Shown here: in pieces, positions 1 to 32,000 of the stretch | Numbering within the stretch: position 1 is the first letter of the stretch | Layout: the number at the start of each line of letters is the position of its first letter | NCBI RefSeq assembly: GCF_000146505.1 | Contig: NC_017448.1 | Coordinates: forward strand, 3,120,001-3,152,000 | Origin: Fibrobacter succinogenes subsp. succinogenes S85 | GTDB lineage: Bacteria; Fibrobacterota; Fibrobacteria; Fibrobacterales; Fibrobacteraceae | Length of the DNA stretch: 32,000 nt | Direction: 5' to 3' | The notes under the pieces: model-generated | Told to the model about the DNA's origin: nothing | Seen by the model: the letters and a program-made list of their open reading frames with translations, nothing else | Database searches by the model: none | Position numbers and translations under genes: made by a program

Positions 1-4
1 AAGT

Positions 5-79
5 AGAACTTAGAACTTAGAGCTTAGAACTTAGACTAAGTTCTGCCAACTAAGTTCTGCCAACTGCGGCGAAGCCGCA
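5..79. repeat. Intergenic heptamer tandem repeat plus inverted 14-mer repeat plus GC hairpin
   Basis: Four tandem 7-mers AGAACTT/AGAGCTT lie at 5-32. Two tandem 14-mers CTAAGTTCTGCCAA follow at 36-63 and contain AAGTTCT, the reverse complement of the 7-mer. A hairpin TGCGGC-GAA-GCCGCA sits at 65-79. Stop codons occur in the frame of the downstream ORF, so the region is non-coding. Confidence 0.5.
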
Positions 80-96
80 AACAAGGAGTGCAAAAA

Positions 97-243
97 ATGT
101 CAGAAAAAGAACTCTCTCAGTATGGTGAAGGTGTTGGATTCGAACGTATCCGCCGCATTACGGGTTACCTCGTCGGTACAGTTGACCGTTTCAACAATGC
201 CAAGCGCGCTGAAGTCAACGATCGCGTAAAGCACGGCGTATAA
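97..243 (+). CDS. Stand-alone 48-aa glycyl-radical domain peptide resembling the NrdD C-terminus
   Basis: The ORF is below the track's 60-aa cutoff. ATG is at 97, preceded by AAGGAG at 83-88, and TAA is at 241-243. Translation is MSEKELSQYGEGVGFERIRRITGYLVGTVDRFNNAKRAEVNDRVKHGV. The RRxxGYL...FNxxKxxExxDRVKH pattern matches the glycyl-radical C-terminal tail of class III ribonucleotide reductase NrdD as I recall it. The ORF sits 1 nt upstream of nrdG. Confidence 0.6.
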   Translation: MSEKELSQYGEGVGFERIRRITGYLVGTVDRFNNAKRAEVNDRVKHGV

Positions 244-244
244 G

Positions 245-805
245 ATGGATGAATATCCTCCACTGCGGATTGCAGGGATTGAGCCCGAATCATTCGTGGA
301 CGGTCCCGGAATCCGCTTGACTGTGTTTACTCAGGGCTGTCACCACAACTGCCCGGGTTGCCAGAATCCGCAGACTCATGATTTTGAGGGCGGACACTTT
401 ATCGAGCGCGAAGCGATCATCACAATGATCAAGGAAAATCCGCTGCTCGATGGCGTGACGTTTAGCGGAGGCGATCCGATGGACCAGGCGGCGGCACTTA
501 TTCCGCTTGCCCGCGAAATCAAGGAACGCGGTCTCAATCTCGTGATTTTTACGGGATACACGTACGAACAGCTGATGAAGCTTACGCCCGAAAAGCCGGA
601 GCTTTTTGAACTGCTCACGTTTGCGGACATCCTCATCGACGGTCCGTTTGTCATGGCGAAGAAGTCCCTGGACATTAAGTTCAGAGGTTCCTGGAACCAG
701 CGCATTATCGATGTGCAAAAGAGCCTTGTCGAAGGCCATGTGGTCATCCACCAGATTCAACTGGACGAGATGGCGGAACACCCCGACAGGGAATACAATA
801 CGTAA
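245..805 (+). CDS. nrdG: Anaerobic ribonucleoside-triphosphate reductase activating protein (radical SAM)
   Basis: 186 aa. It has the CxxxCxxC cluster in GCHHNCPGCQNP and an N-terminal GPGIRLTVFTQGC typical of NrdG-type activases. It is adjacent to the NrdD-like glycyl-radical peptide. Confidence 0.85.
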   Translation: MDEYPPLRIAGIEPESFVDGPGIRLTVFTQGCHHNCPGCQNPQTHDFEGGHFIEREAIITMIKENPLLDGVTFSGGDPMDQAAALIPLAREIKERGLNLVIFTGYTYEQLMKLTPEKPELFELLTFADILIDGPFVMAKKSLDIKFRGSWNQRIIDVQKSLVEGHVVIHQIQLDEMAEHPDREYNT

Positions 806-840
806 GTGCGGTAAATGCCCGCGCGAATCGTGAATGCCCA

Positions 841-871
841 AAGGACGAGATTGAACTCGTCCTTTTGTGTT
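841..871. terminator. Hairpin terminator between convergent genes
   Basis: AAGGACGAG (841-849), loop ATTGAA, CTCGTCCTT (856-864), followed by TTGTGTT. It lies between the nrdG stop and the stop of the minus-strand ORF at 870-1094. Confidence 0.5.
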
Positions 872-1094
872 ATGGGATAATTTGGTCTTTGGTCAGATTG
901 AATCTGAGGATTAGTGTTTCCAAAGGGACCCCATCTTTGAAAAGGGCCCTAGCTGTTTCTAGCTTTTCGGCTTCGGCCTTGTTGAGCTCGTCACGTACCT
1001 TTTGTGTTTCTGCATGGGCATCGGCAAGTCTTTTACGGAATACATCGCCGGCACTCACAAAACCATATTTCTGTCCAATGCTAACGAATGCCAT
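870..1094 (-). CDS. Small hypothetical protein (74 aa) with an HTH-like C-terminal segment
   Basis: The ATG is preceded by CAAGGAGTTAGAA, a good SD. The C-terminal GVPLETLILRFNLTKDQI looks like a helix-turn-helix. I recognise no family. Confidence 0.5.
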   Translation of the reverse strand: MAFVSIGQKYGFVSAGDVFRKRLADAHAETQKVRDELNKAEAEKLETARALFKDGVPLETLILRFNLTKDQIIP

Positions 1095-1313
1095 TTCTAA
1101 CTCCTTGAGTTGTTCTTCTGTGAGGTACTTTAAAGCTACATTCGTTATGGAAAATAATCAAGTAGGCCTATTGTTGGGCTTGGGGAGGGCTGATGATTAG
1201 GAAAAAACGATGGAATTTGTGTCTTTGATACAATGTCGAAGGATTTTTCCGGAACAGACCTTTATATCGAGGATGAGGAATAATCTATATTACAAGTAAT
1301 AAAGGAGCCCGTT

Positions 1314-2270
1314 ATGACATATACATTTTTGAAGCTTGCTGAAGAAGTTCTTGAAGAAGCCAAAAAGCGCGAGAACATCCAAGCACTTTCCCATGTGGAA
1401 ATATGGGAAAAGGCTGAAAAATATGGAATTCAAAACAAGTGTAGTTCCTCTGGTAAAACGCCTTGGCAATCCATCTGCGCTCAAATATATGTGGATATGA
1501 AGGATAACGCTAAAACTATTTTTGCAAAAATTGGTACGCGGCCTGTGCGTTTTGCTCTTAAGAAATATGTTGAAAATGGTGTAAAGATTACTGACATAGA
1601 ACAAAAAATAAAACAGCCTAAGACAATATTTTCGGAACGGGATTTACATCCGCTTTTGACGAAGTTTGTTTATTCGAATTCGCATTTTCATTGTTATGCA
1701 AAGACTATTTATCATGAGACTTCAGCCAAACATAAGATTGGGCGAAATCATTGGTTACATCCGGATTTGATGGCCGTCTATTTCCCGTTTGATTCGTATC
1801 AAACAGGAACACTGGATATAATTAAGTCTTTTTATGAGTCAAAAATGAAATTGTTCTCATTTGAGATGAAAAAAGAAATCACTAGCTCGACTCTTCGTGA
1901 GTATTATTTCCAAGCAGTTTCTAATTCTAGTTGGGCTAACGAAGGCTATTTGGTCGCTTTGAAATTTGATCAAGATGATGATTTTCGTGAAGAAATGCAA
2001 CGCCTTAACAATTCTTTCGGCATAGGCTTTATCCAACTCGACGCAATGAATGTGGAACAAAGTAGTGTTCTAATTCCTGCTAAAATCCATGAACAAATTG
2101 ATTGGGATTTTCTTGATCGTCTTATTGAGGAAAATCCTGATGTCAAGAATTTCGTCGACTCCATTAATGGGGATGTTCTGCTTCAAAAGGTAAAGAATAA
2201 GAACGAATATGATGAAATCTTCGATAACTCCAAGATGGAAAAGTGGATTAAGGACAAGGGAATTGAATAG
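1314..2270 (+). CDS. HARE-HTH N-terminal domain fused to a PD-(D/E)xK nuclease-like domain (Mrr/restriction-endonuclease-like)
   Basis: The SD AAAGGAG lies upstream of the ATG. The N-terminus (KTPWQSICAQIYVDMKDN...RPVRFAL) fits the HARE-HTH pattern found in RpoE-delta and restriction enzymes. Downstream are ERDLHPLL, HPDLMAVYF (D151) and FSFEMKK (E184-x-K186), then YYFQAVS, which together give an ordered E...PD...ExK...Q nuclease core. The gene sits in an AT-rich context. Confidence 0.6.
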   Translation: MTYTFLKLAEEVLEEAKKRENIQALSHVEIWEKAEKYGIQNKCSSSGKTPWQSICAQIYVDMKDNAKTIFAKIGTRPVRFALKKYVENGVKITDIEQKIKQPKTIFSERDLHPLLTKFVYSNSHFHCYAKTIYHETSAKHKIGRNHWLHPDLMAVYFPFDSYQTGTLDIIKSFYESKMKLFSFEMKKEITSSTLREYYFQAVSNSSWANEGYLVALKFDQDDDFREEMQRLNNSFGIGFIQLDAMNVEQSSVLIPAKIHEQIDWDFLDRLIEENPDVKNFVDSINGDVLLQKVKNKNEYDEIFDNSKMEKWIKDKGIE

Positions 2271-2318
2271 CGACTATTGTCTGACAAAAGTTAATTAGCT
2301 ATATTTGTTAATAACAAT

Positions 2319-2368
2319 TCCCACCGTGCCTCTTAACAATGCGTACCACGGTGGGACTTCGCATTTTT
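2319..2368 (+). terminator. Putative rho-independent terminator
   Basis: TCCCACCGTG (2319-2328) pairs with CACGGTGGGA (2347-2356) across an 18-nt loop, followed by CTTCGCATTTTT. Confidence 0.4.
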
Positions 2369-2484
2369 AGGCGTTGTCTTTGGTTTTGCGGTCGAAATTT
2401 TCGATTGCAAATTCTCTACCATGCTGGTGGAGTTTTTCGGTATGGTGCGAATGTAAAATTGCTCGGCAAAAATGTACAACCCTC

Positions 2485-2513
2485 TTGACGATAGTTTTCC
2501 GATAATCTATATT
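2485..2513 (+). promoter_or_regulatory. Sigma70-like promoter TTGACG-N17-TATATT
   Basis: TTGACG is at 2485-2490, followed by a 17-nt spacer and TATATT at 2508-2513. The predicted leader contains a hairpin at 2558-2585 (CCCCGC/GCGGGG) that abuts the SD GGAGGAG at 2584-2590. Confidence 0.35.
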
Positions 2514-2596
2514 TGGTGTACGGATGAGCAAATGTGTTGCTCTATAAACAACAAAAGCCCCGCTGTTTTCAGCATGTCTGCGGGGAGGAGTTAAAA

Positions 2597-3154
2597 ATGA
2601 AGAATGATGTGAAGAATGGTGGCGTCGGCATTTGGCTTGATGAAATTGTTCCTTGTCTCAAGGATACCGAAACTGGCGAAATCAAGGAAACGGTTGTATT
2701 TAAAATCGAAAGTCGTTCATTCCTGAAAAAATTCAACGAAAAGAACGGTTGGGGAATCAATTGGATTGAAATTCCCGATAATGTTGAGGTCTTTGCTTTA
2801 GCGCTAAAGGAAAATAACGAAATTCAGGGTTTTATCGGAGTAAAAAATGACAAGAATTCCGTGGCTGCATTTATCCATTGGGCTTGTACTGCTCCTCGTA
2901 ATAATAAGCGATTGTGTGGATCGCAAAAATACATTGGGGTAGGAGGACATCTATTTGCTATTGCTGCTGATAAATCAATTCAGTGGGGATATCAAGGCGC
3001 AATTCACGGCTTTGCCCTTAACAGAGAGCTACTTAATCACTATATTGAAGTATTAGGAGCCATATTTTTAGGGGCTTTGCACGAATACCAATTTTTCGTG
3101 AACGAAAACGCGGCTAAACATCTTTTGGAGACTTACACCTATGAATGGAACTAA
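2597..3154 (+). CDS. GNAT-like acyl-CoA N-acyltransferase fold protein (185 aa)
   Basis: I prefer the ATG at 2597 (SD GGAGGAG 7 nt upstream) to the track's GTG at 2534. The segment IQGFIGVKNDKNSVAAFIHWACTAP...KYIGVGGHLFAIAADKS resembles the GNAT beta4-alpha3 core. The assignment is by eye only. Confidence 0.5.
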   Translation: MKNDVKNGGVGIWLDEIVPCLKDTETGEIKETVVFKIESRSFLKKFNEKNGWGINWIEIPDNVEVFALALKENNEIQGFIGVKNDKNSVAAFIHWACTAPRNNKRLCGSQKYIGVGGHLFAIAADKSIQWGYQGAIHGFALNRELLNHYIEVLGAIFLGALHEYQFFVNENAAKHLLETYTYEWN

Positions 3155-3326
3155 AGGGCCTGTCATTCTGGCGGAATCCATGGAGGCGTATAGGGCCACT
3201 CCTGATCCGTACAAAGATGCTCCTTCAATGCATGTGAACTTGTTGGAGTTGTCTCGTTATGCAGAAAGAGTTGGAAAGCCGATGTGCGAATTGACAAAGG
3301 AAGAAATAGACCAATTCCGGTTGTAA
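3141..3326 (+). CDS. Small hypothetical protein (61 aa) overlapping the GNAT-like gene by 14 nt
   Basis: The ATG lies inside the end of the upstream gene (ATGAATGGAACTAA), which suggests coupling. I recognise no family. Confidence 0.35.
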   Translation: MNGTKGPVILAESMEAYRATPDPYKDAPSMHVNLLELSRYAERVGKPMCELTKEEIDQFRL

Positions 3327-3365
3327 TTTATCTCGTCATCCCTCGTTCTTGATTATATTTATCAC

Positions 3366-4418
3366 ATGGTTATGAATATGTTTGGGAAGATAGTTTTGGC
3401 TGCGGCCATGGTGTCATCTGCTATAGTTGTGCCTGCGTTTGCGGCGGGTAAGGTCGCTTGCGTTGGCAATAGCATCACGTATGGTTACGGGATTGAGTCC
3501 TGGCCGGACCAGACGAGTTATCCGCATCATTTGCAGGGGATGCTTCGCGAAAATGCGCCGAGCGATACGGTCGAGAATTTTGGCGTGAGCGGGCTTACGG
3601 TCCGCAAGGACGATCAGGCTTCGTATTGGAAGGGGTACCGCTTTGCGCCGGCAATTGAATTTGCGGCGGATACGGTTATCATCGAGTTGGGTACGAACGA
3701 TTCGAAATCGTACACGACTTGGAATACTCCGGCGCAGGATGCTGCGGTGGACTCTGCGATTACGGCGGATTTTGAAGCGCTTATTGACACGTTCCAGGTG
3801 AAGTCGAAGCCGCATGTTTTTATTTGCTTGGCTCCTTATGTGAACAACATAGAATGGAATATCCTTGATACGGCTGTCGTAAAGCGCGTGAATCCGGCTA
3901 TTTTGCGGGCTGGGCTTGAAAAGGGTGTGAACGTGATTGACTTGCATTCTCGTTTTAGCGCCCTTGAAAATCCGAGCTGGTATTTGGAAGATATGGTGCA
4001 TCCGTCTGTTGAGGGCGCAAAGCACTTGGCCGAAATTGTGTATGCCCATTTGCAAATGGATACGTTGCATGTAACGCAGGACGGATCAACGCTCAAGGCT
4101 CCGAAGGGCTTCTATGGTTTCCAGTGGTACAAGGATGGGAAACTTCTTGAAGGTGAAACTCTTGAAACGCTTGAGGTTAAGGGTGAGGGCGAATACAAGG
4201 TTTCTGTGAAGGTGGACGAAAAGACGCTTTCGCGGATTGTGACGGCTCCGTTGAAAGTCGAAAAGACGACTGCCTTGAAGCCGGGTGTTCGTGAAATCGC
4301 TCGCGAAAACTCGGTGGGTGTAGCGAACATGGCTAAATCGGCGCGACGTTTTGACGCTCAAGGCCGCGCTCTGAAAGCTCGCGGACCATCGCACCAGAAA
4401 ATCTACACTAAACGCTAG
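3366..4418 (+). CDS. Secreted SGNH/GDSL-family esterase with a basic C-terminal tail
   Basis: It has a signal peptide (MFGKIVLAAAMVSSAIVVPAFA) and SGNH blocks CVGNSITYGYG (I), GVSG (II), GTNDS (III) and DMVHPS (V, DxxH). The C-terminus RRFDAQGRALKARGPSHQKIYTKR resembles the basic terminal domain of Fibrobacter glycanases (from memory). Confidence 0.8.
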   Translation: MVMNMFGKIVLAAAMVSSAIVVPAFAAGKVACVGNSITYGYGIESWPDQTSYPHHLQGMLRENAPSDTVENFGVSGLTVRKDDQASYWKGYRFAPAIEFAADTVIIELGTNDSKSYTTWNTPAQDAAVDSAITADFEALIDTFQVKSKPHVFICLAPYVNNIEWNILDTAVVKRVNPAILRAGLEKGVNVIDLHSRFSALENPSWYLEDMVHPSVEGAKHLAEIVYAHLQMDTLHVTQDGSTLKAPKGFYGFQWYKDGKLLEGETLETLEVKGEGEYKVSVKVDEKTLSRIVTAPLKVEKTTALKPGVREIARENSVGVANMAKSARRFDAQGRALKARGPSHQKIYTKR

Positions 4419-4427
4419 AACTGAAAA

Positions 4428-4458
4428 GGGAACGACCGGAGTCGTTCCCTGCGTGTTT
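4428..4458 (+). terminator. Rho-independent terminator
   Basis: GGGAACGAC (4428-4436), loop CGGA, GTCGTTCCC (4441-4449), then TGCGTGTTTG. Confidence 0.6.
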
Positions 4459-4691
4459 GAGAGATGGACCTGTTCTCGTAGCATCGCTAGAGCTTGTTTT
4501 GGTGTGGGGCTTTTATAGCTCAATCCGATGCCTGAGCAAAATTCCTTTTTCTATAAAGATAGATGCGGATGCTCCAAATGTCGAGGGAAAACAGGTGTCG
4601 CGGGAACAAAGCGTCCTCGGTAGACAACGATTTTGTGGCTGTTTTTAGGGCTTTTTTACCGAAAATCGGCTTTACAATATATTTTTAGAGT

Positions 4692-5579
4692 ATGAAATCC
4701 AGTGCAGAAAAATTGCAGCCTGAAGAGCGTCTCGGTTCAATCCCTCCGAAGCGCATGTCAGTTTTTGAATTTGATGATTACCGCGCTTATTTGCGGCACT
4801 ATTTTGAGTGTGCGCAAGCCTTGAACCGCCGTTATTCGCTGCGGAGTTTTTCGGACAAGCTGGGATTTTCGTCCAAGGATTTTATTTCGCGTGTGATGAA
4901 GGGCGAAAAGAGCCTCACTCCGGCAAGCATTGCAAAAATTGTCGGTGGCTTGCAATTCGATGAAAGCGAGGCTGCATATTTCGAGGCGATGGTGCTTTTC
5001 TGCCAGGCGTCCAACGGCGATGAGCGTGAAAACTACAAGAAGCGCATGGAAGAAATCACGGCAACTTACCGTTTCACGCAGCAGATGCTTTTGACTCGTG
5101 CGTACCAGTATGAAGTTTATTCGCACTGGTATTATTCCGCGATCCGCTCAATTATCGGGATGATTGGTTTTGATGGCGATTACGATGCTCTCGGGGCGCG
5201 CTTGATGCCGCCGATTTCTGGAGAGCAAGCGCGGCAAGCGGTGGATTTGCTGGAACGCGTCGGGCTCATCAAGAAGGACGCCAAGGGCAACTGGATTTTG
5301 AACAATCCGGCGATTAGCACGGGCGACAAGGTCATCCAGCAGGCTTTTATCAATTACCACAAGGAATTTATTGATCTCGCGAAGGAGTCCATTACCAATG
5401 TTCCTTCGACCGAAAGGAACGTGAGCAGTGTGACTCTCGGCATTTCGGAGGCATCTTACAAGAAAATTGTCAAGTGCATCAATGAGTTCCGCAAAAAAAT
5501 TTCTATGATTGCTAATGAGGACGAGGACGGTGGCCGCGTTTTCCAGATGAATATCCAGATTTTCCCGTTGTCCAAGTGA
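4692..5579 (+). CDS. TIGR02147-like protein (Fibrobacter paralogous family, DUF4423-type)
   Basis: FDDYRAYLRHYFE...RYSLRSFSDKLGFSSKDFISRVMKGEKSLTPASIAKIVGGLQFDESEAAYFEAMVLFCQA matches the N-terminal HTH-like signature of that family as I recall it. Confidence 0.75.
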   Translation: MKSSAEKLQPEERLGSIPPKRMSVFEFDDYRAYLRHYFECAQALNRRYSLRSFSDKLGFSSKDFISRVMKGEKSLTPASIAKIVGGLQFDESEAAYFEAMVLFCQASNGDERENYKKRMEEITATYRFTQQMLLTRAYQYEVYSHWYYSAIRSIIGMIGFDGDYDALGARLMPPISGEQARQAVDLLERVGLIKKDAKGNWILNNPAISTGDKVIQQAFINYHKEFIDLAKESITNVPSTERNVSSVTLGISEASYKKIVKCINEFRKKISMIANEDEDGGRVFQMNIQIFPLSK

Positions 5580-5586
5580 GGATGCA

Positions 5587-7368
5587 ATGAAACGAAATAC
5601 TCGATTGGCTAAATCGGCGGTTTCTGCATTGTTCGCGTTGCAGGCGTTGCTTGCAATGGTTTTCCTCGTATCTTGCTCTGACAACAAGGTGGCGGGCGGA
5701 AACAGCTCCGAAGTCGGTTCCCCAGAATTGATGGGAACGCTTGCTTATGCTGACGGAGCGCAAAGACCGGACTTTTTTAGGCGCGCCTCTTATGCTCGTG
5801 TTTACTGCGTGCCGGCGGATTATGACCCTGCAAAAGAAGATAGCACATCGTACTATGCGACTACTGCGGATTCTGCGGGGCGTTTCGCATTTGATAACTT
5901 GCCAGAGGGCGTTTATAACTTGGAAGCGTTTTATGAAGATTCGGATGGCGAAACATTTGCTGTTCGCGAATCTGGCCTGAAAATTGCGAAGGATTCTGCG
6001 CAATCTGTCAATTTGGGATTGAATCAAAGTAACGACATCAAGATTTATTTGCAAGATACCAAGGACTCGGTTGCTAGCCTTTCTATCGTGGGTTCAACGT
6101 ACAAGTCAACCGCCAAGATTATAACAGATGGAATTGTTCGTTATGCGATTTTTACCGGTGTACTGGCATCGTACTATGATTCGGTGCAAGTGAGTACTTC
6201 GGAGGGCACTAATAGCATCAAGGCCGTTCTTGTTGAAAATACGGATGCAAAGCAGGCCTTTTACTATGATAGTTCTGCCCGCACTTTGGAAATCCCGCTC
6301 AATACATCGGCGACTGGCATAGACCTGCGCGATACTATTGAAGGGTTTCCGCTGTATGTCCGCTTGAACGATTTGAATGCGGATGACCGCAAGTCGCTTG
6401 TCAAGAATCTTTATTCGCTAAAAGTTTATTTAGAGCCAGCTTCGTTCTGGACAACATTCAAGGTCGTTTGTGGCAAGGACTCTATTCCGACGGGGCTGTG
6501 GGTTCGCTTGTCTACGCTTTACCCGCAACGGGAAACGCAAAAGCTCGTTTTCGCCTGGAATGAAACGGATTTTATTGAGGAACCTAGTGTGACGGAGGCT
6601 TGTGTCGTGAGAGACGATGCTTTCGGAAGTGCGCTTGCCTTGATTCGCGCCGCAGATCCGTTCACAATTTCGGATGGCTTTATGGCGGCGTGGAACTTTG
6701 ACGAACGTGAAATTCCGGATTCGATAGTCAAAACTTCTGGCGATAATCCGTTCATGGGACGCGTCACTGACGTTACCGCAGGCGATGGAATTATTGGCGG
6801 AGCATTTGTATTTAACGGAAAATCTTCCATTATTGAAATTCAGGAATCCGCAGATTATTGGGGCTTTGCGTTGAAGGATACGTCTAGCTTTACGGCGTCT
6901 TTCTGGGTGAATGTTGAAGATACTTCGACATCTCGATTCATTTGGGGCAAGTCGGAGTCGGAATACCATTTCAAGTATCAAGCTGGCGATAGCGACCGTT
7001 CAAGCTGGATGTTCAAGGAACTCGATGAATCGGATTTGGATCATTGGTATGAGGCTAGCATCGCGACTGCGCCGGAAACCGATTACAAGCAGTGGGTTCA
7101 TTTTACGGTCGTCAAGTCGGGCGATTCGACGGCGATATACAGGAACGGTGAACTTGAAGAAACTATGGTTAGCCGCAACCATACGGATGATAAGCGTACA
7201 TCGGATGGCTCGTTTGTCATTGGCGCTCGCAAGCAATCCAACGGTAAGGTGGACCGAGTTTTCAAGGGTTCGCTTGATGAACTTTACTTTATGGATGAAG
7301 CGAAAAGTTCTGAATGGGCTAGGCTCATGTACCTGAACCAAAAGCCGACCGGCTACTGGCCAAAGTAA
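5587..7368 (+). CDS. Lipoprotein with a CarboxypepD_reg-like N-terminal domain and a LamG/concanavalin-like C-terminal domain
   Basis: The lipobox is LVSC. GRFAFDNLPEGVYNLEAF is typical of the carboxypeptidase-regulatory fold. The C-terminal FNGKSSIIEI...FTASFWV...GSLDELYFMDEAKSSEW fits the Laminin_G_3 pattern. The gene starts 8 nt after the TIGR02147-like gene. Confidence 0.7.
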   Translation: MKRNTRLAKSAVSALFALQALLAMVFLVSCSDNKVAGGNSSEVGSPELMGTLAYADGAQRPDFFRRASYARVYCVPADYDPAKEDSTSYYATTADSAGRFAFDNLPEGVYNLEAFYEDSDGETFAVRESGLKIAKDSAQSVNLGLNQSNDIKIYLQDTKDSVASLSIVGSTYKSTAKIITDGIVRYAIFTGVLASYYDSVQVSTSEGTNSIKAVLVENTDAKQAFYYDSSARTLEIPLNTSATGIDLRDTIEGFPLYVRLNDLNADDRKSLVKNLYSLKVYLEPASFWTTFKVVCGKDSIPTGLWVRLSTLYPQRETQKLVFAWNETDFIEEPSVTEACVVRDDAFGSALALIRAADPFTISDGFMAAWNFDEREIPDSIVKTSGDNPFMGRVTDVTAGDGIIGGAFVFNGKSSIIEIQESADYWGFALKDTSSFTASFWVNVEDTSTSRFIWGKSESEYHFKYQAGDSDRSSWMFKELDESDLDHWYEASIATAPETDYKQWVHFTVVKSGDSTAIYRNGELEETMVSRNHTDDKRTSDGSFVIGARKQSNGKVDRVFKGSLDELYFMDEAKSSEWARLMYLNQKPTGYWPK

Positions 7369-7375
7369 ACTTAAC

Positions 7376-7400
7376 GCGCGCGGGAATGCCCGCGCATTTT
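7376..7400 (+). terminator. Rho-independent terminator
   Basis: A GC-rich stem GCGCGGG/CCCGCGC spans 7378-7395 and is followed by ATTTT. Confidence 0.5.
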
Positions 7401-7420
7401 GCGACTCGTCATCCTCTGAG

Positions 7421-9559
7421 CTAATCCAACTTCTCGGTGAGGCGTGTGTATCGTCTTGTGCTGCGGTTGTTGCGCACGGCTTGATAGAACGCTCCCGGTG
7501 CAGACAAAATCCACACATGACCTTTCGCACGCGTGATGGCGGTGTAGATGAGGTTCCGCTGCAGCATGATGCTGTGGCTTGAATCTAGCACGACGATGAC
7601 GGCGGGGTATTCGCTACCCTGGCTCTTGTGGATGGTGCAGGCGTACGCAAGGATAAGTTCATCGGCTTCGTCGGGCTCGTAATCCACGGTCTTGTCATCG
7701 TAAAAGACGGTAATTTTTTTCGTGTCTTTCCCGATTTTGTAGATGATGCCGACGTCTCCGTTGAACACGTTCTTGTCGTAGTTGTTGCGGATTTGCATCA
7801 CGCGGTCGCCTGTGCTCCAGTTGCCGCTGGCAATTTTAATGCGTTCCTTGCCGGGGTTCAGGAGGTCTTGCAAGAAGTTGTTCAGTTCGTAAATGCCGAG
7901 CGGTCCTTTGCGCATCGGCGTGAGGAGTTGCATCTCTTGCGTGTTGATGTCGATTTTTTCCTTGATGCCGCGCGTGACGAGGCGGGCGATGATGTCTTTA
8001 GCTTCATCGGCCGACTCGTAGGGCAAAAAGTGGAAGTTCGTTCCTTCGATGGGCGAGGGGCTAATGCCCTGATTGATTTTAGATGCTTTGTCGGCGATGT
8101 CGTTTCCGCCGGCCTGGCGGAAAATGTGCTGAAGGCGGGTGCTCGGAATCTTGGGGCAACGCAACAAGTCGTTCAGCACATTGCCAGCTCCCACGCTGGG
8201 GAGCTGGTCGGCATCGCCCACGAGAACGATTCGCGCGTTGAGTGGCGTCGCTTCGAGGAGCGAGGCGGCAAGCCACGTATCGACCATACTGAATTCATCG
8301 ACGATGAGCAAATTGCATTGGAGCTTGTTGTCGCCATCGCGGTGGAACTTGCCCGAAATCGGGTCCACTTCGAGCAATCGGTGGATTGTGCGGGCTTTCT
8401 CGCCACAGCATTCGCCCATGCGCTTGGCGGCGCGCCCCGTTGGGGCGGTGAGGCTTACGCATTCTTCCATTTGGCGGGCGAGGTACAAAATCCCTTTAAG
8501 GATTGTCGTCTTGCCTGTACCTGGTCCACCTGTGATGATGGATATCTTTCGCGAGAGCGCCATCTGGATAGCGCGTTTTTGGATTGGGTCAAAGCTGAAC
8601 TTGTGTTCGCGTTCCCACTGCGCCAGGGCGTCTTCGAAGCCTTCCGTTGAAAGCTCGTTGTATCGCAAACGGAGCTTGATGTTGTCTGCGATGCGCTGCT
8701 CGGCATTGTAAAGCGGCGGAAAATAGCAGTCGTCGCCTTCGCGCGTGATGCGCCCGCATTCGCTTGCCTTTTCGAATTCGTCGAGGAGCGTGTTGATGGC
8801 GCCTTCATCGTCCTGCATTAAACGCAAGTTGCGGAACGTGCGTTCCAGGAGTACGTTCTTGGGCAAAAATACGTGCCCATCGCTCACAGACGCTTCTTGC
8901 AATGTGTAAAGCAATGCGGCCTGAAAACGCTCGGGGCTGTCTTTCGGGAATCCGACTTTTTGCGCAATTTCGTCGGCCTTCAAGAATCCGATGCCCCAGA
9001 CTTCTTCGCAGAGCATGTACGGGTTCTGTGTGATGCGTTCAATTGTCGCTTGCCCGAACTTGTTCCAAAGGCGCTTTGCCACACTGCCGACAATTTCGTG
9101 CTTGTACAAGAACAGCATTGTTTCGCGGCTGTGACGTGCTTCTTGCCAACGTGCCAAAAAAGCTTCCACCTTGCGGGCGGGGAAGCCTTTGATTTTTACT
9201 TCGCGGAACTTGTCTGGATTGTTGTCGAGAATGTCGGCGGTTGCATCGCCAAAAGCTTCCACAATGCGTTCGGCAATCTTTTGCCCCACACCCGGAAATT
9301 GACCGCTTGCCAAGTATTCAAGGATATCGTTGTCTTCGGTGGCGAGGTATTCAAAAGAAGTCGCCTGGAATTGCTTTCCGTATTTCGGATGCGAACCCCA
9401 GTCGCCTTCTACAGAGATTGTTTCGCCAGGTTGCAAAGCGGGAAATGTTCCCGTGATGACAACGACTTTCTTGCTTTCAATATCGTTCAGACGCATCACG
9501 GTAAAGCCATTTTGCTGGCTATGGAACGTGATGCTTTTGATTGAACCTTTGACTTGCAC
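7421..9559 (-). CDS. recD2: RecD2-type SF1B ATP-dependent DNA helicase
   Basis: 712 aa. It has an N-terminal OB-like segment, HhH-like repeats, Walker A GGPGTGKTT, LIVDEFSMV, VLVGDADQLPSVG and TIHKSQGSEYPAVI, which is the canonical RecD-like motif order. Confidence 0.85.
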   Translation of the reverse strand: MQVKGSIKSITFHSQQNGFTVMRLNDIESKKVVVITGTFPALQPGETISVEGDWGSHPKYGKQFQATSFEYLATEDNDILEYLASGQFPGVGQKIAERIVEAFGDATADILDNNPDKFREVKIKGFPARKVEAFLARWQEARHSRETMLFLYKHEIVGSVAKRLWNKFGQATIERITQNPYMLCEEVWGIGFLKADEIAQKVGFPKDSPERFQAALLYTLQEASVSDGHVFLPKNVLLERTFRNLRLMQDDEGAINTLLDEFEKASECGRITREGDDCYFPPLYNAEQRIADNIKLRLRYNELSTEGFEDALAQWEREHKFSFDPIQKRAIQMALSRKISIITGGPGTGKTTILKGILYLARQMEECVSLTAPTGRAAKRMGECCGEKARTIHRLLEVDPISGKFHRDGDNKLQCNLLIVDEFSMVDTWLAASLLEATPLNARIVLVGDADQLPSVGAGNVLNDLLRCPKIPSTRLQHIFRQAGGNDIADKASKINQGISPSPIEGTNFHFLPYESADEAKDIIARLVTRGIKEKIDINTQEMQLLTPMRKGPLGIYELNNFLQDLLNPGKERIKIASGNWSTGDRVMQIRNNYDKNVFNGDVGIIYKIGKDTKKITVFYDDKTVDYEPDEADELILAYACTIHKSQGSEYPAVIVVLDSSHSIMLQRNLIYTAITRAKGHVWILSAPGAFYQAVRNNRSTRRYTRLTEKLD

Positions 9560-9597
9560 GAATTTTGCGGCGCTTGTAAAGCTTACGAATCTCTAGT

Positions 9598-11133
9598 TTA
9601 CTGAGCCTTCGGAATTTTACCTTCGTCCAGTTCCGGTCTCCAAACATCGGCATCGAAACCAGGCATCTTGGTAAGTTCCTTGCCACGGACGCAGAGGAAG
9701 AAACCGAGGATAGCGGCGTCGTGGAGTGCAATCACAAGAGCAGTCTTGTAATCAAGACCAAAGCCGAGCGGAGCGCCCTTGAGGTTTTCCGGGCTTACCC
9801 AGAGGATGTAATCTGCCGTAATGAACGTCATGAACATGCATGGGATAAGCGCAATCCAGAAGTTCTTCTTTTTGCTGCGGAGGTAAACCGTTGCCACGCA
9901 GAGGCTGCAAACGGCCATGAGCTGGTTGCTCCAGCTGAAGTAGTTCCACAAGATATTGAAACCTTCGGGGTTCAAGTTGCTCCAGAAGATAATCACAGCG
10001 CAGAGAGCGAACATCGGAATCGTGAGAATCAAACGGTTACGCACGGAGGTCTGTTCAAGGCCCGTAAGTTCAGCAATCGTAAGGCGGAGGCTGCGGAGGC
10101 TTGTGTCGCCACTTGTAATAGCAAGGATAATTACGCCCACGACCACGAGAATCGAAATCGGAGCCCAAGGAATCACGGTCGAAACGAGAACGCTCAAAAC
10201 CTTCACGCCCGAAGCGCCTGTCAAAAGTTCCGGCATCTGGTGGTAAATGAACATGCCACCTGCAGCCCAAATCATACCAATCAAACCTTCAATAATCATC
10301 ATGCCGTAGAACGTCTGGCGACCGGTCTTTTCGGTGACTTCAGTGCGTGCAACGAGCGGGCTTTGCGTGCTGTGGAATCCGCTGATGATGCCGCAAGCAA
10401 TCGTCACGAAGAGCATCGGGATGATCGGCTGGCCAGCCGGATGCTTATGGAAGTTGCTCATGATGTCTGCAAAGCAGAATTCATCGAGGACGTTCAAGTT
10501 CGGGATGATGCCCACGAAAATAGCGAGGGAGGCGAGAATCAAGAGGGCGCCAAAAATCGGGTAGATGCGGCCGATAATCTTGTCAATCGGGAAGAAGGTG
10601 CTAATGAAGTAATAGGCAAAAATGCAGACAACGGCAATCCAGAAAAGAGTCGGAGAAACGTGGCTGCCGACGAGAATCGGGGTGTTCACGAGTGCTGCCG
10701 GAGTCGTGGTGAACACGGCGCCAACGAGAATGAGTGCTACGGAAATGAGTGTCATCACAAGCTTTGCCGGACCCTTGCCCAAGAACTTACGGGAGAGTGC
10801 CGGAACGTTGTAACCGTTATTGCGCATGCTGATCATGCCACTGAAGTAATCGTGCACTGCGCCGCCGAGGACGTTTCCAAGCGGGAGCAAAATGAACACG
10901 ATGGCACCAAACTTGATGCCGAGAATCACGCCGATCACAGGGCCAATGCCTGCAATGTTCAAAAGCTGAATGAGAACGTTTTTCCAGTGCGGCATCGGGA
11001 CGCGGTCAACGCCATCCGGGTTTGCGAGTGCCGGAGTCTTGCGGTCATCGGGACCGAACACGCGTTCGACGAACTTGCCGTAGGTGAAATATCCAAGGAT
11101 GAGGATTGCAACACCAATTAGGAATGTTATCAT
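9598..11133 (-). CDS. cstA: Carbon starvation protein A family transporter
   Basis: 511 aa and polytopic. The N-terminus ILILGYFTYGKFVERVFGPDDRKTPA is the characteristic CstA start. Confidence 0.8.
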   Translation of the reverse strand: MITFLIGVAILILGYFTYGKFVERVFGPDDRKTPALANPDGVDRVPMPHWKNVLIQLLNIAGIGPVIGVILGIKFGAIVFILLPLGNVLGGAVHDYFSGMISMRNNGYNVPALSRKFLGKGPAKLVMTLISVALILVGAVFTTTPAALVNTPILVGSHVSPTLFWIAVVCIFAYYFISTFFPIDKIIGRIYPIFGALLILASLAIFVGIIPNLNVLDEFCFADIMSNFHKHPAGQPIIPMLFVTIACGIISGFHSTQSPLVARTEVTEKTGRQTFYGMMIIEGLIGMIWAAGGMFIYHQMPELLTGASGVKVLSVLVSTVIPWAPISILVVVGVIILAITSGDTSLRSLRLTIAELTGLEQTSVRNRLILTIPMFALCAVIIFWSNLNPEGFNILWNYFSWSNQLMAVCSLCVATVYLRSKKKNFWIALIPCMFMTFITADYILWVSPENLKGAPLGFGLDYKTALVIALHDAAILGFFLCVRGKELTKMPGFDADVWRPELDEGKIPKAQ

Positions 11134-11158
11134 TTTTTGTGCCTTCTTTAGTTTTTAA

Positions 11159-11827
11159 TTAAAACTGTACCATCGCATTGATAGATACGGCTACGTAGGT
11201 TTGCCAAATATAGTTTTTAAGCTCTACGGTACCGCTATTCTTTGTGTTGACGGCCTTGTACCAGGTCTCAAAAATGCGTAAAGACGGGATGAGCCCAAAG
11301 TGTTCTGTCAGGTTGTAGCGCATGTTCGTGACTAACGCTATTCCGGAACCCATCAAGGTCGTATCGAAAAATCCCTTGATGCTGGTGGTGTTCTTTTTAA
11401 TCTTGAGATTAGTGTAGGAGTACCCAAGCCCGACGCCCACCTGGAAAATGTCCGGGTAGAAAAAGTTGTAGGTGAATTCTGCGCCGATTCGCATGTAGCG
11501 CATGTCCTGTTCATCCGGGAGGTCTTTTATTGCTGTTTCTTGTGTCCAGTACTGGAACGAAGCGGCGAGTGAAAATTCGCGGATATTTACGCCGATGTTA
11601 TAATCGGGGGAGAGGAGAATCTTTGCTGTTGGCATGTTGATGGTTTCGGTGAGGCCGTCTTCATCTTGGATTTTGATATCACGATGGTGCAACCCTCCGC
11701 GGTTTGCAATGACGTTAAAGCCTATGCTTGCAAAATAGGATCGCGGCCAGTAGCTGAAATCTCTGTCTTCTGGCTGTGCAAAAACCGCAGTACAGAACAG
11801 AGCGATTGCCAATAAAATTTTTCTCAT
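11159..11827 (-). CDS. Outer-membrane beta-barrel protein (hypothetical)
   Basis: It has a signal peptide MRKILLAIALFCTAVFA, alternating aromatic/polar beta-strand patterning and a C-terminal Phe (AMVQF). Confidence 0.55.
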   Translation of the reverse strand: MRKILLAIALFCTAVFAQPEDRDFSYWPRSYFASIGFNVIANRGGLHHRDIKIQDEDGLTETINMPTAKILLSPDYNIGVNIREFSLAASFQYWTQETAIKDLPDEQDMRYMRIGAEFTYNFFYPDIFQVGVGLGYSYTNLKIKKNTTSIKGFFDTTLMGSGIALVTNMRYNLTEHFGLIPSLRIFETWYKAVNTKNSGTVELKNYIWQTYVAVSINAMVQF

Positions 11828-11846
11828 TTTTCCTCCAAAAATAATT

Positions 11847-11878
11847 AGCGCCCCTAAAATAGAATTTTAAGGGCGCCT
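11847..11878 (-). terminator. Terminator downstream of nadA
   Basis: On the minus strand, AGGCGCCC pairs with GGGCGCT and is followed by AATTATTTTT. Confidence 0.5.
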
Positions 11879-11907
11879 TGGTTAATTTCGCGATGTGTTA
11901 GGAGGCT

Positions 11908-12921
11908 TTATTCGGCGTATTTGAACATGGCGTCGATGCACTTCTTGGCCTTCACGCGCACGCCTTCGTCGAGCGAGATGTGTTCCGCCTTTTCGGGGTG
12001 GCGGAGAGCTTCCAAGATGTTTTCGAGCGAGTTCGACTTCATGTACTTGCACATGCAGCAGCTACCGATAAAGTTCATGTCCGGATGTTCGTAGTGCATA
12101 CGGGCATTGAGGCCACATTCCGTGAGGAGCAAGATGCAGCTGTCTTTGGGCTGCTGGTTGATATAGCTCACCATCTGGCCCGTGCTTCCGACGTAGTCGC
12201 TGAGCATAGCGACGGACGGGTTGCATTCCGGGTGGCTAATCACCTTGAGATTCGGGTTTTGGCTACGGAAGAACTGGATTAAATCCGGGTCGTAGTTTTC
12301 GTGAACGTAGCAGCAACCGTTATAGAGCTTGATATCCTTCTTGACACCGCGACGCTTCATTTCGTCGATGATGTTCTGGCCCATGAGAGCATCCGGTACA
12401 AAGAAAATCTTGTCGGACGGAATCGTTTCGACGATGTGCATCACGTTACCGCTTGTCACGCAGACGTCGCAGGCGGCCTTCACGTCGGCAGTCGTGTTGA
12501 TGTAGCAGACAAACGTGTAGTCCGGATTCTGCTTGCGGAGTTCTTCGACATCCTTGCCGGTAATGGAATCGGCAAGGCTGCAACCCGTGAGCGGGCCCGG
12601 GATAATCACATCCTTCTGCGGGTTCAAAATCTTGGCAGTTTCGCCCATGAAACGCACGGCAGAGAAGAGAATGGTCTTTTGCTGGACGGTGGTGGCGTCC
12701 TTGCTGAGCTTGAAGCTATCTCCAGTGAAATCGGCAACGCCCAAAAGAATTTCAGGAGCGCAGTAACTGTGGGCGAGGATAACGGTATCCTGCTGCTTTT
12801 TGAGCTCGTTGATTTCGTTGATGAGCGGGAGCATCTTTTCCACCTTTTCCATGGTGTAAGTGCAAAGGGCTGCGCCCGGCTTGACGGACTTGAGACGATT
12901 GTAAAGTTCTTCTGCTGTCAT
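11908..12921 (-). CDS. nadA: Quinolinate synthase
   Basis: 337 aa. ILAHSYCAPEI...ADFTGDSFKLS, the conserved cysteines and SHPEC resemble NadA. Confidence 0.85.
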   Translation of the reverse strand: MTAEELYNRLKSVKPGAALCTYTMEKVEKMLPLINEINELKKQQDTVILAHSYCAPEILLGVADFTGDSFKLSKDATTVQQKTILFSAVRFMGETAKILNPQKDVIIPGPLTGCSLADSITGKDVEELRKQNPDYTFVCYINTTADVKAACDVCVTSGNVMHIVETIPSDKIFFVPDALMGQNIIDEMKRRGVKKDIKLYNGCCYVHENYDPDLIQFFRSQNPNLKVISHPECNPSVAMLSDYVGSTGQMVSYINQQPKDSCILLLTECGLNARMHYEHPDMNFIGSCCMCKYMKSNSLENILEALRHPEKAEHISLDEGVRVKAKKCIDAMFKYAE

Positions 12922-12960
12922 TGTGTTACCTAGATTATTGCCTAGTTAAAAGATAGTAAA

Positions 12961-13788
12961 TTAATACCCGGCCCATTCAGCGCTGATGGAGGGGCTTGCC
13001 TTGCGGATGTTCGATTCTTCGGGAGTCTCTTCCTTGCAGGCGATGTCGCCACTTGCAATCCGTTCCTTAATTTCGTCGAACGTCTTGGGCGGCACGGAAT
13101 CGGGAGAGTTGTCGCCGAGCACTTTGCAGGGGGCGGCTTCGGATTCTTTTGCCTTGTCCTTGACGGGAGTATATTCGCGGAGGGCGGGAACGCTATAGAA
13201 CTTGTCTTCTTCGGGACACCAGGCGGTGAGTGCCTTGCCGTAGACGCAACCGGAATCGAGACCGATAAATCCAGGAATGTTCACGAAGCCCATCTTTGCC
13301 CAATGTCCAAAGATAACTCGCTTGTTCCACTTGACCTGTTCAAACCAGGGCTTGTCATTCCAGTAGCGGATGGAAAGGAGCACTTCGGGGCTCATGTCTT
13401 CGAGACGCGTCTTGCCCGGTTCAAGGCCTGCGTGCACTAGGAGTGCGTGCGGTGTGTCGCGCCAGAGCGGCCAGTTCTTCACGGTATCGCGGATGTAAAC
13501 CCATTCGTCGAGCGAGAGCGCCTTGAAACGCTTCTTCTGCTTTTCGGTCCAGTTGCTCTTGGGCGTTTCCATCATGCGGATGAGATGTTCTTCGTGGTTT
13601 CCGCGGACGGTTAGAATGCCGAGTTCCTCGACAATGCGCATGGCACGCATCATGTCGGGACCTTTGTTGATGATATCGCCGGTCTGGTAAATGGTATCGC
13701 TACCGCGCACAAAGCCGAATTGGTCGATAATCGCAGAGAGTTCGTCTGCGCAACCATGAACATCACCGATATATAAAGTACGTTTCAT
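12961..13788 (-). CDS. ApaH/PrpE-like metallophosphoesterase
   Basis: The calcineurin-like metallophosphatase motifs are present: YIGDVHGC, GDIINKGPD and VRGNHE. There is an acidic C-terminal extension of about 50 aa. Confidence 0.75.
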   Translation of the reverse strand: MKRTLYIGDVHGCADELSAIIDQFGFVRGSDTIYQTGDIINKGPDMMRAMRIVEELGILTVRGNHEEHLIRMMETPKSNWTEKQKKRFKALSLDEWVYIRDTVKNWPLWRDTPHALLVHAGLEPGKTRLEDMSPEVLLSIRYWNDKPWFEQVKWNKRVIFGHWAKMGFVNIPGFIGLDSGCVYGKALTAWCPEEDKFYSVPALREYTPVKDKAKESEAAPCKVLGDNSPDSVPPKTFDEIKERIASGDIACKEETPEESNIRKASPSISAEWAGY

Positions 13789-13795
13789 GGATCGC

Positions 13796-14527
13796 CTACA
13801 AATGCACGGCCTGTCGCAATTTGTTCAGTTCGTTTGGCGTGAGTTCGCGGAATTCGCCTGCGGGCAAGTCGCCGAGCTGAATCTGGCAGTAGCTTACGCG
13901 CTTGAGGTCGCGGATTTCGTAACCGATGGCACGCATCATGCGGCGGATTTCACGGTTCTTGCCTTCGATAAGCACAAGTTCTGCAAATCCGTTTTCGAGA
14001 TAGACGTCTGTGGCGAATGCAATTTCTTCCTGGGCATCCGGATCTTCCGGGTCGCGGATGTCCACGCCATCGACCAAGCGCTGGGCGGCAGATTCGCTGA
14101 GCGGACGAGTGGTCCACACGTAGTAGCTGCGCGGCACTTCAAAACTCGGGTGCGTGAGGCGGTAAAGCAATTCGCCGTCATCGGTGAAAAGCAAAAGACC
14201 ACGGCTCTGCAAGTCGAGTCGTCCGACGTACTTGAAATTATGGTATCCCGGCGGCAAGTAATCGTAAACCGTGCGGCGGCCCTGCGGGTCGTCCTTGGTG
14301 CAGACGCAACCGGCCGGCTTGTGAAACATGATGACTTTTGTTTTCTTGTTTGTCGGGAGCTTCAGCAACTTTCCGTCAACCGTCACCTGGTCCTTGGTTT
14401 CGTCCACTTGATGGCCGAGGTCGGAAATCGTTTCTCCGTTTACCTGTACGCGACCGTCGGCGACGAGTTCGTCTGCGGCGCGGCGGCTAGCAAAACCACT
14501 GAGAGAAATGTACTTGTTTATACGCAT
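13796..14527 (-). CDS. rRNA pseudouridine synthase, RsuA/RluB/RluF family
   Basis: It has an S4 domain (MRINKYISLSGFASRRAADELVADGRVQVNGE) and the catalytic motif VGRLDLQSRGLLLFTDDG. Confidence 0.85.
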   Translation of the reverse strand: MRINKYISLSGFASRRAADELVADGRVQVNGETISDLGHQVDETKDQVTVDGKLLKLPTNKKTKVIMFHKPAGCVCTKDDPQGRRTVYDYLPPGYHNFKYVGRLDLQSRGLLLFTDDGELLYRLTHPSFEVPRSYYVWTTRPLSESAAQRLVDGVDIRDPEDPDAQEEIAFATDVYLENGFAELVLIEGKNREIRRMMRAIGYEIRDLKRVSYCQIQLGDLPAGEFRELTPNELNKLRQAVHL

Positions 14528-14544
14528 TTTTTCATCCCCGTCTT

Positions 14545-15633
14545 TTATTTGCCATCCCCGACCTGTTCGGGGATCGCCGTCTCGGATGTGGCATCCGTCT
14601 TTTTTAGAAATGCCGGGCGCTTCTTTGGCTTGGGTTCCGGTTCTTTTTCAGGCGGGTAGAGTAAACCGAAGCGGAGTCCTGCCGTACTGATCTTGAACGT
14701 TTCTACGCGAAGCTTTTCGAGGAGCGAACGCAACCAGAAAAGTCCGCAGATAATCACTTCGTGACGACCGTTTCCAAGTCCCGGGAGCATCGCGCGGAGT
14801 TCTTTCGAAAGGTTCGTGATGCGCGTGGTGACCGCTTCAAGGTCGGCGAGGCTTATTTCGAGACCTTCGATGGCCTTGTAGTCAAACGTTTGGCTGTTCA
14901 AGAAGACCATCGCAAGTGCGGTGCCTGTACCACCGATAAGGTAGACAGGCTTTTTCGTCATGCCCTTGAACGACAAGTCCTTGAACGTTTCCTTGATAAA
15001 CTTCTTGTATTCCGGTCCCGGAATTGGGCCCATTGCCTTGAACATCTTGAGAGCACCAACGGGAATCGAGAATGTCGTTTCGCCGTTGCTGAGTTCTGTG
15101 GAACCGCCACCGATGTCAATCGTGACGTTTCCTTCGCCGTGCCATTCCTTGACGGAACGGTAAGTGAGCTTGCCTTCTTCTTCGCCGGTAATGACGCGCG
15201 GCTTGACCCATACTGCTTTTTCGACAGCTTCAATCACTTCGTCCGGATTTGTAGCCTTGCGCATGGCTTCGGTCATCGCGACTGCCTTGAGGTCTGCGCC
15301 GAGGGCGTGCAAGTCCATGCGGAACTTGGTCATGATGTTGACGAGTTCCTGGATGCGTTCGGGCGTGATTTTCCCGTGTTCGTAAATGTCTTCGCCGAGG
15401 CGGCAGACTTCGACCTTCTGGAGTTTCGGTACGAGAATTTTGCGCGGGGCTACAGGCGCTTCACTTGATTCGGCGGGCGTCTCGGAATTTGCGGGCGCCT
15501 CTGCGGGCGTCTCGACTTTTTCGAGATTCGCAGATTCAGCGGGAGCTGCGGCAGGTGCGTCTTCGAACGCTGCGATTAGCAAAATGCAGCTGTGACTCCC
15601 GATGTCAATGGTTGCCTGGAGTTTATTTTCCAC
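14545..15633 (-). CDS. Ppx/GppA-family phosphatase with a P/A/E-rich insertion
   Basis: ATIDIGSHSCILLIA is the first actin-like phosphate loop and DIGGGSTE is the second. A low-complexity segment of about 40 aa (APAAAPAESANLEKVETPAEAPANSETPAESSEAPVAP) follows the first loop. Confidence 0.75.
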   Translation of the reverse strand: MENKLQATIDIGSHSCILLIAAFEDAPAAAPAESANLEKVETPAEAPANSETPAESSEAPVAPRKILVPKLQKVEVCRLGEDIYEHGKITPERIQELVNIMTKFRMDLHALGADLKAVAMTEAMRKATNPDEVIEAVEKAVWVKPRVITGEEEGKLTYRSVKEWHGEGNVTIDIGGGSTELSNGETTFSIPVGALKMFKAMGPIPGPEYKKFIKETFKDLSFKGMTKKPVYLIGGTGTALAMVFLNSQTFDYKAIEGLEISLADLEAVTTRITNLSKELRAMLPGLGNGRHEVIICGLFWLRSLLEKLRVETFKISTAGLRFGLLYPPEKEPEPKPKKRPAFLKKTDATSETAIPEQVGDGK

Positions 15634-15979
15634 TTTCGGCCTCGTCCGTTTTTTCTTCTTGCTGATTCATCTTTTTCAGCATGATGTTCTTCATCTTTTC
15701 GGCGAGGGCGCCTGGATTTGTGAGGAACTGCTTGGCGTGAGCGATTGCTTCTTCAACGACGGATTCCGGGTACTTGGAACTCCATGCGGCGACGATGTCG
15801 CCAGTCGTGCTGCCGAGCGGTTTCTTTTCGCGAATTTCCTGGCCCATCTTGAGAGCGAGCAAAAGTCCGAGTTCGAATGCTTTCGGTTCTGCTTCGGCTT
15901 CAATCATCTTTTCGATGCGGGCGATGCGTTCTTCAAAGGGAATGTTCTGCGAATTGGTCAAATCATTTTCTGAAATCAT
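15623..15979 (-). CDS. Hypothetical protein (118 aa)
   Basis: I prefer the ATG at 15979, because the track's TTG at 16015 lies inside the T-tract and hairpin region of the upstream terminator. It overlaps the Ppx start by 11 nt. I recognise no family. Confidence 0.45.
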   Translation of the reverse strand: MISENDLTNSQNIPFEERIARIEKMIEAEAEPKAFELGLLLALKMGQEIREKKPLGSTTGDIVAAWSSKYPESVVEEAIAHAKQFLTNPGALAEKMKNIMLKKMNQQEEKTDEAESGK

Positions 15980-16018
15980 GCTAACAAAAATAGTAAACGG
16001 AGGGCGGACCGCCAATAT

Positions 16019-16047
16019 AAAAAAAGACCCGCAGAGGTCTGCGGGTC
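16019..16047 (-). terminator. Rho-independent terminator of the histone-like gene
   Basis: On the minus strand: GACCCGCAGA, loop CC, TCTGCGGGTC, followed by TTTTTTT (plus-strand A7 at 16019-16025). Confidence 0.7.
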
Positions 16048-16071
16048 AAAATCGTTGGGTCAAAAAGAAGA

Positions 16072-16401
16072 TTACTTCTTGGCGGCCGGCTTCTTAGCAG
16101 CGGCCGGCTTCTTAGCAGCGGCCGGCTTCTTAGCGGCGGCGGGCTTCTTAGCGGCAGCCGGCTTCTTAGCGGCAGCGGGCTTCTTAGCGGCAGCCGGCTT
16201 CTTAGCAGCGGCCGGCTTCTTAGCGGCAGCCGGCTTCTTAGCAGCGGTCGGCTTCTTAGCGGCGGCAGGCTTCTTAGCAGCGGCCGGCTTCTTAGCGGCG
16301 GCGGGCTTCTTAGCAGCAGCGGGCTTCTTAGCAGCGGCCGGCTTCTTAGCGGCAGCGGGCTTCTTAGCAGGTTTCTTAGCAGCAGTTTTTGTTTCAGCCA
16401 T
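16072..16401 (-). CDS. Lys/Ala/Pro-repeat histone H1-like nucleoid protein
   Basis: 109 aa, made of MAETKTA followed by about 16 copies of AKKPAA. The SD AAGGAAG lies upstream, and the promoter region at 16402-16635 is strongly AT-rich. It resembles AlgP/Hc1-type H1-like tails. Confidence 0.8.
   Translation of the reverse strand: MAETKTAAKKPAKKPAAAKKPAAAKKPAAAKKPAAAKKPAAAKKPAAAKKPTAAKKPAAAKKPAAAKKPAAAKKPAAAKKPAAAKKPAAAKKPAAAKKPAAAKKPAAKK
16081..16370. repeat. 18-bp tandem coding repeat, about 16 copies
   Basis: The unit is GGCCGGCTTCTTAGCAGC. Variation is confined mostly to synonymous third positions (GCA/GCG/GCC, CGG/AGG), and one unit encodes PT instead of PA. Confidence 0.85.
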
Positions 16402-16635
16402 TTTTTTCTTCCTTTTTTGTTATTTATTTGTTGATATCAGAAAAATAACTTCTTTTTCACAAATAATCAACACTTATTTTATAAAAATTCAAATTTTTTT
16501 TGAAAAATTTTGTTATAGAGAAAATGCTACTGAATGAAATTGTGTGCAAAAGAAAAATCGATCTCTTTTGAGACCGATTTCCTGAATAATAAAAGTAATT
16601 AATTTATTTAAAATATGTCTGTTAATTTGTTTTAA

Positions 16636-17379
16636 TTAAGCTCTTGCCTTGACACTTTCGATGTATTTCTTAACTCCTTGAACACCAACAGAATACATAT
16701 CTACGAATTTTGTAGCGAACGGTGGAATTTTATTCGGATGCATTCCGAGAGCGTCATGCATCACGAGAACGTGACCGTCTGTGAACTTGCCACCACCAAT
16801 GCCAATGGTGGGAATGCTGATTTCGTCGGTGATTTTTTTGCCGAGTTCTTCGGGAATGTGCTCGAGAACGGTTTCGAAGCAAAGTCCTTCTACAAACTTG
16901 GCCGCTTCTTCAATGGCGCGAGCTTCTTCTTCGGTGCGGCCTTTCTGCTTGAAGTTTTCTGCGGTCTGCGGTAAAAGTCCGAGATGCCCGCAGACGGGAA
17001 TTCCTTTTTCGTGCAAGAATTCGAGAACGCCAGCGGGTGTGCCTTCAATTTTTACGCTAGAGGCTCCCACATCCATGAGACGGCGGGCGTTGTCGTAAGC
17101 GGTTTGCGGATCCTTGTCGCTCAAGTAGGGCATGTCGGCGACAACGTGAGTGTTTGGGGCGCCACGGCAGACGGCTGCTGTGAAGATGAGCATTTCGGTC
17201 ATGCCGATTTCACGCGTGCTCTTGTAACCGAGCATTGTGTTTGCAAGGCTATCGCCTACGAGAATCTGGTCAATTCCGGCGGCTTCTGCAATGTTTGCGA
17301 AAGCGAAGTCGTAGGCGGTGATCATGGAAATCATTTCGTGCTTGGATTTTTTTGCTTTGATATCTTCTGGTGTTAACAT
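16636..17379 (-). CDS. panB: 3-methyl-2-oxobutanoate hydroxymethyltransferase
   Basis: MITAYDFAFANIAEAAGIDQILVGDSLANTMLGY and KIEG are PanB signatures. I prefer the ATG at 17379 (SD GAAGAGG) to the track's TTG at 17406. Confidence 0.85.
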   Translation of the reverse strand: MLTPEDIKAKKSKHEMISMITAYDFAFANIAEAAGIDQILVGDSLANTMLGYKSTREIGMTEMLIFTAAVCRGAPNTHVVADMPYLSDKDPQTAYDNARRLMDVGASSVKIEGTPAGVLEFLHEKGIPVCGHLGLLPQTAENFKQKGRTEEEARAIEEAAKFVEGLCFETVLEHIPEELGKKITDEISIPTIGIGGGKFTDGHVLVMHDALGMHPNKIPPFATKFVDMYSVGVQGVKKYIESVKARA

Positions 17380-17468
17380 GATGACCTCTTCACTTAAACT
17401 TTTCAACTAGGGCAAATATACAAATAGTGTAAAGTTATGGCTATTCCGGCGGAATCCAGTGAATAAAC

Positions 17469-18260
17469 TTAATGATAATCAAACAGTTTTCTGGTTTCGT
17501 TCAAGAATTTTATGGAATGAATCTCTTTCAAGAATCCGATGTGATGGCGCAAGTAGGTGAGGAGTGCGTTCTCGGTGAATTCGGGGTGCTCAATGTTGTC
17601 GCCAGTTTGCAATGCCCAAAGCCCATTGAGCGTTTCTAATCGTGCACGCGGATGCTCAACGCCGAGACACGCTTGGCATACGAATCCGCCTGTTTCGGGG
17701 AAAAAGTCTGCGGCTGGTTCTTCGAGTGTGTGACCACAGCGGCTGCAAGTGGTGAGGTCTAGATTGTAGCCCCACATATCGCAAGTGTCCAGGAGCCACT
17801 GCGCAAAAATGCGCGACTTGTCAGGAACACTCGATGTTGACGAGTGCGCGGAACCTTCTGGAGTCGGCGAATCTTGTGGTGAATCGGAATCGAATTCGCT
17901 GATAGCTTGCTCTAGGCGTTCAAATTCTTCTTGCAGGGGGACGCCTTGTGGCGCGTAACGCAGAATCATTTCGGTCATGACCTGCGCTTTCGCTGTGCTG
18001 AGTAAATCGTTGCGCAAGTTCTTCCGCCAGTCCAAAAGCGTTGCTTCCTTGATGAACTGCAAATCGGTATTCGGATTCTGGCGAAAAACGACTTCGCTTA
18101 ACGCAAGCGGATCAAGGGCTCCTCGGAACGGAGATTCCTTTTTCTTTCCGCCCTTCACGATAAACGAGACAATCCCGCTTTCTTCCGTAAGCGCCTTGAC
18201 GATAAAGCTAGAATCGCTGTACGGAAAGCGGTGCAGAACAATGGCACGAGTTTTTATCAT
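17469..18260 (-). CDS. recO: DNA repair protein RecO
   Basis: The N-terminal OB fold begins MIKTRAIVLHRFPYSDSSFIVKALTEESG, and there is a CxxC...CxxC zinc module (CSRCGH...CQAC). Confidence 0.85.
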   Translation of the reverse strand: MIKTRAIVLHRFPYSDSSFIVKALTEESGIVSFIVKGGKKKESPFRGALDPLALSEVVFRQNPNTDLQFIKEATLLDWRKNLRNDLLSTAKAQVMTEMILRYAPQGVPLQEEFERLEQAISEFDSDSPQDSPTPEGSAHSSTSSVPDKSRIFAQWLLDTCDMWGYNLDLTTCSRCGHTLEEPAADFFPETGGFVCQACLGVEHPRARLETLNGLWALQTGDNIEHPEFTENALLTYLRHHIGFLKEIHSIKFLNETRKLFDYH

Positions 18261-18356
18261 AGACGAGAGACGAAAGACGAGAGACGAAAGAGGCGTAAGC
18301 CCATTATAAATCTCTAGTCACTCGTCTGTAGCGAGTTTACGAGCGTTCTTTCGTCT
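18261..18356. repeat. Intergenic heptamer/14-mer tandem repeat with downstream inverted copies
   Basis: AGACGAGAGACGAA occurs twice in tandem at 18261-18288, made of the 7-mers AGACGAG and AGACGAA. The inverted copies are CTCGTCT at 18321-18327 and TTTCGTCT at 18349-18356. The element fills the whole gap between the HIT stop and the recO start. Confidence 0.45.
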
Positions 18357-18711
18357 ATGCCTTCGGGAACGGAGGCCAGCCCATTTCCTGTCCGCCAACG
18401 ACGTGCAGGTGGATGTGGAACACTGTCTGACCGGCGTCAGCCTTGCAGTTGAACACAAAACGTGCTCCGCCTTCTTCGAGGCCGAGGTCCTTGGCGATGA
18501 GCTGTGCGCGGTAAAGCATCTTACCCACGAGTTCGCAATCTTCCGGCTTCATGTCCATGATGGTTGCAATGTGGCGCTTCGGCACGACCAAAAAGTGTAC
18601 CGGAGCCTGCGGGGCGATATCGTAGAAGGCGAATACATCGTCATCTTCATAAATCTTCTTGGACGGGATTTCACCCTTAATAATCTTGCAGAAAAGGCAA
18701 TTTTCACTCAT
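18355..18711 (-). CDS. HIT-family (histidine triad) nucleotide-binding protein
   Basis: CLFCKIIKGEIPSKKIYEDDDVFAFYDIAPQAPVHFLVVPKRHI plus the histidine triad HIHLHVVGG. Confidence 0.85.
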   Translation of the reverse strand: MSENCLFCKIIKGEIPSKKIYEDDDVFAFYDIAPQAPVHFLVVPKRHIATIMDMKPEDCELVGKMLYRAQLIAKDLGLEEGGARFVFNCKADAGQTVFHIHLHVVGGQEMGWPPFPKA

Positions 18712-18800
18712 AATTGAGGTGTCTCCATTTTTTATTTCAAGATAGTAAAATGTGTGCGGACGGGAATTGCGAGTGATTTTTTTCGTATTTTTAAACCGTT

Positions 18801-19706
18801 ATGTTTTTTAAGGGTAAAATAATCGCTCCGGTTTTTGCGCGCGTAGCCTATTCGGTGCTAAAACTTGCGGGGTGGAAGCGGGGAACGGTTTTGGCGAATG
18901 CAAAACACGTGGCCGGCGCAGTCCCATCGGATATTGGCCCATCTGTCGCGACCCCGGATTACAATACCCTCTTAAAGAACTTGACGCGCCATGCGAGCGA
19001 ACTCTTGTTCCGCTTTGGAACTTTCAAAAAGTTGCCTCACGATTTTACTGCATACCCGTGCCGTGTGGATGGCTGGGATTTTGCTCTTGACGAGGCTGCC
19101 ATTCCGGTGCTTGAAAAAATGCGCAAAGGCGGAATCTTTTTGACGGCACATTACGGCAATTATGAAGCGATGGGGCCGTGGCTTTGCCGACTTGGAATTC
19201 CGCTTGTCGCAAGTTACATTCCCCTGAAGCCCAAGTGGCTCAACAACATTCTTGAACGCAAAATTCGTGCGGTCAATGGCCGGAGTTATTCCGTAGATGC
19301 CCGGACGCCTCGCGACTTTATGCGTATTTTGAACGAAGGCAATCTTTTCTGCTTGCTCTCCGACCAGGATTCCCGCATTCCGAGCGCACTTACGGGAACA
19401 CTCTTGGGGCAACCCGTAAATGTGAATCCGCTGCCGGACTTTTTGCTCAAACATCGTCCGCAAACACCTGTGTTTATTTGCTGGATGGAGGAACGCGGCG
19501 CATCTCCGAAAGGAACTTCTACGAAAGGCGCTTCTTCGAAAAAAGTTCGCGTGCTCCACGCTGTCGAGGTGGGAGGCGTGCAGTCCAAAGTCAACGATCA
19601 ATTCAACAAGTGGCTTGAAGAACGCGTCCGTGAGAATCCGAATCTCTGGTATAGCTTCACGCATCGCCGATTCTACAGCCAGTCGCCTGAAATTTATGGA
19701 GGGTAA
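18801..19706 (+). CDS. Lipid A biosynthesis late acyltransferase family (LpxL/HtrB-like)
   Basis: It has the HxxxxE-type motif in LTAHYGNYEA and the overall size and pattern of PF03279-type acyltransferases. Confidence 0.7.
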   Translation: MFFKGKIIAPVFARVAYSVLKLAGWKRGTVLANAKHVAGAVPSDIGPSVATPDYNTLLKNLTRHASELLFRFGTFKKLPHDFTAYPCRVDGWDFALDEAAIPVLEKMRKGGIFLTAHYGNYEAMGPWLCRLGIPLVASYIPLKPKWLNNILERKIRAVNGRSYSVDARTPRDFMRILNEGNLFCLLSDQDSRIPSALTGTLLGQPVNVNPLPDFLLKHRPQTPVFICWMEERGASPKGTSTKGASSKKVRVLHAVEVGGVQSKVNDQFNKWLEERVRENPNLWYSFTHRRFYSQSPEIYGG

Positions 19707-19707
19707 T

Positions 19708-20385
19708 ATGCCCTTTGTCCCACACGAAAAGAAACCACTAATCGCTAGAATCTTGGAATGGCTGAACGATTCCGAAGAATGGCCTGTCTGGGTACAGTTC
19801 TTCTTGTTGCCGCGACCGCTCGGTCGTGAAAACTTCTTTGCCGTGCGCGTCGTTCTGTTGTTTGCGATGGCGTTCTTTACTTTGCAGGCGTTTGCTGGGG
19901 GCTATGAATCCTGGATTGCTCAGTTCTTGCACAACTTGAACTTGCCGGTTCACGAAACAGGACATATCGTCTTTAGAATCTTCGGGAGCGAAGTGATTAC
20001 ATCGCTTGGCGGCTCGCTTTTCCAGATCATTATGCCGCTCGTGTTCTGTTTTGCACTGTGGATTAAACCCCGCGACTTGTTCGGAGCCTCGATTGCGCTT
20101 TGGTGGGCGTTCGAAAACCTGATTGATGTGGCGCCTTACATTGAAGATGCTCTCCCGATGAAGCTTATGCTTATCAGTGGCGGCACCGGTGCCGAAGCCC
20201 CATACGGGTTCCATGACTGGAACTTTATCCTCTCCGAAACAGGCCTGCTTTTGAAATGTGACTCAATTGCCTCGACCGTTTATACCGTTGGCTATGTCGG
20301 CATGGCGCTTTGCGTTTTGTGGGGTGCCTGGAGCCTGATTTATTATTTTGTGTTCCAACGCCAAAATAAAGGGCTTTTGGACTAG
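19708..20385 (+). CDS. Polytopic membrane protein with an HExxH motif (putative membrane metalloprotease)
   Basis: I prefer the ATG at 19708 (GGAGGG upstream), 2 nt after the lpxL-like stop. The track ORF from 19615 overlaps the upstream gene. HETGH lies at the edge of a TM segment, and there are several further TM helices. Confidence 0.5.
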   Translation: MPFVPHEKKPLIARILEWLNDSEEWPVWVQFFLLPRPLGRENFFAVRVVLLFAMAFFTLQAFAGGYESWIAQFLHNLNLPVHETGHIVFRIFGSEVITSLGGSLFQIIMPLVFCFALWIKPRDLFGASIALWWAFENLIDVAPYIEDALPMKLMLISGGTGAEAPYGFHDWNFILSETGLLLKCDSIASTVYTVGYVGMALCVLWGAWSLIYYFVFQRQNKGLLD

Positions 20386-20501
20386 TTTTTTATTGTAAAG
20401 ATTGTGATTTTGGACAAAAATAGAAACCTAAATTGCGATTTTTCCCCTAAATAACATATATTATAAAACTACAAGAATTGCATGTTGAGGGGCGCAGTAT
20501 T

Positions 20502-21990
20502 ATGAACACATCCCGCCATACAAAAATACGGAGCGTTACGGTCCTCGTCGTTGCTGCATTGTTGCTTGAACTGACGACCGCAGTGCAGTACATTTCTACA
20601 CGCCGAGCCATTACCGCCCAAATTAAGGAAATGGCTAAGCAAGACCTTACTTCTGCAAATCGAACTTTTGAAGTCAAGGAAATTGCCGAAGCAGCCATTG
20701 CGGCTGTGCTGCCCGAAGTAGAACGTCTAATCGATACACAACAGCAAGATTCATTGCATATGGCGTTGCAACGAGTGGTTGCGAACCATCCTGAAATTGT
20801 CGGCGTCGATTTTGCCTATCGTGTGGGGAGTGATGGCCTTCGCGATGGGTATTTTACGTTTAGGGACGATGCGACCAACGAAATAAAAGACACCGTGATA
20901 GGATTTGACTATACGGAACGCACTTGGTACCGCGAGGGCTTGCATGGCAACGGTTCCTGGAGCGAACCGTACATGAGCCGCTATTACGTGGCGCTGATGT
21001 CTACATTTTCACGTCCTGTCCACGATCCTCAAGGTCGCGTCATTGCCGTTATTGGCGCCGATGTTCCGATGCGTGAACTCTCTTCGATGGCTGTGCAGCT
21101 GTACGATAACCAGCAGCGCTCGCTCATTCCTGTCATCATTCTTCAGCTTGTCGGCCTCTTTGTGCTTGGCTTTATCATGTACCGCAGCATCATCAGCGTC
21201 CGTAAGTTAAGCAAAGTCAGTGCCGAAAAAGACCTGATTAACAGGGAACTTGGCATTGCAAATGCGATCCAGACGGCGATGCTTCCGCCACCGCTGCCCG
21301 AAAGCGAATTCCTGAATATCGTTGGTAGTCAGGTCCCGGCAAAACAAGTGGGTGGCGATTTTTATGATTATTTTGTGCGTGACGGCAAGCTGTTCTTCAA
21401 TATTGGCGATGTCTGTGGCAAGGGAATCCCCGCTGCACTTGTCATGTCAATGACGCAGGCCGTGTTCCGCACGATTGCAACTAAAGTCGATGATCCATCT
21501 CACATTGTGATGGGAATGAACACGATGGCCAGTCGTGGAAATACGACGGGAATGTTTGCAACGCTTTTTGTTGGTGTGCTAGACCTTGCAACGGGGCGCC
21601 TGAGCTACTGCAATGCCGGCCATGAAAAGCCCATTATCATTACTGGACGTAATATGCGATATCTCGATGTTACCGCAAATATCCCTATCGGGGTCATGGA
21701 AGAAAAAAAAATACAATATCCAGGAATCGGTCATCGCTGCGGGCGATATGATCTTGCTCTATACGGATGGCCTCACCGAAGCCATGAACGCAAATGGAAA
21801 GCTGTTTGGATTGAAGCGCGTTGAAGAAACGATTTGTGGCGGTGGAAAAACTGGAGGCAATAGTGAACTCTCCGCATTTGCGGAACCGCAGCAACTGCTG
21901 GATACGATGTCACATGCGGTGTCCGAGTTTGTGAATGGCGCGGAGCAGAGCGATGACCTTACCATGCTTGTGATAAAGTACAAAGGGTAA
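20502..21990 (+). pseudogene. Cache-sensor / TM / PP2C (SpoIIE/RsbU-type) phosphatase interrupted by a +1 frameshift in an A9 run
   Basis: The Cache-like segment is ERTWYREG...VIAVIGADVPMRELS. The PP2C motifs are VGGDFYDY and GDVCGKGIPAAL in frame 0 and MILLYTDGLTEA...SDDLTMLVI in frame +1. The two frames meet at the A9 run at 21703-21711, and A8 would give a continuous ...GVMEEKKYNIQES.... Confidence 0.75.
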
Positions 21991-22007
21991 GGGATGAAAA
22001 TAAAAAT

Positions 22008-22034
22008 GCCTAAAATAGGGAAGCTATTTTAGGC
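22008..22034. terminator. Hairpin between convergent genes at the left edge of the AT-rich island
   Basis: GCCTAAAATA (22008-22017), loop GGGAAGC, TATTTTAGGC (22025-22034). Confidence 0.45.
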
Positions 22035-22052
22035 AAGGCGAGGTGTTGCCGT

Positions 22053-22316
22053 TTAAAACCAGTAGCGCTTCATCTTTTTCATGAACGCTGCGTCTACTGG
22101 CCATCCGGAAGCGTCTGGGATGACAGAGTCAATCGCGCAGTAAGGGCATAAAGCTGTCAGGTCTTCCCTGTCAATGCAGAAGTCTTCTACTTCTGATGCG
22201 GGGAATGTTTTGCAGCAAAAGAAGCAGCCGCACATCTGGGATCTTTTTACGAGCCCTCTGTTCTGGAAGGAAGCGGCGTGTGCCTTTTTGATAATCTCAG
22301 GCATGTTTCTAGTCAT
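22053..22316 (-). CDS. Small Cys-rich protein (87 aa) with a CxC...CC...CPxC pattern
   Basis: I prefer the ATG at 22316 (SD AGAGGA 7 nt upstream) to the track's TTG at 22364. MCGCFFCCKTF...TALCPYCAIDSVIP suggests a zinc-binding module. I cannot name the family with confidence. Confidence 0.5.
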   Translation of the reverse strand: MTRNMPEIIKKAHAASFQNRGLVKRSQMCGCFFCCKTFPASEVEDFCIDREDLTALCPYCAIDSVIPDASGWPVDAAFMKKMKRYWF

Positions 22317-22356
22317 ATAAGAATCCTCTATAAAAGTTTTCCCATGTTGGGAGTTT

Positions 22357-22611
22357 TTAGGCAATGCTGTTTTGAATCTTGCCGGATTGGATAAGAAATT
22401 CTCTTACGTAGCGATAGTAGTCTCTACAGAAGTTTGAAAAAGCTCTGGAATCGCTTGGTGTGCATGGAATAGAGAATATCTTATTTGCACCTTCTTCGAT
22501 GTGTCGCAAGATGACGTGCTTGCCGTGACGTGCGATTTCCCATTTTTTGGACTTTAAGATGTTTAGGACGAAATCGCGGATGTCTTTGTTGTTGGAAATG
22601 TAAGGCTGCAT
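22357..22611 (-). CDS. Small protein (84 aa), possibly HicA-like
   Basis: The SD AGGAGA lies 6 nt upstream. KWEIARHGKHVILRHIEEGANKIFSIPCTPSDSRA loosely follows the HicA pattern G-x-H...hxh...hP (from memory). The functional call is weak. Confidence 0.4.
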   Translation of the reverse strand: MQPYISNNKDIRDFVLNILKSKKWEIARHGKHVILRHIEEGANKIFSIPCTPSDSRAFSNFCRDYYRYVREFLIQSGKIQNSIA

Positions 22612-22652
22612 AGTGCTCTCCTGGGCTGAGGTTTGTTGGATGCCGAGTGAAT

Positions 22653-22668
22653 AGCGAAATGCGTGCCA
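22653..22668 (-). promoter_or_regulatory. Sigma54-like -24/-12 element
   Basis: The minus strand reads TGGCACGCATTTCGCT against the consensus TGGCACG-N4-TTGCW. Spacing between GG and GC is correct and there is one mismatch in the -12 box. It lies about 40 nt upstream of the ATG at 22611. Confidence 0.2.
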
Positions 22669-22748
22669 AATTTTTGAAATGGCTAAATATGGCGAAAAAC
22701 AGGCTTTGTGTAAGCGGAACTATATTTAGTAAGAAATATTTTTCACAA

Positions 22749-22768
22749 ACAAGAAATATTTTTCTTGT
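22749..22768 (-). terminator. Weak AT-rich hairpin downstream of the defence-like operon
   Basis: ACAAGAAA, a 4-nt loop, then TTTCTTGT, about 30 nt after the stop at 22800. The direct repeat AAGAAATATTTTT (22731-22743 and 22751-22763) overlaps it. Confidence 0.3.
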
Positions 22769-22799
22769 TATACTGGGTTTTGTGATTTGAAATAGAATG

Positions 22800-24590
22800 T
22801 TATTTCAAATTACTTTTAAAAGGCTCCCATTTTCCATGAAGTTTCATATCTTCGTCTTTGAAGAACCATTTTATGGTATTCCCGTTTCTGCTCCAACGAC
22901 TGTGACAGTTCCGGCACTCGAATAAGAAGTTATTTTCGGTAGAGCCCTTCGCCCTAGTAGCGTCAGCTTTACAGCAGGGACATTTTTGGATGAGGCTTAT
23001 TAGGGCGTTCCCGGTCTTGAGAATTTCTATGTCTTCATCGCGGTTTTTGCGATAGGTACTCAGGTCCCTTTTCTGGATTCTGTCAGTATGCTCTCTTTTA
23101 TCAACCTGCTTCTTGAATTCATTGTCGTCGTAACGATCGAGCAGGTATTTACCGTCTAGCATATTGGGGACAAGTTCCTTTATAAATCTATTCTGGGGCA
23201 CTTTGAACGGATACTGGCACATGAGCATTGCCCAAATCCACTGGAAAATAATCCTTTGGATTAGGAGTTTTGGGAAGATGGATTGCGGTGCTATGCCCAG
23301 TACCATATAGGCTTCGTTGTTTTTGAACATATCATGCAATATGGTAAAGTTGTCTTCGTCTTCGCTCAGGTAGGGGTTACATTGTGGATATACAAGGACC
23401 GATACATCGCCTGTATAGGGGTTAGACTCATTAAGGACGTTGTCGATATAGCAGCTTGTGGGTTTTGAGGTAACGAAAACAAAGCGCAGCTTTTTGCCGT
23501 TTGCTTCTAGTTCAAGGCTGTTGTAGGGTGTTTCTCTATATTCCGGCTTGATATAGTTCCAGCAATCCCAATCCATGTTTGTGGTTCTGAAATCTTCGAT
23601 GCACCTCTTGACGAATTCTTTTTCGTTATGCAGCAGCAGGACCTGTTCTTCTTTTTTTTCTGCCTTAGAAAGAGTTTTGATACGTGCACGCTTGACCTCT
23701 TTCTGTATCTTGGGTAAGTACCGGTAATGCTGGTTGTTCATCAGGACGTTTGTCATGATGTCGTGATTGATGTCCACTTCAACGTTGGGAAAGGTCTTAA
23801 GGTTACTGAACAGTAGCGTATTCCAAAAGGAGGATATGACGCGCTGCAGGTATTTTAGGAAATCGATAGTCCGCTTCAGCAGTTCTCTATTTTCCTTGAC
23901 TTTCTCGATGCTGTATTCCTTGAGTAGGGAACTCAGTTCCGATTCCATAGATAAGTAATCTACATAGCTGACTTCTTGGTAATACAACTCTATTTCATTA
24001 TAGGCGTTGTCGATATTCTTGAGTCTCTGCAATCGCTGGTTTATTAATGAAATTAGTATTTTGCAGAGTGTGAACATCAAGCGGTTTTCGTACGTTTCCC
24101 ATTTGTCGTCCCTGACTAAAGAAAGCAGACGCTGTGGGTGGACTCCGACAAACGAACGGTTTCTCCAGTCCTCGGAATGCCCTGCCAGATATTCAAGGGC
24201 GCGAGATGCGAATTTTTTGACACGGCTAGTTGGCTGCTTTATTTCCTCTTCCTTCAGGTCAAGAATTGGTCTGGCTACGGCCTCCTTTAGGTGAGTGAGA
24301 GGGTCGTTTCGCTTAATTTGGTCAATGTCTTCTTGTAGGAACGTTTCTAGCTGGTTGCGATCAAGGTCGTCGGGATTGTTGCACAGCGAAAAGAACGAAT
24401 CCTTGTCTTCGTCAAGCAGCCGAAATGCGGCAAGGATATCGTTGGTGATAGGCTCGGATTCCTTGACTTCGATGTCGTCAAAGTGGTAGATGACATTCCC
24501 CTTTTGCGCCTCCTCTCTGCTTAGGGCATAAAGGCCTCCACAATCGGGGTTGTCAATCTTGACATCCTTTTGCAAGAAGATATCGAACAT
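22800..24590 (-). CDS. McrC-like partner protein with a C-terminal 4-Cys zinc ribbon (CnuC-like candidate)
   Basis: 596 aa. Its start overlaps the upstream stop (TAATG). ETYENRLMFTLCKIL (aa 165-179) resembles the E. coli McrC segment DTLANRIIKSTLAIL as I recall it. MLDGKYLL (aa 477-484) resembles the McrC IVDAKYY (D/E)xK strand. CPCC-x18-CRNC lies at 22905-22982. Confidence 0.6.
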   Translation of the reverse strand: MFDIFLQKDVKIDNPDCGGLYALSREEAQKGNVIYHFDDIEVKESEPITNDILAAFRLLDEDKDSFFSLCNNPDDLDRNQLETFLQEDIDQIKRNDPLTHLKEAVARPILDLKEEEIKQPTSRVKKFASRALEYLAGHSEDWRNRSFVGVHPQRLLSLVRDDKWETYENRLMFTLCKILISLINQRLQRLKNIDNAYNEIELYYQEVSYVDYLSMESELSSLLKEYSIEKVKENRELLKRTIDFLKYLQRVISSFWNTLLFSNLKTFPNVEVDINHDIMTNVLMNNQHYRYLPKIQKEVKRARIKTLSKAEKKEEQVLLLHNEKEFVKRCIEDFRTTNMDWDCWNYIKPEYRETPYNSLELEANGKKLRFVFVTSKPTSCYIDNVLNESNPYTGDVSVLVYPQCNPYLSEDEDNFTILHDMFKNNEAYMVLGIAPQSIFPKLLIQRIIFQWIWAMLMCQYPFKVPQNRFIKELVPNMLDGKYLLDRYDDNEFKKQVDKREHTDRIQKRDLSTYRKNRDEDIEILKTGNALISLIQKCPCCKADATRAKGSTENNFLFECRNCHSRWSRNGNTIKWFFKDEDMKLHGKWEPFKSNLK

Positions 24591-27037
24591 TAGGCGCCTC
24601 GTTTCTTTGCTGCGATGTCCTGGTCAATGAGCCTGATGGTTGCCGAGTTGTCGTCTAGTTTTATATTTTTTTGAATTTCTTCTTTAAGTTTTACTAGAGA
24701 ATCTTCCTGCACGCCAAATAGACCCGTGATTTTGCCTTTTCGTACAATCTTTGTGGCAAGGAGATGGTCTAGAGCGAGTTCTTTGGACCCTCCTGCGGCA
24801 CAGACCACAGGAACGAAATTCCTGATTTGCCTTTCGAGACGGTTTCCGAAAGATACATCAAATTCCGACTTTAGTACATCCTTGAGGGAATGCATTTTTT
24901 CAGTGACCCAGGCAGCTTGCTGTTCTCCTTCATCTGATTCCTGTGCTTCGACAAATGCGTTTCTCAAATCCTCGGCGGACCAGTGGGCCGCACCTTGTCT
25001 TATCTTTTGGTAGGACGGTTTTTGAGTATTGCGCTCCATCACCATGACGTGGGCGCGGTCGTACGTCTTGTCGGCGAATTCCATGGTGGTTTCGTCATGG
25101 TTTGCGGTGCCGATAAACCACACGTTGGGAGGAACAATGATTTTTTCATTTTGGAGGTATTTGGGCCAACGGTCTGATTCCATAGTTTCTTTGGGCATTC
25201 CCGAAAGCAGCTCAACTGTTAGGGGATCAAATATGGAGCTATTTGCTTGCTCCATTGCTGAAATGAAGTCTGCAAAATATTGTTCGGGATGTGACAAGTT
25301 CATTTCGTCGAGAATTAGGAAAAATAGGCGGTTTTTGAACTGAGGCGTAGATGCGGTATAGAGCCCCTTGGAGAAGGGTTTTTCGTAGAACTTCTTTTCG
25401 AAGGCATTGTAGTAACCCAGCAAATCCTGGTTGTCGCGCCATCCGGCCTGAACAGGGATTATGCAGCTACAGGAACCGTTATCCTTCTCTGACTTGCTAC
25501 CATCGGAATTATCTCCAACGATAGAAGCGAACGCTTGTGCTAATTTGGTCTTGCCTGTTCCGCTAATACCCTGTAGTAAAATGAGGCGGCTCATGGCTAG
25601 GCCACCAACAAACAGTTGCAGAGTTTCGGGTGTATAGAAAAGGTGGGGCTGATATTGCGTCAACTGGTAGCCGACTGCATTCACGAATTCTTTAAGGTCA
25701 CCGGAATTTTGGGTGAAACTGATGTATTCGCGGTTGCATCTGCTATCGATGTTCTTGAATTCAGCAAAAATGTCCTTATTCTGGTCTTTTGCGGTAAGCT
25801 CATCGAGCTCTTTACGCAATTGGTTTTGTGCTTCTTTGAGAGCCGCGTTGTGCGTTTCCAAAGTTTTATTTAAAGCAATTAAACCTTCTGTGTCTACAAT
25901 TTTTCTTCGATAATCCATTACCTGTTTAGAGAGCGCATTCTTTTCGGCGATGGCTGATTCGCATTGGTCTTTGAAACTCTGCAAAGCATCTTCCATCTCC
26001 TGCTGGTGTTCCGGGCTCCAGGCAGAATTAAGTTCCAACTTGAGAGTTGCATTTTTATTGCGAAGATTGTTTATCAACTCCTTGGCCTCTTCGGCACTCA
26101 TCCCATCGAGCTGTGACTTGATATCCTTGTAGCTCTTTAATTGCTTTTGCAGGTTCTTATTTTCTTCATTCAAGTCTTTAATTTGATTTTCGAAGGATGC
26201 CTTGCTTTGTGCGAGTCTGTTATCATACTCAAGTTGAATCTCTTCCCTGATTTCATCAAATGCCTTTTTCCTGTTTTCATATTCCGTTTTCTCAAGAATG
26301 CATTTTTCTTGCTCTTTGCTTAAAGAGGCGAGTTTGTTTTTGTAATCTTCAGATTGCTTTTGCAGCGAGTTTCTTGTTGATTCCAGATCTTTATTGAGTT
26401 TTTCGGTAATCTCATTTTTCCATTTGGTCTCGTTTGCGATAAAGCCTGCATCGGCTTCGGCTTCTCTTTGCTTAATCTGAGCTTTAAGCCCTTCTAGGCG
26501 TTCGTCTTCTTTTTTGTTTGCGTCTTCTTTTATCTGAGCCTTGCCTTCTCTTTCGGTAACATCGTCCTCGCGTTTTTTTGCTTCACCTTCTCTTTCGTTA
26601 AGTTTGTTTTCGCGTTTATTTAGTCCATCTTCTCTGTCTTTAAGCTCGCTTTCCTTGTCTTCTTGCTCTTTAGATGTTTGTCCTAAATCTGCAATTTTGG
26701 TATCATAACCTTTTTTGGCTTTGTCGCAATCTTCCTTGGCAATCTTGTACAAGCCAATTACATCGTTGAGCTCATTTTGCAGAGCCTTAAGAGTTTCTTT
26801 TTCTTCGTCGGAAAGCTTGTTCTCTGAAGGAATTAGATTTTTGATTTTATCCAATATAGATTCTTTGGGCATGTTGATTTCTGGCGAAGCGTCGTCAACA
26901 TTAGATATGGCGGGAGCACTTTCAACAGAGGCCTTTATCGGGGTGAAAATGCTGTTCATGTCGTCTATGCTTATGGGGGCATGACGCTGAGGTGTAGAAG
27001 GTTGGTTTTTGTTCTTGTTTTTATTTTTCTTGCTCAT
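24590..27037 (-). CDS. Coiled-coil McrB-family AAA+ GTPase (CnuB-like candidate)
   Basis: 815 aa. It has a K/N-rich N-terminus, and aa ~75-430 are E/K/Q/L-rich with almost no Pro, predicting a coiled coil. Walker A is GISGTGKT (25547-25570), Walker B is LILDEMN (25298-25318), and VWFIGTANHDETT matches the McrB GTMNTAD-type specificity motif. Confidence 0.8.
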   Translation of the reverse strand: MSKKNKNKNKNQPSTPQRHAPISIDDMNSIFTPIKASVESAPAISNVDDASPEINMPKESILDKIKNLIPSENKLSDEEKETLKALQNELNDVIGLYKIAKEDCDKAKKGYDTKIADLGQTSKEQEDKESELKDREDGLNKRENKLNEREGEAKKREDDVTEREGKAQIKEDANKKEDERLEGLKAQIKQREAEADAGFIANETKWKNEITEKLNKDLESTRNSLQKQSEDYKNKLASLSKEQEKCILEKTEYENRKKAFDEIREEIQLEYDNRLAQSKASFENQIKDLNEENKNLQKQLKSYKDIKSQLDGMSAEEAKELINNLRNKNATLKLELNSAWSPEHQQEMEDALQSFKDQCESAIAEKNALSKQVMDYRRKIVDTEGLIALNKTLETHNAALKEAQNQLRKELDELTAKDQNKDIFAEFKNIDSRCNREYISFTQNSGDLKEFVNAVGYQLTQYQPHLFYTPETLQLFVGGLAMSRLILLQGISGTGKTKLAQAFASIVGDNSDGSKSEKDNGSCSCIIPVQAGWRDNQDLLGYYNAFEKKFYEKPFSKGLYTASTPQFKNRLFFLILDEMNLSHPEQYFADFISAMEQANSSIFDPLTVELLSGMPKETMESDRWPKYLQNEKIIVPPNVWFIGTANHDETTMEFADKTYDRAHVMVMERNTQKPSYQKIRQGAAHWSAEDLRNAFVEAQESDEGEQQAAWVTEKMHSLKDVLKSEFDVSFGNRLERQIRNFVPVVCAAGGSKELALDHLLATKIVRKGKITGLFGVQEDSLVKLKEEIQKNIKLDDNSATIRLIDQDIAAKKRGA

Positions 27038-28482
27038 TTGTATGCCTCGTGTAAAATATCTAACTGTTTTTCAATTCTGTTGTAAATATCAATGTAGGGG
27101 TATGGAATAGGTTTTCTGTTTGTGTTAAAATGACCGTAGGTGTTGCGCGTGTCCACCAGTTCAAGAATGAATTTAAGGTCGTCGCTCAATGACCCGTTTT
27201 TTTCCAGTCTTGCCATAAACCAAGCTAGTGGGTTTTGGGGATGATAAAGGTAAAAGATAAGATGCCTAATGAGTAGTGACTTAAGAGAAGGCTTCCTTCG
27301 AGTCATACTCCCCCATACATCATCGTTTGTCAATTTTTTCTTGATGTCTTCGTCCAGTTCTAGATTGCGCATCTTTAGGCCGCCTTCCAAGTAGTAATGG
27401 CGATCTAAATCTCTTTTGAGAGCAACCTTTTTGAGCTCATCGTTAAAGGGCGTGTTTTTTGTTCTAAGGATGCTTTCGTACATGTTTTGCATTCTAGTAA
27501 GGAATGCATCGCCTAGATCAAGCGAGTTGTCTGTATCGTCGGTAAGAAGGTCTTTTAAAACAAAGAATCTGCAAATTTCAATAATAATGTCTTCTTCAAA
27601 ATGTGGGTATCTGCCTTGAATACGATCTTGAAGCGTAATGGGAATCTCTATTGATTTAATTCCTAAAAAAGCTCCCATTTTTTCATTTTGTTCAAGGGCT
27701 GTATCTAGTTCGTTTTTGAGGAACTCCATTGGAATTTTGGACTGTTCTTCTAGCATGTCAATGCATTGAAAGTCTTCGCCTTCAGAAATTTTTTTGACCT
27801 TGACAAGCAGAAAATTGCATATTTCAGGTTCTTGGTTCCGCTTCTCAATGGAAATTATTTTATCGGGTTGCTCAATGTAGCTCGCCTTGATGTCATTGTA
27901 GTCGGACAAGGCAATATCGCAGTCGATTTGCTGGTATTCCTTCCACATATTGTAAATGTCTTCTTCCGAAATGTCTGTTGAGTTTTCTCTAACTTTGTTG
28001 GTGCGTGGGTACACAATAAACGGCTTGATGTTGCAGGGCATACCCTTGGACCCGCCGGCAATAGTGATTCCTTTTTCGTTTTGTTGGTAATCAATGGACG
28101 TGAGTTCCCCATTCATTAGGGGGTGTGGAATTAATTGTCCTGTCAACATGGATTGTAACACTACGATTCGACTTTTTTTGATTGTGGTCTCCGTGCAGGA
28201 GACTCCTTCTGGTATGTGCCACTTGTCAATCCCTTTTGTGACTTTCTGCTTGAGGTCGTGTTCAAGAATATAGCGAATTAGGGCCTCATCTAGATTGGTC
28301 AATTCATGGAGCTCTTGGACAGTCTTGTCTCCGGTCAGGAGAAGGTTTATGATTAGATCCGAAAAAAAGTTTTCGGGGATATTTGCTTCTGCTACCAGAA
28401 TATCCCATACAATGACAGGCAAGGTGAAATAATCACCCTTGGAGAGTTCACTTGAATTGCAAAATAAATTAGCAATTTCCAT
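27034..28482 (-). CDS. Protein with a C-terminal HEPN-type Rx4H motif (putative RNase)
   Basis: I prefer the ATG at 28482 (SD GAGGA, 1 nt after the helicase stop) to the track's TTG at 28503. LELVDTRNTYGHFN (R..H at 27130-27147) lies in a helical C-terminal region, and the N-terminus looks wHTH-like (TVQELHELTNLDEALIRYIL). The stop overlaps the next start (ATGA). Confidence 0.6.
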   Translation of the reverse strand: MEIANLFCNSSELSKGDYFTLPVIVWDILVAEANIPENFFSDLIINLLLTGDKTVQELHELTNLDEALIRYILEHDLKQKVTKGIDKWHIPEGVSCTETTIKKSRIVVLQSMLTGQLIPHPLMNGELTSIDYQQNEKGITIAGGSKGMPCNIKPFIVYPRTNKVRENSTDISEEDIYNMWKEYQQIDCDIALSDYNDIKASYIEQPDKIISIEKRNQEPEICNFLLVKVKKISEGEDFQCIDMLEEQSKIPMEFLKNELDTALEQNEKMGAFLGIKSIEIPITLQDRIQGRYPHFEEDIIIEICRFFVLKDLLTDDTDNSLDLGDAFLTRMQNMYESILRTKNTPFNDELKKVALKRDLDRHYYLEGGLKMRNLELDEDIKKKLTNDDVWGSMTRRKPSLKSLLIRHLIFYLYHPQNPLAWFMARLEKNGSLSDDLKFILELVDTRNTYGHFNTNRKPIPYPYIDIYNRIEKQLDILHEAYK

Positions 28483-28483
28483 A

Positions 28484-31400
28484 TTATTTTTCCTCGTCTG
28501 CAAGTTTAATAAATTCTTTTAAAGCGGGAACTTCCTCTTGTGCTTTTTCTGTTTCATACATTTTTCTATTTCCTACAATCACAAGGAGTTTCTTTTGACG
28601 AGAGAAAGCGACGTTTAGACGGTTTTCTGATTTGAGAAAGCCGAAGTTGTTCCTGTCGTTGCTGCGAACAACAGAGAAGAATACGATATCAAATTGCCGC
28701 CCTTGGAACGCGTCGATTGATCCGATTTCTAGATGCTTGTTGTCAATTTTTTTCTTGAGTTCTGCATCTGACTTAGCAATTTTATCAATGAGTCGTGTTT
28801 GTGCACTGTATGAGGCGATAACACCGATAGTTTCGTCAGTTTCCTTGATAATTTCCTTTATGCGCTTAATAATTAGCTCGGCTTCAGCCTCGTTCGTTTT
28901 GCTTATTTTCCCAGATTCCTTGCTATCGACATTTTCCCAAACCGCACACTTGCAATCTCCATTTTTCTTAGTGTATCTTGAAACATGATGAATGCAGTCA
29001 TTGGGATTTTTGCCGGTTTGAATATGTGTCTCGTCTCCGTAAAAATTTCGACTTACAAAGTCGCTTAATTTTTGCGGCATACGATATTGAGTATCGAGAG
29101 TTACCGTGCGTACAATGCCATCATTTCGTTCTGTTTTTAAATAATCCCATAAAGATTCGAATAGAGACTTTTCCATAAAGCCCTTCAATTCTTCGAACCG
29201 TTCCCTAGAATCATTGCTGCATTCCATTTGCTCTAGGATATCTTGATCAACAAGTTGGGGGAGTTGCTTGTGGTCGCCAACTAGTATAACTTTTTTTCGG
29301 GCTAAGGTGATGGGTATGAATAGGTCAAGAGGATTTGCTCGAGCAGCTTCATCGATGATGACGTAATCAAACTCAAAGTTTTTCTTACCAAGAAGCCTTA
29401 CAAAAGATTCACTTTTTGATTGCTGTACTGTTGCCGCATAGGTCATGGCGTAACGGAGCATTGCGTTTCTGATGGATTTGAATCCGACATTTTCCTTATA
29501 GCTGTTTAGAACAATCAGTTTTTGTAGGTCGGTTTGCCTGATGCGTTCTCTGATGTTGGGCTCAATGGTCGTGTCGATATAATCCTTTAGAATTGTGAAC
29601 AGCTGATTGTCAAACGAATCTGTTGGATTGGGAACCATTTGCTCAATGCATTTGTTTCTGAGTTCTTCAACCCAGTCAAGGTCTTCTTGGCTAGGTGTCG
29701 AATTCGCTAGTTTCTTTAGCTGATCGTACCCTTTTTCCAAGGCGTAACAATTCAAGGAATCCTTGCGCAAATCGTAGTATTCCAACACATGCTCAATCAT
29801 TCTCTTGCCGTCGTCATTGAATCCTGTGCTGGTTGTTCTTAATCCCATTAGGCATTGGTAGAATTTATTGTTTATTTGCTTGACTTGGAATTTCTTTTTG
29901 AATTCCTTAAGAGTATCCACTTCTGACGGAGAAAGGATGCTGTTTGTGACGGCAAGATTGATGATTTCTTGTAGTAGGTTTCGTATTTCGTAAGAAGAGC
30001 TTGCAGCGCTTAGTGCATTAAGGCTTATTTGCAATTTTTCGTATTCGATGTATTGCGTGTCGGACTGTAACTTATTTATCTGTTCATCAATTTTTTTTGC
30101 GGTATCTTCTTGCCATTTCTGGAGTCCTCTGAAGATTTGTTCCTTGTCCTTTTGTTCCCCATAAAAGCGAAATACGGGAAGTCCCCAAATTGAGCTTCCG
30201 TCAGCCACATTATCAACAGCTACGTGTTGAAAACTTGTCAATAATATGCTAGGCATTTTTTCGGGATGCTTGGGGTCTATCGATTGTAGATATTTTTGTA
30301 ATGCGTTGATAACGCTTGTCTTTCCTGTTCCGGGAGGTCCTTGGATGAGGGCTATGTCTGGTGTGTTCAGACAAACCTTTAGTGCCCTTTTTTGTGCTTC
30401 ATTGGGTCTTCTGTTACCGAATGCCGCTTCAATTTTTAGATCGTTCAGCCTTTTGGGGACGGCTGCGGAGCCGAAGGAGGGGAGCGTTGTTTTATTTAAA
30501 ATGTCTGTAATAGATGCAATAGGAATGTTGCGTGTTCGGATGTTTTCTAGTGCTGCTGTTCTGCGTTTGGATGCTATAGACCATGGTTTAAAATCTATGG
30601 CGAATCCCTCAAGTTCTAGTTTTTCGCTATTGTCATATTTAGGTTTTCTTTCGCCCCATTTCCAGGAAACTGTTCTTGTTTTCTCGTCAATCCGTTCGTC
30701 GCAAATATTGTAACTCTTACGTTTCGAGAAAACGTAGATGGAATAAGAATTCTTTTGATTGGCGTTTAGCTGATCGTATATGTTCTTGAAATTTTCTATT
30801 TCTTCGGATTTGTTTTGAAGTGTTGCGCTGCAGTTTTCTCCTTTGGCAGTTATCTTTTCAATGCGAAGAATGCCAGACTGGATTTTATAATCTTCCAGCA
30901 TCTGCGCGTCAACCTGATTATACTTTTCCCAAAGGTTTATGATGGAGTTTGGGTCTGCGGCTTGTTTAGCTAATTGTGCATTCAAAATGGGATCGCTTAC
31001 GATGGCTTCCTGTTCTGATACGAATCGAATGTGCGCAATCCCTTTTTGTACATTCAATTTTTTTTGAGGAGACTTTTTTAGATTGCTGACAAAGAGATAC
31101 TCCTTGCCGTCTACCTTCTTACTTTCGATATTTGCAACATAATTGCATCCGAGCCATCCTCCTTCCAAGTTTGAGGTATTGCTCAGAATTCTAAAGAATA
31201 AGTACGAATTTTCAGTGGTTTGGAAAAGAAACTCTTTTTTGAACCATTCTAGAGCCTGTTCTGTTTCTTTAAAACCATATTTCTTAGTGACTTCTATGAG
31301 CCTGTAGGTTGGAATGACGATATTGCATGTCTGTTCGGTGTTTCCTATAATGGTCGGTCCGCCAAAATCCCACTTGTTTAGGGTCACCTCGTATTTTTTA

Positions 31401-31630
31401 TCTGCTTGTTTTACGGAATCAACAATGTAGAGTGACTCCTGATTGTATGGAAGTGAATTTTGTGGCCAGAATATCCTTTCTGGATGATTGTAGTTTTTGA
31501 AATATCCGCTTGGGGTGAATTCCAAAACATCGTGTTTGGCGATTTCGAATTTCCCGTCATTGTCAAATATGGCGTCTATGACTTGTGCCGAAGAATTGCA
31601 TGCAATGATATTTAGTTGCTCGTTATTCAT
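28484..31630 (-). CDS. SF1B Upf1/DNA2-like helicase (AAA_11/AAA_12 type) with a roughly 420-aa uncharacterised N-terminal region (CnuH-like candidate)
   Basis: 1048 aa. Motif I is GPPGTGKT (30317-30340), followed by II VIIDEAARA, III VILVGDHKQLPQ, IV LDTQYRMPQ, V SIDAFQGRQFDIVFFSVVRSN and VI RLNVAFSRQKKLLVIVG. An insertion of about 320 aa lies between motifs I and II. Confidence 0.85.
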   Translation of the reverse strand: MNNEQLNIIACNSSAQVIDAIFDNDGKFEIAKHDVLEFTPSGYFKNYNHPERIFWPQNSLPYNQESLYIVDSVKQADKKYEVTLNKWDFGGPTIIGNTEQTCNIVIPTYRLIEVTKKYGFKETEQALEWFKKEFLFQTTENSYLFFRILSNTSNLEGGWLGCNYVANIESKKVDGKEYLFVSNLKKSPQKKLNVQKGIAHIRFVSEQEAIVSDPILNAQLAKQAADPNSIINLWEKYNQVDAQMLEDYKIQSGILRIEKITAKGENCSATLQNKSEEIENFKNIYDQLNANQKNSYSIYVFSKRKSYNICDERIDEKTRTVSWKWGERKPKYDNSEKLELEGFAIDFKPWSIASKRRTAALENIRTRNIPIASITDILNKTTLPSFGSAAVPKRLNDLKIEAAFGNRRPNEAQKRALKVCLNTPDIALIQGPPGTGKTSVINALQKYLQSIDPKHPEKMPSILLTSFQHVAVDNVADGSSIWGLPVFRFYGEQKDKEQIFRGLQKWQEDTAKKIDEQINKLQSDTQYIEYEKLQISLNALSAASSSYEIRNLLQEIINLAVTNSILSPSEVDTLKEFKKKFQVKQINNKFYQCLMGLRTTSTGFNDDGKRMIEHVLEYYDLRKDSLNCYALEKGYDQLKKLANSTPSQEDLDWVEELRNKCIEQMVPNPTDSFDNQLFTILKDYIDTTIEPNIRERIRQTDLQKLIVLNSYKENVGFKSIRNAMLRYAMTYAATVQQSKSESFVRLLGKKNFEFDYVIIDEAARANPLDLFIPITLARKKVILVGDHKQLPQLVDQDILEQMECSNDSRERFEELKGFMEKSLFESLWDYLKTERNDGIVRTVTLDTQYRMPQKLSDFVSRNFYGDETHIQTGKNPNDCIHHVSRYTKKNGDCKCAVWENVDSKESGKISKTNEAEAELIIKRIKEIIKETDETIGVIASYSAQTRLIDKIAKSDAELKKKIDNKHLEIGSIDAFQGRQFDIVFFSVVRSNDRNNFGFLKSENRLNVAFSRQKKLLVIVGNRKMYETEKAQEEVPALKEFIKLADEEK

Positions 31631-32000
31631 TTTTCACCCCAATATTTGAACAGGATGACGCTCCTGAATTTCAAGGAATCGTTTTCTTCGGAATCATCAT
31701 GTATAATTTTTGTTCGTGTGTATTCGGGGAAAAGGATTTGGTACTGTTTGCCTTCCTTGACGTCGATAAGGAGGGAAATCCCCTTTTTCAGGGTGCAGCT
31801 CTTTGTGTTTTTTTCTTTGGGAATGTTTAATGTTACCTTCAGTTCCTTCTGATCGGTCAGTAGTATGCTCAGTTGCTGCTTGGATACGTTGAATGATGCT
31901 TCGATGTTTGCCGATTTGGTTTCTGCTATGGGAATGTTCATTAGGGTAGATGTATCCTCTAGCAGGTACGCGGGATGGCTGAAAACTGTGTCTTGAATTT
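31627..32000 (-). CDS. Beta-rich hypothetical ORF, possibly truncated at its 5-prime end by the window edge
   Basis: The frame stays open from the ATG at 31941 to position 32000 (...IQDTVFSHPAYLLEDTSTL-MNIP...), so the true start may lie outside the window. The stop overlaps the helicase ATG (ATGA at 31627-31630). Confidence 0.5.
   Translation of the reverse strand, partial: IQDTVFSHPAYLLEDTSTLMNIPIAETKSANIEASFNVSKQQLSILLTDQKELKVTLNIPKEKNTKSCTLKKGISLLIDVKEGKQYQILFPEYTRTKIIHDDSEENDSLKFRSVILFKYWGEK

Follow-up and report, generated by a model that had tools for sequence, protein, structure and literature searches.

A likely Type II CoCoNuT locus with a predicted defence role in Fibrobacter succinogenes S85

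Organization of the operon and its upstream genes

The window analysed here, a stretch of 32,000 nucleotides from Fibrobacter succinogenes S85, ends within a run of closely packed minus-strand genes. Four complete ORFs were confirmed at 28484–31630, 27034–28503, 24590–27037 and 22800–24590, as given in a first-pass annotation, and we refer to their products as CnuH, CnuE, CnuB and CnuC. The features of the region, in the order of transcription, are:

31627..32000, minus strand: 3' end of a TerY-P Ser/Thr kinase gene (residues about 358–481 of 481), which runs off the window
28484..31630, minus strand: cnuH, predicted UPF1-like SF1B helicase of 1048 aa (Pfam, PADLOC, AF2 model with Foldseek)
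27034..28482, minus strand: cnuE, putative effector of 482 aa, with a possible wHTH-like region at the N-terminus and an RxxxxH of HEPN type near the C-terminus
24590..27037, minus strand: cnuB, 815 aa, predicted coiled coil (about 60–430) and NxD-clade McrB-like GTPase (profile, hhalign)
22800..24590, minus strand: cnuC, putative McrC-family partner of 596 aa with a core at ~95–330 (DUF2357-type), an alpha/beta region at ~350–460 and a C-terminal zinc ribbon
22357..22611, minus strand: HicA-like small gene, 188 bp downstream of cnuC (PADLOC HicA-like, 2.9e-12)
22053..22316, minus strand: Cys-rich ORF of 87 aa (103 aa from an upstream TTG), which travels with the HicA-like gene

The first-pass annotation had counted five consecutive ORFs in a unit continuing beyond the window edge. 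Four of these stand as complete genes, and the continuation was borne out; the fifth, a 104-aa ORF at 31627–31941, was rejected as a gene of its own because its frame is open to base 32000 and corresponds to the C-terminus of a 481-aa Ser/Thr kinase in CP001792.1. This record, identified by exact protein look-up as that of the same genome, contains genes for a VWA protein, a PP2C phosphatase and the kinase directly upstream, with overlapping frames. The layout is an rtcR-like gene (divergent), a sigma-54 promoter and then VWA–PP2C–STK(ZnR)–cnuH–cnuE–cnuB–cnuC, and all seven operon genes are translationally coupled. The kinase stop and the cnuH start overlap in ATGA (31627–31630), cnuE starts one base after cnuH in TAATATG (28480–28486), cnuE and cnuB overlap in ATGA (27034–27037), and the cnuB–cnuC junction is TAATG (24588–24592). 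These four junctions were reproduced exactly as first read, and the positions given for helicase K437, GTPase K496, GTANHD and RNTYGH were also correct. CnuE could be read as 489 aa from a TTG (27034–28503) or as 482 aa from the ATG at 28482; the ATG is the start chosen by gene callers and by all CnuE homologues.

The same seven-gene order recurs in Gammaproteobacteria and Planctomycetes: it was found in Alteromonas, Arsukibacterium, a gammaproteobacterial MAG and Phycisphaerales, and the locus in the MAG also has an RtcR-like gene. Both gene order and protein sizes agree with the loci of Gammaproteobacteria. Regarding base composition, the three hand-counted GC values of the first-pass annotation are exact (0.300 at 27061–27120, 0.400 at 23521–23580 and 0.567 at 9661–9720), but these lines were cherry-picked, and the whole-region figures differ less: GC is 0.416 in the region against 0.50 in the backbone, and GC3 is 0.41–0.55 against 0.63–0.73. 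The difference between island and backbone is real but moderate.

Among the upstream genes in CP001792.1, the VWA protein (Pfam, 7e-12), the phosphatase (Pfam PP2C_2, 1e-32) and the kinase (Pfam Pkinase, 1.2e-14) form a TerY-P triad. The kinase carries a zinc ribbon (CKNC319...CPFC335) just beyond the window edge, and the triad is kept in four loci (L007, L008, L010 and L011). The divergent regulator matches the PADLOC model RtcR_PspF1--CARF_AAA_HTH over its full length (1.6e-173) and NCBIfam RtcR (1.2e-55). A single exact sigma-54 promoter, TGGCAC-N5-TTGCA, is located in the intergenic region, 81 bp upstream of the VWA start codon. Judged by these motifs and profile matches, the operon lies behind a perfect sigma-54 promoter, beside a predicted RtcR/PspF1-type CARF-AAA-HTH activator.

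Predicted functions of the four Cnu proteins

CnuH is a predicted UPF1-like helicase interrupted by a large helical insertion. It contains Pfam domains AAA_11 (9e-30) and AAA_12 (2e-43), and the best Foldseek matches of its AF2 model (mean pLDDT 84) are SETX, UPF1, IGHMBP2, Sen1 and DNA2, with E values from 4e-28 to 1e-22 (4e-28 to 3e-24 for the first three). The Walker A motif GPPGTGKT (431–438) is invariant, with K437 encoded at 30320–30322. In the model, the N-terminus appears to comprise beta-rich domains (15–106 and 136–205) followed by stalk helices and a beta-barrel (206–365), and RecA1 carries a helical insertion of ~230 aa (496–727) between Walker A and its remaining part, followed by RecA2. 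The N-terminus of Type II CnuH has been described as an SmpB-like OB fold, a RelE/colicin D-like (RTL) domain and an OB/stalk (PMC11090510).

CnuH also matches the PADLOC model of MkoA (3.5e-87), whose N-terminal portion is in addition recognized in the neighbouring kinase (3e-9), so that in these two respects the locus resembles Mokosh (MkoA/MkoB, MkoC). Unlike in Mokosh, the kinase and the helicase are separate genes here, and McrB-like and McrC-like genes are present. Family searches of all locus proteins gave no match to a PLD-family nuclease, either as a separate MkoB or fused as in MkoC, and a Mokosh assignment was rejected for the absence of this nuclease, despite the strong MkoA match.

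CnuE was identified as a probable HEPN protein by its motif together with sub-threshold profile matches. Its single RxxxxH, present as RNTYGH and encoded at 27130–27147, lies ~30 aa from the C-terminus, so that there is no space for a second HEPN domain. Its R and its H (R453 and H458 in 489-aa numbering) do not vary among Fibrobacter, Alteromonas, Agitococcus, Arsukibacterium and a gammaproteobacterial MAG. HEPN_Apea gave sub-threshold matches in seven of the 12 CnuE family members and HEPN_RiboL-PSP a match in one of the 12 (1e-3). The wHTH-PRTase_assc family was matched at 1.6e-6 in three of the 12, and the window protein has no match to it. The CnuE profile found no match among PDB sequences, and the homologue search with CnuE recovered close Fibrobacter relatives only. 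As far as the motifs indicate, CnuE holds the only conserved nuclease-type motif of the operon, the HEPN RxxxxH.

CnuB is, by its sequence, an McrB-type GTPase with an NxD signature and a predicted coiled coil of roughly 370 aa where a DNA reader would be expected. The single window sequence, searched without a profile for an McrB-like core, reached an E value of only 0.5. A profile of the GTPase domain matched E. coli McrB (6hz4, 6ut6, 7vsr) at 4e-8, against 1e-3 for the next AAA+ protein, and alignment to E. coli McrB with hhalign gave a probability of 97.2% and an E value of 3.8e-11. The closest solved structures are thus those of E. coli McrB, so the McrB-type assignment of the first-pass annotation holds and the protein does not fall outside McrB. 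CnuB also matches the PADLOC model PDC-M26A (2e-38). Walker A (GISGTGKT) contains K496, encoded at 25550–25552, and Walker B contains D577-E578. GTANHD occupies residues 643–648, with N646-H647-D648-E649 encoded at 25091–25102, and GTANHDETT is invariant in seven CnuB sequences from three phyla. The Asn aligns with that of McrB and the Asp comes one residue earlier than in the McrB NTAD, in line with the published NxD clade, whose signature is shortened from the McrB NxxD and is usually followed by E or D (PMC11090510). The coiled coil was called from composition and hydrophobic periodicity: residues 60–430 contain 34–62% charged residues and scarce Pro and Gly, with a hydrophobic periodicity of 3.5 residues, and heptad periodicity reaches z=5.1 there against z=1.1 in the GTPase domain. 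Family searches of this region gave only weak matches to the coiled coils of SMC, JetC and seryl-tRNA synthetase, and no HTH family match was found in CnuB.

CnuC is assigned, from its relatives, to the DUF2357 McrC family, with a zinc ribbon and without conserved nuclease catalytic residues. A profile search recovered 711 relatives, and DUF2357 (PF09823) was detected in 42 of the 58 that were sampled (best 1e-9). The window protein itself has no Pfam or PDB match, and its comparison with E. coli McrC by hhalign was negative. Searches against the sequences of solved structures, whether with the single sequence or with 21-sequence and 58-sequence profiles, returned zinc-ribbon noise only, the weak matches being to the zinc ribbons of eIF2beta, L37Ae and S27e. 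The McrC relation that had been proposed for the 596-aa protein is therefore a transitive one, through DUF2357 in its relatives, and together with the position of the gene it points to an McrC-type partner. All four Cys of the zinc ribbon (CPCC 537–540 and CRNC 559–562, encoded at 22905–22982) are at least 90% conserved in the 58 relatives, and no invariant D, E or K was found at 340–470 across 21 sequences. In the AF2 model, pLDDT is 80–94 over the C-terminal half, with a confident alpha/beta domain at 350–460, and residues 1–172 fall below 50, with two short strands only; the N-terminal region is ~30 residues shorter than in most relatives. Foldseek against the PDB gave no significant match (all E values at least 0.2), and the non-significant list is rich in PD-(D/E)xK nucleases: Bax1, Nt.BspD6I, Can2, HamA, BamHI, XisH and McrC (6hz4_M). 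For Type II CnuC, an inactivated PD-(D/E)xK nuclease, a reduced zinc ribbon (two or three Cys motifs) and an N-terminal IG-like beta-sandwich have been described (PMC11090510).

These two proteins raise the question of whether the locus could encode a DNA-cutting Type IV restriction enzyme of the conventional, McrBC-like sort, lying beside a helicase by chance. CnuB is homologous to E. coli McrB, its partner belongs to an McrC-type family, and a methyltransferase gene is absent, as it would be with a Type IV system. The likeness to E. coli McrBC extends to the AAA+ GTPase core, with Walker A and B and the sensor Asn in the same column, and to the partner gene immediately downstream with an overlapping start. 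However, the S85 protein has NxD in place of NxxD and a coiled coil in the position of the DNA reader, with no N-terminal DNA-binding domain, and its partner shows no McrC similarity detectable by hhalign and no catalytic motif, the conserved PD-(D/E)xK residues being absent across the CnuC family. The S85 locus also adds a helicase, a HEPN-motif protein and a kinase module, and the linkage of the four coupled genes, including those for the UPF1-like helicase and the HEPN-motif protein, is conserved across phyla, which argues against chance. We give hardly any credence to a Type IV enzyme here.

Genomic island and defence hot spot

The operon is part of an island that constitutes swappable cargo of a defence hot spot located between a flavin reductase gene and a SpoIIE-type phosphatase gene. 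Other Fibrobacter populations carry, at the orthologous position, either nothing or different defence genes: pVip (viperin) with PDC-S01, an OLD/AriA/GajA-like ATPase alongside an MkoA-like helicase, or a divergent system of TerY-P and CnuH. A comparison of gene neighbourhoods had been proposed as a check on the first-pass annotation; the locus proved variable among Fibrobacter, with defence neighbours, and is not a strictly conserved core cluster. DNA direct repeats marking the island ends were looked for, and none was convincing.

The HicA-like gene is kept at 99% identity in contigs in which the CoCoNuT is replaced, and a paralogue 56% identical to it flanks the island on the opposite side. 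The gene probably belongs to the hot spot as a module separate from the CoCoNuT. The Cys-rich ORF, which gave no match in family searches, is conserved at 100% together with the HicA-like gene in two loci (L020 and L023). The hairpin that follows it (22007–22035) is the only strong terminator-like hairpin that a terminator scan found on the minus strand.

Classification and proposed mechanism

The gene content, order and motifs found here are all listed for Type II in the description of CoCoNuTs (Bell et al. 2024, eLife 13:RP94800, PMC11090510), and we therefore consider it very likely that the region makes up the distal two-thirds of a Type II CoCoNuT that is complete in S85, with a predicted defence role. 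Type II accessories are a TerY-P triad (VWA, PP2C and a kinase with a C-terminal zinc ribbon) and, frequently but not obligatorily, an RtcR-like CARF-ATPase-HTH protein (PMC11090510); with the triad and the RtcR-like regulator beyond the window edge, the published layout is complete. The locus also shares with Type II CoCoNuTs the overlapping reading frames, a CnuB in which only a coiled coil precedes an NxD-E GTPase, a CnuE with a single RxxxxH, a CnuC of the DUF2357 family with two Cys pairs and no catalytic PD-(D/E)xK residues, a UPF1-like CnuH whose Walker A is followed by a helical insertion, a TerY-P triad that includes a kinase-ZnR protein and an RtcR-like CARF-AAA-HTH neighbour. At the motif level, the combination that marks CoCoNuTs, an inactive or missing McrC nuclease with a HEPN gene in overlapping frames, was found. 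The CoCoNuT reading of the first-pass annotation was thus upheld: the locus combines a UPF1-like helicase and a protein with a HEPN motif with an NxD McrB-like GTPase that has a coiled coil and with a zinc-ribbon partner of the McrC family.

Its further suggestion of an undescribed subtype was not. The separate wHTH and HEPN subunit, the lack of a PLD domain and the degenerate McrC with a zinc ribbon, on which the suggestion was based, are the definition of Type II, whose diagnostics are a separate subunit with an elongated wHTH and a single HEPN (CnuE), no PLD domain and a degenerate CnuC (Bell et al. 2024, PMC11090510). Some differences do exist. The RtcR-like gene, co-directional in the published loci, is divergent in S85, and a sigma-54 promoter lies between it and the operon; CnuC has a short N-terminus that was modelled with low confidence; the flanks are HicA-like rather than BrnT-like; and the host belongs to Fibrobacterota, a phylum unmentioned in the main text of PMC11090510, which stresses Pseudomonadota and Bacillota. 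Given that every supposedly unusual feature is diagnostic of Type II, and that gene order and protein sizes are as in gammaproteobacterial loci, we find an undescribed subtype, or Type III-A instead of Type II, very improbable. Type III-A has two HEPN domains in CnuE and a CnuC fused to an Hsp70-like NBD/SBD and HEAT repeats, whereas CnuE here has one RxxxxH and CnuB has no HTH match; it was rejected on this single HEPN motif and on a CnuC that has no Hsp70-like or HEAT matches, is just 596 aa long and bears a zinc ribbon. The locus is an ordinary complete example of a published kind, and the kind itself is not new. There is a small, though appreciable, chance that the Fibrobacter clade represents a compact Type II variant, with a CnuC minus the IG-like domain, a single sigma-54 promoter, a divergent CARF activator and an exchangeable cassette between HicA-like paralogues.

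The statement that such systems have no experimental characterisation is outdated. [quoted passage not shown] Compared by description, its gene count equals that of VWA-PP2C-STK-CnuH-CnuE-CnuB-CnuC in S85. The protection conferred by this homologous system bears on another possible role, that of an RtcR-controlled RNA-damage or translation-stress module serving host RNA surveillance and not antiviral defence. An RtcR-like regulator with a sigma-54-type promoter is also the arrangement of the rtcBA RNA-repair operon, and among the members of the helicase family are UPF1, SETX and IGHMBP2, which act in RNA surveillance. Against such a role, besides the phage protection, bona fide defence genes take the place of this dispensable locus at the orthologous site, and the GC and GC3 of the locus are below those of the backbone; we consider the role unlikely. 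Roles in host RNA surveillance and in antiviral defence are mutually compatible.

For the defence role of the predicted Type II CoCoNuT, the mechanism proposed here follows a published prediction (Bell et al. 2024, PMC11090510) and is drawn by analogy with RtcR, McrBC, UPF1 and HEPN RNases. The activator would switch on sigma-54 transcription of the operon, and the TerY-P kinase/phosphatase/VWA triad would gate activity via phosphorylation. CnuH would load on RNA, perhaps at the ribosome by means of putative OB-like and RelE-like domains at its N-terminus, carrying CnuE, whose HEPN domain would cut RNA. A CnuB hexamer with CnuC would provide GTP-driven assembly or translocation as well as target binding, and coiled coils would join both halves of the system. 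The outcome would be restriction of viral RNA or, on failure, growth arrest by cleavage of host RNA.

Predicted to restrict RNA, CoCoNuTs form a large branch of McrBC systems that has hardly been studied. The S85 locus, with its seven coupled genes, clear sigma-54 promoter and adjacent RtcR-like sensor-activator in a cultivable rumen bacterium, could be used for testing the published predictions of RNA targeting by the HEPN subunit and of CARF/sigma-54 induction, and empty-site and alternative-cargo alleles occur naturally at its site. The Fibrobacter hot spot, from the flavin reductase gene to the SpoIIE-type phosphatase gene, could yield other systems. If the clade did represent a compact variant, it would offer a small, well-delimited model for the proposed loop in which HEPN cleavage gives cyclic-phosphate RNA ends that act through CARF on CoCoNuT transcription.

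Organization of the operon and its upstream genes

An exact look-up located the 1048-aa helicase in CP001792.1 (Fibrobacter succinogenes subsp. succinogenes S85) as well as in numerous rumen assemblies. The S85 locus continuing beyond the window edge (L001; window position = 41631 - L001 position) supplied the genes upstream of the helicase; L001 5496-18831 covers everything from the RtcR-like gene to the end of cnuC. The following features were considered:

22800-24590, minus strand: cnuC, partner protein, 596 aa
24590-27037, minus strand: cnuB, ATPase, 815 aa
27034-28503, minus strand: cnuE, 489 aa from a TTG start (482 aa from the ATG at 28482)
28484-31630, minus strand: cnuH, helicase, 1048 aa
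31627-31941, minus strand: small ORF at the window edge, 104 aa
L001 8559-10004, 3' end at window 31627-32000: Ser/Thr kinase, 481 aa (Pkinase, 1e-14)
Upstream of the window edge: PP2C phosphatase, 241 aa (PP2C_2, 1e-32)
Upstream of the window edge: VWA protein, 236 aa (Pfam VWA, 7e-12)
Upstream, divergent: RtcR-like activator, 472 aa (PADLOC RtcR_PspF1--CARF_AAA_HTH, 1.6e-173, end to end)

The ORF listing and a reading of the junctions bore out the ORFs, coupling and motifs of the first-pass annotation: on the minus strand the genes are joined by ATGA (31627-31630), TAATATG (28480-28486), ATGA (27034-27037) and TAATG (24588-24592), and RNTYGH is encoded by 27130-27147. The fifth ORF, however, is not a separate gene; its frame is open to base 32000, and the 104 residues are the last of the longer kinase gene, whose stop overlaps the cnuH start. 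The GC contrast was overstated: the three 60-nt hand counts are exact (0.300, 0.400 and 0.567), but 22800-32000 as a whole has a GC of 0.416 versus about 0.50 elsewhere in the window (GC3 0.41-0.55 versus 0.63-0.73). GC is also low (0.38) at 1001-3000; this second patch, which may have been acquired horizontally too, contains genes for a HARE-HTH protein (1314-2270, Pfam 1.2e-10) and for a 206-aa protein without a family match.

The VWA, PP2C and kinase genes lie directly upstream of cnuH in overlapping or abutting frames, and the kinase carries a zinc ribbon (CKNC...CPFC) C-terminal of its catalytic domain. The 472-aa activator also matches NCBIfam RtcR (1.2e-55) and Pfam Sigma54_activat (8e-38). 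An exact TGGCAC-N5-TTGCA, the canonical -24/-12 element for sigma-54, stands in the 200-bp intergenic region, 81 bp ahead of the VWA start codon; there is no other exact match in 23 kb. A one-mismatch sigma-54-like element, TGGCACGCATTTCGCT (22653-22668, minus strand), within the 188 bp that separate cnuC from a HicA-like gene could be due to chance, with 0.75 matches expected in 23 kb at one mismatch or fewer. The sole strong terminator-like hairpin found on the minus strand by a terminator scan (22007-22035) lies past the small genes downstream of cnuC. Beyond the window, the interval from an upstream HicA-like gene to the RtcR-like 3' end contains two 33-nt units in tandem (GTGTAAATTTC...CACATTTTTTT, 76% identity; L001 5354-5419).

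Comparison of the proteins with published CoCoNuT types

CoCoNuT systems are defined by an NxD McrB-like GTPase fused to a coiled coil, a homologue of McrC in which the nuclease has often been lost or rendered inactive, and HEPN or other nucleases in tight linkage (Bell et al. 2024, PMC11090510). In Type II, the GTPase of CnuB is preceded by a coiled coil only (PMC11090510). The CnuB sequence by itself reached E 0.5 to McrB and no Pfam model above threshold. A profile of its C-terminal 386 residues and six homologues (from Alteromonas, Agitococcus, Arsukibacterium, a gammaproteobacterial MAG and two Phycisphaerales MAGs) retrieved E. coli McrB (6hz4, 6ut6, 7vsr) ahead of all other solved structures (4e-8), with the next AAA+ protein at 1e-3, and hhalign against E. 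coli McrB gave a probability of 97.2% (E 3.8e-11). GISGTGKT, LDEMNLS and GTANHDETT are invariant in CnuB and these homologues. When aligned by HMMER, the Asn of CnuB GTANHD and that of McrB NTAD coincide and the CnuB Asp stands one residue earlier, which is the NxD(E) pattern. From residue 60 to 430 the protein is highly charged, nearly devoid of Pro and Gly, and shows a 3.5-residue hydrophobic periodicity (z=5.1 versus z=1.1 in the GTPase domain). CnuB is also matched by the PADLOC candidate model PDC-M26A (2e-38). Within the coiled-coil part of cnuB, a 42-nt tandem duplication (26570-26653, minus strand; ESELKDREDGLNKR / ENKLNEREGEAKKR, 76% identity) shows growth of the coiled coil through internal duplication.

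Type II CnuC is described as a short IG-like domain, DUF2357, an inactivated PD-(D/E)xK domain and a zinc ribbon, often with two Cys motifs (PMC11090510). The CnuC sequence itself had no match in Pfam, PADLOC or PDB sequences, and the comparison with E. coli McrC was negative. An exhaustive profile search gathered 711 representatives with a conserved core at residues 95-330; among 58 sampled relatives, 42 matched Pfam DUF2357 (best 1e-9), the McrC N-terminal domain in the CoCoNuT paper (PMC11090510). The AF2 model, poor for 1-172 and confident for 310-596, contains a strand-helix domain (about 350-460) and a four-strand zinc ribbon. Foldseek gave no significant match, in a list rich in PD-(D/E)xK nucleases (Bax1, Nt.BspD6I, Can2, Hachiman HamA, BamHI, XisH and McrC 6hz4_M). 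Since the family alignment has no invariant acidic or lysine residue in the 350-460 domain, the family lacks a conserved catalytic motif there. Two Cys pairs, CPCC (537-540) and CRNC (559-562), show almost no variation across the wide family. In assembly SRR018587 (contig L003, 14594-18829), the gene calls give a 791-aa cnuB and a cnuC broken into pieces of 360 and 168 aa, reflecting either assembly errors or natural inactivating variants.

Type II CnuE combines an elongated wHTH, a coiled coil and one HEPN domain with RxxxxH (PMC11090510). A profile of CnuE found no solved relative among PDB sequences. Among 12 family members, the motif R and H, about 30 residues from the C-terminus, are invariant; a wHTH model matches the N-terminus of three (1.6e-6), HEPN_RiboL-PSP matches one (1e-3), and HEPN_Apea gives below-threshold matches in seven. 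The spacing is RxxxxH in the window CnuE and in two of four distant homologues, and R-x5-H in the Alteromonas and gammaproteobacterial-MAG copies. At the level of sequence, the HEPN RxxxxH of CnuE is the sole conserved nuclease-type motif among the operon proteins.

Type II CnuH joins an SmpB-like OB and a RelE-like domain to a UPF1-like helicase whose Walker A is followed by a helical insertion (PMC11090510). The window CnuH carries AAA_11 and AAA_12, and its AF2 model (mean pLDDT 84) best matches SETX, UPF1, IGHMBP2, Sen1 and DNA2 in Foldseek (E 4e-28 to 1e-22), with this layout:

Regions of the CnuH AF2 model (residues)
15-106: beta domain
108-205: two helices and a sheet
206-365: stalk helices with a beta-barrel
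431-438: Walker A, in RecA1
496-727: all-helical insertion, about 230 residues
After 727: rest of RecA1, then RecA2

The best PADLOC match of CnuH is MkoA of Mokosh (3.5e-87), and the N-terminal part of that model matches the kinase (3e-9). MkoA therefore looks, from these matches, like a fusion of the kinase and helicase that are neighbours at the Fibrobacter locus.

Type II systems almost always have a TerY-P triad, with a zinc ribbon at the end of the kinase, and frequently an RtcR-like CARF-ATPase-HTH gene (PMC11090510). The seven-gene order, with equal protein sizes, also occurs in Alteromonas, Arsukibacterium and Phycisphaerales, and a gammaproteobacterial MAG has the same order plus an RtcR-like gene. 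The Fibrobacter locus shows each published Type II feature that could be checked, and we are confident, though short of certain, that it is a Type II CoCoNuT. The earlier reading of the locus as a CoCoNuT holds; the suggestion of an undescribed subtype falls away. The three hints behind it (a separate wHTH-HEPN subunit, no obvious PLD domain and a possibly degenerate McrC nuclease) are all part of the published Type II definition (PMC11090510). PLD is a feature of Type III-C (PMC11090510) and of Mokosh, and Type III-A is marked by a pair of HEPN domains and by an Hsp70/HEAT CnuC (PMC11090510). The locus was probably already counted in the 2024 census.

A defence hot spot in Fibrobacter

With the SpoIIE/dCache phosphatase gene next to the island as anchor, we collected 45 orthologous rumen metagenome contigs. 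The site is empty in L026, L027 and L056, where the phosphatase gene directly adjoins the flavin reductase gene that forms the other flank in S85. In L025 (4731-10309) and L017 (11595-17174) it holds a prokaryotic viperin (pVip, 1.4e-88), PDC-S01 (8e-170) and an 809-aa protein; in L060 (563-7209), whose flanks share 99-100% identity with S85, an AriA/OLD/GajA-like ATPase plus an MkoA-like helicase; and in L020 and L023 (L023 5711-12459), a divergent VWA-PP2C-kinase-CnuH-like set, 29-41% identical and oppositely oriented. The locus is therefore dispensable cargo of a defence hot spot. Two of the outcomes that the first-pass annotation had set against its own reading were not found, namely an ATPase outside the McrB clade with a partner unrelated to McrC, or a conserved core cluster.

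The anchor gene itself (20478-21990, plus strand) is split by a frameshift in S85 into 448 aa and an overlapping 125-aa frame, and is intact (495-498 aa) in L016, L017, L022, L023 and L025; the split reflects a pseudogene or, alternatively, an error in the S85 sequence. Two HicA-like paralogues (22357-22611, minus strand, and L001 5034-5279, outside the window), in the same orientation and with 56% identity (E 1e-33), bracket the RtcR-like gene and CoCoNuT module, and a HicA-like gene also lies alongside the alternative cargos, which suggests that these genes are hot spot framework or recombination anchors. Downstream of the first is a small Cys-rich ORF (22053-22316, minus strand; 103 aa if started at 22364) with no family match in Pfam, NCBIfam or PADLOC. 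It is kept with the HicA-like gene where the CoCoNuT is replaced, at 100% identity for the ORF, and may serve the HicA-like protein as an unrecognised partner or antitoxin.

Proposed mechanism and defence role

Drawing on the published model together with what is known about RtcR, HEPN RNases, UPF1 helicases and McrBC, we infer a mechanism held with lower confidence than the Type II assignment, because it is a published prediction. An RNA-damage signal, such as 2',3'-cyclic phosphate ends, would be sensed by the CARF domain of the activator, which would switch on sigma-54 transcription of the operon, and phosphorylation by the TerY-P module would set an activity threshold. CnuH would bind and translocate on RNA and deliver CnuE, which would cut it; a CnuB hexamer with CnuC would provide GTP-driven assembly and target binding, the coiled coils joining these to the rest. 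HEPN products could feed back onto the CARF sensor. [quoted passage not shown] While silent on mechanism, this result supports a defence role for Type II.

Follow-up and report, generated by a model that had tools for sequence, protein, structure and literature searches.

[quoted passage not shown] According to these authors, an NxD motif followed by Glu (NxD+E) is the clade-defining feature of the GTPase, no NxD GTPase has been biochemically characterised, and TerY-P triads are linked to various restriction systems, with a variant form acting as a stand-alone defence system. [quoted passage not shown]

Here, we analysed a 32,000-nt stretch of the Fibrobacter succinogenes subsp. succinogenes S85 genome (the window), in which the reading frame at 24590-27037 was confirmed to encode a protein of 815 aa; all genes and protein features discussed below lie on the reverse strand. 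Based on its NxD+E McrB-like domain, its helical arm, the operon content and the conserved synteny, this protein is very probably the McrB-family GTPase CnuB of a Type II CoCoNuT anti-phage system encoded by a horizontally acquired TerY(VWA)-PP2C-STK-CnuH-CnuE-CnuB-CnuC cassette. PADLOC model PDC-M26A also matched the protein (E=2.1e-38). An earlier note, made from the sequence alone, had described an McrB-type GTPase whose N-terminal reader domain is replaced by a coiled coil, and had proposed that target recognition is delegated to other subunits or to the coiled coil as a scaffold or ruler. Our results support this interpretation. Delegation to partner subunits is in line both with Bell et al. 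2024 and with the operon, in which a helicase, a wHTH-HEPN protein and an McrC-like protein are encoded. The description was thus correct, yet this kind of protein had already been described, as the CnuB of CoCoNuT.

The three NTPase motifs proposed in the earlier note were all located. Walker A, GISGTGKT (aa 490-497; 25547-25570), aligned with the McrB P-loop GPPGVGKT, and its core was identical in 120/120 homologues; Walker B, LILDEMN (aa 574-580; 25298-25318), aligned with McrB IIDEIN and kept its D-E-x-N core in the same proportion. The third motif, IGTANHDE (aa 642-649), had been assigned to the NxxD type; it is actually N-x-D followed by E (N646-H-D648-E649; 25091-25102), one residue shorter than the canonical McrB NxxD. 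N646 aligned with the Asn of McrB NTAD, the CnuB Asp falling one residue earlier, and GTANxDE[TS]T was found in all 120 homologues (120/120). In a PDB search with a 21-sequence CnuB profile, the top three matches were E. coli McrB (E=6.5e-7 to 1.6e-6); T. gammatolerans McrB was also among the matches, and the next non-McrB match (E=0.0096) covered Walker A only. Direct comparison of CnuB with E. coli McrB by hhalign gave a probability of 97.2% (E=4.4e-11). Pfam AAA_5 was matched by 17/21 family members, while CnuB itself remained below the cut-off (E=0.026, Walker A only), and the NCBIfam search returned no match for the protein. Judged by its sequence, the C-terminal domain of CnuB is McrB-like and belongs to the NxD clade.

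As the earlier note had observed, E, K, Q, L and N dominate aa 75-430 (55% vs 34% in the C-terminal part), and P342 is the sole Pro within this region. The AlphaFold2 model, built from an alignment of 87 sequences, showed no globular domain in aa 1-450, where the Pfam search likewise gave no domain match. Residues 1-56 (26870-27037) form a basic K/N-rich tail, predicted to be disordered (pLDDT 37-56), which starts with the K/N-rich N-terminus noted before, MSKKNKNKNKNQ; within it, (AAGAAC)4 at 27005-27028, a period-6 repeat according to Tandem Repeats Finder, encodes KNKNKNKN. The tail is followed by a predicted helical arm, aa 58-419 (25781-26866; pLDDT mostly 70-88), with helices at 58-74, 77-299, 320-336 and 342-419 and a low-confidence loop at 300-319.

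Within the arm, Arg recurs at aa 135, 142, 149, 156 and 163 (26531-26635), with the spacing of 7 reported in the earlier note. Such a run of five Arg at period 7 appeared with a frequency of only 4.5e-5 in 200,000 shuffles of aa 75-430 and is therefore not due to chance; Glu runs at period 7 seven times. The RE heptad array (aa 135-169; 26531-26648) consists of 2.5 copies of a 42-nt unit (14 aa, two heptads), detected by Tandem Repeats Finder at 26544-26648 with 76% matches, which reads as protein REDGLNKRENKLNE / REGEAKKREDDVTE / REGKAQI. The RE heptads look perfect because of this tandem duplication, which is lineage-specific. The best hydrophobic occupancy of a/d positions in the arm was 0.5-0.88 depending on the segment, and aa 127-182, around the array, are 66% charged and 11% hydrophobic; the RE segment may adopt either a genuine coiled coil or a charged single helix. 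The sole strongly conserved sequence within the arm is RE[A/L]xAxAGF, represented by REAEADAGF at aa 191-199 (26441-26467). In the alignment of 87 homologues, R191 was conserved in 90%, E192 in 95%, A195 in 94%, G198 in 95% and F199 in 94% of the sequences, and the motif shares the heptad register of the array (163 + 28 = 191). The main text of Bell et al. (PMC11090510) does not mention it. The motif is a putative partner-docking or hinge site, and the RE duplication would extend the part of the arm that directly precedes it, which is rich in charge and poor in hydrophobic residues.

The downstream gene (22800-24590) encodes CnuC, the 596-aa McrC-like partner, and it is translationally coupled to cnuB, the stop and start of the two genes overlapping. 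CnuC contains a DUF2357-type region (about aa 100-290) that includes a coiled-coil insertion, an alpha/beta domain (about aa 340-480) without conserved catalytic residues, and a C-terminal zinc ribbon (C537, C540, C559 and C562) whose Cys are invariant or nearly so. DUF2357 was matched at residues of about 100-225 by 13/21, 20/40 and 8/9 CnuC family members in three sets, with a best E of 3.4e-7 and some scores exceeding the gathering cut-off. No similarity between CnuC and E. coli McrC was detected by hhalign, and Foldseek gave no significant PDB match (best E=0.22; McrC 6hz4_M, E=0.81) for CnuC, whose AlphaFold2 model is good for aa 310-596 only. E. coli McrC itself matches Pfam McrBC, not DUF2357; thus, the link between CnuC and McrC rests on the literature equating DUF2357 with the McrC N-terminal domain.

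Upstream of cnuB lies cnuE (27034-28503), which encodes a wHTH, a coiled coil and one HEPN domain and whose true start is probably Met8 (28482), giving 482 aa. Its HEPN motif, R453-NTYG-H458, conforms to RxxxxH; in 36 positional orthologues R453 was invariant and H458 at least 90% conserved, and R[ND]xxxH was seen in most of 49 loci. The wHTH family PF24409 was matched by 30/36 members and HEPN_RiboL-PSP by 4/36, the window protein matching HEPN_Apea (E=0.023, aa 403-477); in the PDB, the CnuE profile also matched a MarR wHTH and designed coiled coils. The next gene, cnuH (28484-31630), encodes a 1048-aa UPF1-like SF1 helicase with an N-terminal extension of about 400 aa and, following Walker A, a large insertion. 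It matched Pfam AAA_11 (E=9.4e-30, aa 410-793 over 251 profile positions) and AAA_12 (E=2e-43), and its closest PDB relatives were Nam7/UPF1 (about 1e-27), followed by SMUBP-2 and SEN1. Sequence searches did not confirm SmpB-like or RelE-like domains in CnuH. The 124 codons at 31627-32000, whose stop overlaps the cnuH start by 4 nt, remain open to the window end, which cuts the gene; they correspond to the C-terminus of the TerY-P Ser/Thr kinase and aligned with that of the 484-aa Pkinase protein of locus L001.

The window operon thus comprises an STK C-terminus, a UPF1-like helicase, a wHTH-HEPN protein, CnuB and a DUF2357 and zinc-ribbon protein. In contig L084, 96% identical to the window, the Pkinase is complete (482 aa) and is preceded by VWA and PP2C genes. 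The TerY-PP2C-STK-CnuH-CnuE-CnuB-CnuC order is common to about 50 loci, from Planctomycetota, Proteobacteria, Myxococcota, Cyanobacteria, Actinomycetota, Bacteroidota and Verrucomicrobiota. Homology by blastn ended at 22392 for the L084 cassette and at 22371 for that of L001, within an 84-aa HicA-like ORF (22357-22611; PADLOC, E=2.9e-12) at the edge of the shared cassette, and GC content dropped from about 0.50 to about 0.40 across 22000-32000.

AAA+ ATPases form pairs with VWA proteins, such as BchI-BchD, NorQ-NorD and RavA-ViaA, and CnuB could be a MoxR/RavA-type, chaperone-like ATPase working with the VWA protein TerY of the cassette rather than an McrB-type restriction GTPase. CnuB family members do match the general AAA_5 family, the cassette does encode a VWA protein, and in Foldseek searches with the full-length CnuB model, BchI (E=4.9e-7), MCM, dynein, MoxR (MoxR-like 2r44), NorQ (complexed with the NorD VWA domain) and RavA ranked above McrB (rank 30), so that McrB does not stand out from fold comparison alone. 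The sequence profile does single it out, however, and in the alignment the invariant GTANxDE coincides with the signature Asn of McrB. Moreover, the VWA gene belongs with PP2C and the kinase in the TerY-P triad, and the gene directly downstream of cnuB, with overlapping stop and start, encodes a DUF2357 protein, not a VWA protein, which makes this assignment highly unlikely.

An McrB-like domain next to an McrC-like partner could also belong to a DNA-directed Type IV restriction GTPase, in which two DNA-bound complexes would be kept apart by the arm, serving as spacer or ruler, and the partner would cleave DNA; one of the phages blocked by Obs was indeed a DNA phage. We consider this unlikely given that neither Pfam nor AlphaFold2 revealed a DNA-binding domain in CnuB, that the alpha/beta domain of CnuC has no invariant Asp, Glu or Lys across 40-132 homologues and no significant nuclease fold match by Foldseek, and that the operon, as far as it lies in the window, contains no intact nuclease motif other than the HEPN RxxxxH. 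The long helical region adjoining a P-loop NTPase also recalls SMC/Rad50-like ATPases of the Lamassu LmuB or Wadjet kind, in which DNA would be clamped by an antiparallel coiled-coil hairpin, but this is hardly conceivable here: the fold already contradicts it, the NTPase domain being of the AAA+ rather than the ABC type, and AlphaFold2 models aa 77-299 as one unbroken helix with no hairpin. Furthermore, the lengths flanking the conserved AGF motif showed no positive co-variation in 133 homologues (Spearman -0.54), so a symmetric hairpin with AGF at its apex is not supported.

For CnuB as the Type II CoCoNuT GTPase, a mechanism can be proposed by analogy with McrBC structures and from Bell et al. 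2024. CnuB would form a hexameric ring entered by the DUF2357 stalk of CnuC, which would stimulate GTP hydrolysis via the N-x-D/Walker B interface. As an assembly scaffold in place of the DNA-reading domain, the helical arm would make contact with coiled-coil segments in CnuC, CnuE and CnuH, thereby coupling GTPase activity to an RNA-directed helicase and a HEPN RNase effector, with the TerY-P kinase/phosphatase module possibly serving as a switch.

Among known systems, MoxR/RavA/BchI ATPases share the AAA+ clade by fold, and a VWA gene is present in the cassette, but they lack the NxD signature and a DUF2357 partner, and the CnuB profile prefers McrB. The Mokosh helicase MkoA (PADLOC PDLC03920), which matched CnuH with E=3.5e-87, is like it a UPF1-like SF1 defence helicase; here, however, the genes after cnuH encode HEPN, McrB-like and McrC-like proteins, and PADLOC found no other Mokosh component in the operon, the sole MkoC match (E=2.2e-27) being CnuH itself. 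Automated annotation could therefore mislabel a CoCoNuT locus as Mokosh. EcoKMcrBC (PDB 6hz4, 6ut6, 7vsr) has in common with CnuB the AAA+ core, extending from Walker A to the signature Asn, and a neighbouring gene for the partner, with stop and start overlapping. In contrast, E. coli McrB carries its own N-terminal 5mC-DNA-binding domain, where CnuB has about 360 aa of helix, and NTAD (NxxD) where CnuB has NHD-E, and McrC is an active PD-(D/E)xK nuclease whereas CnuC has no conserved catalytic triad. The Obs locus (obsA-obsG/cnuC) is likewise a seven-gene cassette and is strongly homologous to Type II CoCoNuT by its authors' own report; it comes from another phylum. Two Pseudomonas-type loci (L006 and L007) were 44-46% identical to CnuB in the GTPase domain. 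The Obs experiments lend support to an anti-phage role for this kind of system. With Type II CoCoNuT, the cassette shares an NxD(+E) McrB-like GTPase to which only a coiled coil or helix is fused N-terminally; a cnuC with DUF2357, a zinc ribbon and no catalytic triad; overlapping reading frames; and the order TerY-P triad, cnuH (UPF1-like helicase), cnuE (wHTH and one HEPN), cnuB, cnuC. The CnuC Ig-like domain and the CnuH SPB/RTL domains were not confirmed in the window proteins. The window represents a Fibrobacter-like lineage, not named in the main text of Bell et al. (PMC11090510), whose CnuB adds to the described architecture a K/N-rich disordered tail and a lineage-specific duplication (42 nt x 2.5) that yields five in-register RE heptads.

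The CnuB gene, located on the minus strand at 24590-27037, encodes an 815-aa protein that an earlier note had described as a McrB-type GTPase with a long N-terminal coiled coil. The motifs on which that description was based, GISGTGKT of Walker A (aa 490-497), LILDEMN (aa 574-580) and IGTANHDE (aa 642-649), are all found in the translation of this reading frame. As a single sequence, CnuB gave only Walker-A-level matches against Pfam, NCBIfam and PDB (AAA_5, E=0.026; McrB, E about 0.5); thus, a family profile was needed. A homologue search identified 209 relatives, of which the best 120 were considered. Among these 120, close relatives carry the names Fibrobacter or Fibrobacteraceae, and the full-length proteins have 766-916 aa, with 394-554 aa ahead of the NTPase domain. 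The AAA_5 family was matched by 17 of 21 CnuB family members. When a 21-sequence profile of the C-terminal domain was compared with PDB, the top three matches corresponded to E. coli McrB (best E=6.5e-7), whose alignment starts at Walker A and extends as far as the signature motif. A match to T. gammatolerans McrB was also obtained (E=0.014), and the best non-McrB match had an E-value of 0.0096. An hhalign comparison of the CnuB family with E. coli McrB gave a probability of 97.2% (E=4.4e-11). The family profile thus places E. coli McrB first, as the McrB-type claim of the earlier note had implied, and not a non-McrB AAA_5 protein. These alignments argue that CnuB and McrB have homologous AAA+ cores, with the homology covering both Walker motifs and reaching the signature Asn.

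At the signature motif itself, the previous description has to be corrected. The canonical NxxD signature of McrB was not found in CnuB, which carries instead N646-H-D648-E649, an NxD(+E) variant. In the profile alignment, N646 aligns on the Asn of the McrB NTAD sequence, and the Asp is located one residue earlier. The extended motif GTANxDE[TS]T is present in 120/120 of the homologues considered (the best 120 of 209). Two CnuB homologues that are 55% identical, P0035 and P0037, carry the precomputed Pfam accession PF27881.1, which was not among the matches of any Pfam scan of this analysis and may denote a newly built family that includes CnuB.

The main rival explanation sees in CnuB an ATPase of the MoxR-like kind that works together with the cassette's VWA protein. 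The presence of a VWA gene (TerY) agrees with this explanation, and so does the Foldseek ranking of the full-length CnuB model, in which the BchI/MCM/dynein/MoxR/RavA AAA+ clade was recovered with low TM-scores and McrB appeared at rank 30; therefore, the fold fits McrB without discriminating it. Nevertheless, the profile evidence favours McrB, the NxD signature motif is present, and CnuB is translationally coupled to a DUF2357 partner, for which reasons the MoxR-like explanation is disfavoured and we retain the McrB-type assignment. The best structural neighbours of the CnuB AAA+ model (BchI, NorQ-NorD and RavA) work with VWA-domain partners; by analogy, a putative contact between CnuB and TerY is a possibility.

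The region ahead of the AAA+ domain was modelled with AlphaFold2 from an 87-sequence alignment (mean pLDDT of CnuB, 77). In this model, aa 1-56 are disordered and are followed by helices at aa 58-74, 77-299, 320-336 and 342-419, of which the second is one 223-residue helix; a low-confidence loop spans aa 300-319, and the AAA+ domain starts at about aa 470. No globular domain was found in the N-terminal region, either in the AlphaFold2 model or by Pfam (aa 1-417), and CnuB is thus predicted to carry a long helical N-terminal fusion instead of a DNA-binding domain. The compositional features reported previously were reproduced: E, K, Q, L and N account for 55% of aa 75-430 versus 34% elsewhere in the protein, P342 is the sole Pro of this stretch, and the N-terminus reads MSKKNKNKNKNQ. 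The proposal that the whole arm forms a coiled coil holds in part. While the helical arm is borne out by the model, good hydrophobic occupancy of the a/d positions is restricted to aa 85-112, 281-336 and 351-420, and a coiled coil is plausible for parts of the arm only. In the RE region (aa 127-182), charged residues make up 66% and hydrophobic ones 11%, so that each heptad has about one hydrophobic residue. The i/i+3/i+4 salt-bridge score of this region, a simple score, was only about 1.7 SD above that of shuffled sequences; this highly charged stretch may resemble a single alpha-helix. At the very N-terminus of CnuB, a KNKNKNKN tail is encoded by four copies of the hexanucleotide AAGAAC (coding strand; window 27005-27028); as the repeat is in-frame, its copy number could change without loss of the reading frame.

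As the earlier note had observed, Arg recurs every seven residues at aa 135, 142, 149, 156 and 163 (nt 26531-26635). Five Arg residues with a period of 7 were seen in 4.5e-5 of 200,000 shuffles, which is far from chance, and Glu shows seven recurrences in the arm with the same period. At 26544-26648, Tandem Repeats Finder identified 2.5 copies of a 42-nt unit (76% matches), and in the protein this unit corresponds to 14 aa, i.e., two heptads (REDGLNKRENKLNE / REGEAKKREDDVTE / REGKAQI). Therefore, the "perfect" RE spacing results from an in-frame duplication of fairly recent date.

In an alignment of 87 homologues, strong conservation within aa 57-390 was confined to R191, E192, A195, G198 and F199 (90-95% each), which define the motif RE[A/L]xAxAGF (aa 191-199), a patch of small residues plus an aromatic residue. 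At least one further RE is present seven residues upstream of this motif in most homologues. In CnuB, the motif continues the heptad register of the RE array (163 + 28 = 191); thus, what the Fibrobacter-type duplication has expanded is the flank of an element common to the whole family. Bell et al. (eLife 2024, PMC11090510) refer in their main text neither to the motif nor to Fibrobacter, and the near-invariant RE[A/L]xAxAGF with an expandable RE-heptad flank is one point that may be new. It is conceivable, although we consider it rather doubtful, that the arm is not a mere inert spacer and that the motif serves as a docking or hinge point for a helix of CnuC, CnuE or CnuH, with the RE copy number tuning reach or stiffness. 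The motif represents a mutagenesis target for the question of how the arm would couple the GTPase ring to the helicase-HEPN effector.

A symmetric antiparallel hairpin with its apex at the AGF motif was considered but is not supported, since the AlphaFold helix is continuous through the motif and the flank lengths show no positive covariation (Spearman -0.54, n=133; weak evidence, with clades mixed). The distances from the N-terminus to AGF and from AGF to Walker A are negatively correlated among CnuB homologues, and the arm totals roughly 470-520 aa while the position of the motif shifts, which may merely reflect clade differences.

The minus-strand genes of the cassette overlap or abut each other. 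At the window edge, positions 31627-32000 (-) encode the C-terminus of a Ser/Thr kinase, whose frame remains open to the edge. CnuH, a 1048-aa SF1 helicase encoded at 28484-31630 (-), matches AAA_11 as well as AAA_12 and is most closely related, among PDB entries, to Nam7/UPF1 (1e-27). The AAA_11 match comprises 384 residues for 251 profile positions, so an insertion after Walker A is present. A profile of the CnuH N-terminal 400 aa against PDB revealed neither SmpB nor RelE by sequence; Bell et al. saw both by structure only. CnuE, of 489 aa (27034-28503, -), contains the sequence R453-NTYG-H458, which corresponds to RxxxxH; among positional orthologues, the Arg is invariant and the His is conserved in at least 90%. 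The wHTH family PF24409 was matched in 30/36 orthologues, together with matches to HEPN_RiboL-PSP and HEPN_Apea, and the CnuE profile gave coiled-coil and MarR matches in PDB. The length of the protein leaves room for one HEPN domain only.

The DUF2357 partner, CnuC (596 aa; 22800-24590, -), ends in a conserved zinc ribbon formed by CPCC537-540 and CRNC559-562 (C537, C540, C559 and C562). DUF2357 was matched by 13/21, 20/40 and 8/9 family members at residues of about 100-225, with a best E-value of 3.4e-7 and some matches above the gathering score, and the partner family comprises 711 representatives (50%-identity clusters) at an E of 1e-3 or better. No Hsp70 match was found in the 596 aa, and the CnuC HMM matched only zinc ribbons and coiled coils in PDB. 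The AlphaFold model is reliable for aa 310-596 only, with pLDDT below 50 for aa 1-172, where a Type II CnuC would carry an Ig-like beta-sandwich. Its Foldseek matches were non-significant (E at least 0.2) and included several PD-(D/E)xK nucleases, among them McrC (6hz4_M, E=0.81). In the predicted alpha/beta domain (aa 340-480), no invariant Asp, Glu or Lys was found across 40-132 homologues, which indirectly supports inactivation of a putative nuclease domain. The hhalign probability between CnuC and E. coli McrC was below 1% with both the 40- and the 132-sequence profiles. With no significant sequence or fold match to E. coli McrC and no conserved catalytic residues of a PD-(D/E)xK triad, the identification of CnuC as a canonical McrC (Pfam McrBC, PF10117) was rejected.

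The VWA, PP2C and full kinase genes are located directly upstream of the helicase in the metagenomic contig L084, which is 96% identical over window positions 22392-32000, and a VWA-PP2C-Pkinase arrangement is likewise found upstream in L001, a 74%-identical contig of a Fibrobacter MAG. At least 585 loci in GTDB representative genomes encode CnuB relatives. Among 80 loci retrieved of these at least 585, about 50 keep the order TerY(VWA)-PP2C-STK-helicase-(wHTH/HEPN ORF of roughly 500 aa)-GTPase-DUF2357 protein, and these are distributed over the Planctomycetota, the Alpha-, Beta- and Gammaproteobacteria, Myxococcota, Cyanobacteria, Actinomycetota, Bacteroidota and Verrucomicrobiota. One set of loci from Bacillota, with shorter GTPases (about 505 aa) and without a helicase, represents other systems of the same clade. 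A locus of one Eubacteriales MAG (L060:9635-13864) contains a pair of short CnuB-like genes that encode 437 and 450 aa and are separated by about 1.6 kb; neither a helicase nor a CnuC homologue could be detected in it.

The GC content is about 0.40 in the cassette (22000-32000) versus about 0.50 in the flank (1-22000), which encodes RecO, RecD2, CstA and Ppx/GppA, and in contigs L084-L086 the 96%-identical cassette has a different downstream context (DUF4434 and dxs). Both observations point to a horizontally mobile island. The cassette homology ends inside a HicA-like ORF, at 22392 in L084 and at 22371 in L001, so the island boundary lies there. This 84-aa ORF (PADLOC, E=2.9e-12) shares 8 nt with a Cys-rich ORF of 103 aa (CGCFFCC...CPYC) for which no family match was found (window 22053-22611, -), and given the position of the boundary, the two may not be an ancestral pair. 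Farther into the flank, at 20478-21990 (+), the coding sequence of a sensor phosphatase with a Cache/PDC sensor and a SpoIIE/PP2C domain is divided between two ORFs that overlap but differ in frame, one of 448 aa (SpoIIE profile positions 2-113) and one of 125 aa (positions 110-191). This split points to a frameshift, i.e., a pseudogene or a sequencing error; the phosphatase is unrelated to the PP2C of the TerY-P triad (VWA, PP2C and kinase).

All the cassette family proteins are annotated as "hypothetical". CnuB, CnuC and CnuE all go unrecognised by the standard tools Pfam and NCBIfam, while PADLOC calls the helicase Mokosh MkoA (E=3.5e-87 and 1.3e-83 with the two models), so such loci are likely under-annotated or mislabelled. 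In the PADLOC results for this cassette, there is no match for CnuE or CnuC, and the sole match of CnuB is to the candidate model PDC-M26A; our literature search found no paper on the PDC-M26 candidate system. Loci of this kind may thus be reported as partial Mokosh systems by automated defence-finding tools.

Concerning the mechanism, we propose that CnuB would form a hexameric ring, in which a CnuC stalk would stimulate GTP hydrolysis at the NxD/Walker B interface, while the CnuB arm would act as a scaffold for coiled-coil segments in CnuC, CnuE and CnuH. CnuE, through its HEPN RNase, would provide the effector, and TerY-P would act as a phospho-switch.

Bell et al. (eLife 2024, PMC11090510) defined CnuB as a McrB-like GTPase, fused to a long coiled coil, of a clade in which NxxD has lost one residue to become NxD, in most cases with E or D as the next residue; no NxD GTPase has been biochemically characterised according to these authors. 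In their Type II CoCoNuTs, CnuB has nothing but a coiled coil at its N-terminus, and an UPF1-like helicase, CnuH, with an insertion after Walker A and N-terminal SmpB-like OB and RelE-like (RTL) domains, is located upstream. CnuE has an elongated wHTH, a coiled coil and a single HEPN with RxxxxH. CnuC starts with an Ig-like beta-sandwich and contains DUF2357, into which a coiled coil is inserted, a PD-(D/E)xK domain that has been inactivated, and a zinc ribbon bearing two or three CPxC motifs, but no Hsp70-like unit. The reading frames often overlap, and the TerY-P triad (VWA, PP2C and STK-ZnR) is frequent, although not a core feature. [quoted passage not shown] CoCoNuTs as a whole are an abundant McrBC-derived defence class, predicted to target RNA and almost uncharacterised biochemically. 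The additions made here to the known picture are small, namely the duplication origin of the RE heptads, the RE[A/L]xAxAGF motif and the observation that the components escape standard annotation libraries or receive a wrong label from them; the locus in the window adds a clean, compact seven-gene Type II example in a Fibrobacter-like genome.

Compared with these types, the cassette differs from Type I, as CSD/YTH was not found in CnuB and the Type I-A insert is absent (the Walker B-NxD segment aligns with McrB without a large insert), and from Type III-A, since the Hsp70 fusion, the second HEPN and the C-terminal HTH are absent, the CnuB C-terminus being modelled as AAA+ lid helices. CnuB itself has the features of the NxD clade, with a strict NxD followed by E in 120/120 homologues (the best 120 of 209) and the predicted long helical N-terminal fusion. 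The cassette shares with Type II the UPF1-like CnuH, the wHTH/single-HEPN CnuE, the DUF2357/zinc-ribbon CnuC and, in L084 and L001, the upstream TerY-P. The observation in the earlier note is thus confirmed, and its interpretation was essentially right. Every Type II feature that can be tested by sequence is present in the cassette, and at that level the CnuB locus is a Type II CoCoNuT, a member, from a Fibrobacter-like lineage, of an already described kind.

Follow-up and report, generated by a model that had tools for sequence, protein, structure and literature searches.

A gene of Fibrobacter succinogenes S85 that probably encodes the Type II CoCoNuT effector subunit, CnuE

The window analysed is a stretch of 32,000 nucleotides from the genome of Fibrobacter succinogenes subsp. 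succinogenes S85 (contig NC_017448.1, positions 3,120,001 to 3,152,000). It contains a cassette of five genes on the minus strand, the first of which is truncated by the window edge. The gene studied, cnuE, lies between a helicase gene and a GTPase gene; the cassette sits on a low-GC island. The features, in window positions, are as follows.

31627 to 32000, minus strand: 3′ end (123 codons) of a TerY-P Ser/Thr kinase gene, ending at the window edge
28484 to 31630, minus strand: cnuH, UPF1-like SF1 helicase, 1048 aa (Pfam, NCBIfam, PADLOC)
27034 to 28482, minus strand: cnuE, 482 aa; winged HTH, conserved middle module and single HEPN-type domain
28213 to 28368, minus strand: winged helix–turn–helix, CnuE residues 39–90 (AF2, Foldseek, BLASTP)
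27652 to 28203, minus strand: conserved middle module, CnuE residues 94–277 (cross-phylum conservation; no family match)
27037 to 27651, minus strand: all-helical C-terminal domain, CnuE residues 278–482, assigned as HEPN-type (AF2 and sub-threshold HEPN matches)
27475 to 27477, minus strand: E336, within a long helix; the C-terminal domain's third invariant polar residue (19/19)
27130 to 27147, minus strand: RNTYGH, residues 446–451, with the putative catalytic Arg (R446) and His (H451)
24590 to 27037, minus strand: cnuB, McrB-like AAA+ GTPase, 815 aa (BLASTP, PADLOC, motifs)
22800 to 24590, minus strand: cnuC, McrC-like protein, 596 aa (DUF2357 region around YENR167 and C-terminal zinc ribbon)

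The kinase stop overlaps the cnuH start (ATGA), the cnuH stop TAA is separated from the cnuE ATG by a single base, the 3′ end of cnuE overlaps the downstream P-loop gene cnuB (ATGA) and cnuB in turn overlaps cnuC (TAATG). With an overlap or a 1-nt gap at every junction, the kinase/helicase and CnuB/CnuC pairs included, the five genes are all coupled. Translational coupling links cnuE with cnuH on its upstream side and with cnuB–cnuC downstream; both of its junctions were re-read and found to be as the original prediction had described them. The translation of cnuE begins MEIANLFCNS. Homologues begin at the same Met, which identifies the ATG at 28482 as the real start; an upstream TTG at 28503 was rejected on the same ground.

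By eye, the kinase fragment can be aligned with the C-terminal end of a 484-aa Pkinase protein that occupies the same position in a relative of the locus (L003) and bears a CxxC...CxxC zinc ribbon. The TerY-P triad (VWA, PP2C phosphatase and kinase) lies upstream in relatives and is here mostly beyond the window; it is likely to be an additional regulator of the cassette. CnuH has a Walker A motif, GPPGTGKT, at residues 431–438 (30317–30340), about 400 aa of additional N-terminal sequence and a large insertion following Walker A. It matches Pfam AAA_12 (2e-43) and AAA_11 (9.4e-30, residues 410–793 on a 257-position profile), the NCBIfam IGHMBP2-family helicase (5e-50) and PADLOC MkoA (3.5e-87). 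CnuB comprises an N-terminal coiled coil (about residues 60–420), Walker A GISGTGKT (residues 490–497; 25547–25570), Walker B LILDEMN from residue 574 and the diagnostic NxD signature N646-H-D648-E (25094–25102). It matches PADLOC PDC-M26A (2.1e-38) and the published Type I-A CnuB TBC54486.1 (BLASTP, E = 5e-23 and 2e-8), and is 45% identical to the AAA ATPases of plasmid cassettes with identical layout. CnuC has a zinc ribbon, CPCC537...CRNC559, and is 50% identical to its L001 orthologue, which matches DUF2357 (2.2e-4) and a Lar-type zinc ribbon; the syntenic plasmid genes at the cnuC position are labelled ‘DUF2357 domain-containing protein’ in RefSeq.

CnuE falls into three parts: a winged HTH at the N-terminus, a middle module that is conserved, and an all-helical domain at the C-terminus. 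This architecture is in keeping with the original prediction, which had proposed the first, recognised no motif in the second and seen a helix-rich region in the third. In the AF2 model, the winged HTH has an H-H-H-strand topology (pLDDT 73–86 for residues 41–90). Its local Foldseek matches are MarR/ArsR winged-helix proteins (5jlu, 8qkf and 5yhx; named AdcR, SmtB and ZitR), with a probability of 0.98 and an RMSD of 1.6–2.4 Å over 52–59 columns, but with E > 1; the same region of a Polaromonas CnuE-position protein is 30% identical (BLASTP, E = 1e-9). The middle module matched no family in profile searches; G115, P119, P154 and D242 vary little or not at all between phyla, and the AF2 pLDDT is below 50 for residues 108–277. 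The model of residues 275–482 contains 11 helices (pLDDT 87.3, pTM 0.86).

The Arg and His that had been noticed near the C-terminus were confirmed as RNTYGH, which in the AF2 model straddles the C-terminal end of the penultimate helix and the loop after it. R-N-x3-H is a signature of HEPN RNases. The canonical HEPN arrangement, ascribed to Anantharaman et al. 2013, is said to be R followed by N/D, a spacer of 4–6 residues and a His some 30 residues before the C-terminus. An Rx4–6H match by itself is at chance level, no better than shuffles: CnuE holds four (R70, R287, R357 and R446), and composition-preserving shuffles give an expectation of 1.23 per CnuE, a probability of 0.72 for at least one and P = 0.024 for RNxxxH. 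RNTYGH is taken as real because it is conserved among homologues and not because the motif matches; the R446 match alone is conserved, those at R70, R287 and R357 not.

Thirteen homologues, with identity down to 41%, all keep R446, N447, Y449 and H451. Among 15 sequences, with identity down to about 20%, H451 is invariant and R446 and N447 are present in 14. Once four cross-phylum plasmid orthologues (Betaproteobacteria, Cyanobacteriota and Deinococcota) are added, the resulting 19 homologues span at least four phyla, and H451 and E336 are found in all of them and R446 in 17/19. No polar residue of the C-terminal domain but these three is near-invariant, and in alignment A4 (E62, R172 and H177 in domain numbering) theirs are the only invariant columns. 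Conservation of R and H, one of the tests on which the original prediction had been staked, thus proved strong; the absence of the Arg from two homologues, P0031 and that of Deinococcus, counts against the HEPN effector reading. E336 is a candidate active-site residue.

Profile searches yield a HEPN signal that is weak yet coherent. The C-terminal domain has sub-threshold matches to HEPN_Apea, HEPN_Swt1, HEPN_RiboL-PSP, HEPN_MAE_28990 and Ribonuc_2-5A and, among PADLOC models, to CARF_HEPN, Csx1 and Cas13-ApeA; no HEPN model reached its curated threshold, the best being HEPN_Apea (16.4 bits against a cut-off of 24.4). HEPN_Apea (PF18739), the best and most frequent Pfam match of the family, was matched below threshold by 6/15 full-length homologues and 5/13 C-terminal domains; HEPN_Swt1 (0.0038), RiboL-PSP and MAE_28990 were also matched among homologues, again below threshold. 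The family consensus covers HEPN_Apea profile positions 25–122 of 136 and also matches Ribonuc_2-5A and Abi_C. CnuE resembles ApeA and the minimal HEPN defence RNases (Csm6/Csx1, RnlA and Cas13) in that its all-helical domain carries R-N-x3-H near the C-terminus; unlike them, it is not stand-alone, has no CARF sensor and is an obligate member of a cassette with a helicase and an McrBC-like GTPase.

Foldseek searches of PDB and BFVD with the C-terminal model returned nothing significant, with no HEPN structure in the top 50, and profile searches of PDB sequences matched no HEPN protein. Such a Foldseek result in spite of a pLDDT of 87, HEPN profile matches that all fall below threshold, and a consensus that weakly matches non-HEPN families too (e.g. 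BREX_BrxC_helical, E = 0.0012) would suit an unrelated helical bundle, with R...H serving, for instance, to bind a phosphate or nucleotide or to form a protein contact surface. This is very unlikely, however. Foldseek is weak for divergent all-helical domains, two independent libraries give sub-threshold matches that spread over several HEPN families, no family other than HEPN_Apea is matched by many members, and R-N/D, a spacer and a His near the C-terminus form the canonical arrangement. An HEPN domain was also assigned to CnuE by the CoCoNuT authors (PMC11090510).

Each gene of the locus (the 3′ end of the TerY-P kinase, CnuH, CnuE, CnuB and CnuC) has its counterpart in the Type II CoCoNuT (coiled-coil nuclease tandem), a published McrBC-derived defence system, and the probability that the gene is cnuE, its effector subunit, is put at roughly 0.8. 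The original prediction had drawn no link to a named, published system. Orthology to CnuE is supported by synteny with identical cassettes and by the family profile, which matches CnuE-position proteins nearly end to end (125, 110, 85 and 44 bits) on four plasmids (Rhodoferax, Pseudanabaena, Polaromonas and Deinococcus). The plasmid gene order is VWA-PP2C-kinase-helicase-X-AAA-DUF2357, where X, the neighbour of the helicase and the AAA ATPase, is the protein matched. Across at least four phyla, and at CnuE identities as low as about 20%, the cassette is kept whole, with the triad in front.

The closest known protein is CnuE of the Type II CoCoNuT described by Bell, Sahakyan, Makarova, Wolf and Koonin (eLife 2024; PMC11090510), with AVE71179.1 as the reference; it consists of a wHTH, a coiled coil and a single HEPN with RxxxxH. 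Both proteins are encoded between cnuH and cnuB by reading frames that overlap or abut their neighbours, are about 480–510 aa long, and have a winged HTH at the N-terminus and one HEPN-type domain, bearing a single RxxxxH, at the C-terminus. The original prediction of a separate HEPN-type effector between helicase and GTPase fits this description; RNA cleavage would be its predicted activity. The systems further share the upstream TerY-P triad, the CnuB coiled coil and NxD motif, the CnuC DUF2357 and zinc ribbon of two Cys pairs and, in relatives of the locus, upstream RtcR-like and BrnT-like (DUF4258) genes. The coiled coil between wHTH and HEPN was not confirmed here, nor were the SmpB-like and RelE-like domains of CnuH. 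The present family is divergent and small, with only 19 proteins (90% clustering; 14 representatives at 50%), mainly on Fibrobacter-like metagenomic contigs; the proteobacterial CnuE-position protein is 30% identical at the N-terminus and barely alignable pairwise in the HEPN region.

Seven genes, laid out by description as in relatives of the locus, make up Obs (obsA–obsG) of Pseudomonas aeruginosa PMM16, whose host phylum differs; the cluster ends in cnuC and is called strongly homologous to Type II CoCoNuTs by its authors (bioRxiv 10.64898/2026.04.06.716636). This P. aeruginosa system guards against PP7 and LeviOr01, which are RNA phages, and the DNA phage MPK7; the results given are protection by the cluster as a whole and transposon hits within obsC and obsG, the HEPN gene not being dissected (same preprint). 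Protection against a DNA phage, the McrBC ancestry of CnuB and CnuC, the MkoA match of the helicase and the usual binding of DNA by wHTH domains would all accord with a DNA-targeting cassette, Mokosh-like or classical McrBC-like, in which CnuE is a DNA-binding specificity subunit. Like Mokosh type I (MkoA helicase and MkoB PLD nuclease), the locus combines a UPF1-like SF1 helicase, closely related to MkoA by the PADLOC model, with a separate, here predicted, nuclease partner; unlike it, an HEPN-type partner, McrBC-like genes and the TerY-P triad stand in place of a PLD protein, so the architecture is not that of Mokosh. No DNA nuclease domain was detected in the five genes, the nuclease of Type II CnuC is reported as inactivated (PMC11090510) and the P. 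aeruginosa system blocks RNA phages that have no DNA stage (bioRxiv 10.64898/2026.04.06.716636), which makes DNA targeting most improbable.

Conservation, context and published work support both the assignment of the HEPN domain and its role as a predicted RNase. HEPN domains without catalysis are known, and the C-terminal domain might be HEPN-derived and non-cutting, binding RNA or nucleotides or acting as a scaffold. The Arg lost in two homologues would fit, as would a literature with no nuclease assay, HEPN mutant or other catalytic evidence for any CnuE; the effector could then lie elsewhere, for example in the possible RNase-toxin-like (RelE-like) domain reported in CnuH (PMC11090510). 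This is rather unlikely, as the domain has no polar residue invariant across at least four phyla other than the canonical R and H and an acidic residue, a pattern typical of an active site that has been kept. Moreover, HEPN is left as the only recognisable nuclease, since that of Type II CnuC is described as inactivated (PMC11090510).

As an effector RNase, CnuE would use its wHTH and middle module to dock on CnuH, and CnuH would move along RNA and feed it into the HEPN active site. Such sites are normally built by two HEPN domains and each CnuE has one, so dimerisation would be required for cleavage; it could plausibly be imposed by the oligomeric CnuB–CnuC GTPase assembly. A TerY-P kinase/phosphatase switch would gate the system, and infection would be stopped by cleaving viral RNA or, as an abortive response, host translation RNAs. 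The locus would be a further case of a system already described in 2024, a seven-gene bacterial anti-virus system.

The 482-aa protein CnuE, encoded at 27034–28482 on the minus strand, is, with a probability of roughly 0.93, the CnuE orthologue of a Type II CoCoNuT (coiled-coil nuclease tandem), a system derived from McrBC. The original prediction, made from the sequence alone, had placed an HEPN-type RNase effector between helicase and GTPase genes, and this reading coincides with a published, computationally defined component. The gene itself is real. The longest version of its reading frame starts at TTG 28503; ATG 28482 is taken as the start because the corresponding methionine begins all homologues, and a GAGG lies upstream of it. 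The predicted coupling on both sides is also present, with a 1-nt gap to cnuH and an ATGA overlap with cnuB, and continues into the neighbouring genes:

TerY-P kinase gene, minus strand: last 123 codons in the window, gene cut by the window edge
Kinase/cnuH junction, minus strand: ATGA overlap, stop on start
cnuH, minus strand: Walker A at residues 431–438 of CnuH
cnuH/cnuE junction, minus strand: cnuH stop, 1 base, cnuE ATG
cnuE/cnuB junction, minus strand: ATGA overlap
cnuB/cnuC junction, minus strand: TAATG overlap

This coupled run reaches from about 22 kb to the end of the window at 32 kb and has a GC content of 38–47%, mostly about 40%; the remainder of the window has about 50% GC and contains housekeeping genes, e.g., recD2, nadA, panB and recO. 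The order of the seven genes is VWA, PP2C, kinase, helicase, CnuE, P-loop protein and DUF2357 protein. The cnuH–cnuE–cnuB order is common to all related loci compared, and the VWA–PP2C–kinase genes are located immediately upstream in the related contigs L003, L004, L006, L007 and L008, as well as in four plasmids; the L003 kinase contains a CxxC...CxxC zinc ribbon. The seven-gene order is kept in relatives with a CnuE homologue only about 20% identical, and is also found on Polaromonas, Rhodoferax, Deinococcus and Pseudanabaena plasmids.

Directly after cnuC, where the low-GC island has its 3′ edge, lies what is probably a HicAB-type toxin–antitoxin pair. An 84-aa ORF at 22357–22611 (minus) encodes a HicA-like toxin (PADLOC HicA-like, 2.9e-12; Pfam HicA_toxin, 0.0022) and overlaps by 8 nt with a 103-aa ORF at 22053–22364 (minus) that has no family match. 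A second stretch of low GC, at window positions 1000–3200 (37–40% GC versus about 50%), may likewise be a small acquired element; a HARE-HTH domain (E = 1.2e-10) is present at the N-terminus of a 318-aa protein encoded at 1314–2270 (plus), and a 206-aa ORF at 2534–3154 has no family matches. A DUF4423 protein, of a family expanded in Fibrobacter, is encoded at 4692–5579 (plus). The closest long relative contig, L003, possesses a Fib_succ_major domain gene (18119–18727) and a gene for a 475-aa sigma-54-activator AAA protein (2332–3759, minus), divergent from VWA, the first gene of the cassette; further out on the same side are an NYN/OST-HTH RNase-like gene and a RhuM gene. In the locus studied here, the corresponding stretch falls outside the window.

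The CnuE family is small and divergent. It comprises only 19 clusters among 5.8 billion proteins; when 1.84 billion representatives were scanned with HMMER, only 14 matched, and word-indexed profile searches with two family alignments (A2 and the C-terminal-domain alignment A3) yielded no useful extra members. A GTDB scan found one species-level genome, the Fibrobacter sp. MAG JAZRWJ010000044.1, with 44% identity and the same seven genes. This match, the DUF4423 protein and the Fib_succ_major domain gene of L003 are three clues that the window is probably part of a Fibrobacter chromosome. The reference Type II CnuE is AVE71179.1 (PMC11090510); four plasmid cassettes, chosen in this analysis and not named in that paper, were used as stand-ins for it. 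The profile of the family covers, nearly end to end, the gene that occupies the CnuE position in these cassettes, scoring 125 bits in Rhodoferax, 110 in Pseudanabaena, 85 in Polaromonas and 44 in Deinococcus. BLASTP of CnuE against the Polaromonas protein at this position indicated homology of the N-terminal 100 aa, the winged helix–turn–helix (wHTH) region (E = 1e-9), together with a weak collinear segment pairing LELVDTRNTYGH with LELVDKRNKGSH.

The assignment of the locus to Type II follows from the neighbouring genes. A Type II CoCoNuT consists of a TerY-P triad (VWA, PP2C phosphatase and Ser/Thr kinase), CnuH, CnuE, CnuB and CnuC (Bell et al. 2024, PMC11090510); the triad is frequent in Type II and is not counted as core (PMC11090510). 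CnuH of the window is a UPF1-like SF1 helicase of 1048 aa that matches AAA_11, AAA_12, the IGHMBP2 family and PADLOC MkoA. It has a large insertion after Walker A, the 257 positions of AAA_11 being spread over residues 410–793. Its N-terminal 400 or so residues gave no sequence-family match; an N-terminal SmpB-like OB fold and a RelE-like (RTL) domain have been described for CnuH (PMC11090510).

CnuB (815 aa) begins with a long, charged region and continues into a P-loop domain. Residues of about 60–420 are of low complexity, charged and heptad-like, with weak matches only to coiled-coil-type families (SMC, JetC and Seryl_tRNA_N); the CnuB of Type II systems has a long coiled coil fused N-terminally to its GTPase. 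BLASTP against the Type I-A CnuB TBC54486.1 gave E = 5e-23 for the stretch between Walker A and Walker B and 2e-8 for the block around NxD, where GTAN646-H-D648-E is aligned with AVN-M-D-E; a single-sequence search against the PDB found McrB only at E of about 0.5. The McrB GTPases of the CoCoNuT branch are defined by a shortened signature, NxD in place of NxxD, after which E or D usually comes next.

CnuC (596 aa) is 50% identical to its L001 orthologue and has a C-terminal zinc ribbon, CPCC537 and CRNC559. The orthologues in L001, L006 and L007 match DUF2357 slightly below the cut-off (E = 2e-4 to 7e-4), those of L001 and L006 also match a Lar-type zinc ribbon, and the syntenic plasmid genes are named DUF2357 in RefSeq. 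DUF2357 is the N-terminal domain of McrC; Type II CnuC combines it with a zinc ribbon of two CPxC-type pairs. Compared directly by BLASTP, CnuC had no significant match to a fragment of a Type I-A CnuC, and no nuclease-family match was found in CnuC; Type II CnuC retains a PD-(D/E)xK nuclease fold in inactivated form (PMC11090510).

The position of cnuE, the wHTH, the single conserved R-N-x3-H, the NxD of CnuB, the CnuH insertion and the zinc ribbon of CnuC are features that the locus shares with Type II CoCoNuTs. The RtcR-like sigma-54 activator and DUF4258 (BrnT-like) genes reported near Type II cassettes also occur in relatives of the locus. Type III-A, in which a second HEPN with RxH is present and CnuC includes an Hsp70-like unit (PMC11090510), was ruled out: the CnuE homologue alignments contain no conserved RxH motif after R446–H451, and CnuC, at its length, leaves no room for an Hsp70 unit.

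PADLOC labels CnuH as Mokosh MkoA (3.5e-87) and CnuB as PDC-M26A (2.1e-38). A rival reading is a system directed at DNA, like Mokosh or McrBC, in which CnuE would be the DNA-binding subunit. CnuH does match the MkoA models, yet MkoB, the PLD nuclease that is the defining partner in Mokosh type I, is absent, no PLD or MkoB match having been found in any neighbouring gene; Mokosh type I was rejected, and a DNA-directed system is considered very improbable. PDC-M26 and CoCoNuT may be one and the same system; a search for papers on this PADLOC candidate found none. Automated defence calls are a trap for annotation here, as instead of CoCoNuT they would probably report Mokosh or a candidate without a name.

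A complete Type II cassette is also present on the conjugative IncP plasmid pPNAP01 of Polaromonas naphthalenivorans (L009, 126975–154183), where it is preceded by sigma-54 activator (RtcR-like) and DUF4258 genes. Between the cassette and a Zorya system (ZorA, OmpA-family ZorB, an EH-signature protein and an SNF2 protein) lie two unannotated genes, and an integrase gene is nearby; this mobile plasmid carries a defence island here.

Published Type II CnuE comprises an elongated wHTH and one HEPN with RxxxxH, and its gene directly follows cnuH and precedes cnuB, often in overlapping frames (PMC11090510). The AlphaFold 2 (AF2) model of the full-length protein, built on 13 sequences, has three zones, which are listed here with the conserved middle module:

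CnuE residues 41–90: winged HTH, helix–helix–helix–strand, AF2 pLDDT 73–86
CnuE residues 94–277, window 27652–28203, minus strand: middle module, G115, P119, P154 and D242 invariant across phyla
CnuE residues 108–277: AF2 pLDDT below 50, as for the ‘elongated’ part of the wHTH
CnuE residues 278–482: helical, confident in AF2

The N-terminal winged HTH recognised in the original prediction is seen in this model, and in a Foldseek comparison residues 41–90 gave local matches to the MarR/ArsR winged-helix proteins 5jlu, 8qkf and 5yhx (probability 0.98). The middle module contains the conserved motifs LQSxxTGxLIPxP, GSKGxP and CxD and had no family matches; within the ‘elongated wHTH’ it may be the portion that docks on CnuH. 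The authors of the CoCoNuT study modelled multimers with AF2, and their models suggest that the wHTH of CnuE contacts the CnuH insertion (PMC11090510).

The motif RNTYGH occupies residues 446–451 (27130–27147), exactly where it had been placed. An Rx4-6H pattern by itself was rejected as evidence, being at chance level: CnuE has four such matches (R70, R287, R357 and R446), and same-composition shuffles contain 1.23 on average, with at least one in 72% of trials. The motif is counted as real because it is conserved, and here the expectation that R and H would be kept among homologues held well. R446, N447, Y449 and H451 do not vary among 13 homologues with identities as low as 41%; of 15 sequences whose identities go down to about 20%, all have H451 and 14 have R446 and N447. 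With four plasmid orthologues from Betaproteobacteria, Cyanobacteriota and Deinococcota added, E336 and H451 are each found in 19/19 sequences and R446 in 17/19, and no other polar residue anywhere in the C-terminal half is near-invariant in these 19 sequences. The matches at R70, R287 and R357 are unconserved. R-N-x3-4-H or R-D-x3-H is present in 17 of the 19; the residue after the Arg is N, but D in Pseudanabaena, and the spacer has 4–6 residues. The canonical HEPN form, reportedly described by Anantharaman and colleagues in 2013, is R-[NDH]-x3-5-H. The cross-phylum comparison thereby cuts the candidate catalytic residues to three, E336, R446 and H451, a precise target for mutagenesis.

Two homologues, P0031 and the protein encoded on plasmid p96k of Deinococcus sp. 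AJ005 (L011, 6115–7578), lack the Arg of R-N-x3-H and retain both the His and E336; within cassettes that are otherwise intact, these copies may be inactivated or wired differently. Their lack of Arg would also agree with a C-terminal domain that is a non-catalytic HEPN-derived module throughout the family, an unlikely reading.

Pfam HEPN_Apea is the only family matched by more than one member. CnuE matches it at E = 0.022 (15.6 bits, cut-off 24.4), and six of 15 members and five of 13 isolated C-terminal domains do so; the best values are E = 0.011–0.043, with up to 16.4 bits. Single members match HEPN_Swt1 (E = 0.0038), HEPN_RiboL-PSP and HEPN_MAE_28990. Consensus sequences of the family match HEPN_Apea over profile positions 25–122 of 136, as well as Ribonuc_2-5A and Abi_C, and, in PADLOC, CARF_HEPN, Csx1 (0.005) and Cas13-ApeA. 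All these matches are below threshold, no significant HEPN-family profile match being found in Pfam or PADLOC, though they form a coherent pattern. The best single Pfam match of the A3 consensus is a non-HEPN family, BREX_BrxC_helical (E = 0.0012; 19.6 bits, cut-off 27; domain positions 91–183), and is probably noise from helical composition.

Modelled alone from a more diverse alignment, the C-terminal domain has 11 helices, with a pLDDT of 87.3 and a pTM of 0.86. R446 and N447 are at the C-terminal end of the penultimate helix and H451 is in the less confident loop that follows, before one further helix. A Foldseek search of this model against the PDB and BFVD gave nothing at E < 0.5 and no HEPN among the top 50; with the whole-protein model, only the wHTH was matched in the PDB and the C-terminus was not. 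Profile searches of PDB sequences with the family alignments A1, A3 and A4 (the last two of the C-terminal domain) were empty or gave only spurious weak matches to cGAS and halogenase PltM.

As to the fold that had been proposed around the motif, the helical C-terminal domain is confidently modelled, and neither Foldseek nor the profiles returned a significant HEPN relative. With coherent sub-threshold profiles and an empty structure comparison, the HEPN assignment is well supported and unproven at the fold level; motif, conservation pattern, fold class and literature together make an HEPN-type domain likely. The empty Foldseek result would be accounted for by a helical RNase fold distinct from HEPN, which is less likely, and it also favours a helical domain of non-HEPN origin, which is quite improbable next to the conserved R-N-x3-H.

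HEPN domains are metal-independent RNases that leave 2′,3′-cyclic phosphate ends, normally with two domains per site; a 2021 account by Pillon and colleagues is said to cover these properties. An HEPN-type domain in CnuE would be the only recognisable nuclease of the locus, since the nuclease of Type II CnuC is inactivated. On balance, CnuE is favoured as the RNA-cleaving effector in vivo. CnuH would supply RNA to it and, because each CnuE has one HEPN, activation would require dimerisation of two CnuE, plausibly on an oligomeric CnuB–CnuC assembly; TerY-P phosphorylation would gate the system. The substrate may be viral RNA or, in the manner of abortive infection, host translation RNA. More tentatively, CnuE may be a translation-directed RNase, which CnuH would load onto ribosome-associated RNA (tmRNA, tRNA or phage mRNA), which would be active only when CnuB–CnuC pairs two single-HEPN CnuE and which TerY-P would license.

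CoCoNuTs, which received their name only recently, form a widespread McrBC branch whose predicted target of restriction is RNA and not DNA. No paper testing any CnuE, the HEPN subunit, was found in the literature searched, and only one preprint there shows protection by a Type II cassette, RNA phages included: cells with the P. aeruginosa cassette are protected from PP7 and LeviOr01, which are RNA phages, and from the DNA phage MPK7, and transposon insertions in its kinase gene and cnuC are described (bioRxiv 10.64898/2026.04.06.716636). CnuE is already published and the locus is a further, divergent case from the Fibrobacter lineage, not a new kind of system, since the interpretation matches the published component and the protein belongs to a small, divergent family within it. 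The locus changes nothing known about this kind of system and would not surprise a specialist. If the translation-directed reading is true, the Fibrobacter family, with E336, R446, H451 and the conserved middle module, would be a compact model of an McrBC motor re-purposed from DNA to RNA restriction.
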